Notes: generated by a model not told the origin, from the sequence alone. DNA of 64,000 nucleotides from Neophaeotheca triangularis (GCA_054600435.1 BAAIJX010000014.1:248001-312000); one strand, 5' to 3'. Numbered from the stretch's first letter, positions 1 to 64,000 are shown. Numbers and translations: made by a program.

Positions 1-2133
1 GGTAGAGGTCGGGGAGCTGCGAGAAGTGGTATCAGGACAAGAGGTGGCTTCAGAAAGACTTTTGACAGTCAGCGCATCAAGGATGTCGAGTCGGACAGTG
101 AAGATGCGGGTGCCGAGCAACCAGAACAGGAACTGTCTGAAGAAAGCGAAGAATTGAGTAGCGAAGAGGAAGAAGCGGATGAGGGTACATCGGGCGCACG
201 TTCCTACAATGCGCTCCTGCAGTCTTTTCAGCAGTCAAACACACAGGACCGACGCCAACGCAAAAGGCGCAAACTGGATGTTCCAGATCGCGCAGCTTCT
301 CCAGAATCACAAAGCGAGGCGGAGGGCGAACTTGGTGCCGTGGAAGGCGAAGACGAGAGCATCCCACATGATGTTGAGGATGAGGAAGAAGTAGAAGAGC
401 TTCCACACGATGTTGCCATAGGCCAGGAGGATGAGGAGGGTGCCTCTGATCCCTACGAAATCCATTTTGCGCCCAAGGACGACAATGAGCTTGCCCGACG
501 TCTAAAAGCAGCCACAAACAACCACTGGCGACAAGAGAAGCAGATTGCAGGCGAAAGTACAGTTGCAGTTGCAGTGCCCGAGCCAGCTTCTGGCGCCATA
601 ACTAGAAAGTTAATGTACCGCAAGGCCAACGACTTTTCTTTGAAACAGAAATTGATCGATCCAGCAAAGAAGCACGTCGGCTCATTCAACAATATCCAGC
701 AAGCTCTCGCACCTTATGCGGCTAACTACGCGGACGTTCTGGTTGCCAACCGCACGCCTCAGAATGCGGGCTCATTGCGCAGCTTAGCCTGTTTGCATGC
801 ACTGAACCATATCCTAAAAGGCCGCGACAAGGTTTTGAAGAACACCGCTCGCCTAGCGCGAGCTCCCGATGACGAGGACCTCGAGCTCCGAGACCAGGGC
901 TTCACTCGTCCTAAAGTGCTCCTCTTGACCGAGACTAGGCAGATGGCGTCGAAGTACGCGGAAGAAATCGTTGCTCTCTTCAGTCCAGAGCAACAAGAGA
1001 ACAAGCAGCGTTTCAAAGATTCGTTCAGCGCACCCACTGACGACAGGGACACGATGCCGGAGGATTACCTAGAATTGTTCGACGGCAACAACGATAACTC
1101 ATTCATGACAGGGTTGAAGTTCACAAGAAAGACTTTGAAATACTTCTCAGCCTTCTACACCTCGGACATCATCGTAGCATCGCCACTTGGCTTGCGCCGG
1201 ATTCTCGAACATGAAGACGTCAGAAAGCGAGACCATGATTTCTTATCATCCATCGAGCTATGCATTGTCGACCAAGCAGACGCAATGCAAATGCAAAACT
1301 GGGAAAACGTCGAAGTTGTTTTCAAACACCTCAACCTCCAACCGAAAGACGCTCATGGCGCAGATTTCAGCCGCATCCGCCATTTCTACTTAAACGACCA
1401 AGCCCGCCATTTCCGCCAAACCCTCATTTTCAGCGCCTACACAACGCCAGAAATCACACACCTCTTCAACAACCTCCAAAACCACTCGGGCCGCGCCCGC
1501 ATCACCCCTTCCAGCACCCCAGGCGCCCTAACAAGCACCTCCCAACTCTCACTCAACCTCAAGCAAACCCTAACCCGCTTCCCCTCACCCTCCCCCTCCA
1601 CCGACCCGGACAGCAGATTCAAATACTTCACCACAGCCATCCTACCGACCCTGCTCCGCCTCCCCAAACCCGCCGACAACGCCCCGGGGATCCTCCTCTT
1701 CATCCCCTCCTACTTCGACTTCCTGCGCCTGCGGAACTTCTTCGCAACTTCCCCAACAACCTCGCACGTCTCCTTCGGAACCATCCACGACTACACTTCC
1801 GTCCCCGACCAGCGCCGCGCCCGCAGCCACTTCCTCAGCGGCCGCCATAGCTTCCTGCTGTACACGCAGCGCGCGCATCACTTCTTCCGTCTGAAGCTTA
1901 GGGGCGTCAAGAGGGTTGTGTGTTATGCGTTACCGGATAATCCTGTTTTTTATGAGGAGCTGGTTGGTGGGTTTTTGGGGACTAGTCTTAGTGAGGGCAG
2001 GGTTAGTGCCGAGGAGGCGGGGGCTAGGGCGCTGTTTTCTAAGTGGGATGGTTTGAAGTTGGAACGGGTGGTTGGGAGTGAGAGGGTTAGGAGTCTGGTT
2101 GTGGGGCAGGGGGATGTTTATGAGTTTGTGTAG
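1..2133 (+). CDS. UTP25: U3 snoRNA-associated protein 25 (Utp25/DEF family), 5'-truncated by the window edge
   Basis: Frame 1 is open from base 1 (GRGRGAARSG...); the track's 154 start is TTG. Family motifs RDQGFTRPKVL, FYTSDIIVASPLGLR, DFLSSIE and FIPSYFDFLRLRN; acidic N-terminus. Confidence 0.93.
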   Translation, partial: GRGRGAARSGIRTRGGFRKTFDSQRIKDVESDSEDAGAEQPEQELSEESEELSSEEEEADEGTSGARSYNALLQSFQQSNTQDRRQRKRRKLDVPDRAASPESQSEAEGELGAVEGEDESIPHDVEDEEEVEELPHDVAIGQEDEEGASDPYEIHFAPKDDNELARRLKAATNNHWRQEKQIAGESTVAVAVPEPASGAITRKLMYRKANDFSLKQKLIDPAKKHVGSFNNIQQALAPYAANYADVLVANRTPQNAGSLRSLACLHALNHILKGRDKVLKNTARLARAPDDEDLELRDQGFTRPKVLLLTETRQMASKYAEEIVALFSPEQQENKQRFKDSFSAPTDDRDTMPEDYLELFDGNNDNSFMTGLKFTRKTLKYFSAFYTSDIIVASPLGLRRILEHEDVRKRDHDFLSSIELCIVDQADAMQMQNWENVEVVFKHLNLQPKDAHGADFSRIRHFYLNDQARHFRQTLIFSAYTTPEITHLFNNLQNHSGRARITPSSTPGALTSTSQLSLNLKQTLTRFPSPSPSTDPDSRFKYFTTAILPTLLRLPKPADNAPGILLFIPSYFDFLRLRNFFATSPTTSHVSFGTIHDYTSVPDQRRARSHFLSGRHSFLLYTQRAHHFFRLKLRGVKRVVCYALPDNPVFYEELVGGFLGTSLSEGRVSAEEAGARALFSKWDGLKLERVVGSERVRSLVVGQGDVYEFV

Positions 2134-2349
2134 GGGTGTGCTGTGCTGTGGGGATTAAGCGTATGTTGATGGGCTGCGTTATGTACAGTATTGTTCAAGA
2201 TAAAATGCTACTTCGACTTAACGAAGAAGGAAGACTCAGATTGTCTAAATTGTAACTCTAGCATAATCCTGCCAAGTCTCTAGTTACGTGCAGAAACTAG
2301 CTCAAACCCACGCTTCACACCACACACCCTCCCACGCCCATTAACACCA

Positions 2350-5300
2350 CTAGACCCCCCTTGCCCTTCCAGCCGTCCACCGCCTCCAAGCCCTCCCAAA
2401 CTCACCCACCTCATTCTGCCCTTCCCCCTCACCCTTCCCCCTTCCAACTCCGCTTCCAAAAGCCTCCAGCCGCGCAAAACCACTACCGACCTCACCTTCC
2501 CTTACTCCCTCCCCCTCAAGCCCAACAACCGGCACCATACCCACCCGACCGTGTGCACACACAAAAGGAAAAACACACCCCGCCAACCGCTCAAGCAGCG
2601 CAGCACACTCCCCCACAGTCAAGACATCATTAAACATGACAGCCGAACGGCAAGCGCGGGAGTTGAGGAGGTCGATTACCCCCTTGGGGCAAGATGGCAG
2701 GGCGTGGAGCCAGTTTGGAGCAAGCTCTGGAGAAGCTTGGGTCGAGGAGGCGTTGTTTGGTGCGATCGAGCGGTTTTTGGTTTTAGGAGCGGTCGTGTCG
2801 GCTAGGGTCCAGATTTCGGAACGCAGGAGGTCGATTAGGAGGCGGGGGTGGGCGGTGCAGCGTTCGGAGATGGCTGGGGGGAGAGCGCGGACGGTGAGTC
2901 GGTGTTCGCAGGGTTCGCGAGGTGAGGCGCGGAATTGGGGGGTTAAGGGTTTGAGTGCGGAGGTGTGAAGGTCGTAGAGAATGCCCCAATTGGCGAAATG
3001 GGGAGCGTGGGTGGTGCAGAGGGTGTGGTCTTGGGGAGAGAGCTGGAAGGAGGGCGGTTTGATGAGGAGGGTCGTGGTGATTGAGGATTTGGCCCCGGTG
3101 TTCGAGGTGAAGGTTGAGGAGGGGGCGGATGGGGATGGCGGCGTGCAGAGTTCGGCGAAGAGGGTTTCAAGGATCACGCGCTCCGAGGCGGCGTGTTGGT
3201 CTACGAGAACCACGGTGGAGTTGTCCGGTGTTTCTGCCGAAGAGTTCAGAGCCGGCATCTTGCAGAGAATAAATTTTCGGTCGACTTGCGCGATGACTTG
3301 AGCGTGCTTAAGACCCTTCTTGGATAATTGGCTCATCCCGACTGCGCCGATATGTTGGAACTGCTGATCAATGGAAAGGTGCTTGCATCTTTGAGCGGTT
3401 GCTTCTTCGAGGGTTGAGCCACTACCTTCAAATGCGGCTACGGGAATGCTTTCTTCGTTTTGTCGGCTAAAGACAGGGTTTTTCCAATCCTTGAGAAAGC
3501 CCGGAAGCCAGACGCCAGTATCAACTGGAGGTCTAGACGGCGCCTGGTGGGACTTGCTTAGTGCTATCCGGGAAGCAGAAAGTCGGTCATCGATGGCTGC
3601 TGGTCGCCTTTTGCCAGCATCAGTCGAAGAACCCACTTTAAGCAACGGCAGCACGACACCGGTGCGATTGTTGACGCGGTACTCTTGCTTCGTGATAGGG
3701 TCAACCCAGGTTGTTACAGTTTCGTCCTGGATATTCTCATGCCAATGCTCGCTTTCCACATCAGGTAAAGGGAGTGCGTCTTGAGCGTCGGCAATTTCTG
3801 GCCATTCTAGTTGCTGTGCAATACCCAGTAGTCCACCTTCGTCAACGCTACCGAAGTCATCGCTTGCATGTTCTTGTCCCTTTTGGGGAGAGACCAAGTC
3901 GCGAGCTAGTTCGGCCTTGGATGCATGCACGCGCAGTGAGTTCGTTCGCTGCGGTCGAGTAGATGCGACTGACGGAACACGAATAGATGTCACTGATTCA
4001 GGACCGCGATGATCCCCCATAGACTCGGCCTGCCGAGACGGTGCGGTGGCGGGCTTTTCGTTCTCCCATATGTCATTGTAGAATGAGTCCCGGCCACTCT
4101 TGATGCGACTCCAGGAGGTGAAGTACGTGCTCTGATTGCGTGCCATTGAACTTTCGGCTGCGCCTGTAGTGCTCGGTCGCTGAGGCGTTGAAGTGAGCTG
4201 CCTTCGCTTAGCCGGCACCGGAGTCGATGAATGTGAGGGTGTCCGTTTCAGTGATGGCAGGGTCAAGGATTTTCGCACGACGGGAGACTGTGCTCGTGAA
4301 TTCGAAGCGGAAGAGTTTGAAGTGGAGGCGGAAGGCGCTGTCTGCAAATCGTTCTTCCGGCGACTCCTTTTCTGGGGCCGGAAGTGGTGAGCTGTTAGCC
4401 ACTCGGTCGTAGTAGCTTCCAAGACCTCGATTAAGCCCTTTAGTTGCCGGTCGCTCACACTATCGTTTACAGGCTGAAGAGCGGCGATCTCTTTGAACTT
4501 GACCTGCAGCACGAACATTGGATGTCTGTCGACACTCTTTCTGCCTTGGAGCTGCTGTCGGGTGAAACCATCGGCCTTGTAACGACGATCGCTCTTTCTA
4601 CGATCTTTCTCGGTTTCGTCAACTTCTTCATCGGCCACTGTGCCAAAACTGCTGTTGTGGAAGATTTTGTTGACGACCTCGTAGAGCTCGTTGTGACCGG
4701 AGCTAGGGAGGCAAGGTCTAACCCCTACGCTGATAAACTGGCATTGCTTGGTTGGTGATCCGTCAAGACAAATGGAACCTCTGACCGAGATCTGCAAGGT
4801 AGAGGCAGATACAGGTACCCATCTATTACGCGAGTCGACCGACATGAGTCCGGCTTGGGTGAGAAGCGGGAGCGCATCTCGGAGGTCAAACTTGGCGCTT
4901 TTCCCAGCTAGCTGATTCAGACTTTTCTCGGTAAGCGCATTCGCGACGTGAGGATGATAGGCTGCCAGCTTAAGATCCTTGTTATCATTCGAAGAGTCTT
5001 GAATTCGGACAGCACATGGTTTCGGCCACGCAAGTAACAACGCAACGATGCCGCGCTTCAGTTCCATCCAGGCCCTTTCGTCTTCGCTTCCTACCTCCGT
5101 AGTCAGAGTTCGCTGCTTAACCCGCACGGGTATATTGCCAAAGAGGTCGTGCACGGTCACTGCGGTTCCGTGGGTCGCGAATCTTGCCAATTCGCTACCA
5201 GTGGTGGATGGCACGTGCCGGGAGATTACCTTGCCTTGGTGCATAGAGATCGTCGCCTGTTGGTCGCCGTCGCCATGTTGAGAAGTTACACTAAGTAATG

Positions 5301-5646
5301 AAAGTGCAGCGAGCGAGGCCAGGTAAGTGCCGGTACGGCCGTGTATCTCTGCTTTGCCGTTGGGACTGCGTTTGGACGTGTGATAAAGCTTGCCGAGACC
5401 CCCGAACTCGGTGAACTCGACTGGTTTCATCCCTTCGCCGTTGTCTTCGACAGAACAGCCGCCTTTTCGGAAGTCGACATTAATATGGACCTTGCTAGCT
5501 TGAGCATCCAAACAGTTCTCCAACAGGGCGAGGACAACACCTTGTAGGTTGGTGATGTTTTTCGAAGAGTGAATTTGAGCAATGGCATCCGGTGGAAGAG
5601 GTAATATGTGGGCATTGCTTTGCTCTTTTACCACGTGGGTCGCCAT
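2350..5646 (-). CDS. MLH3: MutL-family mismatch repair / meiotic endonuclease Mlh3
   Basis: N-terminal GHKL ATPase (LLENCLDA, VEDNGEG, GTAVTVHDLFGNIPVR). C-terminal endonuclease motif DQHAASERVILE plus ACRSAVMFND and CAHGR. First ATG is at 5646 (5703 is TTG). Confidence 0.9.
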   Translation of the reverse strand: MATHVVKEQSNAHILPLPPDAIAQIHSSKNITNLQGVVLALLENCLDAQASKVHINVDFRKGGCSVEDNGEGMKPVEFTEFGGLGKLYHTSKRSPNGKAEIHGRTGTYLASLAALSLLSVTSQHGDGDQQATISMHQGKVISRHVPSTTGSELARFATHGTAVTVHDLFGNIPVRVKQRTLTTEVGSEDERAWMELKRGIVALLLAWPKPCAVRIQDSSNDNKDLKLAAYHPHVANALTEKSLNQLAGKSAKFDLRDALPLLTQAGLMSVDSRNRWVPVSASTLQISVRGSICLDGSPTKQCQFISVGVRPCLPSSGHNELYEVVNKIFHNSSFGTVADEEVDETEKDRRKSDRRYKADGFTRQQLQGRKSVDRHPMFVLQVKFKEIAALQPVNDSVSDRQLKGLIEVLEATTTEWLTAHHFRPQKRSRRKNDLQTAPSASTSNSSASNSRAQSPVVRKSLTLPSLKRTPSHSSTPVPAKRRQLTSTPQRPSTTGAAESSMARNQSTYFTSWSRIKSGRDSFYNDIWENEKPATAPSRQAESMGDHRGPESVTSIRVPSVASTRPQRTNSLRVHASKAELARDLVSPQKGQEHASDDFGSVDEGGLLGIAQQLEWPEIADAQDALPLPDVESEHWHENIQDETVTTWVDPITKQEYRVNNRTGVVLPLLKVGSSTDAGKRRPAAIDDRLSASRIALSKSHQAPSRPPVDTGVWLPGFLKDWKNPVFSRQNEESIPVAAFEGSGSTLEEATAQRCKHLSIDQQFQHIGAVGMSQLSKKGLKHAQVIAQVDRKFILCKMPALNSSAETPDNSTVVLVDQHAASERVILETLFAELCTPPSPSAPSSTFTSNTGAKSSITTTLLIKPPSFQLSPQDHTLCTTHAPHFANWGILYDLHTSALKPLTPQFRASPREPCEHRLTVRALPPAISERCTAHPRLLIDLLRSEIWTLADTTAPKTKNRSIAPNNASSTQASPELAPNWLHALPSCPKGVIDLLNSRACRSAVMFNDVLTVGECAALLERLAGCVFPFVCAHGRVGMVPVVGLEGEGVREGEVGSGFARLEAFGSGVGRGKGEGEGQNEVGEFGRAWRRWTAGRARGV

Positions 5647-6523
5647 TATCCTGTTCAGTGTCTGGCCTAGGCCTGTGGTAGGCTGTCTCAAGGTGGTGGC
5701 CAATAATGCTTCCAGTGGTTTGTTTGATGCCTGATGAGAAGCATTTAGAGAGATAGTGATGCGTCGAGGAGCTGAGAAGCGAGTTGATCGATTTGTATCA
5801 GCGACTACAAGCGAATGGAAGAGTGTAACGTGGAAGAATCTAAGTGTTGTCCGTTGTCCGTTGTCGAGGTCACGGAAGATGAAGTCTGCTCTAATCTGGT
5901 TGGAAGTCAGAGGAAGGTTAAGTTAGGTTTTGACTAACCCCAAAGATGATGCTTGGCAGGTGAGGTGCTGCAGCCTGCAGGGACGCCGGACGGGACCTCG
6001 GGAGGTGACGCAGCAGCAACCAGCAAGCAAGCCATGTGGCTGATGTGGCTGATGTGACCCCTGCCACTATGCACTTCCCGGACCTCACTAGGTATAACTA
6101 AGGTAAGGTAGTACTAACTAAGTTAACGGCCGAACGGTCTTGTCCAGACAACACAACGGGCGGCGAGACGAGACGAGACGAGACGACACAACCAAGCTGA
6201 CATCCAATACCGTCTGTCTCGAATAACAAAACAACCCCCTATACCACTGGTCACTCAACTACACGTGATAGAGAGATACGCTCTCTTAAACCCCCACGCC
6301 TCGGCACATCCGATCGCAACCCCCCCTCGAGGCACAGGGTCCACGCGTAGCAGGTAGCCCAGGCCTATAGGTGGTGCTACGTAGCTACAGCTCTCTTCGC
6401 CCGCTGAGATAGGAATCTCGCACAAGCCCAATAAGCACAGCGCTTCGAGGTCGCATCAAGACACTGCAAGAGACTGCCTCCAAAGACCATCACCGCCAGG
6501 CACCAATCCCACCAACAGCAGCC

Positions 6524-8092
6524 ATGGCTAGCGCTGAGGTTGCTACTAGACCTCCTGGTAGGTCCTGCTCTCTCACGCTCAACCGCGCGACGATGCCCTT
6601 TCGCACTCCTATTTGGCCTTTGAGTGCGCTTGCTGACCGAATCTCCACAGACCGCCCGAATAAGAGACGACCTTTCGCAGCTTGGGTACGACGGTTGGCC
6701 AACTTGAAGAGCAGTGACCCGCAAAGCAATGGCAACTCCAACAATAAAAAGAACTCCGGCTCAAAGCATGGCAAGAAATCCAGCAACAAGAACAATCCCT
6801 ATCCGGAGTCGGGTCACATGCGGCCACAGTCACCAGCTAGTAGCGCCAATGGCCACCTCTCTTTTGCGGATCCAGCCCCAAGAATGCATCACGACAACTG
6901 CAGCTATGGATCTCTGCCGCCGAGCATGCTACATGATGGAAAGGAGGGCCAAAGCAACAGCAACAAGAGCAACGCACCAACATTAGCAACGAACCCAGAG
7001 ACTGTGCACAGCGATGCCGGCCATAGCAAGGCCTTCACAAATACCACGGGAGCCGGCGCACTCAGTTCCAACGATGGTGCAGGCGTATGCAGCACTTTTA
7101 GCTCCCCAAACCAGAGCGAGCACTCTCTCACCACAACCTTGACAACAATCCAATCGTCCTCAGCCTCCCAAGCGCTCCATCCTCACGGCCCATCAGGTCA
7201 CCATTCATCCTCGCATCACCAATCTAACCAGCAACCCGTCATGTTCAGCCACCAATACCCAGTCTCTCCTGCCCCCTCAACCGCAAACACTATTTCAGCG
7301 ATCCCACCACACATGTCCTCGACCCACAGCAACCCGCAAAACTACGCCTCGGCAACCGCTAATAACGCCCACAACGACAATGCCAGCATCCTCACCCTCG
7401 CCTCATCCTCGAAACGCCGCCGCCGAAGCATGGACACCGACGCCTCGGTGCGCGCCCTAGCCCCGAGCAGTGTCTGGGGCGGCAGCCGTGAATCCCTCCC
7501 ATTGAGTGTACTCTCCCAAAACTACGCCAACACCGCGTCCGACGCCGCCAGTACCACAGGCATTTACAGCGCCAGCCAAAGCCGGCCCTCAATCGGCGGC
7601 CTCGCCTCCGCTGAACGCGCAAGCATCTACAGCGGCTCCGGCCAAGGCGTGACAGGCCCAGCTCTCGCCAGCGAACGCAACAGCTACTACAAAGGCGCTT
7701 CCAAAAGCGGCGGAAACGACTACAGCGACGCCAAATCCCTCCGCAGCCTCACCAACATCGACGCTCGCAGCCAATACGGCGATACCAAAAGCCAGTACGA
7801 CGCGCGAAGTCTGAATTACGATGCCAAAAGCTTGGATGTCGGGTCGCTGAGGAATTATGAGGGGAGTGTAAGGAGTGGCGCTCTTGGGCATTCGCGAAAT
7901 GATAGCGTGCCGAATAGCATCGGTAGTCCGCTTGTTAGTCCTGGGTTTAGAAGGGGCGAGGCGCTCAGTCGGCGGAGCAGCGATTGGCAGACTGCGCAGG
8001 TTGAGGAAGGGGAAGGGGGGGAGGAGGATGTTGGGGTCGATGTGAGTGGCGAGGGGGAAGAAGCCGGGAAGCGGAAGGGGAGTGAAGTTTAG
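6524..8092 (+). CDS. Ser-rich, largely disordered fungal hypothetical protein
   Basis: 522-aa uninterrupted ORF with a compact block ASILTLASSSKRRRRSMDTDASVRALAPSSVWGGSRESLPLSVLS. No catalytic domain recognised. Confidence 0.75.
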   Translation: MASAEVATRPPGRSCSLTLNRATMPFRTPIWPLSALADRISTDRPNKRRPFAAWVRRLANLKSSDPQSNGNSNNKKNSGSKHGKKSSNKNNPYPESGHMRPQSPASSANGHLSFADPAPRMHHDNCSYGSLPPSMLHDGKEGQSNSNKSNAPTLATNPETVHSDAGHSKAFTNTTGAGALSSNDGAGVCSTFSSPNQSEHSLTTTLTTIQSSSASQALHPHGPSGHHSSSHHQSNQQPVMFSHQYPVSPAPSTANTISAIPPHMSSTHSNPQNYASATANNAHNDNASILTLASSSKRRRRSMDTDASVRALAPSSVWGGSRESLPLSVLSQNYANTASDAASTTGIYSASQSRPSIGGLASAERASIYSGSGQGVTGPALASERNSYYKGASKSGGNDYSDAKSLRSLTNIDARSQYGDTKSQYDARSLNYDAKSLDVGSLRNYEGSVRSGALGHSRNDSVPNSIGSPLVSPGFRRGEALSRRSSDWQTAQVEEGEGGEEDVGVDVSGEGEEAGKRKGSEV

Positions 8093-8734
8093 CGTAGCGT
8101 TGGGGCGGACTGCCTCGTGGGTGAGCGTGGGCATCTATATTGTACTTTCTTGGGACAGAGGGGTTGGGAGTTTCGATAATGTTTGAATTTGGAGCTTTTT
8201 TGTCGGATCAATGGAAGACCAGTTAGATACTCCCATAGGCCTATCTGCGTAGTAGCACCAGAGGGCCTCGCAATGCATCCCTTTTTTGGTTTTTAAGTAC
8301 GTTCTCTGTTCTAATCACTCATGCATTCAACGAGGAAGCGATTGCTTCGGTTTTGGGTTAATTGAGTGCTCGAAGCGTAGTCGCTTTTTGCTAGATAGCC
8401 CGACTGTTACAAGTACCGTTCCAACGGCCTCGCGACAGCACACATATCTAGCAGTGAATTTCTGCCTACTTGGGCGCCAGTTGAGGGTCACAAACAGATC
8501 CAGTTATCCCTGCCTCTCGACAGAAACCAAGACCTCCTCTTACTCACCCATCCACAAAACCCCCCAACAGGCTCCCCCTCGCGCAGACTCCCTGCCATCC
8601 CTCCTCTCCCAACGCTCCCCCTCACCCACTTCCCCTCCTCCCTTGCCTTCCCACCCCCATTCCCACACTACCTAGGTAGTCCTCAACCTCCCACCCCCTC
8701 ATCCATCCACCAACGACCCCACGAGAAAACCCCC

Positions 8735-9280
8735 TCACCCACCCCCCTCCAACCTCCCCCCAAACCTCCCTTCCCACCTCCCCAAACTCTCCCCCGCCTT
8801 AGCATCAACCCCACAAGTCGACCCAACCCTGCGAACCAAGTCCAAACCCTCACGAAACCGCCGCAAATAATACAATTCCCCTACCGCATAACCCAAGAGC
8901 GCGAAGTCCTTTTTGCTGAGCCTTGGTTTGGGCTGCGGCGCTGCTGGTGTGTCCTCCTCCTTCTTCTCCTTTTCTTCTTTCTTTGCTCTCTCTTTCTCCT
9001 CGTCGCTGTCGTTCGCTTGGTTGGGCTGTTGCGATGACGCTTGGAGTTCGTCGAGCCGCGCGACAAAGTGCGCGTAGCTGTCGCCTAGTTGTGGTTGAAG
9101 CGGGGTGTAAGTTTTCTTTTGCGAGAGGAATTGGGACTCGGTTTGATGGCCGCGCGGGTGCGGTGTAATCGGGGTGTCCGAGGCGAGGGGGAGGGCGTAG
9201 AGGTCAGGGTCGGTCGTTATTGCTTGGAGGCCTGTGTCTGCGGGGTTTGGGTCGGCGAAGGGGAGGGTGGGGGAGGTCAT
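8735..9280 (-). CDS. Hypothetical protein (~181 aa)
   Basis: ATG at 9280 (9370 is TTG). Charged linker followed by helical-looking LLGYAVGELYYLRRFREGLDLV. Shows the same 3' base-composition pattern as neighbouring genes. Confidence 0.6.
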   Translation of the reverse strand: MTSPTLPFADPNPADTGLQAITTDPDLYALPLASDTPITPHPRGHQTESQFLSQKKTYTPLQPQLGDSYAHFVARLDELQASSQQPNQANDSDEEKERAKKEEKEKKEEDTPAAPQPKPRLSKKDFALLGYAVGELYYLRRFREGLDLVRRVGSTCGVDAKAGESLGRWEGRFGGRLEGGG

Positions 9281-9648
9281 TTGGGGTTGGTTGAGATGCA
9301 GGTGTAGATGGGTGGGTAGAAGGGTTGGAGGGGTTGAGTTGCAGGTACGTGATTCGCGTTGTTTTGGCAAAAAGTGGATGGCAGTTTCGATGATTGCACG
9401 TCACGTTAGAGGGAAGGCTGGGTTTTTGTTGGATCGATACCACACTATAAACTACAGTACACATGAAAGAAGCCGATAGGCACCGACACTACCCGTGGCT
9501 GAGTAGGAGGGCTCGCAAAAACAAAGCAACAAGCATCAGCACCACTCCAACTCTAGGCACGCCGATTTCCCATTCGCACTACTTCCAATTTGCCGCATGA
9601 GCGCATCATCGTAGGTCTTGAGGTTCTCGAGGCGGTAGTATTAAACCC

Positions 9649-10302
9649 TTAGTCGAAGGGGTTGGAGCGGGTGCCCCACCAGGTCATGAACATGGACAGA
9701 CCGACAGTCTCGAAGACACGGGCAAGGGCGCCAACGGCAACGGTGTCGAGGGGACGCTTCTCGGTGAAGATCTGGGCGATGAACTGGGAATGCCGCGTTA
9801 GTTGCTACTCTTGTTTGAGGGTTCACAGACGTCAGATGAAACGTACAGAAGGAGCAGAGCTGGCCATGAAGACCAAGCTACCCATGTAAGCAGCGCCCTT
9901 GTAGCTCAGAGTGCCAGTGGCATTGAGCAGAGCACCGACGCCGTAAGACTGGACGGCAGAGCCGACGAGGGAGGTACCCCATGCGGCAGCGGCGGAAGCA
10001 GCCTCCTTGGACTTGAAGAACTCCTCCTTGGAGTTGGCGGCCTGGGCCTGGCGGTAGGTGTCGCCGAAGACGGGGCCAAGGACCGCGAGAGAGGCGGCGT
10101 GGTTGAAGACGGTGCCGAGGGCAATGGCAGAGGGCTTGACGGGAGGAAGGTAGTCTGTAGGAGGGAGAGGGTGTTAATGGTCATACTCGATGCGATTGCG
10201 CGGTTTTCGAGGTGTTTTCTGCCGTCACAACAAACATTGCGGGGTTGGACGCAGCAGCTATTGAGTTGGCGTGGGTGGAGGGTGCGACTTACGGAGAGAC
10301 AT
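9649..10302 (-). CDS. DUF1761-like small multi-pass membrane protein, 3 exons (10302-10293, 10154-9847, 9783-9649), 150 aa
   Basis: Spliced by eye: MSLHYLPPVKPSAIALGTVFNHAASLAVLGPVFGDTY...GVGALLNATGTLSYKGAAYMGSLVFMASSAPSFIAQIFTEKRPLDTVAVGALARVFETVGLSMFMTWWGTRSNPFD*. Introns GTAAGT..CAG and GTACGT..CAG; total 453 nt, in frame; strong C-ending codon bias. Confidence 0.85.
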
Positions 10303-10888
10303 GTTGATGGTGTTTGTGTGTGTTTGGGGGGTGGTTGGATTAGTGTTCTTGGGGGTGGATTGGGTGTTGTTGTTGTTGTGGTGGATGAGGAGGAAAAGTG
10401 AAGAGATGCGATGGGAGAGGGTGAAGAGAGTAGAGAGGGAGAGAGAGCGGGCAACCTGCTTCGGCTTCGACGTGCCAGGCGTCTGTGCGCGTGGCTTGTG
10501 CCATGTGACATCATGCGCTAGTTGAGAGTCCAGAAGCTCGGGTGTTTGCGCTGCTTGAGCTTGGGCAATCCATCGTCGATATAAGGTAAGGTAACTTTGG
10601 GGCGGAAACAATGGAAACAATGCAATTGTTGCGTCAATCAATACAGACACTCATTCTTGGGACGGCACGCCTCATTCAATGCCATAATGACGGCGGATAT
10701 CACGAAGACGAAGACGCTATCGACGACGCATCACAACAAGCACACTCTTAAGCAATCGAGGAAATGACTCGAGTCCCCTACTCAACCAAGACAAAAGACT
10801 AGGCTAGGTCATCGCTGAGCCAGCGACTCAAGCAAACATTGACTATTTGAACGAACCTGCTCGCTTCATCACGGCAGCATGACCTCCC

Positions 10889-11723
10889 TCACGCCAACTC
10901 AGGCTGGTCGTTCTCAGCAGAAACCCCCTGATTCTGAGGAAGCCACGCTTCATCCTCCCTACTCACAACAATCTCATGAACCGGCAGCCTCCCATCAACA
11001 ATCTCCCTCCCATTCACCAAATCGTTCTCATCCGCTCTCCTCCCCGCAGCCTCCTCATTCTCCGCAATCCCACTCACCACATGCCTAGCCATCAGCCTCT
11101 TCCTCGCAACTTGCATTTCCACATCCACAAACCACAGCTCGTCCATCATCTCCGCCGCCTCTTTCCACTCTTGTGCCCCCGTCCCTAGGCTCAAGTAGTT
11201 ACCCTCAAACACAACGATCCGCGAGGCAGGTGCAATGGGGATATCGTTCTGGACGGGGTCTTTGACGGCGTGGTCGAAAGACGGCGCGTAGAGGGTGCCG
11301 GATTCGGGACAAATGGGCGCGCGCAGGGCCTTGACGAGCTTCAGAAATGCCGGCGCGTCGAAGGTGAAGGCCGCGCCCCGGCGAGCGTGCGCGGTGTTGG
11401 GGTCTGGCATCGCGTCCAGCTGGGCGCGCGATAGGTGGTAGCCGTCCATGGGGAGGAAGGTCGCGATACCCGGCCCTGCTGCCAGACCGGGCTTTTCGGC
11501 CGCATGGCGTTTGTTGAGTTCGAGAGCGACTTTGGAGGCGAGTGTGGTTTTGCCTGAGGGTGTTGGTGAGTTTTGTACGTCAGGCGGGGGAAGGTATTAT
11601 TGATCGCCATAGCGTACCTGAACCGGGGATCCCGCTAACAGCGATCATGAAGCGCTGGCTTTTGGGCGTCTCTTGGAATTTGCGCCATGTTTGGTCGACT
11701 AGCCTGCTGACTTGTTCTTCCAT
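10889..11723 (-). CDS. YFH7: P-loop kinase, phosphoribulokinase/uridine kinase family (Yfh7-like); intron 11554-11617
   Basis: Walker A GIPGSG|KTT is split by a 64-nt GT..AG intron. Motifs PMDGYHLSRAQL, RRGAAFTFD, YAPSFDHAVKDP and VVFEGNYL. Confidence 0.85.
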
Positions 11724-12984
11724 TTTGCTGCGCACACTCGAGTTGTTGAGTGATTGTTGACGTCGTGGGTTAGATATCGCGACATCTTCGCCAGCATCCT
11801 TATCGTTCAAGGCTGACTGTGGCCCTAGGAGAACGGGGCGCTGTTGCTTTAACCCTGCTTTTTCTTGTATCTGCCCCACGGCGGGGCGAGCTTCGCGCGT
11901 TCCGCGAGTGACGTGGGTCGGAAAATTGGCGGCTGAAGAGCGGGTGGGACCCACGTGCGCTGGGACGACGTCTCTTCCACTTTGATACCCGACCTCTTCC
12001 ATCGACCTTTCGTACTTGCTCATCCAAATATCTAACATCACTCATGTTGGCTGCCAAAAGCCGCGCAAATTCCCTGGAACTGACAGCGGCTATCTACGGG
12101 TTGGACGCCCATCCTAGGCTACGGGTAAACAAGAACACAGACACTTCAAGAAAGGACCTCGTCCAGCACCGTCTACCGTATCCTGCAAAAGCAGGCCGCC
12201 CTCTGCTGCCACCTTCTCTGAAATTGCGTGGAAAAGACAGACACACACCTCCTCGAAAGGCTCTCTGAAGACAGCCCGCCGACTGTGATCACGTGCACCG
12301 ATACTCAGTCAACGCCCGCTGAAATCCTTGAACCTATCTCGGAATCTACAACTGCAGAGCATTAGCTCAGTCTCAATCTTGTAAAGATTTCCGGCTCATG
12401 CGAGCAGACCGTAAAACGCAGGTGGTATCAGCAATTCCCGAGATGAACTTCGGTAGGTACGGGTAGGTAGGGACAGGTATCTCGTTTCTCGAGTCGTCGC
12501 CAAGATCAACGCGAGTCAATAAACAGATACGCGAGGACCGATTTTTGGACTCGCGCGATTGGGATACTTACCCTTTTGCGATGCATGCAGGATGAGCGAT
12601 GATCACATGACACGAGCCTCTTCATTGCGACACGCTAACACTACAATGCTACCGCGCATTTACGGCGACGATCTATCATGACGGATCGAAACCAGATGGA
12701 GCGTGACTGGCTCGCAACGATTTCAGTGTGAGTTCTCACTTGCGCAAGATCATACAGTCATTGGACATGTGTCGTGACATCCATTTGGAGCATCTCGATA
12801 AAACAGACGTTCGACGCAAATTTGGAAGCAACGAACAAAAGAAGTGCTAATAATATAGTGCACAATCGAACAAAGCCATGCGTACACTGTATGCCGCAAA
12901 GACTCTTTAGCACAACACCCAAGATTGCCCTCGGCTCGACATCCTGTGCCCGACAACGCTATCTTCGCTCTTCTGTCCAGCTTG

Positions 12985-13291
12985 TCACCGAGCCCGCTGG
13001 CTCCTCAGTAACAGCGCTACCGCTTGGACAATGCGAACGATAGCTTCGGCGTACGCTATCTCATCGAGTTCGGGTCTTTCCACTGTGGTTAGTTGTTGTC
13101 GCTCTAGATTCAGATCAGCCATCATGCTCGACCCGACGTCGAATCAACGGACTCGTACCCGGTGTCCAGCGACGATGAAATCGACCAATTCTTCTCACGC
13201 AGCGAACGATGCGGTCTCGGAAACGAACTCCCATGCCTATCATGACGAACAACGTCACTAGTGCAACGATTGTTTCTTTGGTCAAGCCCAT
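12985..13291 (-). CDS. Small single-TM protein, paralogue A (exons 13291-13159, 13103-12985; ~83 aa)
   Basis: MGLTKETIVALVTLFVMIGMGVRFRDRIVRCVRRIGRFHRRWTP|ERQQLTTVERPELDEIAYAEAIVRIVQAVALLLRSQRAR*. The 133-nt exon 1 is colinear with paralogue B; 55-nt intron GTACGA..CTGAT..TAG. Confidence 0.62.
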
Positions 13292-14787
13292 TTCATGCTC
13301 TTGCTCTTAGACTGTCGCAGGACTCGACGACCAATATGCGAGGGGAGAATGGGAGATGTTGTTGCGCTTGAGGTAGTCTGTGTCAATCGAGTCAGCATGT
13401 CGACTTGTAAAGCGACGCATCCTTGGGATTGATTTGGAAGTGAATAAGTAACTGCTCGACAAGCTCTATGGTGAATTTTGGTCTAATCTTGGTTTCACTC
13501 TCGCAAGTTTCGAGTGCTCGCTCTTACAAATTCCAGTTGTCCAACTTACTTCTTGTTTGACTGCCCTTCGCTTTTCGGTAGTAATGGCAATATCGTACTT
13601 CTCGACGTGCGTTCGTGCGATTGTTCGCTGATAATTGTTGAAAGTGACGATCAGCTTTATACCATATCGAGGAATCAGGTAGCCAGCGTCTGGGCACTAC
13701 TAACTAGGTAGATGCGCGGGCATCAGTGCGCCAGAGTCGCGTCCGTGCACGAGGTAGTCCGCACCTGTACACCACTGCGCCTTCGCTTTCTACTCGGTCG
13801 AAGTCGCAGGCCGCTTTACGGTCTTGGCATGCGATAGTTTGGGTGCTCACCCTGTCACCTCCAAAAACATGTCCCCTGTTTCTATCGTCCGGGAAGTGAT
13901 GACCTGTCTTTCTCTTCTTCTTGGCGCTACTAAAACCTTGTTAAACGTCGCTTTAATCGCCATCTGCTTCGGTGGACCAACGCAAAGAGCGTGCTACGCC
14001 ATACGATTTCAGGTGCAGCCCGGTGAGGAATTCTAGTGTATACCCCGTTAGCAATTTGCGTCCTTACCTTACGAATAGCTCCCTGTCTCGAGTCTCATAT
14101 TCTGCACTTGCTAACGCTACATTTGCTAAGCAGCTGAGGTTTCCTGATAATAATTCAACAGATAACGCCTCGGTCTTCGTAATAGGAAGTAATCTGAAAC
14201 TGCGAAATGTTGAAAAACCCAATTGACTCTATGTACAAGATTCGATCTTTACTTGCAGCAAGGTGATCCGATAAAGGCTGTGATTTTTGTTCAAATCCGC
14301 ATTTTGGCCCTAGAACCCATGTGGTCAGAGTTAGGCTGCTAGGAGGTAGGCATAATAACGTCCGAAGGAGTAGTGTTTACTACTGTAACTAGTCAAGTGT
14401 ACCTATACCGTGGACTTAGGTACATAAGTAAGTAGTAGTAAGCCTTATAGACAGAGGAAAAGGGGAAGAACAAGAGCGGATTGTATGCAAGATGTAGTAG
14501 TCGCATTCCTCAGGCCCGAGAGGCCGGGAGACGACTGAGTGCATGTAGGCGATGACAAGGCAGCATAGCGAAGGAAAGGTATACTATATTTGCTGTCTGA
14601 GGTGACCGTGCAGCAGGTAGGTAAGGTTGGTAAGGTACCTTGTCGTGATTGGACCAACTCACACCTTACACGACGACCTGAAGATATCGAACATCTCACT
14701 CTCAGCTGTCACAGCGGATGTCGTCCAATTTGGATCATGGTAGCGCAAACCTAAAGGTTCGACGGATTTTGAGGCCCTTGCTTTTGA

Positions 14788-14794
14788 TGAGTCA
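14788..14794. promoter_or_regulatory. Gcn4/CpcA/Cpc-1 consensus site (TGAGTCA) upstream of MES1
   Basis: Exact TGAGTCA about 220 nt upstream of the MES1 ATG. Aminoacyl-tRNA synthetases are known cross-pathway-control targets. Confidence 0.5.
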
Positions 14795-15013
14795 GGAGGG
14801 GGATTTCGAGAAATGCCCCTCACCTTAGGACGATAGAACTACAATTCTATTTCGAAAACAAAAGGTGAAAGCAAACCGAGCTTCAGCACACACTTTCTGG
14901 TCCATTTGACGCTTCGTTTGATCAGAGTCTTGAAAGAACACGCTGCAGCGCGACAAATTGAACGACCCAGCGAAGCGCAGAAACAGAAACAGAAACAGAT
15001 CCCTCTCGCCAAT

Positions 15014-16951
15014 ATGGCAGACGGCGGAAAGCGCGAGATTCTGCCAGTGGACGGCGAGAATAACATCTTGATCACGTCGGCCCTCCCATACGTCAACAAC
15101 GTCCCCCACTTGGGCAATGTCATCGGCAGTGTCCTTTCCGCGGACGTTTTCGCGAGATACTGCAAAGCACGCAGCTACCCGACCCTCTTCATCTGCGGTA
15201 CCGACGAGTACGGGACGGCAACAGAAACCAAGGCGATCGAGGAGAAAGTGACGCCGCAACAGTTATGCGACAAGTACAACAAGATCCATAAAGAGGTGTA
15301 CGACTGGTTCGGCATCGAGTTTGATCACTTTGGCCGCACACCCACGCAGCAGCAGACGGATATTACGCAGGACATTTTCGGCAAGCTGCACAAAAATGGA
15401 TACTTGGAGGAGCGCACGACCACCCAGCCCTACTGTGAGGAGCACAAAAGCTTTTTGGCCGATCGGTTCGTGGAAGGAGAGTGCCCATTGTGCGGGTACG
15501 CGGACGCCAGAGGAGACCAGTGCGATAAGTGCGGAAAGCTGCTGGACCCGCTGGACTTGATCAAGCCGAGGTGCAAGCTGGATGGTGCTTCGCCGGTACC
15601 AAAAGAGACTACGCACGTGTTTTTGATGTTGGATAAGCTGCAGGACAAGGTTGAGACGTGGGTGAAGAAGAGCAGCAGTGAGGGTGATTGGTCGTCGAAC
15701 GGTGTCAACATTACAGAGGCGTGGTTGAAGGAAGGGCTGAAGCCGAGAGGCATCACCAGAGATTTGAAGTGGGGAACGAAGGTGCCTTTGCCGGGTTACG
15801 AGGAGAAGAGCATTTACGTCTGGTTTGATGCTTGCATCGGGTACGTCTCAATCACCGCAACCTACACAGACCAATGGGAGAAATGGTGGCGAAACCCGGA
15901 GCAGGTGAAGCTCTTCCAGTTCATGGGCAAGGACAATGTACCCTTCCACACCGTCGTCTTCCCTAGCTCGCAACTCGGTACGGGCGACAAGTGGACGATG
16001 CTTAACCATCTTTCCACGACCGAGTACCTCAACTACGAGCACGGCAAATTCAGCAAAAGCCGTGGTGTAGGTGTCTTCGGTACGAGCGCAAAGGAGACTG
16101 GCGTTTCAGCAGACGTATGGCGATACTTCCTTCTCCTCCGAAGACCGGAAACCAGCGACGCCGAGTTCGAGTGGGAAGGCTTCGTCAGTGCAAACAACAA
16201 CGAGCTTGTGGCCAACTTTGGCAACTTCGTCAACCGCATCCTCAAGTTCGTCAACTCGGCCAACTACGACAGCTCCGTCCCTCAAGCCCCTGAAATCGAC
16301 CCATCCTCCGACCTCGCCAAGCGCCTCGAGCAGCACAAGGAAGAAGTCAACGCAGCCCTCAAGCAATACCGCGACGACATGGAAGCCGTACACCTGCGTC
16401 AAGGCCTGCTAACCGCCCGCGACATCTCCTCGCTCGGCAATAAACTGCTCCAAGACAATCGCCTCGACAACAGTCTCTTCAACAACGAGCGCGCCCGCTG
16501 CGACGCCGTCGTGAACATCGCTCTCAACCACGTGCACCTCCTCGCCTCGGTCATTGCGCCCTACCTCCCCGCCACCTCCTCCGCCATCCTCTCGCAACTC
16601 AACACCACCCTCCTCATCATCCCGGATAAATGGGACGCCACCTCCATTCCCGTAGGCCACAAGATCGGCAAGGCCGCGCATCTGTTCAAAACCATCAAGC
16701 CTGAGAAGATCCAGGAGTGGAAGGAGCTGTTTGGTGGTAGCGAGTTGATGAAACAGAAGCGCGAGAAGGAGGAGAAGGCTGCGAAGCGCAAAGCGGAGAA
16801 GGAGGCCAAGAAGGCGAGGAAGGCGGCGGAGAAGGGCAAGGAGACTGTTGAGGCGGTCGAGAAGGATGGAGTGCAGACCGAGCCAAAGGCTAAGGAGGCT
16901 GTTGATGAGGTTACTGAAGGGACTAAACAGGTTTCTTTGCAGACCAGTTAG
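15014..16951 (+). CDS. MES1: Methionyl-tRNA synthetase, cytoplasmic
   Basis: ITSALPYVNNVPHLGN (HIGH-like), Zn-knuckle CxxC motifs, YVWFDA, QFMGKDN, KFSKS (KMSKS-like) and a Lys/Glu-rich tail. ATG at 15014. Confidence 0.96.
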   Translation: MADGGKREILPVDGENNILITSALPYVNNVPHLGNVIGSVLSADVFARYCKARSYPTLFICGTDEYGTATETKAIEEKVTPQQLCDKYNKIHKEVYDWFGIEFDHFGRTPTQQQTDITQDIFGKLHKNGYLEERTTTQPYCEEHKSFLADRFVEGECPLCGYADARGDQCDKCGKLLDPLDLIKPRCKLDGASPVPKETTHVFLMLDKLQDKVETWVKKSSSEGDWSSNGVNITEAWLKEGLKPRGITRDLKWGTKVPLPGYEEKSIYVWFDACIGYVSITATYTDQWEKWWRNPEQVKLFQFMGKDNVPFHTVVFPSSQLGTGDKWTMLNHLSTTEYLNYEHGKFSKSRGVGVFGTSAKETGVSADVWRYFLLLRRPETSDAEFEWEGFVSANNNELVANFGNFVNRILKFVNSANYDSSVPQAPEIDPSSDLAKRLEQHKEEVNAALKQYRDDMEAVHLRQGLLTARDISSLGNKLLQDNRLDNSLFNNERARCDAVVNIALNHVHLLASVIAPYLPATSSAILSQLNTTLLIIPDKWDATSIPVGHKIGKAAHLFKTIKPEKIQEWKELFGGSELMKQKREKEEKAAKRKAEKEAKKARKAAEKGKETVEAVEKDGVQTEPKAKEAVDEVTEGTKQVSLQTS

Positions 16952-17428
16952 GGGGAGCGGGTGAGAAGCGATGAAGATGCATGGAAATGTTTGACGAGAG
17001 ATGTTTGACGAAAGTTGCTGTTCAGGGGAAGCGTGGCGCTGATAGTATAGTCTAGGAAGGATGGGCAAGAGGATACGAGTCACACGCTTATTCAACTGCG
17101 CGGTGGTCATATAGACAGGAATCGCTAGATCTCTAAAGCACTGGCTTTTGTGTGAGAACTGTCCAAAGACTTCTGTAGATTGCATGGCACATGTTAAGTG
17201 GCTTGCAGACTAGGCTACCACTGCTGCTGTGATCCACTGCTTAGTAGCGAGCGCCGCCTTTTGGTCAAGGAGGAGCGAGAAGTCGCGGGCACCACGCAGA
17301 GAACCTAGTCACTATAGGTAGGCATTGGACGGGGCACTTAGTAGTGGACATGCGCCATAGTCGCGGTTGAAGTGGACCCTTAGCGTCAAGTGGCAAAGTA
17401 GGTTAGTCAAACCTGGGGCCGAAGGACA

Positions 17429-17530
17429 CAAGCGGGTGACAGTAAAACGGGGCCAGCTTTAGCTCGAAGGACAGTATACAAAGTGGTAGAATCCGACAAG
17501 AACTGGCCCTGTTTTACTGACACCCGCTTG
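17429..17530 (+). repeat. Inverted repeat, 28-bp arms (17429-17456 and 17503-17530)
   Basis: CAAGCGGGTGACAGTAAAACGGGGCCAG versus the reverse complement of CTGGCCCTGTTTTACTGACACCCGCTTG: 26/28 match. One of the two mismatches is a G-U wobble on the + strand. Confidence 0.9.
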
Positions 17531-17660
17531 GGACACTAGGTTGAGGGGTCGCTTTGACCAGCAGGGGTCGCTTTAGTGGATGTCAAGAGGGCCCGGGTAC
17601 ATGTAGGTAGAGGAACCGAAGCCATTCGGAATGCTCAATTTCCCGCTAGCGCTTCCGCCT

Positions 17661-17724
17661 TGCTGGTTGGGTGTGCTGATGATGATTGATGTTGCTGGTC
17701 GGGTGTGCTGATGATGATTGTTGT
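17661..17724. repeat. 32-bp tandem duplication
   Basis: TGCTGG(T/C)... unit TGCTGGTTGGGTGTGCTGATGATGATTGATGT occurs twice, with 2 differences. Confidence 0.85.
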
Positions 17725-18549
17725 TGAAACTAAGCACTATGGTGCACAGCCATACTTACCCATTCTACCCATCCAAGGTGATCCGCGCCGAAGTAACATT
17801 TAAAGCGAAGGCCTTCCCTCACACCTTCACAACCACTGCAAACTAACTACTCAAAGATCACTATATCTTACAGAAAAAGAGTGACCAAACCATCAAACAC
17901 CCTCCTCGATCTTTTACACACTCCCAACTTCGACTTTGCGAGGACTTTAACGAGTTGCGAAGGTCTCACCCAATCACGTGCTACAGCTTCGTCTTGGTGA
18001 GTAGCACCTATTTTACTCTTTTTTTCCCCTTCAGATCAATACTCAAAAGTGATATGCCACTTAAACACATAGTTTACCATCTAAGACCGCCTCTACTGTT
18101 TTGAACGAACGCGAAAACCTCCTACCTCCTCGCGCAATACACAATCGCAAAACTGAGTCCTGGTCGTTCATTCTTTGGTCTTGGCTCCCACATCGGCCCG
18201 GACGAGACTTTACAAGTTTGCGGAGTCGCTCCGAGCCTTGAGTCTATGCTTGTTAGGATCTTCCGACAAGTGTGTACCTACTTCACGATATAGTGCAACA
18301 GAGCTCCAATGCCCCCTTACTTACCATACCTCGCTTCTCGTTCATCTTATTTTACATGATGTACCTTCATCTGCTAGCCATTGCCGTACTCTTCCTCGTG
18401 AATCTCGTTCGCAAACACTAGGTTGGCACAGCCCGAACTAACAGTTTCGATAAACAGAACACACTTTCACTTGATCTACAACCGATCCCACTACCCGCCA
18501 ATCAATACTAATCAATCGTCGTCTCGATCGTTCGACCTCTAGCGACACA

Positions 18550-19088
18550 ATGCATTGGTCCCTCGAAGCCATCCTTGCCCTCATCACCCTCATCTTCATG
18601 ATGATGCTCGCAATTCGCTTCGGAGACCGTCTGAAAGCTTGCCTCGGAAGCATCCATCGTTGTCTCAAGAGACACATCGACAGTATGTTACCTTATTGAC
18701 TTGCAACTTTACCCTTACCTCTAATCGAAAATCGATCGAGTTCCTCGCTTGGCTGACAGGGTGTACAGTGCCATTACTGCCTACGCAAGAACCACAACTA
18801 CCACGAGAGGCACCCGGAGTTCGACCCCACGTTCAAAACGTTCATACCGACCATATGCTCCACGTCAACGACGTGCACAATGAACGGAATGTCCACAACG
18901 TACAAAACGTACAAAACGTCTACAACGTCATCAATTGTAACGTCGACAACTTCTCAAATGTTATGCAGGAGGAGCTCGCAATCGCGTTACAATCTCTGGT
19001 ATTTCTCGCACACGAGCTCCGACGACACAGACAACGAAGCTGGCACGATCTCGAACTCGGTGGGCGTGCTCGCCTGCACGCACAGTGA
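18550..19088 (+). CDS. Small single-TM protein, paralogue B (exons 18550-18682, 18769-19088; 150 aa), with Asn/Val repeat insert
   Basis: MHWSLEAILALITLIFMMMLAIRFGDRLKACLGSIHRCLKRHID|MPLLPTQEPQLPREAPG...NVMQEELAIALQSLVFLAHELRRHRQRSWHDLELGGRARLHAQ*. Intron GTATGT..CTGAC..CAG; total 453 nt, in frame. Confidence 0.78.
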
Positions 19089-21040
19089 GCAAGCAAGATA
19101 CCGGGATCCGCCGGACGATGCCAACGTGGGGGCGATGGAGCCGTGGATGATTGGGAGAGGGCAATTAAAGGTCGCTGTATGACCGGGATGTAGGCTGGGG
19201 AATGATGGAGTAGCCTGAGGCGCATCATGAGCATGGTGCTACGAGTAATGAGTCCGGAAGTCATGGAATTTACGAAAAATCTGTTGTCCTGTCACGTTGT
19301 TAGCGCTTGCGTTTCCTTGGGAGTTCGAGAGATGGGAAGATCAGATCCACTGGCAAATGCTGTATTTCGAGCATGTATCGTTCATCAGCCATAAGAAATC
19401 GGTAGACTAAAGTTCGGCCTATGTCAGAAGGAGGTCAAGGCGGATCGATAACTAGCATATTTAGAAATTGACCACAGTGTGTCTGTCGGATGTCGTATGC
19501 ACAAGTATCTACGTACGTGAAGGACTCGGAGAAATAGTTGACTGAAGGGTCGGGCTGTGATTAGCAGAGTCCGGTTTGACATAAGTGAACACTTATAGCC
19601 ATTGCTCATGGGAGCTCCGTTATGTATAACATAAGGCAAATCCGCGTGGGATGGCCTTTTGCCGAAATGAGAGCGAGTGCTAAAGGGCGATGTGCGTAAT
19701 ATATCACCACCGACGTGCCGTTATGACAGTTGCTGTGAGTGTTCTTGTGAGCCGTGATAGTGGACAGGGAGCTATCCAGGCCTCGAGGCACAGCGGCATA
19801 TCATCAGCTGCCACTACCTAGTATTGGCAGCGTCAGGGGTAGGCAACGCCGCCAGCAGCTTTTTTTTTTTTCCTGGTCCGTATCAGATAACGGTCTCGAC
19901 AAGCTTAAGTAGGTACTTGGCAGGCACGAGACCGCAGTGATAATTGACCCGAGGTCTCGTCGCTTGAGGACGTTCTGGCGGAGAAGAGTCCAACAGCTTC
20001 GTCATCCAAGCCGACTCCATTGCTGCAGGATCTCCTGCGGGACTCTTGCAGGCTCTAGGACTAATAATGTAGTACTGTATCAAACATCTCCTCGCTAATC
20101 ATCTAGCCTCTAATGCGACGGCAGGCGGTCTGGCACACTTGCTCGGAATCAATCCACACTGCATACATGCGGATCGTGTTCAATTACTTCGATGTGGCTG
20201 CACGATGAACTTCCATTGTGGCGATTTGCAGGTCGTGGCAGTCAGTATAGGGGTACATGACAAGCTGTCGGGCCTTAAAGAATACATACTTGGGCAGGTA
20301 CGACACAAGTGTCATGGCATGAGCCGATCCGCTGTGTCTTACCCTAGGTTTTCCGGAAAGGGGGTTAGCAGCGTAGGGAAGGATGTACCTCCTACCTTCG
20401 AGGTAAGGCTAAAACATGTGCCCTGTATGCGTGAGCGATTCCCAGGTGATAACAGTAGTCGCAGCACGTCAGTGATGAGAGGGTCTGTGCGTGCTACACC
20501 CTCGCTTCACTGCATGTCACCTGGGCACATGGGCAGCTCATGGATTTGTCCGCACCATGGTCTGCGGCCGATCCTGAGTTCGCCAGAACAGCCACTCATC
20601 TGGGATCTGTCCTGAAGTCGCCAGGCTCGAGCCAGGTCAGTCTCCAGTCGCTTGACGTATATAATTATCATGTCGAAGCCGTCCGTTATGATTACACTTT
20701 CATTCACAGGTCGTTTCTACCTTTACCCATCAACATACAAACATTACACAACTATACGTGAGCCTGCCGCTCTCTTTCGATCGTAAGTCGATCAATAATA
20801 TTTCCTTCACTGCACTACATGTTTCCGGCATCCACCGAGGCCTCGTTTGGTAGGCAAATTGCAACGCTTATACGACGAATTGCTTCCCATGACTGCCGGT
20901 TCCCATAAATCAATACTCTAAAATTCACGATCTCATCATCCACTAATGGCGCAACCAAAAGCAGATAACACCACGCTTCCCAGCTCTACCCATCAGCCAG
21001 CGTCCCTTAGATTTCTTGATCGCTCAGCTTCAATTCTAGT

Positions 21041-21480
21041 ATGGATTGGTCTCTCGAAGCCATCCTCGCTTTGATCACCCTCCTCATCACATTACTCCTC
21101 GCCCTCCGCTTCCGGGAACCCTTGAAAGCTTGCTTCCAGTGGATCCATGAACGGTTCGGGAAACTAATGGCCGTGGAAAGTGGGTTGTCTCTTTAATTGT
21201 TCCTTTTCTGGCGTCAAATGGATTTTTTCGGTCGAGCGACGAGTGCCATTGGCTGACACCGCCTCTAGCAACGCCGATACCGCCCACGCAAGAGCTACAG
21301 CTGCAAGAGCGGACAGGAGCTCCCGCATACGTCTACAATGTTATGCACGAGGAGCTCGAAATTGGTTTACAGGCCTTGATGTCTATCGGACGCGGAATAC
21401 GGCGGCAAAGACAGGGAAGCTCGCACGACTTGGAAGCTGGCGAATCGGCACCGAGGGAAGGGCAAGTTATATTACAGTAA
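21041..21480 (+). CDS. Small single-TM protein, paralogue C (exons 21041-21179, 21269-21480; 116 aa)
   Basis: MDWSLEAILALITLLITLLLALRFREPLKACFQWIHERFGKLMAVE|TTPIPPTQELQLQERTGAPAYVYNVMHEELEIGLQALMSIGRGIRRQRQGSSHDLEAGESAPREGQVILQ*. Intron GTGGGT..CTGAC..TAG; both exons align with paralogue B. Confidence 0.78.
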
Positions 21481-22650
21481 ATGGGCGATGAGGCTGGAAG
21501 AAGTGATGGACCTGCCAACGCAGAGACAGTCGAGTTGAGGCGGGTTCCGGATGGGATCGAAGGATAGCTGTATGGCTGGAATGTCTTGCGGTGATATACT
21601 GGGGCGCGGAAGGGAGTCGCATGCGGGTGGCGTCGCGACGAATGTACTACGAGGAACGCTGCTGGATGACCAGGTTGAGCTATGTCTTTACGATGTTAGC
21701 GACTGCTTTTCTGCGGGAGTTTGTGGTGTTGGGTGCTCCGATCGATAGCGCATTCATCCTTTACCGAAATCATCGAGCTGAGTCTCTTTTTTAGCTTTGG
21801 CCAAGTACATTACTCAAGGAACCTCTTGGCATTGAGCTTCTCACCACTGTCAGTGTATAGCCCGTAGGCATGAAAAAAGCGTTGTTGCAATCGGCACACT
21901 CGCTTGCAAGGGATCTGTAGGCCTTCAGTCGTTCATTTCACACGTGGAGAAAACTCACCAGTACCACCAGACCACACACACACACACACACATTCATTCT
22001 GCATCATCAAATCACGCATACGACAAGATCACGAAAAAACTGCACCGAGTAAAATCAGCCGGGTCAACTTGCACCGCGGGTCACCATTTGTAGCTGAGCA
22101 CTCACACCATGCCCCATCAACTCAAGTCAGTAATCTCGCAAAGGAGGTAGCAGAAGGTGAAGGGGCCCTAGACTAGATCAAGTCAGAAGAAGCCAACCCG
22201 TATCGAGGGGGTTTGCGCGAGTCAGTATGTTCGAGGTGTTTTTGGTTCGAGTTTTTGTTATTGGATATGAACCGCCCAACGCTATGCTAGACGGCAAGCC
22301 TTGCCCGTCAAAAGAAAGAAACGCCATTTTGTTGTTTTGCGCAAACTCGGTGAGTTGCCTCCCGGTTCTTGCAATTGTCTTTGAGCAGACGCTCGCCGCA
22401 TCGCGGATTTGCGGTCTTGTGTGTACATTCGATGAGCCTGGGAGAGGCTTTCGTAGTGAGCGTGCACGAGACCGCTGGCGGCGATATGCATGTTCAAGTA
22501 ATCATTCGCGAATGTGGGCTAGTTTCGCTCGATGCCGGAGCTATGGAATACTAGAAGCATTCAGTAGCTCAACAGGCTGTCAGTCGTAGTCAAGTCGGGC
22601 TTGCTCGTGCAATTGCTTCAGAAAATATCGTCTTTCGCTGTCAAGCATAC

Positions 22651-24775
22651 TCACATGCCGGGAGGGGGAGGAACCTATTCAACGTTAGTCGAGGGTTTCA
22701 CTAGTAAGTTTTTCCTGCATTTACTCACCGCGTTGTAGCCAGATCCTGGAGCGCCCAAGGCATCGTCACCGGGAGGAGGGGGTGGTGGAACGTCGCCGTA
22801 CTGCTGCTGGTGCTGCTGAGACGAGTCGCCGTAGCCGGTAGCTGCGCCGTAGTCGCCGTAACCTCCGTAGCCGGCTCCCTGGGCGTGGGCCATGGCGTTG
22901 TAGTCGTAACCGCTTCCTTGAGCTTGGGCGGGAGCCGCGTAGCCCTCGGCCTGCACTGGAGAGCCGGCCTGGCCGCCTTGCTGGGCACCAGCAGGGTTGA
23001 GGCCCATGGCGGCAAGCATAGCGCCGAAGCCACCAACGGACTGGTAGGGGTCCTGGCTCGGGTTGGCGGCGTAGTATTGCAGCCAGGCCGTGAGCTGTTC
23101 CGTAGTCATGCTGTTCCAGCCACCAGCAGCCGCAGCATTGGGGTCAGCAGCGGTCTGCGCGCCATACCCACCGTAGCTCTGCGCAGCCTGATCACCGTAA
23201 CCTTGGGCGCCGTATCCTTGATCGTAGCCCTGAGCCCCGCCGTAGCCGCCACGGTTGCCGCCCCCGTAGCCGCCACTGCCGTTGCGATCACGGTTCTGGT
23301 AACCGCCGCCACGTCCACCACGGAAGCCGCTGTCACGTTGCATTGGTGCTGGGCGATTCTTGAAGTTGTTGTATTCCTCAGTGACCTGCTGGAGCAACCC
23401 CTTACAGAGCTCAATACCCTTGGCGATATCTTCTTGCTCGCGGGCACTATTTCAATCACGATTAGTATTGGGTGATTGCAACTCTCTTTCAGGGTCGCAA
23501 CTTACGAGACGTTGAGGAACATTGGCTTGTCAACTTCTCTGCCGGTTTCGTTGTCGATATAGCCCGAACCGTGACCCATGACCTGGACTCTGCCGTTGCC
23601 GATCTGAGTTTGGATGTACTTGACGTTCTCGCCGTTGGGACCGACGATCTTGGCGCGCAGGTTGAATCCACGCTGGGGCTCTAGTCCAACGGGAAGCTCT
23701 TCGTTGGCCCATGGGCGGCGGAATGGTGGCTCACGCTGCTCAGGCTTCCTTTCCTCGGGCTCGCGACGCTGGCGTCCAAAGCGGCGTTGGTCGACAAGGT
23801 CAGGCAGAGCTTCCTCGATTTTCTTCTCAATCCTCTCAATGGCAGCCTCCAGCCCTTCCTTAGTCTTGCTGGTAACATGAAGATGGAGAGGCGGGTTCTT
23901 GTTGTTTACAAGTATTAGTATTGGCGCGTAATCTTTGTAGTAGAGATATTCAGGTACCTTTAGATTGGCCATGGACTTGTCGGGGTAGTAGTTTCCACGG
24001 GTGGTAACATCTTGTGTGAATGAGTCAGTGCGGTCCTAAAAAGTTAATGCTTCTTGTTAAAAATGGTGGCATACCGGCGCCGGTCTCCTCATGAATCTAG
24101 ATGTTACACCGTCAGCATACTGGGATCAATGTGGCATACTGGCTGCGAAGCCTCAATGTATCAATAGAGTCATCTTCTACGGGTCATTGTCCGCGCCCCG
24201 AAAGATGACATGAAAGTGAAGGCCTGAGTGCATTAGAGTGGTCGAGTTAAAAAGTGCTTTACCTGTTTCTGAAACGCTCCTTTGGTGAGGAGGTAACGGT
24301 TCTTGAGGTCATTGACTTCGATGTCGCGGATGAAGTCGCCTCCTTCGGTGTAGGATTCACCACGAGTGGCAACGGCGTTGGACGTAGTGGTGAGCGCATT
24401 GTTGACCGATGGGGTGAGGGGCTGTCAGATGGAATTAGCAAAACTTGCTTTTCGCCTGTGTAGTGAGGTTAAACTTACAGATTGCACGGGAGGTGACGCA
24501 GAGTGGCCTGTAAGACCTTTGCTCTTGAGATCGGCATTGATCTTCGCAGCCATGGCGGCGGCCCTCTGCTGGGGGGTCATCTTCGAGGCATCGCCGTCGG
24601 CGGCCGGAGACTCGACGCTTTTGGCAATGGGACTGCGCGAGCGCACCGTGCCATTGTCCTGGCGGGATGGAGAGCGAGAGCGGGTGCGGCTGTCGTGACC
24701 GCGCTGTTGCACAGGCTCCATCTCGGTGGTTCTGTCGAATCGCGAGCGCTTGCGGAGCACAGCCTGGTCAGACAT
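22651..24775 (-). CDS. KH-domain RNA-binding protein (KHDC4/BLOM7-like), ~7 exons
   Basis: Spliced motif DIEVNDLKNRYLLTKGAFQKQ|IHEETGA|DVTTRGNYYPDKSMANLK|NPPLHLHVTS. Second KH: FNLRAKIVGPNGENVKYIQ...VQVMGHGSGY. Gly/Tyr/Gln-rich tail; last 24-nt exon encodes VPPPPGM*. Confidence 0.85.
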
Positions 24776-25104
24776 GGCTGCGGATAGAGATAGTGAAGTA
24801 ACAAGTGTCCACGGGGTGCTTCTTCGCAAATAAGATGGATATGCGCGGGTAATACCGCAAGGTACAGGTGGTGGGGAGTGAGGAAAGGGTGCTCGAAGTT
24901 GGAGCTCGTGAAGTCGGACTTTGCCAATAGGTAAGTTAGCCAGCCATATGCGAAAGTCTTGGCGCGTGATGCACGCTTACCTATTCGGGACACCAGAGCT
25001 GGGGAGCGGCCGAGGTGCGCAGAAACTCCAAAGCTCTCGACTCACCTCAGCACAATCTCACGACAACAGCATATTGCACTACATCTAACAACACAAACAG
25101 CAAC

Positions 25105-26149
25105 ATGGCTTCCAAAAGAGGTCTCAGGACCCTCTCCAACACGTTGGCAGGTCAACCGCACCGCTTCCCCAAGCCAACCACTGTCCAATGGCACCAACAC
25201 CGCGCCGAGTCCTCCTCAACCAATGCCATGGCCTACAAAGCCCTTCACCGGCGCATCTCCCCCTTGCCCGCCCAAAATACCACCCCAAATGTCTCTCCCG
25301 CCGCGGCCGTAAGCTCCATCCTCTACGAAACTCCGCTCCCGTCGCAATCCCCACCCAAGCGACACATCCTCAACTGCCTGGTGCAAAACGAGCCCGGAGT
25401 CCTGTCTCGCGTCTCCGGCATTCTCGCCGCCAGGGGTTTCAACATCGACTCGCTGGTCGTCTGCAGCACCGAAGTCGCAGATCTCTCGCGCATGACTATT
25501 GTGCTGCAGGGGCAAGACGGCGTGGTGGAGCAAGCGCGCCGGCAGCTGGAGGACTTGGTGCCCGTGTGGGCGGTGCTGGATTACACGCAAGCGCCACTGG
25601 TGCAGCGGGAGTTGTTGCTCGCCAAGGTCTCGATCATGGGGCCGGAGTACTTTGAAGAGCTGCTGGCGCACCATCGCGAGATGACGGATATGCCGTCGCA
25701 GGGCCAGGTCATGGAGGGAGGAGAGCAGGGAGAGGATGGCGGGAGGCAGGTGGCCATGGAGCAGCAGCAGTATGATTACCACCCGAGATCGTTGGCGCCG
25801 AGTGAGGCATTGCGATTGAAGAATCAGCATTTGGAGACGATTACGCATTTGACGCACCAGTTTGGTGGAAAGATATTGGATATTTCGACGAACAACTGTA
25901 TTGTGGAGGTTTCGGCGAAGCCTACGAGGATTGATAGCTTTATGAAGCTGATTGCGCCGTTTGGTATTTTAGAGAGCGCGAGGACGGGTGAGTTGAAATT
26001 GCCTGCCTCTGTTCCCGGTGGGATTGTGCTAACATCTACTGCTAGGTCTCATGGCACTGCCCAGGTCGCCGCTGTATGGGCTGAACGACTCCGACCTCGA
26101 GAAGGAGGCGCAAGATGTCGTGGACCAGAGCCACTTGCCTCCCGGCTAA
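25105..26149 (+). CDS. ILV6: Acetolactate synthase regulatory (small) subunit, mitochondrial; intron 25988-26045
   Basis: ACT domain HILNCLVQNEPGVLSRVSGILAARGFNIDSLVVC. Splicing restores ESARTG|LMALPRSPL...LPPG*. Basic presequence. Confidence 0.94.
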
Positions 26150-26350
26150 GCAAGACTATTCTGCTTGCTTTTGTTGTAACAGACACTACGGCGCTTGGTG
26201 GCGGACTCAATCTGTATCAAGTATGGTTATTTGCTCAAGTAGAAGCTCACGCTTCTCGCATGCAGGCCAAGCTAAATTCGTCGTGTACCTTTGCTTATAT
26301 CATATCTTGTAGCGTTGTAGCAGACTGGTTCAGAGCTCTCACATTCCGCT

Positions 26351-27445
26351 TTACATTATCTTGCCCTTGTTAACCACAAACCCTTCAAGCGCTGCGACAG
26401 CGGACCAAACCCTGTTCTCTGCCTCCTGGAAGACCAAGCTCGCTGGCGAGTAAAATACCTCATCGCTGACCTCCTCCGGGTGCCGCGGCAGACAATGCAT
26501 GAACTTCCAGCCTTCCTTTGCACCACCCTTCTGTGCCATCTCCTTGGTAACCTGCCAGCCTTCAAACGCCTTCATCTTGGCGACCTTCTCTGCCTCCTGG
26601 CCCATAGAGACCCAGGTATCCGTCACGATTACATCCGCATCCTTGATCGCCTCCTCGGGCTGATTCGTCTCCGATAAGAAGGAAGCGCTGCCAGAAGAAG
26701 CCGATGTAATGATTTTCTGCATGCTCGATGGGATGCCATACCCCTGAGGCGTAGCCACCGAAATTTGCACGCCCAGCTTTCCGCAAGCTATCGCCAGATC
26801 GTAGAGGACATTGTTCGCGTCACCAACCCATGCAATCTTCAGACCTTCGAGGCCCAGGCTATTGCTCTTGATCGTCTGCGTGCTGGGAAAGGCTTCATGC
26901 AGCGTGATGAAGTCTGCAAGCGTTTGCAGAGGGTGGTAGAGGTCCGAGAGCGCATTGATCACGGGGACTGAACTGTGTTTTGCCAATTCTGCTACATCTT
27001 CGTGGCCGTTGACACGGGCTACTATCGCTGAGACCATGGATGAGATGACCACCGAAGTATCGTACAAGGATTCGTTCACACCGAGCTGGATGTCTTGCGA
27101 CCCCAGGAACATTGGATGACCCTGCATCATGGCTACGGCAGACTCTGTGGAGACTCGTGTTCGCGTTGAGCGTTTTGAAAAGGACATGGCAACTGTTTGA
27201 CCGAGAAGGGAGTTTTGGAGTTTGCGAGGGACGGAGCCGGATTTGACGGTATTCTTGTAGGATGCGGCATTGCGGACGAGGGTTGTCAGCTCTTGGGGTG
27301 TAAGATCGGCTATGCTGAGGAGATGTCGAGGGGCGAAGGGTGAGGTCTGAGGTGTAGCTGGAGACGAGTAGTAGCGGGTCGCAGGCGAGGTCTTGAGAGA
27401 TCGCATGCAATTGTTTGCTGGGCGGAGGAGTCTGTTGGAAGCCAT
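26351..27445 (-). CDS. ARG3: Ornithine carbamoyltransferase with mitochondrial-type presequence (argB/arg-12 orthologue)
   Basis: Carbamoyl-phosphate motif SKRSTRTR, plus HPLQ, DTWVSMG and FMHCLPR. Confidence 0.96.
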   Translation of the reverse strand: MASNRLLRPANNCMRSLKTSPATRYYSSPATPQTSPFAPRHLLSIADLTPQELTTLVRNAASYKNTVKSGSVPRKLQNSLLGQTVAMSFSKRSTRTRVSTESAVAMMQGHPMFLGSQDIQLGVNESLYDTSVVISSMVSAIVARVNGHEDVAELAKHSSVPVINALSDLYHPLQTLADFITLHEAFPSTQTIKSNSLGLEGLKIAWVGDANNVLYDLAIACGKLGVQISVATPQGYGIPSSMQKIITSASSGSASFLSETNQPEEAIKDADVIVTDTWVSMGQEAEKVAKMKAFEGWQVTKEMAQKGGAKEGWKFMHCLPRHPEEVSDEVFYSPASLVFQEAENRVWSAVAALEGFVVNKGKIM

Positions 27446-27529
27446 TGTCGCGGTGATATGTGCTAGTTGTTTTGGAGAGAGGAAGTTGTAAGGTCTCGAG
27501 GTCGAATGGTGACTTTATTGGCAGGATCG

Positions 27530-27549
27530 TGACTCGACAATATGAGTAA
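27530..27549. promoter_or_regulatory. Two Gcn4/CpcA-like sites upstream of ARG3 (TGACTC 27530-35; TGAGTAA 27543-49)
   Basis: Near-consensus sites 85-105 nt upstream of the ARG3 ATG. Confidence 0.4.
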
Positions 27550-27968
27550 CGCGAAAAAGAGCATGTAGTAATGGTCGAGACGTGTGAGCAAACATGCAAG
27601 CGTGAAGCCGCAGTCAGCACTTAGCGCCCTTTTCCACGTGCCTTTCCCAAAACAGTCATGCCCGGTCGAGCTTCATCCCGAGTCCACCCCCCGCACTGTG
27701 CCGCATTCGGGCGTGGCCCTGAAACTGCCCAGGTGGAGAGACGGCTGCCTTGTACTAGGTTACAGGGCTACCTAGGTATCTTACATCATCTACCTACTTA
27801 TCGCATCTTGCCTAGCCAGACTCCGGACCAGACTATCTCTCCTACATTCACCTCAGTTCTCTACCTGACTTGAAACATTCCATCATCCACCTTGGCTCAA
27901 TCCTGAATGACTGCGATTTGACCCCCACCGACTTCTGAAGAACGGGTACCTCAAGAACCACCGTCACC

Positions 27969-30900
27969 ATGGCCGCCAATGGCGAGTCGGACAACATGAG
28001 AGCAATGGGCTCGTCCGACTCGGAGGTGGCGAGAACAAGCACATCGAAGAGTACTTACCAATCCGCCGAGTCCAGCTCAAAGACGTTCCATTCGACGCAC
28101 TCCTTCCAGTCCGAGGGCCAGCAATCGCGCTCCTCGTCTTCGCAGTTCTTCCAATCAGGAGGCCAAAGCGGAGACTTTATGTCATCCCAGTCTTTTCAAC
28201 ATGGTGGGCAAATAGGCGATGCGATGCAATCACATTTCTCCGAACAGGGCCAGCGCAAAGGGCAAACAGATCGCACATCGTCGTCCCAGTCCACCCAGCA
28301 CGCGTCACAGCAGGGGATTGCCTACGACGACAACTCTCGCCAAGGATCAAGCCAGCGGCGCATTGACCAGCTTCCACCACCAGATGAAGAGGATGTTGAG
28401 CGGGAGCCTGCGTCAGAAAGAACACCTTTGATACCTCGAGATGGTGATGCGACCGAAGCGCCAGACCAGAGTCGTTCGGACACATCAGCACACTTCCTTC
28501 TTAGCAAGGTCAACCATGACAACAGCAAGGGATCAAAACGAAGATGGCCAAGTCTCGTGGCTCTTGTACTGCTATGCATCGTCGTGGTGCTGATCCTGGT
28601 CTTTGCGTTCCTGACACCTTCAATGGTGCAGGAGTATGCGCAACAGGCCGTTGTTTTTGAACCGACTAGTCTGTCGATTGACTCTTTTACGTCCTCTGGA
28701 GTCCGTGCCCGGATTCAGGGTGACTTTACAATGGATGCCAGCAGGGTTGAGAAGAAATCGGTACGAGACTTTGGCAAGTTTGGGACGTACATTGCGCGAG
28801 AAGTGGAGAGTGGAGAAAGCGATGTCAAGGTCTCGCTACCCGAGTATGGCAATGTTATGCTTGGAACAGCGCAAATTCCGAGTATCAAGGTCAACATTCG
28901 TAACGGGCATACGACTCATGTGGACTTTCTCAGCGACCTGGAACCTGGAGACGTGGGAGGGATCCGCAAGATTGCAAATGATTGGATAGATGGTAGACTG
29001 GGTCAGCTTAGGGTTGTTGGAAAGGCATCTGTCCCAATTAAGTCCGGGATGCTCAGTTTTGGAACGCAAAACGTAATCCACGAGCTGCTTTTCTCGAACA
29101 AGGACATACCGGCTATACCTTCGTACGAGATTGGGAAGCTCAACGTACGGGAGGTTACCATTCCTACCGGCAAGGGCATGGCTGCTGAGGTCTCATTGGC
29201 CGTCAAAAATGAGTATCCGGTAGAGTTTATGATTCCTCCACTTGGTTTCGGTATACTGGTAGATGGCTGTGCTGAGAGCCAGCCGCAGATAATGATCGCA
29301 GACGCTACGACGGACTCGATTCACGTTCGCCCGGAGCAGGATCTCGAGCTCAATGTGACGGGTATTGTCCGCCAATTGCCTGACAACTTCACGCACGAGT
29401 GCCCTGGCAAAGGCTACTCTCCAATGGACACGCTTCTGGGTCGCTACATCAATGGCAAAGAGAACACAATTTATGTACGAGGGTCGGATGCACCCTCTAG
29501 CGAGACACCCCGATGGGTCAATGACCTGATGAGGGACATCACAGTCCCTGTGCCCCTCCCAGGCCGCACATTCGGCCATCTGATCAGAAACTTCTCCATG
29601 ACGGAAACGCACTTCTCATTGCCTGACCCATTGTCCGACCCCAAATCACCCGAATCGAACCCTCGTATCAGCTCCAAGATCCAGGCGCTGGTCTCTCTTC
29701 CTGAGGAGATGAACTTTAATGTTTCCGTTGGCCGTGTCCGCGCTGCCGCCGAAGTCTTCTTTCACGGCAAGAAGCTGGGAAACCTGGATTTGCACAAGTG
29801 GCAGCAGGCTAACAGTACACGCATCGACAAAACAGAAGACGAAGGCCCTACGTTGAAGGTGGAGAGTTTGGTAGATCAAGCACCGCTCGACGTCACTGAT
29901 TCAGACGTCTTCACCGACGTCCTGCAAGCCGTGCTTTTTGGTGGCGAGGAGGTGCAACTTCATATCAAAGCAGATGTCGATGTGGAGCTAGAGACGGCCG
30001 CACTTGGCGCTGTCAGAGTGAGAGATATACCCGCGGAAGGAGAGGTTCCGATCAAACGTAGGTATCGTCCCGTTGACGACTAAGGCCGCATCATGTGAGC
30101 TCATGCATATTTGATACCAGAGTAGATAGCTAAATCGACATCACTTTCAGCCATCCGCAAGCCCCAACCTCCTCCAGATGGTGATGACGCTCCTGGCGAG
30201 CCTGGCAATGTCCCACCATCACTCCGTCCCACGATGCACGACCTGCGCATTGAGTCCACGACCCACGATTCCCTCACCCTAACAGCCCTGGTCAACATGA
30301 CCAACCCAACCAACTACAGCGCGACCGTCCCCTACATCAACCTCAACATCCTTACAAACAACACCCTCCTCGGCCACGCCATCGCCCGCAACCTCACCAT
30401 CCTCCCGGGCCAAAACGACAACCTTCCCGTCTCCGCAATATGGTCCCCAACCTCTAGCCCGGAAAGCAAAGCCATGGGGAGCGAGTTCCTGAGCCAGTAC
30501 ATTTCTGGTTACAACACGACGTTAACAATCCAAACCCACGCCGACAGCATCCCACACCAGCCCGCCTTGGGCGAAGCTCTAGCAAAATTCAACATCACGC
30601 TCCCAACCCCCTCCCTCCGCTCTACCCCACCCTCCGACCCATCCCATCCCGAGCCCCCGGAAAAAGAAGGCCCCCACTTCCTCAACGACGCCACCTTCCA
30701 CCTACTCACCAGCTCGGCAACCTTCATCCTGCTCTCCCCACTGCACTACTCGACCCTCCTTATCACCGACCTCAACGCCACGGCCTACTACAAAGGCTCG
30801 CCAGCGGGTCAAATCCTCTACGACTTGCCGTTTATGGTGCCGCCGGTGGATGAGCACGGCAATGGCGCTTTGACGCCGCGTCTGCCCGTTGATTGGAGTT

Positions 30901-31049
30901 TGGGGAGCGTGGGGTATGATGCTGTGAAGAATGCGCTGGGTGGGACGCTGAGGTTGAGTGCGTATGCTGAGGTCGGGGTGGGGATTGGGCATTGGAGGGA
31001 GAGGGTTTGGTTTAGGGGCGGAGGGTTGGGGGCCAAGGTTAGATTGTGA
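27969..31049 (+). CDS. Type II membrane protein, Tag1/DUF3712-like; intron ~30058-30129
   Basis: Cytosolic ERTPLI dileucine-type motif, a single TM (WPSLVALVLLCIVVVLILVFAF), then repeated beta-rich LEA2-like segments (NMTNPTNYSATVPY). ORFs 27969-30083 and 30234-31049 join through a GTAGGT..TAG intron. Confidence 0.75.
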
Positions 31050-32309
31050 GTGGGATGGGGTTGCATAGGGAGTGACTGGTTCGGCTTGGAAGGCGTGCGA
31101 TTTTCCAGTGTTTGGAGCGGTTCGTAGGAATTCTGGTGTATGGTGTCTATATGTGTTTTCTATTTCTATTACGTATTGACTGTCGACAGGGGAGTAAAGT
31201 TCTGGCCGACCGCTTGCCGATTTCTTGTTTCTACTGCTCGATCGTATTCACGCGAAACCACAAGGACCTTGCAGTCTGCAGTCCTGGGATGTTGGAAGCC
31301 AACCCTTCAAATCTTCCCCGACCGCCCGGAAGCATTTTCCAGAAGCAGTATCCACCCTGCTTCTCCCACAAAAATCTGTTTCCCTCTCTTCGTCGCGGCA
31401 GGCCGCCTGTTGGGAAGAAGTTGGGAGCGCTCTGAGACTGACCCGAGAACCCGACAATGCGTCCTTCAAGTCATAAAAAACGCCCGCCCTGGTAGCCCGT
31501 TGTGCCAGGCTACTACTCACGCAGACGAATGTTGAGGTGCGCGAAAAGAGCGACCTCCCTCCAGATCCTCGTTCCGTGCTCACCGCAGTCCGGGGGCGTG
31601 GTACAAGCCTCAGCGGCGAAGATTGGAGAAACAAGGCAACTCCCACGTGCCACCATCAACACCATGGTTTGGCATCGGCGTCGTCTCTTATCAGCACCAC
31701 CGATACGTGTAGTGGAAACGACAGACGGTGGAGAAGCGCTCCAGATCCAGTCGCCTTATCTCCTGGAGCCTTCCTAGGAGGTAGCGGCGTCCCGGCTCTG
31801 TGATCTATCGTGCTTTCGCCGGATGCATGTGTATGTGCAGCCGACTCGTGAGGCCCACGTCGTTGTCTTGCGGACCGTGGAGGCCGATGGATTGCCCTTG
31901 CGGATTAGTAAGAGGGCATAGTAACCTAAGCGTTTGTTGTTCAGCCGGGTTTACTTGTAGTCTTGTCAGGGATGCCGTTGTTTCACGTGTTATCGTCGTT
32001 CATTTCATTGGGCGAATTTGTTCATGCTCTCGTACTGTTCGAGGTCGACGACTCCGCTTGAACTGCGCCTAGGCTCCGCTTAAGCATGTTGTTCAGTTAG
32101 ATTGGGAGCGGGCCCTTCTGTTGCACTTGTACGGCATAGCTACATGGTATGTGGTATGTGGTCTCTCATGGATCAACACAAACACTGACCCTGAGTCACG
32201 TGTTTCTGGACTAGCGTGCTGGAACATGCCAGCACGCTAGTAATCCGACACAACAGTAAAACTCGACGTCGATTCCAACCAGCTTCCTCTCCTTCCTTCT
32301 CTCCTCCCC

Positions 32310-32456
32310 ATACTTACCTTGTCAGCCTGTGGGCGCTCACGCATGCCTTCCAGGTGCGAGGACTCTCTGCATTGCACAGCGCGGTAGAGTCTTCGCATGA
32401 GTCTCCTTCGGGGGCCTCACTGGCGGAATTTTTGATGGTTCACCACTTTTCATCAA
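32310..32456 (+). ncRNA. U1 spliceosomal snRNA
   Basis: 5' ATACTTACCT. Helix H (32319-25/32420-26). Stem I with loop CTCACGCA. Stem II TGCGAGGACTCT/AGAGTCTTCGCA enclosing the U1A site ATTGCAC (32371-77). Stem III with a cTTCGg tetraloop. Sm site AATTTTTG (32427-34). 3' stem TTGATG/CATCAA. All elements are in canonical order. Confidence 0.87.
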
Positions 32457-35223
32457 GGTACTTGAGCTGCTGCTTTTGTGGCGGCTTGGGTTTGGAGAAG
32501 AGTTTGAGTTCGAGCGAGTGAAGATGTAGATTCAATTCAAAGCCGTAGCCATAGTATGCCGTCAAAATTGCGACCGATGGCATGCTCGTCTCTTTTGCAC
32601 CTCACCACCGTTTACAATTCCCTAATGCAATTCCTTATGTTTTGACACCCACATAACCATCCAGCGGCCCAGCCGCACCCACACACGACTCTCAAAAAGC
32701 CGTACCCAAGTCACCCCTTGACTCGACTGCCGTTTGCATTATTGATAAAAAAATCCACACTTTGCACAGGCACCCCCGTCTCGGAGCCTGGAGCGCTCTA
32801 CTCCCGCGCCATAGCCCTCACCAAGCTCTCCGAAACGGAAACCTTCGCAAAACTCGACTCCACCATAAGAAACCCTCACGGTCATGCTCGAAGAAATCGC
32901 AGAAGCGGGTTGAGTCGTGTGAGGTGAACCCGACTGCGTTCCGGAAGCGAGCGAGAGTCACGCCACGAAAACCCGCCTCGCCGTTTGGAGGCGCACCCGC
33001 CGTCTGCCGTTGGATATCGAGCGGCTTGCTAGTCGGTTGAGAGAAGGAAGGAAAAGAAAAAAAATACCTCGTCGTTGAGGGCCCGGCTCGGCGATGGAGA
33101 GGTCAAAGCCGAATGTTTCGAAATGACTTGGATAGCGATAGCGATAGCGATAGGGAGTGATGTGTATGCGAACAGGTCTTGTGCTTGAGGGATTGTTTCA
33201 ACTATGACCGGTCATCAAACTGCGGAGATCGGCCCTGGAGCCGGCAGTAGCATGGGTGGGTTTTGTCGCTTTTGTGTGTCTCGAGAGTCACCAAAGAGCA
33301 GTCGCTAGTAACCTACTACTACTACTACTAGTCTCAGGCAACGAAATCGGAGAAGGGTGACGAGACGCGTGCGGGCTGCCCTTTTCCACCGATATTGACA
33401 CCGAAGATCCACAGAAGCAGCGCAAAGGCCGCGAACAGCCATTAGGTATTGTTGTCCTTACCCCTTGGTAGGATGGGCCGTGTACGGAACTGCCACGTTG
33501 ATACCCGAGCTCTAGTAATTAATGCTACACAGATTCTGCAACTACCAAGGTACGTATACGAGAAGAAAACGATTTGCAGTGTGGGAATGCCGCCAACGAC
33601 TCGCGTTCACACGGACCGAATGATTGTCAACCGCATCAGAAAGCCTAGATAGCGCAAAAGACGCAATAGCGTATTGTCTCAATGGGCATTCTCGGAACTG
33701 CATTCGGAAGGCACGCACCATCGCGCCATGTCGAGCAAATCTCACGATCCTCCCGGGCCAACAATCTAAGCTCGGAATAATTGGGCAGGTCGGGTAGATT
33801 GCGCTATGCTGCTTGGGGCAGGATTCCAGAAGGCTTCGGCTGCAGTAGTCAACATTTTGCGGCTGCTGCGGCGGCATCGGAGTCGTAGGTCGGCTTGCTA
33901 GCTACCTAATCCACCTCACGCGCTATGGTGAAGGTGGTTGAGAGATCGACGCTGATATCAAGTATACCTAGCCTTCCAAGGTTCTTCGCGTGATATGATG
34001 ATGATGGTATGATTGTGCTTTGGAGTGGAACGGGCAGACAGTGGAGCCAAGCTTCCCGTTGGGTGCTTGCACATGTTTGCCTAGCCAACCTAGCCATTCT
34101 TATAATTGTCGCCCGCCATATGGACGGCGTATGTGCAGATGCTCCTCGACGGATGAAGCAGTGCGGTGTCGACTTGGACTGACAACTTGGCACTGCGCTG
34201 CCGTTACGTTACACTGCAGCCATGCCGTGCTTACAAAGTAACATGTCAATCTATAGTAGAGTAACGAATAGTTGATTGAGCGAGAACGGCTCAAGGGTGG
34301 GGTTTTGCGTCCATGTTTGCTCATGCTGCTAACGTAAGCTCGCAACGATCAGCATTCACGATCGCCGATTGTCTGGTCGTGAGAGCCCGAGCGAACGGTC
34401 AACAAAGGGATACCGTTCCAGTTCACCGTCGAATGTAGCCGGTTCATTTAAGGAGGCTCTGCCTGATCAAAGCAAAGGACAAACTTGAGGGTGCACGTCG
34501 AGAAAGAGAAGATTGTTAATGTTATTATTGAGGAATGAAAGGCAAGAGAAGGGCGTGCGTGGCTTGTCAAGGACGAATCATAGGCTCATAGCGATGCTGG
34601 GTGGGGCGGGAAGCAGGAGAGGGGAAGCGTGCGAGCAGGCCCGCTAACCGTTAGCAATCTAGTGCGAAAGGATGCCTTCTTGGTGTCTTCCATCAGGCTC
34701 GGCGCTAGACAGCAGATGCCTGTCTTGAAACCCACAGTGTCGCGAGATGATTGGGTATGGAATGCCACTAGAAGGCACATAGATTAGCCCTTGACCCCAG
34801 AGCGGTCCGAGCTGGACGTTAGCGCAGACGACGACGTTGCTCAACCTCGCCACGCACGCGCCATTTCGTCGTGTGTGTGTGTGATGAGACTGCGGCTGTT
34901 CGGTGGTGAGAGAAACGACGTGAGGCTGTAGGCCGTACAGTAGGTAGGGACGCTAACTTGACTGCTATGCTACTAGGGTGAGCACTGCTCTACGAATGCA
35001 CGACGAGAGAGGACCCTTTGCTGCCGTCTCCACCAGCCCGCGCGCGCTCACTCACGGTACCTTGTTATTTTATTCACAGGGGTGTGCACCGTGCTAGGCT
35101 CCCTTCGTCACCCGTGGCCGCAGCCTAGAGGGTCGATCAATACCAGGCTAGTCGGCTACCTATTCGTAGGCTGAAGCGCTACTGCTGTTGCTACTCCTCA
35201 TCCAAGACCCTCGTTTATCTCTC

Positions 35224-35257
35224 TGCACTGCACTGCACTGCACTGCATTGCACTGCA
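35224..35257. repeat. (CTGCA)n pentanucleotide microsatellite
   Basis: CTGCACTGCACTGCACTGCACTGCATTGCACTGCA read directly. Confidence 0.8.
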
Positions 35258-36103
35258 TCGCACCTTCCTCTTTCTTCACCAAGCCCGACGACTACACCTC
35301 CAACGACGACACTTGCAGCAACCCCCCCTCCAAGGCAGGCACAACCATCTCGAGCCCTTGTCGCCGCTACATTAACCACGCCGCCGCTACTACTATCGCC
35401 GCCGACGCCGAACAACGGCCACCACCGACCGAATCCCTCTGCGTCAGACCACCGCCGACGAAACACCGTTTTGCCTGCTCACAACTACGCAACCCTTTCT
35501 GATCTACCGCGACCGACGCCGAGAGCGTGCCCGATCACGACTCTTCCCTACTGTGGAAGATTTCGTTCAGACTCGAAAATACGACCTACCATCGTCGACC
35601 TTGCTTCGTGCTGCCGTTCCCTGGCGTTACCACTCTGTCGCACCGGATCTGTCCCTTTCAGCGACCTTGATAGTGACTGGTCTGGCAGTCCTCTCCCTTC
35701 GGAATCGATCCAGGACACCTGTGCCACTCTTCCCTGCACCTGGTCTCGCACAAAGCCCTGCGTCATTCCATCAGGCACAGGCCTAGCCCTCGGAAGGCCG
35801 CATGTCAACAGTCGCAGACAAACATTTAGCGTGCCTCATCCTCGCACACGGCGGTTGATCTCACAAGAATCTTTTGAATAAAGTCGGGACGTCATACATA
35901 AACAGACCACCGAGAACCTCTCTGCTGTCATCATACCCAGTTACCTGGCAGACTATAGACGACAGTGAGACGTGCACGCCGTCTCACAGGACAAAGTGGC
36001 GTCAATACAGTTTTCCATACGGCAACAGCTGTGTCTCGGTACGGGGTTTCACCGTCGAAAAGCAACGGCGGGGACTAGTCGAAAGACACTGTTCAGGAAC
36101 GTT

Positions 36104-37294
36104 ATGATTGTGCGAAAGCCATCCTCGCAGTTCACTTCTTCTTCATCCACCTCTTCCACATCTTCTGCTTCCACCAAGAGCAGTACAAGCCTTTACACCA
36201 CCACAGTCTTGACAGAGGACTGTGACTCCGACAGAGAAAACATGTCGGCGGACGACATAATACCGAATTCCAAACCCCTGAGCGTCTCCATACCAAAGAG
36301 CAGTGCGATACATGGTCCATACTGCCCTCGCAGACCCAACCTGAGAGAAATACTCGCAAACACAGCACCAGCGCCATGGACTCTAGCAGCCTTCATGGCG
36401 TATCTGAGCAACAACCATTGCCTAGAGACTCTGGAGTTTACAATGGACGCTGGGCGGTACAAGAAACATTACTCCAAAATGCTTTCACGAGGGACGCCAA
36501 CAAGCCAGGACAAGGAATATGTAGCCTTGCTATGGCAACGGTTAATAGAGGCCTACATCCAACCCAACGGCAGCCGAGAAGTCAACTTACCCTCGGAGGT
36601 CCGGGATCCGATCCTCAATCTCGAAACTACTTCCATGCCACCCACACCAGAGACTCTTGATCCGGCTGTAGCCAAAATCTACGAGTTGATGGAGGAATCT
36701 GTGCTGGTCCCCTTCCTCAACAGTGTCTACCCCCAAGCCGCCCCACCTACCATCTCTTCCTGCCCAATCACCTCGGAAGAGTCACTTCCTCAAACCGCGA
36801 ACCCATACGATAACAGCAACCACCACCACGGCTGGGTACGACGCAACCGGCACACACGTAGCTCCCCGCCACCGCAGACGGCTGTGGAGCCCCATGCGCA
36901 CTCCTACTCCGCTCCATCAAACTTTAACCGCAAATCCGCACCATCAACACTAACGGCCAACCTCACCAAAACCCGCATGAGTTCGAAGTTCTCCCCTACT
37001 TCCTCTCACGTCGGTTCCGGCCAGCCATTTGCTTCGTTGACGACAGCTGCTCACAGCTATCCCGAGTCCAGTGGTCCTGGAATGACAGACGACAGCGGTA
37101 GCACTGGCAGCCCAGTCAACGATAGCCCGATGACGCCTCCCACGAGCCCCCCCATGAGCGAACTCGGATCTCCCAACCACAGTCCCCGCACCAGTAGGGA
37201 CTCGGGCATGTGGAAGAAACTTGGCAGGCTGAGCGGGATGGGTGGGATGAAGGTTGGGAGGAAGAAGAGCGGGGGCTTGAAGGAGGAGGAGTAG
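36104..37294 (+). CDS. Regulator of G-protein signalling (RgsA-like)
   Basis: RGS box: FMAYLSNNHCLETLEFTMD...YIQPNGSREVNLPSEVRD...IYELMEESVLVPFL. The start is ATG 36104 or 36242 (35972 is GTG). Confidence 0.87.
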   Translation: MIVRKPSSQFTSSSSTSSTSSASTKSSTSLYTTTVLTEDCDSDRENMSADDIIPNSKPLSVSIPKSSAIHGPYCPRRPNLREILANTAPAPWTLAAFMAYLSNNHCLETLEFTMDAGRYKKHYSKMLSRGTPTSQDKEYVALLWQRLIEAYIQPNGSREVNLPSEVRDPILNLETTSMPPTPETLDPAVAKIYELMEESVLVPFLNSVYPQAAPPTISSCPITSEESLPQTANPYDNSNHHHGWVRRNRHTRSSPPPQTAVEPHAHSYSAPSNFNRKSAPSTLTANLTKTRMSSKFSPTSSHVGSGQPFASLTTAAHSYPESSGPGMTDDSGSTGSPVNDSPMTPPTSPPMSELGSPNHSPRTSRDSGMWKKLGRLSGMGGMKVGRKKSGGLKEEE

Positions 37295-39838
37295 GGCTTT
37301 TACCCTTCCTTTCTCGCCTTCTTATGTATGTTTTTGATCGAGCGTTTCAGCGGCTTCATTGGCGATTATGGAAGGGAAAGGGCATTGCGAGGCTTTCTGA
37401 ATGACCGTTGCTTCCAGGCTCAGTAGTCCGGCGGAGACAGCAGGAAGAGGAGGGAGCGCGAGAAGGCATGGCGCCCTCGCGGACGGAAAGGAAGGAAAGC
37501 AGAGTTCGGGCGTCTTGACAGCATTTATGAGGGCCATGGGGGATTTTGACGAACGACAAGATGATTGATGATGACTATTTTGCACTCGCCTCTTTTGCTA
37601 CCGGCAGCGAGGGGAAAAGGGAGGAGGCACTGCCCAGTGCCAGTGCCGTTACTACTTTGAGCTTCTACACACCTGTATCAGATACCCACGTTTCCTTTGC
37701 TCGCTACACTCTTACCATCTCCTCACCCTCGTGCCGCCCCTCATCTCCTCAAAGCAATACCACAGTACCAAGTCAAAGGACACTCCTCCACAGTAGAACT
37801 AGCACACGTGACAACCTCCTCGGGCATAGAGTTCCGACCCTTCCGACCACGGGATCCCAGCGAACCCAAAAAAAAAAAAAAAAAAAAAGAAAGAAAGAAA
37901 GAACAAACCCCCCCTGTAACCGCAAAACACCGCCAATCATTTGTAGAGAACTTGGAAAGCCTATTATTATTATTATTATCATCATTGACCACAGCACCCA
38001 GCGTCCCCAAACTCAAGCCCCGGAGATGTTCATCTTTTTCTCCAAACGTTACAACGCGCGCGGAGTCTTCTTCGGAGGCTTTTGTGCTTCTTTTGAAACT
38101 CTTTTCAGTAGTCTTGGCTCTTGTTGATCGCTGGGTTCTTGAGTTTTGAATTTTGGGAGGGGGTTTCTTTGCTTGATGGGTACGGGTACGGTTACGGTCA
38201 GGTCACGGTCACAATCACGGTCTCGGGGAGTGGAGGTTTGCTGTCCTAGAGCTATGTGGGAGGGGTTTTTGTTTTTGCTGTGGATGATTTGGCTTCTTTG
38301 GGGGGGGGGTTGTTTTTTAACCTACTAGGGGTTTTCATTCTTGGGTTCGATGGTTGAGTTGTCTTTACTACTTGCTGGGCTCAGGGCGCGGTAAGTGTTG
38401 TTGAGGGGGAGGGGTGGGGGGGTTTGAGTTTTGGGTTGTGCAGTGTAGGGTGCCGGTGGAGTGGAGGTGAGTGGAGTTGGAGGTTTGGGTAGGTGGTGTA
38501 GACTTCTACGGAGCTGGACGGTGTTTGGGGGGGTTGTGGGAGCGTTGTGTTTCTTCTTTGGCTGTCTTGGGGGGCGTGTCTGTTTGGCGGCGGTTTGGGA
38601 GATGGTGAGGAGTTTCAGGGTGGGCGGATAATTTCTCGTCAATGAATAGAAGATATAATATATGGCCGGTGCAGCTCTTGCTTTGAGAGCAGAGCAGCTG
38701 GCCAGATTCACTTCTTGTTGGTTTCCTACCTCAACAATACTGGAATGTGCGCAGACGTTTTGTTTGGAAAGACGTCAGTCTCTTTGGCACTTGACTTTAG
38801 GTACATGATATGGACATGCCGTTTCGACCGTTGTGTCTTCAATCACACTTTTCTAACACGGGTATCACGATGTCCGCAATTGGAAGGACATGCCTTCCTC
38901 CCTGACACGGCGCGATTCGAATATAGGTACTTCTCCGGCCCTGATACCTTCGTCCACCTGTGGCTCTCGGTTTCCCTAAGGTCGATACCTTATCTTCAGG
39001 CCCAGACATCAATCGCACGTGCCTTTAGTTGGACCTTTGAGATGGTTGGTCAGAGAATCGGCCCCGATGGCCGAAGTCTGATCGGCGCCCGCCGTCCTAG
39101 TCACACCAGCGTCACCGTCACCGTCTTCCGAACATTGATGAGGTGAGGTATTGTTGCCAGAGAGGCCTCATCAGCTCGTGGTGTCACCGGTCAAGGTTGA
39201 TAAGGTATGTAAAAAGCGGCCGTTAGCCTTGCTGCAGCATTCTGATAAGAAGACCGCCTCGCAAGGTTCCTAGGTAATAGTAAGTCTTTCTTTGCTACCC
39301 ATATCTATATGTCACGTATGTCTACAGTAAAGCTGACCTAAGGACGGGACGGGAACCTTGAAAAGAAGGTGACGTACTTCAGTCTTCAAGCCTCTGCAGA
39401 CACCTCAGCCTAGAGGTACCTTACCGTGTGGTACTACACAGCGAGACAGTGCAGACTGTCCCGGACCTCCACTCTGAGCGGCACCTGGCTGCGAATCTCG
39501 ATAGTAGTAAGGTACTACTACTATGTACCTTCTAGATTGACATGTTCTTCTTCCTGCAGGCCCTGCCTCCACGTCGTCAGTATTACCGTCCTGCTAGGCA
39601 TTAATCAATATTCTTATCCATTGCAACACCGGCTATGCAAGTTGCCTCGTCGACTGTCCCAATCCCTTATGTCGCTATACCTCACTTCCTATCTCTCCAT
39701 GTCCAGTAATTAGTACCTGGAAGTAGGCATGCTACGCGCATGGAGATCAGGTCGAACGCGCAACCTTGGCGACTGAGATAGCAAATAGCGACAACATCAC
39801 TCTACACCCTCTCTGTTTGCGCGCGCATTTCATCTGCA

Positions 39839-40747
39839 ATGGATGGACAACTACCAACCCCGGGAAGCGACTACAGCCAGGTGCGCCCTCGCCCGCTCAA
39901 CTTTTCACGGCCCAGACCGACTCCAACAGATAGGCCTGTCACGCGAGATCGCAGCCATACTAGCGGTAGTACGCCAACAGTCTCAGCTTGGAACGATTCA
40001 AACAGTCAGAATCCTCCCACACCCACCGAGCTACCAGGCGACTTTCCTCCCGTAACAGCAGTCGAGCTGCCCGCCGAACCACGATTCTCTTCCGATTCAG
40101 ATCGCCCGGATACCGCATCTACACACTCAACGGGCAACGCATCCTCAGCCGCGAGCGAATTCGCCTGGGACACCGAGACGGGCGAGCTCCGTAGCCGCAG
40201 ACGACCACAAGAATTCGATGCTCAGCGCGCCAGACAAAGCCGCACCACTACCAACACCACACGATCGAGCCAACAAACCGCCGGCACATCAACGACCGCG
40301 GTAAACTCCGACGTATCCGACATTGCCGAGTTACCAGGCTCGCAACCTCCCACCCCCGCAGCAAAGCCAGAACAAGATTCGGCACCACCACCGATCCCAG
40401 CAAAATGGGGTCCGAAGATCGTAAAGCGCACCTCCTTTGATCAGATGAGCGAGCGCATCTCAATATCCGGGCAAACGACGGAAACCAGCTCGAGCGGTGG
40501 GGCCGGCGGCTGGGAGGACACGGCATCACACCACACGGTTTCGATGGATGGGGAAGGGGACGGAGGGGAAAACGAGCGTCGTAAGTGGAAGAGCTCCGAT
40601 TACGATACCAGCGGGCTAAGTCATTCAGAGATACAGAAGTTGAAGAAAAAGGGCATCAACCCCGCGTTGTATGCGGAGATGAAGGCCGCGAGGAAGGGCA
40701 AGGGCAAGTGGATGGGGCCGCTGTCGGGGAATTCCTTTTTGGGGTGA
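39839..40747 (+). CDS. Hypothetical Pro/Ser/Thr-rich protein with a compact basic C-terminal motif
   Basis: 302-aa ORF with ELP[GA] repeated three times; ends YDTSGLSHSEIQKLKKKGINPALYAEMKAARKGKGKWMGPLSGNSFLG. Confidence 0.72.
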   Translation: MDGQLPTPGSDYSQVRPRPLNFSRPRPTPTDRPVTRDRSHTSGSTPTVSAWNDSNSQNPPTPTELPGDFPPVTAVELPAEPRFSSDSDRPDTASTHSTGNASSAASEFAWDTETGELRSRRRPQEFDAQRARQSRTTTNTTRSSQQTAGTSTTAVNSDVSDIAELPGSQPPTPAAKPEQDSAPPPIPAKWGPKIVKRTSFDQMSERISISGQTTETSSSGGAGGWEDTASHHTVSMDGEGDGGENERRKWKSSDYDTSGLSHSEIQKLKKKGINPALYAEMKAARKGKGKWMGPLSGNSFLG

Positions 40748-41090
40748 GTTTGATGAGGGAGTCGGCGGTGAGCCCTGACTACTGCTCGGGCGTTTTGTGG
40801 CGTTTTGGTGGGCATAGATACCATTTGTATACTGGTTTGGTTCACTGGACTTGCTCTGGCGATGGATTTCGCTTTTCCTTCCAGGCTCCTTCTCGCTGTG
40901 GAGAGCACTCACTGCTACTGTAGTCGCTCATGATCGGCTGAGGTATCATCTTCGTGCTAGGTCTATGCTGGGAGAAGCCAGCCACGAACGAAGCACCATA
41001 TAAGCGATACTCAGTGACCCAGATATGAGAAAGTCGACTCTGCGGGCCTCTACGCCGACCTTGCTTCCCAAAAGAGTTCACATCGCCTCA

Positions 41091-42732
41091 CTAAAACTCG
41101 ACTGCCACGCGAGTACTCGATGTCGTCTCCAGCGCGGCAGCATCCAGATCCCACCCAGCCCTTCTCAGAGGCTCTTCAAACTTCTCGACAAGTCCCCGGG
41201 CTTCATCTCGACACAAGGCCAGATAGAGGTCTGCATCACTGGGATCAGTCGTAGTCGACTGTCCTTTTCTATCCCTTCGTAAACTCGCCAACTGCTCCTC
41301 CTGTTTGCCCAGGCTATTTGCGAATAGTAGAGCATGCCACCATGCAGTCAGCTGATCAACAGCCGTAGCGCCCTTTTTGAGCACGATCTGCAAGTGGGCA
41401 TCTCCTCTCGAACTCGGATGCTTCGCCCATCCCAGCAGATACCCGCTCTCCTTGAACAACTCAATATGATAAGCCAGTCTCGCATCATCAAACGCAAAAG
41501 AGCCGCTCGCAGTCTTACCCGAGCAATGAGCTTCGAGAAACCGCGCCATCGAGACCCCTATAGCACAAAACCCCACACGCCGCCCCTTCACATCCCTCAA
41601 AACCCCATCCCGCTCGAAAATCCTCTCGAGCCTCGCAATATCCACCGGCGTCGGCACGGCCCCCCGCCCAGCCCCAGCACCTCCCCTCGAAACCCACCCC
41701 AAAACCAACCCCGCCCGCTGCCGACTCAAACTCCTCAAACAAACCGCCCTAACCGCCCTCCGATTCAACTCCAAATGCAACCCCAACAAAACAACCAAAA
41801 CCCCCCAACTCTGCAACCCGGGCTCCACAAACCCCACCACCCACGTCCCGACCAACAATCCCAGCAAAGAAACCACAGTCTCCTGACTCGAGTCCTTGGC
41901 ATTCAACTCGCCCAAATTCCCCCACCGCGCAAAATGCTGGCTCAGACTCGCCTTGGCACTACCGGCCGCGACGCCACACAACGCGCGCAGCACCGAAGAC
42001 GCGCTCAAAACCAACACGCGCAAAACCCTGGGGAAGACCGGTGATAGGCTGTCGAGCACGAAAGCGACATCGTTGAGCACGTCGGCCAGGAGCCGGTATT
42101 TCTTGCTCTCGGGCTCGAGCGCCGTGCCCTGCTTGGCCGCGAAAGCTATCGTGGCCATGCGGCCGCAGGTTTCTTGCAGGGTCGAGAGCAGGAGTGCGGA
42201 CGTTGCGGTTGCTGTTGCGTCGCCGACGCCTAGGCCTGTGAGCACGGCTCGGCTGGAGAGGAGGGAGGCGATGCTGCTGGCGAAGGCTTGGAGGGAGTCC
42301 TTGAGGGGGTGGGTTTGGGGGTTAGTTTGGGAGTGAGGTGGTGGGTGGGGGATTTGGTCTTGGACTGGAGAGGGCCTACGTAGATTTGGTATCTGGGATT
42401 TTTACTTGGTCAGTGTTGTGTTGGTTTAGTTGGGTTGTTGTTGTTGCTTACTCGAGGTAATCGTCCGTCACGCTGTGAGGGTAGCCAGCTGGCAGGAACA
42501 CGTCGAGGAGTTTTTGCCATTGTGATTTGGTTTCTTTGGGCAGCTGGTCAGGGGTGGTCAATCACATTGGTATTGCGAGAGAGTAGAAATGCACTCTGTT
42601 AGAAGTCGGACGTACGACTACATCGATTCTATTTTGCCCGTGCTGCGTTGAAACGGCGGAATGAATGTATGTCGCAGAGATATTGCCGGCATTGTCGTGC
42701 TCGATAATCTGTAGTCGCTTTTCTGGAGGCAT
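41091..42732 (-). CDS. RUS1 / DUF647 (root UVB-sensitive) family protein, 4 exons including a 13-nt microexon (42392-42380)
   Basis: Spliced VFLPAGYPHSVTDDYLE|YQIY|DSLQAFASSIASLLSSRAVLTGLGVGD; also KKYRLLADVLND and GNLGELNAKDSSQETVVSLLG. Confidence 0.87.
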
Positions 42733-42996
42733 TTCGAAGGCAATTAGAAAGGATCGTTAACCCGTGATGAATCGTATGGTGTTGGGCCTTGGAGTTATTG
42801 ATCAAGTTAACGAAAAGCGACACAGGTAGGTGAAGTAGGAATGGCAAGCGCTAGCCCCAAAACGGAAAGATGAATAGAATCGATGTTCAACAAGACCAGG
42901 GCATCATGTTGCGTTTCTCGCTTTCACGTCTTTCACGTCTATCTCATACATGGCTAGAACGCTGCAAAATGATTCGGAGAACGTGTTGCTTCTCAC

Positions 42997-44409
42997 TCAT
43001 TGCTTGCCAGCTAGAGCCTTCTTCACGGCCTCAATCTGCTCCTTGACTGCGCTTCTGCTGGTACCGCCCTTCGCCGACCTTGCCTCCACACTCTTCTGGT
43101 AGTCGAAGCTCAGGAGAACATCCTTCTCAAACCGCTTGTCCACACCCTGCAGCTGCTCGAAAGACAGCTTGTCCATCGGTTTCTGTTCCCTCTCAGCCAA
43201 CGCCACGACCTGACCGCTGATGTGATGGGTCTCGCGGAAGGGTACACCCTTCCGTACCAAGTAATCTGCCAAGTCCGTAGCCAGCATGTCCGGCGTAAGG
43301 GAACGCATCATGTTCTCTGGCTGAATGTCGAGCGTGCTGAGCACACCTGTCGCAATCTGAATGCTGTCGCCGACTGTCTTAACATGGTCCAGCAAGGGCT
43401 CGACAGACTCTTGAAGATCCTTGTTGTAAGTACTCGGAATGCCCTTGATACTCATCATCAGTCCAGTCATGTGCCCAAATGCCCGACCGGATTTGCCTCG
43501 CAGCAGCTCAAGCGAGTCCGGGTTCTTCTTCTGCGGCATCAGCGAGGAGCCAGTGCTGTAAGCATCGGCGAGCTTGACGAAGCTGAACTCGCCGCTGCTG
43601 TAAATGATCAGGTCCTCAGCCCATCGCGACATGTGCATCATGAACATGCTCCCCCATTGCATCGTCTCGACGACGAAGTCCCGGTCCGCGACACCGGCCA
43701 TTGAGTTCATGATCAAACCGTCAAAGCCAAGCTCCTTCGCAATAGCGTCTCTGTCAATATCAAAAGGGTTGCCGGCCAGTGCTCCGCAGCCAAGCGGACA
43801 CCTGTTGACGCGCTTCTTGACCTCTCTCAGGCGTTCCAAATCCGAGGCGAAGTAAGACCCGTACATCAGCATCCAATGCGACCACCGGATCGGCTGAGCG
43901 CGCTGCAAGTGCGTGTATCCGGGCATGACGTGCTCAATCTCCTTCTCCGCCCTAGCCGCAATAACCTTGAGGAAATCGACAAGGAACGTCTCAAGCTGCT
44001 CCAACTGATCCCTCAACCACAATCGCATATCTGTCGCAACCTGATCGTTCCTGCTGCGTCCCGTGTGTAGCTTGCCAGCCACATCTTTGCCGATGATCTC
44101 GCCCAGTCTTCGCTCGTTCGCAGTATGAATGTCCTCGTCTACGCCGGGCTTGATCTCGAATTTGTCGTCTTTCCATTCCTGAAGCACTTGCTTGAAACCT
44201 CGCTCGATCTCCGAGAACTCGTGCTCCGTGAGGATGCCGTTGTTCTTGTTGGCGCGTGCGTATGCTATGCTGCCTCGAATGTCCTGGCTGTAGAAGGCGC
44301 GGTCGAAGTAGATGGATTCGTTGTACTGCATCATAATGGGGTCGAGACCACCAGTGAAGCGGCCTCCCCAGAGCTTGCCGGCCATTGAGGATCCTCCTTC
44401 TTGTGCCAT
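42997..44409 (-). CDS. ARG4: Argininosuccinate lyase
   Basis: KLWGGRF, KLHTGRSRNDQ, PGYTHLQRAQP and the fumarate-lyase signature GSSLMPQKKNPD. ATG at 44409. Confidence 0.96.
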   Translation of the reverse strand: MAQEGGSSMAGKLWGGRFTGGLDPIMMQYNESIYFDRAFYSQDIRGSIAYARANKNNGILTEHEFSEIERGFKQVLQEWKDDKFEIKPGVDEDIHTANERRLGEIIGKDVAGKLHTGRSRNDQVATDMRLWLRDQLEQLETFLVDFLKVIAARAEKEIEHVMPGYTHLQRAQPIRWSHWMLMYGSYFASDLERLREVKKRVNRCPLGCGALAGNPFDIDRDAIAKELGFDGLIMNSMAGVADRDFVVETMQWGSMFMMHMSRWAEDLIIYSSGEFSFVKLADAYSTGSSLMPQKKNPDSLELLRGKSGRAFGHMTGLMMSIKGIPSTYNKDLQESVEPLLDHVKTVGDSIQIATGVLSTLDIQPENMMRSLTPDMLATDLADYLVRKGVPFRETHHISGQVVALAEREQKPMDKLSFEQLQGVDKRFEKDVLLSFDYQKSVEARSAKGGTSRSAVKEQIEAVKKALAGKQ

Positions 44410-44518
44410 GGTCGCTGTGATGGATGGAACGAGCCGACAGTGCGATGCGATAATTTCAATCCGTACAGTGGCTTGACACGTGAAGTTTTGCGATGCCAAT
44501 GGCTCGAATGCTACGTTT

Positions 44519-44525
44519 TGAGTCA
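44519..44525. promoter_or_regulatory. Gcn4/CpcA/Cpc-1 consensus site (TGAGTCA) in the ARG4/VFA1 divergent promoter
   Basis: Exact consensus 110 nt upstream of the ARG4 ATG. Confidence 0.55.
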
Positions 44526-44712
44526 GTGTTTACGGCCGTTTAATCGCAAGATTGTGAGTAGGATGCGCCGATAAGCGCGTTATCTTAGCGCGGACCCTAC
44601 ATCTTGGCGCTTGCGTTCGTCTCAACTTCACATGATCGTAACTTGTAGAGTGAGTTAGTTCAAGAGCGTCTTAGTTGTCGCAGCTCCTTGCAGATAGTTC
44701 GGTACAATAGTC

Positions 44713-45282
44713 ATGGCTACTAAGAATCTCTATCATCGTCGGCTAGTGGCCGAGGCTTCAGCTAAAGCATGCTGGATATGCTTCAAGCCCGCCAGCACAG
44801 TGCTGATCACTGTGGAGCAAGACGATTGGTTTCACATTTGCCCGGGTCATTTGAAGGATCGGAAGTTTGCCATTCCCAAAGATGGGGAGGACCTCGCGGA
44901 GAAGAAACGCAAGGAGGAGCTCGAGAAGGAGATAGAGCTAGTGAAGAAGGAGTTCGATGAGAAAGCACGCAAGAAAGCGGACAAGCGTAAAAAGAAAGAT
45001 GACGAGAAGGATGGGAAAAAGAAAGAGGACACTCAAGATGCTGAGAAGAAGCAGGATGAAACTGACGAGAAGGCGAAGGAAGAGAAGCTGAAGGAGCTCG
45101 AGAAGAAGAAGGAGCCCGAGAAAGCGGCCGTTGAAGGTCCTCGCGTCTTTGAGCTCCAAAAGAACTTTTGGCAGATGCGTTTGCAGAAGAAGAAGGATGC
45201 CGAGGCTGCAAGGAGGAATCGAGAACGTTTGCGCAACCCGGCGACTTTCCCGAGTGTTCCTTCAGGTGGTCTCGGGAATTGA
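44713..45282 (+). CDS. VFA1: Vps4-associated protein 1 (DUF1742)
   Basis: N-terminal CWIC...DWFHICPGHLKDRKF, a Lys/Glu-rich middle, RVFELQKNFWQMR and terminal FPSVP. Confidence 0.8.
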   Translation: MATKNLYHRRLVAEASAKACWICFKPASTVLITVEQDDWFHICPGHLKDRKFAIPKDGEDLAEKKRKEELEKEIELVKKEFDEKARKKADKRKKKDDEKDGKKKEDTQDAEKKQDETDEKAKEEKLKELEKKKEPEKAAVEGPRVFELQKNFWQMRLQKKKDAEAARRNRERLRNPATFPSVPSGGLGN

Positions 45283-45977
45283 AGCCGAGACGAACGATTT
45301 TATCCTGCGATAGACTCGCCACAACGCAATTGAACATAGCTGGGAGTGAAAGATTATGGTTTGCCAGTTGAAATGTTCCTCCAGGACGACGTCCAAGATG
45401 CTCGACTTTGCCGCCAACTTGCTTGCGAAATGGCAGACACCACCCTAGTCCAGCGCTGCAGGTAACAAGTATACTCGATGAATGCCGAAAAGGAAGGGGT
45501 GGGGGGAGGGTAGGAAAGGGGTTCCTAACCCGAAAGTTCACTCCATAACCGTTCGCATCGGGCACCTTGCTGCACGCGTTATCATCTGCTCAACAACAAG
45601 GGTCTGCTCTGTGACTTCCACTTTTGACTCCCCCTATGTCAGATTTGGCAGTCCGGCGTAGAAGGAAGTTTTGTCATCACGTCCGCCACGTGCCCCCGAC
45701 CACAGCAAAATAAGCTTTTCGGCTGGTTGAATGTATGGGAATGTCTATTAAGTCAGTGACGCGGGGTGGTGAGGTGAGGTCGGCGAAGCGATGGCCTGAG
45801 GCCGCTATTTCAGCGCGTCGTCAGCAGTGGCCATCTGCCATTGAACTTCCCACTGGCTACTCGAAAGCTCCAAGGTTAACCTCGCCGGGGCGACACCTTT
45901 TGAAGTTGAATACCCTGCTCTTCGCTTCATCAATTTTTCTCCCCCACTCGCTGTCCACACAACATCAAAAAAATTCA

Positions 45978-47213
45978 ATGCCGCCCAGCATGACCTCACA
46001 GACACCACCACCGACCTTTGGCAAGCCGTCCTCTCTTCGTCGCGATCCCGCCCCCATGGCCTCTGCCGCGAACGAAGCTCTCGCGACTAGGCTTTCCGAC
46101 TCAGAGGGAGCACCTGTGCCAGAATTCATGCTCAAACGCAAGGATATATATCGCAGTTCTTTCTCTTCCGAAAAGGCGCTTGGAAAAATGAGGCAACTCG
46201 ACAAGGATCACCAAGATTACAAAAAGTTGCAGGTAGCGTATGACAAGCTCCCTGACTTCCCAGCAGAGATGTGGGAGAACGTTGGGGATGTCATGGATGC
46301 CGCTACGATTGGCAAGTTCCGCGCCTTGAGCCGCACCTGTCGCGATCTTGTTCGCTTCTCGTTCGCCCGCAAGGGCCTCACTGTGCTCTGGACCAAGGAC
46401 GCCGTGAAGCGGTGCCGCAAGACCATCGAGAGTGCTCCGAAAAGCGACTCGCCAACCGCAGAGCTCATCACGTGCATCACCATCAAGATTCCTCGCCTGC
46501 ATGACGTCCGTTACCTAAGTATGGAGATCCGGAAACGATGGGGAAACCAATTCGGGAAAAACAGCCAAGGCGAGGTAGTACAGACAGCCTCCAAACTACA
46601 CCTGCAAAAGCTCCTTCATAAGCTCCCAATGCTCCAGGAGCTTCGCCTACACGGGAATCTTGTGTATGGACAAAGCTTGCATCTTCCGAGCATTGTAGCC
46701 GTGGATTTCATGCCCATGGCCTTCCAGCTCTGCTACCATATCAGCACGATGAACCGGTTCCCCAATCTCACGACTCTTAGCCTCACGAATCTGGCGGCCA
46801 TAAACCCTATGCTCGTCAAGCTTTTCGAGTCCCTCACCGTCCGCAGCGTTCGCCACGTACGTCTGGAGAACGTCTACCTCGCGCTCTCGTGTTACCCCGG
46901 TAACGACATCAACTACAACCCGTGGGCCGGCGCCCTCTTCACCCTTGGAAGCATCGGACTCGAGACGCTCGAAATCGGGCAGATCGCTGACAGCAACATC
47001 GGCCTCTGGCCAGCCAAAGCTCCCGCCGGTCCTACCATCATCGACTTCAAAAAGGGACCGGACGGCATCGCTGATCTGCGTCCCGAGTATCGTACTGTCT
47101 TCTACGCTACCAAACAACTGGACCCATATGAGACCCTGAATCCTTCTGCCGGAAGTGTAAGTTCTATCAAAACGGCCCGGCTATCTCCTCCCATAATTTA
47201 CTACAATTACTAA
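45978..47213 (+). CDS. F-box-like protein with LRR-like C-terminal region (possible terminal intron 47157-47223, giving a stop at 47256)
   Basis: LPDFPAEMWENVGDVMDAATIGKFRALSRTCRDLV resembles an F-box. LPMLQELRL, FPNLTTLSLTNL, VRHVRLENV and LETLEIG resemble LRR units. Confidence 0.6.
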   Translation: MPPSMTSQTPPPTFGKPSSLRRDPAPMASAANEALATRLSDSEGAPVPEFMLKRKDIYRSSFSSEKALGKMRQLDKDHQDYKKLQVAYDKLPDFPAEMWENVGDVMDAATIGKFRALSRTCRDLVRFSFARKGLTVLWTKDAVKRCRKTIESAPKSDSPTAELITCITIKIPRLHDVRYLSMEIRKRWGNQFGKNSQGEVVQTASKLHLQKLLHKLPMLQELRLHGNLVYGQSLHLPSIVAVDFMPMAFQLCYHISTMNRFPNLTTLSLTNLAAINPMLVKLFESLTVRSVRHVRLENVYLALSCYPGNDINYNPWAGALFTLGSIGLETLEIGQIADSNIGLWPAKAPAGPTIIDFKKGPDGIADLRPEYRTVFYATKQLDPYETLNPSAGSVSSIKTARLSPPIIYYNY

Positions 47214-47826
47214 ACTGTGACAGATGGTCGGGCCGGTCCCGGACTTTGGCCCGTGATAGCGATCGATTCAGCGCGGAGAAACTTTCCAAGCGAATGGTGG
47301 CAACACAATCATCGAGAGGCTTTCACGAAAGATGGCGCATCGGATTCATGCGGGTTCAGATAAAAGCGCGGAGGCTGTCTGTGCTTGGCATGGCATGGCA
47401 ACATTGTTCATTTCGAACGAACAACGCAGTCTAGCATCGGCTCAGAGCCAGTAAGAAATGAAGTTTTTCACAGTGGGGCGGTTTTTCACACTGGGTTAGC
47501 AGATCATGTCGACGGCAGAGCTTTTCTTCCACAGTGAGAAGAAGTGGCTTGGCATAGGCACATCAAAGACAAATTTTCTATCACGAGGGCCAAGTGAGGC
47601 ATACTCATCCTTTTACTTCAGTCCAGCACCACGTCTCGCAAATCTAATCCGTTTTTGTGCCCACAGGTTGCCTTTCATGATCTTCTAATGTACCTATAAC
47701 CTCAGCCACTAGAGACGACCGCTGCAACCACATACAACATAGAAGCACAGCGGCAGCTCACCGAAAACCCCGGCTTGCTTCCCTAAGGACAACGAAAGTG
47801 CTTGGCTCGCTGATGCTGGCTGTCAT

Positions 47827-49117
47827 CTACGCATTCTGCACGGCATCGACATTAGTATCCTCAATCCGCCACATGTACCACATGAACAAGCTCCTAAGTA
47901 AAAGTCAGCAAGACCCCCCACCCCTCCAAACGCCATCAAAAGAGGGAAACCCACCTAAACGGCGAAAACTTCTCGGCAATTTCCAGCATGTCCTTCTCAC
48001 TCATATATTTCCTCTTCCCGCCCTTGGCCTTCAACCTTGCCACATCCCGGCCCACATACGCCGCCATACCCCTCTCCACTCCCAAATCCCCCACACTCAG
48101 CACATCCATGCGCTTCAAACCAAAACACATGAACATCTCCACCGACCACTTGCCCAGCCCCCTGATCGCCACGAGCTCCCTCATCACTTCCTCGTCCCCG
48201 CCCTCCATCAGCATCTTCACCGTCAACTCCCCGGAAACGAACTTTCCCGCCAGACCCTGTATGTACTCCGCTTTGCGCCCGCTGAGGCCCGCTTCACGTA
48301 ACCTAGCGAGCGGGGTTTCTGCGACTACAGCGGGGGTTGGGAAACCGTTCGGGCTGTCAGCCGGGGAGAAGAGGGCGATGAATTTGTTCTTGATACTTTT
48401 GGCCGCGGCCCCGGAGACTTGTTGCGCCATTATGCCGCTGGCAAGGCTGCGGAAGGGGTCAATTTCCTCGGCTAGACCGGCCGGGGAGAAGACGCGGCAA
48501 GGGTGGGCGTCTATGAGGGGTGCCAGTTTTCCTGTTGGGTCTGCGGAGATGAGGTGGGTGGTTGCCTTGGCTAGGAGAGTGGCGGTTGAAGTTAAGGTTG
48601 AGGATGGGGGATGTGGGGCTGCGGGTTTGGTCGGTGAGGCGTCTTCGAAGTTGCTGTAGATGTTGTTTTGGTGGTGATGTTGTGTGCCGAAGGGAGTTAT
48701 GAGGGTGGCGTTGGTGTGGTGCGGTTCCGCCGGACGGTCTTCTGGTGGTGGTGTTGCGTCGTCAATGTCCCCGGAGCTGTAGGTTTTGGGTGCTGGCGTG
48801 CGTTTGGTCATGAAAGCTATGGCTGCCGGGGTTGGCGTTATTGGTGGTGGCTCTTCGTCTTTCGTCGTACGTCTGCGCTTGTTTGGCGTGGTATTTGGGG
48901 AGACCTTTGCGATTTCGAGAGGGGCCATTTCGGGGATGGCACCGTCGTGATCTTCACCATCTTGACCGATAGCACTGGCTGCTATGTTCTCCGTTTGTTT
49001 GGCCTTGCGTTTCCCGGTAGTCGTCTTTCTTGCCACAGGCTTTCGTTTCTCAGTCGGCGCCGGCATTGCTGCAGTCGCAGGGAGGGCTTGTACCCGGGCG
49101 GAACGCCTTAGGGACAT
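47827..49117 (-). CDS. MAG1: DNA-3-methyladenine glycosylase (HhH-GPD/AlkA family); intron 47894-47954
   Basis: PFRSLASGIMAQQVSGAAA, AGLSGRKAEYI, HhH LVAIRGLGKWSVEMF and DLGV. Spliced end FSPFR|SLFMWYMWR. Confidence 0.9.
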
Positions 49118-49661
49118 GGTTATGATCGATACGCTGCTTGTCTTATAGTAAGCTCCCAGCATACGTGAGCCAGGAGAATACGCTGAGACAAAGTTGAGCT
49201 TCTTAAGAGCAAGTGGCTCAAGGCTTCGGTGCGCGGTCTCCGATTCCCGGATGCTTTATTAGCGGGTTTATTAGACAGAAATGGACCTTTCGAACCATAT
49301 AAGTGTAAGGTTGAGCGAACATCTACACAATATGCCCGTTCTACAAGTTCGAGAAGCGTTGCTGAGGTAGGCAGCAACTGGACCCTTGATGTGTAAATCA
49401 ATATCACGTGCGTCAGATCACGCTTGAGACTCAAGATAATCTGTGGCGAGATAGATGTAGCATGAACTACCTCGTCACGAAAACAATCGTAGACGTGATG
49501 AGCAGGATGATGGCCATGCAACAAACATGACCACCGTATGGTACACCAGGTGCCTCAACATCTATGCCGCAAAAGCGCCGCTTGAACCCCAGCAAATATT
49601 TACACTTTGCAGCATTTCACCCTCATCTGCTCCAATCCAACAACATCCTTCCGACCCTCCT

Positions 49662-50285
49662 TTATCTACTAGCAGTCGCACCCTTGTAGCTGGGCTTCTT
49701 GACGACCATGGCGTCCATGTCCTCCCTCTCTGTGCGCTCAGCCTCGATCTCCCTGATAATTGGCGAGAGGTATGGGTAGTCCTGAGTTCGGGGTCAGCAT
49801 CACAGGATTCGTGATCGGAGTATATTAGCTTTTGAGGCGTACTTGGTCCTTGGAGGTCCACTCGTTCTTGGGAAGCAGCTGGTGAGAGAGCGAGCACTAT
49901 AACCCTTTATCAATATTCCGTCCGCTGTTCCGCCATTTTAAATACATTTTTGCATACCTGGAAAGCCCTCCTCATACGGAAAACGCGGTCGTAGGCCTCC
50001 TTTGGCGGCAATCGCTTGAGCGCCATGAGGACGACTTCGCTCTCTTCCGGGATCAGGTCATCGGCTCTGTGTCCGGCATTGTCAGTCCATGTAATTCATA
50101 TCAAACGTCTCCACGACAGCATTCGTATCCTCTCGTATTCTTCTCTTGCTTCCAGGCGGTTGACCGTACCTCAGACCCAGCTTTCTGTATCCGGCGGCGT
50201 CGGCGTACCAGTTGCTCAAGGGCTTCATCCAGCGCATGAGCCATGGGCGCTTCATCATGAAGCCGGCGAGGGAAGGTTGCGACAT
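49662..50285 (-). CDS. QCR7: Cytochrome bc1 complex subunit 7 (14 kDa), 4 exons
   Basis: Spliced AAGYRKLGLR|ADDLIPEESEVVLMALKRLPPKEAYDRVFRMRRAFQ|CSLSHQLLPKNEWTSKDQ|DYPYLSPIIREIEAERTERE... Confidence 0.93.
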
Positions 50286-50886
50286 GATTGAGGTGTGCGA
50301 ATGTGTTTCGAAGGGAGTGGAGTAGGGCGCAGTCTGTTGGGTGAGTTGAATGAATGCACTTCGCAGGGAGTCTTGTTGCAGATGGCTGCTGGAAGATGCA
50401 GGCCAAGCCCGAACGGAGAGGTAATCAACCCTTAGGGTTACAAGTCGAACAATCAGACCAACAATCCGACATCACCACCCGACTTTTCCCCACTGAACCC
50501 AGTTGCTCCACAGAACGAGCAAGCTTGCCTGGTAGCCTGCTCTCACTGGGAGCTGCTGCAACCACACCACTACCGTCACAAGCCGTCTGTTTCTTTTTCA
50601 CTGCCCCACGCCAGGAAACAGGCCAGAACCTTCACGCTTGCACCTGATACCTACCACCTCAATTCTACGACCGCTTCATTGGCGCTTACAAGCAACAGTA
50701 CCATGGCCCGCGGCGTCCGCTAACTGTCTCCATAAAAGAGCCGGCCCCAAGCGGAAAGGCGGACAGCAGCGACAGTCACGAAAACGAGACCTATTATCAC
50801 CACCGCGCGACCTGTAATATCGTATATCCTATCCCTACGAGCATGAGCACGCTAGAACAAACTTCTCGGTAGCAGCTCGGCGGGCC

Positions 50887-52071
50887 ATGCAAACGATGCC
50901 CGAAGCCGGCGACACACACGACCATGGCCCTCCTCTCAAAGAACAGGCAAAGGCCGTCCTTCGCGAAAGCACTCCATTCCCCAAGCTGGCGGTATGGTCC
51001 ACCACGCTTTCCGACCCGGGGGTCAATGCCTTCTCCGGCGCAGTTGCGGGTGCGATGAGCGGCATTGTCACCTGCCCACTGGATGTTATCAAGACGAAGC
51101 TGCAAGCTCAAGGGTCGTTTCGAAGTAATCGTGGCTCGGGCAACAGCTTGGTATATCGAGGATTACTCGGCACAGCAAGGACAATTATTCAGCAAGATGG
51201 GATGAAGGGCATGTACCGGGGTTTGGGGCCTATGCTGCTCGGCTACCTGCCTACCTGGGCAGTCTACATGTCCGTCTACGGCAGCAGCAAGAAATACTTT
51301 GCCACGCACAGCTACTTCGGAGCCTCAAGCGACCTGATGCAAAACGTATACGCCAGCCTCTGCGGCGGCGCCTGCAGCACTCTCACCACAAACCCCATAT
51401 GGGTCATCAAAACTCGTATGATGAACCAAGTCTCCCGTAGCGCCAGCGACGGCGCCCGCACCCCCTGGCACTACAATAACACCCTCGACGCGGCGCGCAA
51501 AATGTACAAATCCGAAGGCCTGGGGGCCTTTTATTCGGGCCTGGCGCCCGCACTCCTTGGCCTCACCCACGTCGCCATCCAATTCCCGCTTTACGAGTAC
51601 CTCAAACTTCAATTCACCGGCGTGCGCATGGGCCAAGCGGCCACGGAGGCCGAACCCGGGCAAAATACCCTCGGCATCCTCGCCGCGACCTTCTTCTCCA
51701 AAGTCTGCGCCACCAGCGCCACATACCCGCACGAAGTGCTGCGCACACGTTTGCAGACGCAGCAACGACACGCGCATCCCGAGACGGCACACGATAATAT
51801 TGCCGCCGGTCACCATACCAAAGGCGTCAACCGCGCCAAGGCCATGGGCAACACCGATGGTGCGGCTTACCAGCCTCGCTACAGGGGGATTCTGAACACT
51901 TGCCGCGTCATTTTGAAAGAAGAGGGCTGGAAGGCTTTTTACAATGGCATGGGCACGAATATGATCCGGGCGATTCCCGCGGCTATGACGACCATGTTGA
52001 CGTTTGAGACGGTGAGCTCGGCTGTCAGGAAACTGCAGGCGGAGGGAAGGGTATTGGAGGCTTCGGATTGA
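50887..52071 (+). CDS. Mitochondrial carrier, NAD+ transporter (Ndt1/Yia6-like)
   Basis: Three carrier repeats: PLDVIKTK, PIWVIKTR (the Trp substitution typical of NAD/folate carriers) and PHEVLRTR; also GYLPTWAVY. Confidence 0.85.
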   Translation: MQTMPEAGDTHDHGPPLKEQAKAVLRESTPFPKLAVWSTTLSDPGVNAFSGAVAGAMSGIVTCPLDVIKTKLQAQGSFRSNRGSGNSLVYRGLLGTARTIIQQDGMKGMYRGLGPMLLGYLPTWAVYMSVYGSSKKYFATHSYFGASSDLMQNVYASLCGGACSTLTTNPIWVIKTRMMNQVSRSASDGARTPWHYNNTLDAARKMYKSEGLGAFYSGLAPALLGLTHVAIQFPLYEYLKLQFTGVRMGQAATEAEPGQNTLGILAATFFSKVCATSATYPHEVLRTRLQTQQRHAHPETAHDNIAAGHHTKGVNRAKAMGNTDGAAYQPRYRGILNTCRVILKEEGWKAFYNGMGTNMIRAIPAAMTTMLTFETVSSAVRKLQAEGRVLEASD

Positions 52072-52474
52072 TTTAATTTGAGGTCTCTGTGATGGTGCGA
52101 AACTTGTCGATGAAAGTCTATGCATATGGGGCGTGGGCGTTTTGGGCTTGTAAGGCCATTTGGGATGAGAGGTTGGCTTTGCAGGGCATGGTTGAGGCAT
52201 GGCAAGATACCTATGTCGCATGGGCTCCGGGCGGGTTAGTTCTCTAGTCAGCTAGCAGGGCGCTTTGCGGTGAAAGAGGGCGTTTCATCGTTGCCTTTAT
52301 GGAATGAATTTCATGAAGTTTTCTTGCAAGTCATCACCATCAGGACACCAAATCATATTACCGGTGACTTACGTAAATCGAGACCACGAGAACCTTGGAA
52401 CGCACGGAGGCGGGTAAGGTCGAAACAAAAGCGTGCGCTCTATCAAACTACATACATACAGCCTCCCATCCCAC

Positions 52475-54204
52475 TCAGCACGTCTCATGCTCGCTGCCAC
52501 CTCTAATCATCTTCGCCACAGACTGTATAACGCTAATTCCCATGACTACGCACCCAAAGACGATACAAACATACGACGCATACGTCTCCCAAGTCGTGCG
52601 CTTGGTAAGCTTGACAAAACAAAGCGGCGGCAAAATATACGCCAGCGCACACGCGCTCGTTGCGCCGATCAATTCAAAGACGATCCCGACGTCGCACGTA
52701 ACGAGCGACAGGGTCATAGCGGTTAGCACAAGCGACGTCGTGAAGATCAGGTGGCGGTTGGGGTTGTGCGGCTCGTTGGGGAAGTAGTACTCGGTCATGA
52801 CCTCGCGGCAGACGAAGCACTCGAGCGGCAGCGTGGTGATCATGTTGAGCCCGAAGCACAGCCGCGCGATGTTGACCATGACGTTGTCGTTGGCGAAGTT
52901 CTTGAGCACGTTGCCCTGGGTTTTGTCGCCGAAGCTGAGGTAGCCGCCGAGCGCCATGGCCATGCACGCGATCATGCTGATGAAGGTTGAGTAATGGGTG
53001 ACGCGCGCGAAACGGTCCATGGTTGGGCGTTTCAAGGAGCCGTATATCAGGAGGCTGTTGTGGTGGCACACGAAGGCGAAGGAGATGACGCCGATGGCTT
53101 GGAAGACGCCGTCGTTGATTAGGAGGCTACCTTTTAAGGCGCCGCGGGTTTCAGCCGGCGCGAGCGGGCCTTGAATTACGATTGTGAGGATGATGACGCC
53201 CATGCTTATCAGAGCTGCTGAGCTGGCTTTTGCGAGCTGCGTTGGGGAAGGTCGTTAGCATTACTGGGAGTCTGGCTAGGGGCCTAGGGTTTGCTTACTA
53301 GAGCGATGTCGCGGTAGAGGGAGAGGGGGTAGGATGCTCCCAAGACGAAGAGAACAATCACCGCTCGTCTGTTCGTGAGCAGCCAGAGTACTGGCATGTC
53401 GTGTAGTGCTGGAAAAAAGCCTCCTAGAACCTTTGGTATCGTGTCTCCAATGATAATGCAAAATGCTGTCATGCCGCCGAATGCGAATGCCCATTGCGCG
53501 ATTGAAATCGCCACGAGCCCCGACTTGCCAAAGCAGTGTTCCATGGTCGATTGAAACGAGTCTGCACCGCTCAATTTGGAGTTGGTGACAATTAAGCGGA
53601 TCGTCCAATCTACCGTGATGGTCAGAACGATAAGAAGAATGATGCCGGTGAGCAGTCCGGCGTGCTTGAAAGCTAGCGGTTGTCCAATAATTCCTGCGCC
53701 TATAATACTGTTCGCCATGTTCATGAAAGCGCTCTTAGTGCCACTCTTGGGTCGAGCAGACTCCAGCAAGTCTTCCGGGTTGAAATCGAGATCGTTTGCG
53801 AGGGTGATGCTCGGCGCCTCAATGTCGGTCAACAGTGGTGCTCTTTGACCAGCGCTATTTCTCCTGCTTCCTTGCCGCTCGCCCGCGCTCATGTAGTCCT
53901 CCTCTTCCAGCCACTCCTCAGCGTGCGCCGACCCATTGGCTTCTCCTATGGTCTCCGATTCGGCTACATTGAATCGCACTCTATGTGGCGTCCGGGGCGC
54001 ACCATTTGGCCTGGGTTGCGCAAAAGAAGACTGTCTCCTAGGCAGACCTCTCCCGTTCTCGTTCCCAGGTCGTTGTTGTTTCGTGTTCACAAGATCCTCA
54101 TTCGACGAGGCCTCTCTTGAAGACTGCAGCAGGCCTTCGAACTCCTCTTCCCCATTGCCGCCCTTCTGGCCGGACTCTCGAGAAGAGCTGTTGTCAATGG
54201 CCAT
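52475..54204 (-). CDS. Vacuolar amino-acid transporter (Aa_trans, Avt2-like); intron 53237-53298
   Basis: AFMNMANSIIGAGIIGQP, YPLSLYRDIAL|LAKAS and AIGVISFAFVCHHNSLLIY; many TM segments. Confidence 0.88.
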
Positions 54205-54687
54205 GACATCGTTGCTCAGGGCAGGTGTAACATGTTAGAAATGGATGACAAAAGTGACTGGCTGTAGGAGTAGAAGTGTGTTACTACTGGCACGCTTGCT
54301 TGCTGGTTGTCTATTCCCGTCCGAATGCGGTTATGCGACGTTTCTTAGGGCTTACGTTTATCATCTTTCACGTGGCATCCGGAAGCCGGAAGCCGGGGTC
54401 GACTGTTGACAGACTTCACTTCATCTCACATCCTTTACCCTCTACGGAGAAGTCCTACTCACATATATTACTGGTCAATGTAAGCAAACAAGATACCAGA
54501 AATCCATTTTTGTTAGTTGTCTGCCCGTTTTTCCTTCCATCAATCCCACTAGTGATGTTCTTAGTGCATCGTGTTAATCGTTTGTTTGCTGATCTGCATT
54601 TGCCCTCATCTATGTAGCCCATGTTTCCAGCGATCAGCCTCCAAAACTTGTTGATATCCCACTAGAGACATCGTCCAATCAAAGAAA

Positions 54688-55710
54688 ATGCCATCATCCC
54701 TGAACAACCTCCGTACTTGGACCAACAAAACAGTGACACCCCTAAAAGTGTGGCAGCTGAAGTATTGCGCTTTCCTGACCGGCGCCGCCTCGACTGGGAC
54801 CAAAGCGAAGCTCGAGGACTCGCTAGTAAATAGTCTGAGCAACATCACTATCTCCAAAGACCGATACCGGATCCTCAGCGTAGATATGGGAATCCGTAAC
54901 TTAGCATATTGCGTGCTCGACGTACAGCTTCCACAATCACGTCGACAACGGCCCAAATCAATACCCTTGAAGCCATTCTACAGAGTTGAAGAATGGCAGC
55001 GATTTGACGTCCTAGCTAAAGCAGGAGATGGCACGAGCCCCACTGCTAGACAGGCCAGAAAGGAAATCACAAACGATGCTTTTACCCCGTCGGCTCTATC
55101 TAAGATAGCCTACAAAATCACGCAAAAGCTGTTGGCGCACCGTCCAGATGTGATCTTGATCGAACGTCAGCGCTTCCGTTCCGGAGGTGCATCCGCGATT
55201 CAGGAGTGGACGGTACGGGTCAATATGCTGGAAAGCATGCTTTGGGCCTGTCTGGAAACGCTTCGACACAACAGTTCCTTGAAATCTTCCGAGGCGCCGG
55301 ACGTTCATGAAATCAGCCCAAAGCGGGTTGGGAGCTTTTGGACTGCGGATGGCAGTATAGATCTAGGCGTGCCTGACAACATCTTTTGTGGCCCGCATGA
55401 CAAGGCCGATACAGATGTGCTGAAGGGGGTGAAAACGAAGGTCGAGAAGAAGGACAAGATTGCCGTATTGAAGTCCTGGTTGAAGGGTGATGGAGGGGTC
55501 GATTTAGACTTCTCACCCGCGGTGAAAGAGACTGTGGGCTCTTTTGGAGTGTTGGCCGATTTGCAGAGCGGTAATGATGTCGCCGGTCCCAGGAAGCGAG
55601 TGCCAGCCAGCAAATTGGATGATTTGACTGATTGTATGCTGCAAGCTATGGCGTGGGTGAGGTGGGAAGAGAATAGCCGGAAGTTGAGGCGTTTGGGAGA
55701 CTTTTCGTGA
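54688..55710 (+). CDS. CCE1: Mitochondrial Holliday-junction resolvase (Cce1/Ydc2)
   Basis: ILSVDMGIRNLAYC, IERQRFRSGG and KLDDLTDC (RuvC-like acidic residues); SAP-like N-terminus. Confidence 0.87.
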   Translation: MPSSLNNLRTWTNKTVTPLKVWQLKYCAFLTGAASTGTKAKLEDSLVNSLSNITISKDRYRILSVDMGIRNLAYCVLDVQLPQSRRQRPKSIPLKPFYRVEEWQRFDVLAKAGDGTSPTARQARKEITNDAFTPSALSKIAYKITQKLLAHRPDVILIERQRFRSGGASAIQEWTVRVNMLESMLWACLETLRHNSSLKSSEAPDVHEISPKRVGSFWTADGSIDLGVPDNIFCGPHDKADTDVLKGVKTKVEKKDKIAVLKSWLKGDGGVDLDFSPAVKETVGSFGVLADLQSGNDVAGPRKRVPASKLDDLTDCMLQAMAWVRWEENSRKLRRLGDFS

Positions 55711-56546
55711 ATCCTGGTCGCTGGTCCTTGGTTGGATGATGCCATGGCCATGGTCGAGCTAAGGGGTTCGAAAGTGTTGAGGAGGACATGCAAATTAAGA
55801 CCACCAGGTGCGTTTCGTGAGACATCACTGGGAGAGATCGTTGTGTGCTACGATGAGGTGAGGGAAGGGATGAGAACCTAAGGTAGAGGGTATCCTCACC
55901 CGAACCATTCCACTGACTACATATTCAGCAGCCACGGCATCTTATCTAACAAGTGGTCCAATGGCTCGACGGTTAAGATGCCCCCTGCAATCAAGTCAAA
56001 CTCGCTAGTGAATTTCGACACTAGCGAGAAGGTAGTTGCAGAGCGTCGACAAGCCGGAAGAAAGTCAGCGGTTCGAAACCCACCTCTATTCACCTTCTTT
56101 AGTACGCCCGGACGGAAAAAGAATGAGTGCCTCCAACCAACACGAATACCGACCGACCCCATTACCGTCCTCCCCGAACATACCGAACCGAACGATCCGC
56201 CTCGACCAAAAAGGCAAAACCGTCTGGGGTTCTCCTTCCCTGTTACCCTCGAGGGTGGCGGGTTTCTTTTTGCCCTCATTAAACCGCCAACGCCTACCAG
56301 AAGCGCCACATCCCTTGATCTTCCCATCTTTTGCGCTAGAGAATTTCAATGCGCGGTTGCTATGTGTGGCCAGCATTCGAAATGCCTTGCTTCGCCAGAA
56401 GGCTCTTTTGTCTCGCCAAAACGCTTTGCAGTCGATGCGTTTGCTATGCACACCCCTTCCACTTGTTGAAACAAGGAAGATGGCTTTTATTTAAACAGGT
56501 TGCTTGCCTCAAGGATATCACTCTAAGAAAGAACATCAGAGCAACG

Positions 56547-57624
56547 ATGGCCGTAGGCAAGGAGGCGCAAGCATTCCGACACCCTCAACAGCCACCCAAT
56601 CCTCGCCCTCTCCTCCCCAACCCAGCTCCCCACTCTTGCTACGCCCGCACGCAAACCGTCTACACCATCGACGTCGCCGATCTCCGCTACCTTCAACAAC
56701 CCTCCGACTCGCGGCCGCGTTGCCCCAAAGAAAACTCCACCGCCGCCCTCCTCGACCTCCTCAAGACCCCAACCGGCTACAAGACCCTTGAAGACTGCAT
56801 CCATTACGCCACCGTCCAGGACGCCATCACGCAGCTCTCATTCGACTTCGGCACTGGCTTCACTTCCATAGATCCCGCCTGGAACATCTACATCTCTTAC
56901 GACACTCCCCGATCCAAGGATCTCGATGAACACCCCACCCAGCTGCGTGGTGTGAATTGCAACGTCAGAGATTTGGCGGATGATAATAAAGACTCGTGTC
57001 ATCCGCGGGTGCTGAAGCGGATTCGACAGTTTAAAATCGAGGTTTGTGCTGCTCACCGGCCCTTAGGGAATTCGCGAGAGCGTCGAGTCAGAGGGCCGAC
57101 TACACAGTCAGTCTCAACCGCAAACTTCGACCAACAACGCGGAGGCACAAATCGTCCGTCCCAGTCCCGAAAACGCTCAGAGCAGGCAAATCCAACCCTG
57201 GCAGCGCGAATCAAAATACCCTGTCGAACTTGCGCAGATCCTGTACTCGGTTGTTCCCACCCTTCCCAACCTCGTCATCTAGCGAGAGCTAGCAAGCTGG
57301 GTAGCTATAGCTCGGGCTCCCCGGCGGCGCGCAAGCAACGAAAGGAAGGGCGATGCACACACCGGCTCAAACTCACAGCCACGGCGACGATCAACTGACA
57401 CAACAACCCCTCCGTACGCTTTGAGAAAGGAAGCGGGTGCCAGACGTCCCGAGGCCAAGTCCGAGTTCTTCACGTGGGAGACAAAGATGTCGGAGCCGAT
57501 ATCTCCCCCCCGCCCCCCAAATCAGTTTTCAGCGCGAGAGTGGCTTCCGCAGAGCCTTTGTCCTGGAAGAGCGGGACCCGGCGTGGAGAGAACGTATCCA
57601 TGTCGCCCTGAGTTCGGGGTTTGA
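56547..57624 (+). CDS. Hypothetical protein; 3' structure uncertain (stop at 57398 unspliced, or 57624 if 57042-57379 is an intron)
   Basis: ATG at 56547 and strong C-ending codon bias over 56580-56940; no domain recognised. Confidence 0.45.
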
Positions 57625-57800
57625 GGTGCGCGAGAGGCCGCCTTGAGCGACTCGCGGGTCGGGTTGGCAGCGGTGCGGAGGTCTTGATGTGTACAAGAGG
57701 AAAAAAGGAAGGAAGGATGGATGGAAGGAAGGGCAGTGCGAGCTTTGGACTGAAGCGTGGTTTTGGGGAGAGAGTTTGGGGAAAGCCGATGATGGTGGGG

Positions 57801-58178
57801 ATAGGGTAAGGAAGGACGTGTCCATGCGGTCTTGGTGTGATGGAGTCACTGGTGCTAGCCGGCACGGAAAACCACCAAGCGATGGTACGCCCATGCCCTT
57901 GATACACGGGGAGCGATAGCAGCAGCAGCAGCGAATGTCATAGACCTCATTCGTCCCCGTCAACTCATAGACTTTTCATTCGTCTTTTCATGATAGGAAT
58001 AGGGTAAGGAAGGACGTGTCAATGCGGTTAGAGTCACTGGTGCTAGCCGGCACCAAAAACTACGAAGCGACATTACGCCCACGCTCTCGATACACGGGGA
58101 GCGATAGCAGCAGCAGCAGCAGCGAAAGTCACAGACCTCAATTCGACGCCGTCAACTCATAGACTTTTCATTCGTCTT
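57801..58178. repeat. Diverged ~185-bp tandem duplication (57801-57986; 57999-58178)
   Basis: Identical blocks ATAGGGTAAGGAAGGACGTGTC, GAGTCACTGGTGCTAGCCGGCAC and CCGTCAACTCATAGACTTTTCATTCGTCTT; internal (AGC)5 versus (AGC)6. Confidence 0.92.
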
Positions 58179-58524
58179 CCATTTGCGAGCGAAAATACAG
58201 CTAGCTCGACCAAAAGAAACTTCCGGTGCCTTTTTGTCACACTTCCGTCCCTTTCATTTTTCTTTCTATCGTCCACGAGAACGCCGGCATTTTGCTTTCC
58301 TTCTTTCTTCGTCAAAATAAAACATCATGGGTTGGTAGCAGAGTCGGCCGTCTCCTTCTTCTGCTCCCTGGTATCACTTGGCCCCCAGACACCCACACCT
58401 GAATAGCGCGGAAAACGCCTAAAAGCAATAGTCTGCAAAGGAGAGAAAAGTGTTTGAAACTGCGCTGACGAGCTCCAAACTCACAACGCCCCGGCAATGG
58501 AAGAGATGTCCTTCTTTCCCCCTA

Positions 58525-60854
58525 TCATGCGTTGCGCATCTCCGGTGGATGAAGGGTGCTCGCGCCTTGCGACGGACCCGTCAACCCCACCGTGGAAATC
58601 GTCAACTGCGGTAATGGATGCCCTCCCGGCGCAGCAGCAGCAGCAGCGTGATCGGCACCGCGACTCACGCGCTTCTCCGGCGGCGGCTCGTCGCGCATAC
58701 ACGCCGTCTCGAGCATGTTAGTCCAGCGGCCGCTGGTGCCGGCATGGCTGTGCTTGAGGTGCTGGCGGAAGTGATCTGCGCGGAAGAACTTCTTGGCTTG
58801 GTTGCACTCGCCGAACTTGTGCACGTGGTTGAGGTGGTCGGCGCGTTTTTCCCAGACGGCTGGGTTGGGGAATTCTTCGCCGCAGTAGCCGCAGACGTCG
58901 AGAGAGTCCGAGGTCGGCGAGGTGTGGAAGGCGGCTTGTGGGCCTTGGAGCGCGGCGCAGGACCAGGAGTGTAGGCGCAGGTGGAGGGAATTTTGGTGGC
59001 GTTCGGCTTCGTTCTTGTTTTTGAAGCGGTTGGGGCAGTACGCGCAGGCGTATTGTTTTTCTGCTTCGTGTTGTCTGTTGTGGCCGTGTCAGCAGGTTGG
59101 CCCAAATTAAGAGTCGCGCTGCCACAGCGATTGCCACGTCGGTGGCTCTAAATTGCGTCCTGCAAAGAGACAATAGAAGACTGGAAACTCACCTCAATTC
59201 ATCCTCTGTGTCGAATTTGCGCGGCTTTTTGGGACAGCACTCGCAGATGTACCCTTGCATATGGGACATACTCGCACCCCGAGAACGCGGAGTACTATCT
59301 ATCGACATCTTGCGCGGTGGCGCCTGGGCAGCCTCAGGAAATGCGCGATGGTGCTGAGGATTGGTGGCGATTGGGCTCGGAAGCAGCGATTTGGTGTTTG
59401 AGTAAGGCGAGGGGGCCCTGAGATCTGGCTCGAAAACTCCAGGAGACAGGCCACCCGTCGATGTAGCTGAGAGCCCTCCTGGTGAGATCCGACCGGAAGC
59501 GTAACTTGTCGCGCTACTTGGTATACTAAGACCGCCGATAGATGAAGAAAGCGAGCCTTGACGAGGACCGATGGACGAAGCAGACGACATTGATGAATTA
59601 TTCGGACGATGCCTCGAGACAGGCGACTTTGGAAGTTGCTGCATGGAACGCCTATGATGGAGATCACCGTTGCCTGAGCTGCTCATGGGTGGCCGCTCAT
59701 CGCGCATGCCGCCGCCTGGCGGTGACAGAGCTCGACGTTTCGTTCCTGCGGGCCCACCAGTGTTCTGATCGTCCGAGCCGCACGGACTGCGATCGTGGAT
59801 GTTGAGGTTGCTCATTTGACTATCTTCCATGATGTAGTCATCGCTGACAAACATGGAATGGTCGTAGCTGCTACGATGCGAGCTACTGTCGTCGAAATTG
59901 ACACTGCTTTGGCGCGTGTGGGTGCGACTGTTGTTTTCCAGCTGGCCCGGACTGTGTTCCCAGAAACCTCCGTACAGGGGGGAGATGGCGCCCGGTGATC
60001 TATTCGATGACCATCGGGAGAGTGAAGATCCAGAATGCGAGTGCGAGTAAGGAGAGAGATCGACCGAGTTATGTCTTTCGGGTGCGACATCCGGCACTGT
60101 AAGGCGTAGCGAAGCGTTGCGGCGCTCCACTTCAGCATTGGCGTGTTGCGCAGTCTCGGAAATGCCAGAGGGATAGGAGAGAGATTGCCGTTTAGGCGTA
60201 TTCGGTCCACCAATCTTACTGAGCATTTGCTTGTCGTAGTCGTGCGATGAGCTATTGAGGGTCCGCTGTTCCAACGGCTTCTCACCATGGAGTCTTTCCC
60301 ATGTATTAGCATAGATCTCAGAACATTGCGGAAGAGGCATTACGAAGCAATCCGGTCCACGTCGCGATTGCTAGCAGCTAAAAGGGGGGACGAGTGCGTG
60401 CTGCCACTGGCACATACCTGTAGCCCGCCGAGAACTTGGACAGTAAATCCGGCTCACTGTGGGTCATCCTATCGTCTGACATGTCTTGATCGCATGTTCT
60501 CGCATCGACGGTAGAAAGTAAGCCTTCTCTCTGGTCCATGTCATGCTGCGGACCTCCTCCCTCTTTTTCCTGCTTCTGCCGCTTTGGCGCGCTCCCCAGC
60601 AAACTGGACCCGCTTTTCACCGACGGCAATCGCCCAAAGTCAGACCCGTGCGAATCGTTCCCCCATTGCCAGCCCGGGTCGCGACCTGCCGAGAGTTCCA
60701 ATTCTCGCGGAGGAGGCAGTGGTGGTGGTGCTCCCTCTTGGGTACCGCGAATGGACACTGGCGAGGCAGTGAAGGAAGGAAGAGGTTGAGGACTTTGGTA
60801 GCGTTGATGCTGCGAGACCAGGATTGATGGCGGAGAAGGGGTGGAAGGTGACAT
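58525..60854 (-). CDS. C2H2 zinc-finger transcription factor, 3 exons (60854-60418, 60293-59193, 59074-58525)
   Basis: Spliced YICECCPKKPRKFDTEDELR|QHEAEKQYACAYCPNRFKNKNEAERHQNSLH...CGYCGEEF...HLNHVHKFGECNQAKKFFRADHFRQHLKHSH; Ser-rich N-terminal half. Confidence 0.87.
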
Positions 60855-61581
60855 TGTGTTCGGGGAAAGTGAGAATCGCACGCAACACAAGAACGGCGTC
60901 CCTTGTCGCGGAGGCCAAGGCTTCTGGCGTGAGACCGATAGCGGTTGATCGACGTGATGCGCTGGCCACGTGCGGCGAGCGATGTAAAAGCAAGCAAGGC
61001 AAGGCAAGGCTAGGCTAGGTGAAGTTCGTGTCGACGCTCACCAACGCTTTACACCTTTCCAGCACAGCTGAATTCAAGTTGCGGAGGGAGGAGGGTTGGT
61101 TTCATGTAACCCAGGTGTAAAGGTCATGCGAGCAGCTCGAAATGGTTGCATGCGACTAGGCGGGTTCGTCAACGTTGGAGCGAGCAGAAGAAAGCAGGAT
61201 ACGGGCAGCTTACGAGGTTGTGGTCAGGCCAAGGGAGATGGATATCAACAGCAGAAGGCAACAGGCGGCGGCGTTGGCGTTGGCGATGTGGTTGATGATT
61301 ACGAACAGCCATGTATCAAGACCTTTGCTGCTGGATGCTGATGACGGGAGTGTTGGGTAGGGTGGGGGGAGCAGGTGTGGTTGAATAATATGACCGAGTA
61401 CGAGTAGTAGGCTGCCACGGCGATAATACAATAAGGTACAAGCTTGTGGTGACAATTAAGGATGATTAAGACGAGCCGCATGTAGCTTTCCCTTTCTTTC
61501 TTTCCCTTTTTCTCTTTAGGCCGACGACGACGCCATCAACGTCGTGTCGCAGGCGCGGGAAAATCAGAAAAGGGCCTCGCG

Positions 61582-61665
61582 GTGAGCAGTGAGCAGTGAG
61601 CAGTAGTGAGCAGTGAGCAGTACCAGGCAGTTACTAGTGAGCCGTGAGTAGTGAGACTGTGAGCG
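61582..61665. repeat. Degenerate (GTGAGCA)n heptamer array
   Basis: GTGAGCAGTGAGCAGTGAGCAGTAGTGAGCAGTGAGCAG...GTGAGCCGTGAGTAGTGAGACTGTGAGC. Confidence 0.75.
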
Positions 61666-63922
61666 GTGCCATCTCCACAGATTGAGGCTGTGCAAAGCAA
61701 GCAAAAGTGCTAGCGTCAGATTGACAAGCTACTAGACTCTACTACTACCTTACCTTGGTCTAGTACTACTACAGATACCTTGACATTACCACTACCTTAC
61801 CACTACCATTACTACTACATGCGTACTAGGCCTGTCCCTCTAGTACCTACATAGCCAAGGTAGAGAGTGTTTTAGACCCCTTGTCCGCGGGCGGGGTGCG
61901 GGACGCTTAACATGATGATACTACTACTACTAGCTACAGTATAGGTACCTAGTCTCACGGCTCACGTCTCTTCCATGCTCACGTCTCAAGTGCTTGGCTG
62001 CCTTGGGTGGGCGAAGAGGAAAGTCAAAAGGCTTAAGGTAGGTCGGCTGGTGGGGTCGGATGGAACGTCTTCGCCGATCGTCACCGCTTACCTTACCTTA
62101 GGCTGATTGTCCTGTATCCACTCATCTTATTAGTGCCTGTCTTCCCCAGGCACTTTGATTAAAGGCTTGTCTTCGTTCAATCACGTCGCAACGACAACAG
62201 TAGTATATGGCCATGTACCTACTACATTACATATACAAACATCACAAGGACAACAATCAAGCAACCGGCTCAGCTATTCCCTGTCGCTACATCAACATAC
62301 CACCCACATCTCACTCAAAGCACCCGACCTGGTCTAGATTCAGCCCTGCCAGCTCGTAGCCTATCGAGAGCTTAAGAGCTTGCCCGTCCGCCTTGCAGGG
62401 CTGCGGGGAAATACAGTAGGTACCTAGGTAGATCAAGTCAGCAACGCCATCAAACTTGCTTTCAAAACGGCTATTTAGCGAGAAAGTCTGTCGCCCGTCG
62501 TCTCAACATTCCTCTGCCCCGGGCGGGTAAGGAAGGACAGGCGAGCGAAGCCTGAATTTTCTACGAAACCACCACACGTGCCCGATGACATTCATTACTA
62601 CCGCAAGCCCCCATAGCTGCCCGGTACGAAAGTACCTCACGGCCGCTTGCCATCGTACCAAAGCATGCATCGCAAGCGCGTCCAAGCACGTTCCGAATAG
62701 AATCGGGGCCGAACCTTCGGAATCTCGAGGAACAGGGCTAGCATCCTGAAAGGCCGACCAAGCTTCTGTACTCCATCCCAGACTCGTGCTTGCTTGCCAC
62801 GCATGCGCAGTGCAAAGACAACGCTTGTACAATAGGCATCAGTCTTGATGTAAGCCTTGTCATGGTCTCCTTCATCATGTCGTCCGCTGGCGCTTATAAC
62901 GAATGAGTTTCATGCATCGAATACACAGCATATACTCCAAGTGACTAACCGTGCCGGGTTCAAGAATGTCGCCGGCCATGCATTACCTCCTAGGAGGTTT
63001 GGGAGCGTTCATTCAGGATTACAACAACCGTGCCGCACCAACCCGCCACTGCTTTCAAAACGGCCATCGCATCTTTCTTACTGGCCGGGTAGCCGCCACA
63101 CTTTGCCATCGACCATAACGTGCAGCCTTACGCCGCCCTAAAGCAGCACGTTGGGCACACCCTCGACGAGTTTCTCCGGAAGCCTTACAGCCAGGCTGAA
63201 GCACACGTCACGAGAGTCTATTACCCGTCGCTCTCCTGCCTTGCTTTAAGTTTCTCATCGTGCCAGGCGAGCAACGGCGGGAAAGGCCGTGGCTGCAAGG
63301 CGAGTTCTCGGCGTCACTACTACTAGGAGGTACTACTACCACTACTACTACTACTACTACTGCTAGGTATCGAGGTATATCTCTCGTCGCGACTACTTTC
63401 CTTCGGCAACTGAGATGATTTGCGACCTTCGGCACTCGCTGAAAGCGGTATCAAGTGGGTGCCAAGATTTGCACTGCCCCCTTCGTATTGATTGACTTCA
63501 TTCGCCAGCCGTAAGGGTCCGTGGTGTTATTGTTTCCGCGTCGCCGCGTGCCTCAACGACATCATGTTGAGCATGGAAAGGTGAAATTGGTGGCTTGTGT
63601 ATTCTTCGTTGTTAAGTTACACAAGAGAGTTTGCGGTCCTGACACGCGCTGGGTTTGCTTTTCAGGCTCGAGCAGGACGTTCGTTTCCTCGAGTTTACCT
63701 GCCCGGCTATCTGCGGCGCTTAGGAGCTGACCAATCATGTAAGTTTTTCGACCGGCCCGGTCCGCGGTATTTCGAGGTAAGCGCGAGAACAACTCCATCG
63801 TACATGTCGTCGAGATTTCGAGGTAGACCAGGGCTATCCACCGACGAAGTCGCAAACGAAAAGGAACCTTGTAAAAAGCCACAAAGAGTGAAAGAAGCCA
63901 CTCCAAGCCCCCTCACTCTAAC

Positions 63923-64000
63923 ATGTCGCTCCTCGACAAAGTTCCCGGCGAACTAAACCTCTACATCGGCGGGTTGGTCAGTCCTTGCCTCGGCGCGCAC
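63923..64000 (+). CDS. Probable first exon of a dual-specificity phosphatase (Yvh1-like); runs off the window
   Basis: ATG 63923 gives MSLLDKVPGELNLYIGG, followed by GT donor-like sequence. LYIGG is the typical DSP N-terminal strand, but only 17 codons are visible. Confidence 0.5.
   Translation, partial: MSLLDKVPGELNLYIGGLVSPCLGAH

Follow-up and report, generated by a model that had tools for sequence, protein, structure and literature searches.

Three neighboring two-exon genes, here called A, B and C, are probably real, old, locally duplicated protein-coding genes whose products would be lineage-restricted small (83 to 150 aa) single-pass membrane proteins undescribed in databases. We give this reading a probability of roughly 0.68. 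The genes lie in a window of 64,000 nt (the whole stretch of DNA that was analyzed) and have spliced open frames of 83 aa (A), 150 aa (B) and 116 aa (C). Their coordinates, first-exon lengths (133, 133 and 139 nt), intron lengths (55, 86 and 89 nt), GT..AG intron ends and intron phase (1) are all as claimed in a preliminary description of the locus. No fourth copy was found within the window, and Rfam (gathering threshold) and ARAGORN returned 0 matches each over its whole length. The features are as follows, KD19 being the best 19-residue Kyte-Doolittle mean.

13291-12985, minus strand: gene A, two exons with a GT-AG intron
13159..13291, minus strand: A exon 1, 133 nt, ATG at 13291, 44 codons plus 1 nt; predicted transmembrane (TM) helix and strongly cationic amphipathic juxtamembrane helix (phmmer E 8e-6 to B, KD19 1.81, muH 0.93)
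13104..13158, minus strand: A intron, 55 nt, phase 1, GTACGA...CTGAT...TAG
12985..13103, minus strand: A exon 2, 38 codons plus stop; helix-like tail with a basic LR..R.R motif at its end
14837-16951, plus strand: methionyl-tRNA synthetase ORF between A and B, outside the family (Pfam tRNA-synt_1g, E 3.6e-150)
18550-19088, plus strand: gene B, two exons with a GT-AG intron
18550..18682, plus strand: B exon 1, 133 nt; predicted TM helix and juxtamembrane helix (KD19 2.42; one AF2 helix at residues 2-43)
18683..18768, plus strand: B intron, 86 nt, phase 1, GTATGT...CTGAC...CAG
18769..19088, plus strand: B exon 2, predicted cytosolic tail with PTQE.QL, a helix NVM.EEL..., RR.RQ and HDLE
21041-21480, plus strand: gene C, two exons with a GT-AG intron
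21041..21179, plus strand: C exon 1, 139 nt; predicted TM helix and juxtamembrane helix (KD19 2.49)
21180..21268, plus strand: C intron, 89 nt, phase 1, GTGGGT...CTGAC...TAG
21269..21480, plus strand: C exon 2, tail; AF2 helix at residues 19-57 of the exon-2 peptide

Judged by their predicted peptides, A, B and C are paralogues whose similarity is beyond chance. Among the 1883 six-frame pieces of the window, phmmer matched the exon-1 peptides of B and C at E 1.4e-11 and 5e-11, those of A and B at 8e-6 (about 22 bits) and those of A and C at 2.9e-4 and 7.4e-4; the exon-2 peptides of B and C matched at 2.4e-7 and 9.5e-9. Exon 2 of A found only itself in this set, with no significant similarity to B or C. 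The exon-1 alignment confirmed the residues previously listed as invariant (E6, I8, A10, L11, T13, L14, R23, F24, C31 and I35) and adds M1 to them, while R38 is also marked as invariant in a manner that depends on gap placement. The exon-2 motifs ascribed to B and C (PTQE.QL, NVM.EEL.I.LQ.L and RR.RQ.S.HDLE.G) are likewise present in the alignment. The exon-1 E-values and the open spliced frames support the earlier proposal of three paralogous two-exon coding genes.

Intron position and phase are conserved among the three genes, and each intron carries TGGCTGA[CT] 10 to 12 nt ahead of its AG. An intron solution of the form GT..G / CTRAY / YAG at the same phase and place was obtained for 3/3 genes versus 4/204 background ATG-ORFs. 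In both B and C, PTQE.QL is located upstream of every in-frame ATG of the exon-2 frame, so that this motif would be translatable only after splicing. For C there is also a phase-2 intron solution, and in A a donor placed 6 nt farther downstream would fit as well. The case for A is the least strong. A 4-codon upstream ORF overlaps its ATG, and this overlap, together with the second possible donor and an exon 2 without matches, suggests that A may be decaying or wrongly modeled.

Conservation between B and C follows the exons. Local nucleotide alignment z values were high in exon 1 (34.9) and exon 2 (23.9), whereas the intron scored 2.4 and the 500 nt upstream -0.3. Over 109 codons, pN/pS was 0.49 (bootstrap 95% CI 0.37-0.64; at least 1 in 0/2000 resamples), and for exon 1 alone the CI extends to 1.04. 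The family had been described as fast-diverging, with dN/dS between the copies proposed as a check; for B and C this ratio was 0.33 (JC) in a protein-guided alignment that biases pN downward outside gapless blocks. With dS at about 1.05, near saturation, this value argues for old duplicates under purifying selection and not for rapid or positive evolution, so that the description as fast-diverging was not borne out. By codon position, the differences were distributed 9/2/12 in the first 31 codons, which are gapless, and 8/8/16 in the 35-codon exon-2 block. In two gapless blocks, the annotated frame gave the highest amino acid identity of the six frames (23/36 and 19/35) and was free of stops.

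Codon usage is equivocal as coding evidence. The log-likelihood per codon was 0.147 for B and 0.076 for C (top 5% and top 18% of 220 background pieces, respectively), and -0.017 for A, equivalent to the background mean (-0.014); the 18 long training ORFs scored 0.07-0.32. One antisense frame of B scored 0.175, as high as the sense frame. ORFs antisense to the second exons of B and C were rejected as true genes, their similarity (20/43) being confined to the overlap with the exon-2 block, and the remaining sense frame there showed no similarity. We also rejected RIP as the cause of divergence, with transitions about equal to transversions (14/15 and 15/16), as well as a repeat element or transposon, because flanks and introns are unrelated.

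From their sequences, then, A, B and C look like coding genes. An unlikely alternative is that they are relics, duplicated pieces that were once coding, or still are in relatives, but that have ceased to be translated or are in decay. A would be the foremost candidate, given its background-level codon usage, its exon 2 without matches and the upstream ORF overlapping its ATG; relics would also fit the database searches, in which no exon-1 ORF of the window itself appeared. However, in all three genes the ATG is aligned at one shared column, the spliced frame is open, and donor, branch and acceptor signals are present; the B-C pN/pS interval excludes 1; and similarity between B and C is lost in the intron and upstream DNA but kept in the exons.

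By database comparison, the family is nearly without detectable relatives and is an ordinary kind of lineage-restricted gene family. The queries were single-exon peptides, whose shortness limits the sensitivity of the searches; a relative separated from the query by the A-B distance (~22 bits) would be invisible in large libraries. An exhaustive profile search of 1.84 billion proteins returned four at E <=0.001, of which one, P0007, is a true relative. It is a 69-aa ORF that matches positions 1-42 of 44 of the exon-1 profile (E 6.1e-12) and is 64% identical to B exon 1, compared with 52% for C in the same alignment; it has Gly at the positions of both Cys31 and Arg23. P0007 comes from an uncurated gene call, forms a cluster by itself and is known from one source, on 2 contigs. 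P0008-P0010 were rejected as relatives, being tandem-repeat proteins of 174-718 aa with 4-13 short matching stretches.

In word-index searches, the four-sequence exon-1 profile retrieved only P0007 among proteins of similar length (1/298 candidates). None of 767 candidates scored among longer proteins reached E <=1 for C exon 1, and for C exon 2 no protein of similar length had three common words. Metagenome scans gave 20 pattern matches for the exon-1 profile and 253 for the exon-2 alignment, with 0 confirmed in either case. Pfam-A searches with the peptides of all six exons (E up to 10) yielded no match at the gathering cut-off, and 4/6 peptides had no match at all; the highest scores, 13.4 bits for DUF7629 and 13 bits for DUF2975, compare with a cut-off of 27 for each. 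Matches to PDB sequence profiles were not significant (best E-values 0.84 and 0.62). The ESM Atlas gave no usable match for B exon 2, and its top score for C exon 1 (0.88) fell short of the 0.9 set for a lead. The preliminary description had recognized no named family and had suggested an exon-1 profile search; in the protein libraries this search found one relative, P0007, and no characterized family, and Pfam, PDB, the ESM Atlas and the two metagenome scans yielded no family either. Literature searches, which covered their sources in part, found no published description of the family.

Predictions for exon 1 point to a membrane anchor. The most hydrophobic 19-residue segments, at residues 4-24, have KD19 values of 1.81 (A), 2.42 (B) and 2.49 (C). 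For A, B and C, respectively, net charge is 0, -1 and -2 before the hydrophobic helix and +6, +3 and +1 over the next 15 residues, and muH of the juxtamembrane region is 0.93 in A (residues 26-43) and 0.63 in B. In AF2 models built from 2 and 4 sequences, residues 2-43 of exon 1 form one helix (mean pLDDT 83), and another helix spans residues 19-57 of the C exon-2 peptide, where pLDDT is 87-97 in the conserved block. A type III signal anchor has one hydrophobic N-terminal helix of at least about 19 residues, no cleavable signal and a more positive C-flank; KD19, flank charges and the AF2 helix predict that exon 1 is of this class. The N-out/C-in orientation proposed earlier fits the hydrophobicity values and the charge asymmetry. 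The product would likely be signal-anchored in the N-out/C-in orientation, its anchor followed by a cationic amphipathic juxtamembrane helix and, as modeled, by a helical tail.

The gene models might be right and the destination different, namely the mitochondrial outer membrane or another organelle instead of ER-derived membranes. Tom20, Tom70 and OM45 have an N-terminal TM, a basic flank and their bulk in the cytosol, and signal anchors of the mitochondrial outer membrane combine a moderately hydrophobic N-terminal TM with a basic flank. The positive amphipathic C-flank of the N-terminal TM resembles this arrangement, and A fits the rule (KD19 1.81, flank +6). The TMs of B and C are far more hydrophobic (2.42 and 2.49), the flank of C has a net charge of just +1, and very hydrophobic TMs favor SRP/ER targeting. 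We consider an organellar destination improbable, about as much so as decay of the genes.

Conserved residues of the exon-1 helix (E6, A10, T13, L14, 17, 21, F24, 28, C31 and I35) fall in one stripe, which we read as a putative helix-helix contact surface. The conservation moment over residues 4-36 was matched by 201/5000 shuffles of the four sequences; for the TM part alone, the stripe is marginal (380/5000 for residues 4-24 and 862/5000 for residues 5-22). Juxtamembrane Cys palmitoylation had also been suggested; proteins of that kind are defined by demonstrated acylation and by a conserved Cys located close to the cytosolic end of the TM, a few residues away at most. Cys31 is indeed common to A, B and C, but as it is Gly in P0007, the only outside relative, its palmitoylation would not be a family-wide feature.

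In the model that we infer for membrane insertion, topology, contact surface and any regulatory role, exon 1 would form one continuous helix whose residues about 4-22 are a hydrophobic signal anchor. By the positive-inside rule, the N-terminus of 3-5 residues would be lumenal or extracellular and the remainder cytosolic, residues about 23-43 forming a cationic amphipathic helix on, or continuing from, the cytosolic leaflet. The stripe could mediate self-association or docking onto a larger membrane protein, the latter resembling the mode of small regulatory subunits. Exon 2 would provide a cytosolic tail, composed in B and C of a linker, a confidently predicted helix and a basic RR.RQ / HDLE end. 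Tail length may be free to evolve, with a tandem-repeat insertion in B and an unalignable helix instead in A.

The repeats of B exon 2 sit inside an N-, V-, H- and Q-rich stretch of ~40 residues that is absent from C:

18897..18961, plus strand: tandem repeats in B exon 2, a 9-nt unit x2.6 and a 24-nt unit x2.0

A more far-reaching version, which we hold to be a long shot, makes the family a kind of single-span regulator or pore-former not seen before in fungi. Its E6-A10-T13-...-F24-...-I35 stripe would drive oligomerization or docking onto a transporter or enzyme, and its variable tails would tune the partner or, in certain conditions, trigger membrane permeabilization. If true, standard fungal gene prediction would have overlooked a cellular equivalent of viroporin- or regulin-type miniproteins.

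It is very unlikely that the genes form a membrane-damaging or recognition module, i.e., a viroporin- or holin-like pore, cell-death executioner, allorecognition factor or killer element. The layout (short ectodomain, TM, cationic amphipathic helix with Cys, short tail), the conserved polar E6 and T13 on one TM face and the local duplication would all suit such a module. But constraint on the copies is purifying and not diversifying, Cys31 is not retained in P0007, no HeLo, HeLo-like, SesA or other Pfam family was matched at E up to 10, and the neighborhood is housekeeping, with no NLR/STAND partner among the ORFs scanned. Nothing in the Pfam searches or among these neighbors supports the role in signaling, allorecognition or cell death raised in the preliminary description.

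Downstream of B and C, the 3' flanks are similar as well:

19089..19347, plus strand: B 3' flank, islands co-linear with the C 3' flank, likely 3' UTR (z 6.0)
21481..21743, plus strand: C 3' flank, conserved islands co-linear with B

The z values for the two flanks were 4.3 and 9.9 in the first two 150-nt bins and 0.3 beyond 300 nt, and positions 19294-19347 and 21690-21743 are 68.5% identical over 54 nt (E 0.008). A third exon in the conserved flank was rejected, as no coding-like pattern was seen. Least probable of all is that A, B and C belong, as first exons, to larger mis-modeled genes, for instance as enzyme N-terminal anchors, and that further splicing bypasses the stops after exon 2: the ESM Atlas clusters nearest to C exon 1 (0.83-0.88) consist of short fragments from ascomycetes, one with an automatic name taken from an oxidoreductase, but B and C stop at comparable points following a common C-terminal motif, their similar 3' flanks lack a coding-like pattern, and the scanned six-frame pieces of at least 45 aa downstream of A, B and C before the next known gene hold no Pfam domain. 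On the upstream side, AATCAATMC occurs 8 times in the window versus 0.63 expected, 3 of these by construction since the motif was derived from the three upstream regions.

On our preferred reading, three probable unannotated genes are added to a housekeeping region, and short spliced genes prove recoverable from raw sequence via paralogy, common intron phase and codon-level constraint. The family overturns nothing known and opens no long-standing question. Fungi commonly have small membrane proteins confined to one lineage, of which few have been assigned a role; with its conserved helix face and its neighboring trio of paralogues, this family would be a workable case for asking about their function.

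Several known systems invite comparison. HeLo, HeLo-like and SesA domains, the N-terminal cell-death domains of fungal STAND systems toward which the earlier cell-death suggestion leads, are globular helical bundles of about 150-200 aa, usually beside or fused to NLRs. The class is recognized by a profile match together with a nearby NLR/STAND or amyloid-motif partner. A, B and C are likewise fungal, with an N-terminal helix predicted to be able to enter membranes, but they have no Pfam match, and no NACHT or NB-ARC was found among the scanned ORF pieces of the neighborhood. The influenza A M2 protein is a type III (N-out/C-in) miniprotein with a TM, a cationic amphipathic helix with Cys and an H..xW pore motif. 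The likeness to M2 is one of layout only: part order (short N-terminus, TM, cationic amphipathic helix plus Cys, tail) and size (~80-150 aa). Unlike M2, A, B and C are cellular genes of a housekeeping region, without sequence similarity to it or the H..xW motif. Class IA (M2-like) viroporins have a pore-lining polar TM motif and form a homotetrameric channel; in the exon-1 alignment, no His or Trp lies within the TM and only E6 and T13 are polar.

The yeast PMP1/PMP2 proteolipids and the animal regulins are small single-span regulatory subunits of membrane enzymes. They resemble A, B and C in their one TM with a conserved face, basic cytosolic flank and small size, and by analogy we infer that the conserved stripe may act as in these proteins. 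There is, however, no sequence relation, and regulins are tail-anchored, with the opposite polarity.

Closest in kind are the taxonomically restricted (orphan) small transmembrane proteins of fungi treated in 'De novo emergence of adaptive membrane proteins from thymine-rich genomic sequences' (PMC7005711). As far as the available part of that paper goes, A, B and C are like them in being short, with a single predicted TM, hardly any detectable homologues and a place outside curated families. They differ from the emergent orphan ORFs in that part of the paper in being three old, spliced paralogues with saturated synonymous sites, retained in P0007. Being spliced, old and retained in another genome, A, B and C would thus not be newly emerged ORFs, whether the family arose de novo or diverged beyond recognition.

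Three small two-exon open frames, here called A, B and C, were found around the methionyl-tRNA synthetase (MetRS) ORF (14837-16951, plus strand), as the preliminary description had it. In each, exon 1 encodes a predicted N-terminal transmembrane (TM) and juxtamembrane helix and exon 2 a tail. The three genes, their neighbors and a repeat within B are as follows.

13291-12985, minus strand: gene A; exon 1 of 133 nt, intron of 55 nt, exon 2 of 119 nt; protein of 83 aa
18550-19088, plus strand: gene B; exon 1 of 133 nt, intron of 86 nt, exon 2 of 320 nt; protein of 150 aa
21041-21480, plus strand: gene C; exon 1 of 139 nt, intron of 89 nt, exon 2 of 212 nt; protein of 116 aa
10892-12041, minus strand: candidate YFH7-type P-loop kinase; two adjoining ORFs, with GIPGSG and KTTLA split by an intron
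22678-24035, minus strand: KH-domain gene, convergent with C
18897-18961: tandem repeats of 9 and 24 nt (TRF), inside an N/V/H/Q-rich stretch of B

All three introns are in phase 1, with 5′ ends GTACGA, GTATGT and GTGGGT in A, B and C, respectively, a YAG 3′ end, and TGGCTGA[CT] 10 to 12 nt ahead of the AG. Without splicing, each frame meets a stop shortly past exon 1. We defined an intron-like solution as a donor GT..G, a CTRAY sequence 8 to 30 nt before YAG, a length of 45 to 120 nt and a frame gain of at least 38 codons. Such a solution was present, in the same phase and place, in 3/3 of these genes versus 4/204 background ATG-initiated ORFs of 35 to 80 codons; A and C each contain one further solution. 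An upstream ORF of four codons (13282-13296, minus strand), whose ATG is at 13296, runs out of frame across the start of gene A.

A, B and C are paralogues. Each exon peptide was compared with all 1883 six-frame pieces of at least 20 aa in the window. For exon 1, B and C found each other with E values of 1.4e-11 and 5e-11, A matched B at 8e-6 and C at 2.9e-4 and 7.4e-4, and the runner-up piece beyond the three genes was never better than 0.6. For exon 2, B and C matched at 2.4e-7 and 9.5e-9, and that of A retrieved only itself among these pieces. The invariant exon-1 residues and the exon-2 motifs common to B and C that had been proposed earlier were both borne out by the alignments. Neither an exon-1 HMM nor sensitive blastn and tblastn revealed a fourth copy in the window.

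Comparison of B and C at the DNA level aligned the exons with z scores of 34.9 and 23.9 versus shuffles; the intron (z 2.4) and the 500 nt upstream (z -0.3) gave no strong alignment. Only the proposed coding parts and approximately 300 nt of 3′ flank have been kept between the two genes. The proposed coding parts are under coding constraint: over 109 aligned codons, pS was 0.566 and pN 0.277 (pN/pS 0.49, bootstrap 95% CI 0.37 to 0.64), and the dN/dS check proposed with the preliminary description gave 0.33, with a dS of 1.05. For exon 1 on its own, the pN/pS interval extends to 1.04, and comparisons involving A have reached saturation at synonymous sites. Differences at codon positions 1, 2 and 3 numbered 9, 2 and 12 in one gapless block and 8, 8 and 16 in the other, and the best amino acid identity among the six frames was that of the annotated, stop-free frame (23/36 and 19/35). 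In both genes the shared exon-2 motif PTQE.QL sits 5′ of every in-frame ATG of the exon-2 frame, so that it can be translated only via the splice. Transitions equal transversions between B and C and RIP indices are normal, which indicates that the divergence is ordinary and old. Codon usage was a weak indicator: against 220 background pieces, the score of A equaled the mean, B ranked within the highest 5% and C within the highest 18%, and one antisense frame of B scored as high as its sense frame. We put at about two in three the probability that A, B and C are genuine coding genes of one family whose products are small membrane proteins anchored at the N terminus, with less confidence in A than in B and C.

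The 3′ flanks of B (19089-19347) and C (21481-21743) hold co-linear conserved islands at nearly equal distances from the stop codon (about +30, +85 and +206/+210 nt), one of them with CTGTATG. They show no coding-like pattern, and the similarity ends after approximately 300 nt; the islands are probably conserved 3′ UTR elements. Upstream, the sequence AATCAATMC occurs in sense orientation 50 to 143 nt 5′ of each ATG (A, 13426-13434, minus; B, 18500-18508, plus; C, 20908-20916, plus), with further sites at 10636, 20147, 52065, 54956 and 63485. The window holds 8 sites versus 0.63 expected, of which only the latter five are independent, the motif having been built from the upstream regions of the three genes. 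The motif may act as a promoter element more generally in the N. triangularis genome. The spacer between the MetRS gene and B contains a 32-nt tandem repeat (17660-17726, 2.1 copies, 94% matches). In that between B and C (19089-21040, 1.95 kb), no ORF piece matched Pfam and no further member of the family is present; it has a T13 run at about 19860 and a TATATAA-like site at about 20659.

The window has the look of nuclear DNA from a fungus: its GC content is 54%, its introns are short (GT..AG ends, CTRAY branch sites), and its Pfam matches include housekeeping enzymes, Tag1 and a fungal-type zinc finger. A has the P-loop gene on one side and on the other the MetRS gene, with which it is divergently oriented; B and C follow in tandem downstream of the latter. 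The P-loop gene looks YFH7-like by eye, from its GKTTLA motif; its ORFs had no Pfam match at E ≤0.001. The remainder of the window is housekeeping, and its scanned ORFs yielded no NLR-type, secondary-metabolite or transposon domains. A DUF1761 ORF lies at 9835-10173 (minus strand, E 5.2e-25); a plus-strand ORF at 10265-10522, recorded as overlapping it, has a weak, TM-driven Myc_target_1 match under the cut-off (E 0.0053) and is probably an antisense shadow. Long plus-strand frames (307 to 559 aa) for which Pfam gave no family at E ≤0.001 are found at 6413-8089, 30126-31046, 39782-40744, 45714-47210 and 56340-57395.

Exon 1 encodes a hydrophobic helix, with best 19-residue Kyte-Doolittle means over residues 4 to 24 of 1.81, 2.42 and 2.49 for A, B and C, respectively. 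Net charge is 0, -1 and -2 in the six residues preceding the helix and +6, +3 and +1 in the 15 following it. A signal anchor is the most likely arrangement, with an N terminus on the outer side and a cytosolic tail. Strong amphipathicity and positive charge mark the residues that follow the predicted TM (muH of 0.93 for A and 0.63 for B), and an AF2 model of B exon 1 from a four-row alignment is a single helix over residues 2 to 43 (mean pLDDT 83). The helix would extend beyond the membrane as a cationic, amphipathic stretch lying at the cytosolic leaflet. Conserved exon-1 positions (E6, A10, T13, L14, 17, 21, F24, 28, C31 and I35) all fall inside 120 to 220 degrees of a helical wheel. As shuffles matched the conservation moment in 201/5000 cases for residues 4 to 36, 380/5000 for 4 to 24 and 862/5000 for 5 to 22, this stripe is suggestive, not strong; it would be a surface for contact between helices, either in self-association or on a larger membrane protein. 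The tail would be a variable cytosolic module. That of C was modeled by AF2 from a two-row alignment as a helix at residues 19 to 57 of the exon-2 peptide (mean pLDDT 69.9, reaching 87 to 97 across the block common to B); B has in addition an N/V/H/Q-rich stretch of approximately 40 residues that is absent from C.

Pfam searches with the exon peptides gave nothing near any cut-off and no named family, and PDB profile searches found nothing. Word-index protein searches found one protein only. When all 1.84 billion representatives were searched exhaustively with the profile, 4 proteins came back at E ≤0.001, three of which were dismissed as tandem-repeat artefacts. P0007, the one outside relative accepted, is a 69-aa ORF that occurs on two contigs from one source and matches positions 1 to 42 of the 44 in the exon-1 profile (E 6.1e-12). 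Its residues 1 to 14 are identical to B, and in the same alignment it is closer to B exon 1 than C is (64% versus 52% identity). The similarity stops at the expected intron start, which would fit an unspliced gene call over a conserved exon boundary. P0007 has Gly at both positions 23 and 31, and the Gly at 31 weakens the earlier suggestion of palmitoylation at the juxtamembrane Cys. The suggestions of allorecognition and cell death are unsupported.

A, B and C form a new family of a familiar kind, that of lineage-restricted small single-span membrane proteins. Such proteins in yeast are the subject of PMC7005711. Two scans of metagenomes gave no relatives; as the searches used single-exon peptides only, distant relatives would escape detection, and the true extent of the family may be broader than is apparent. 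Lineage-restricted small single-span membrane proteins are common among fungi, and the layout of A, B and C is like that of small regulatory subunits and of type III miniproteins whose juxtamembrane helix is amphipathic.
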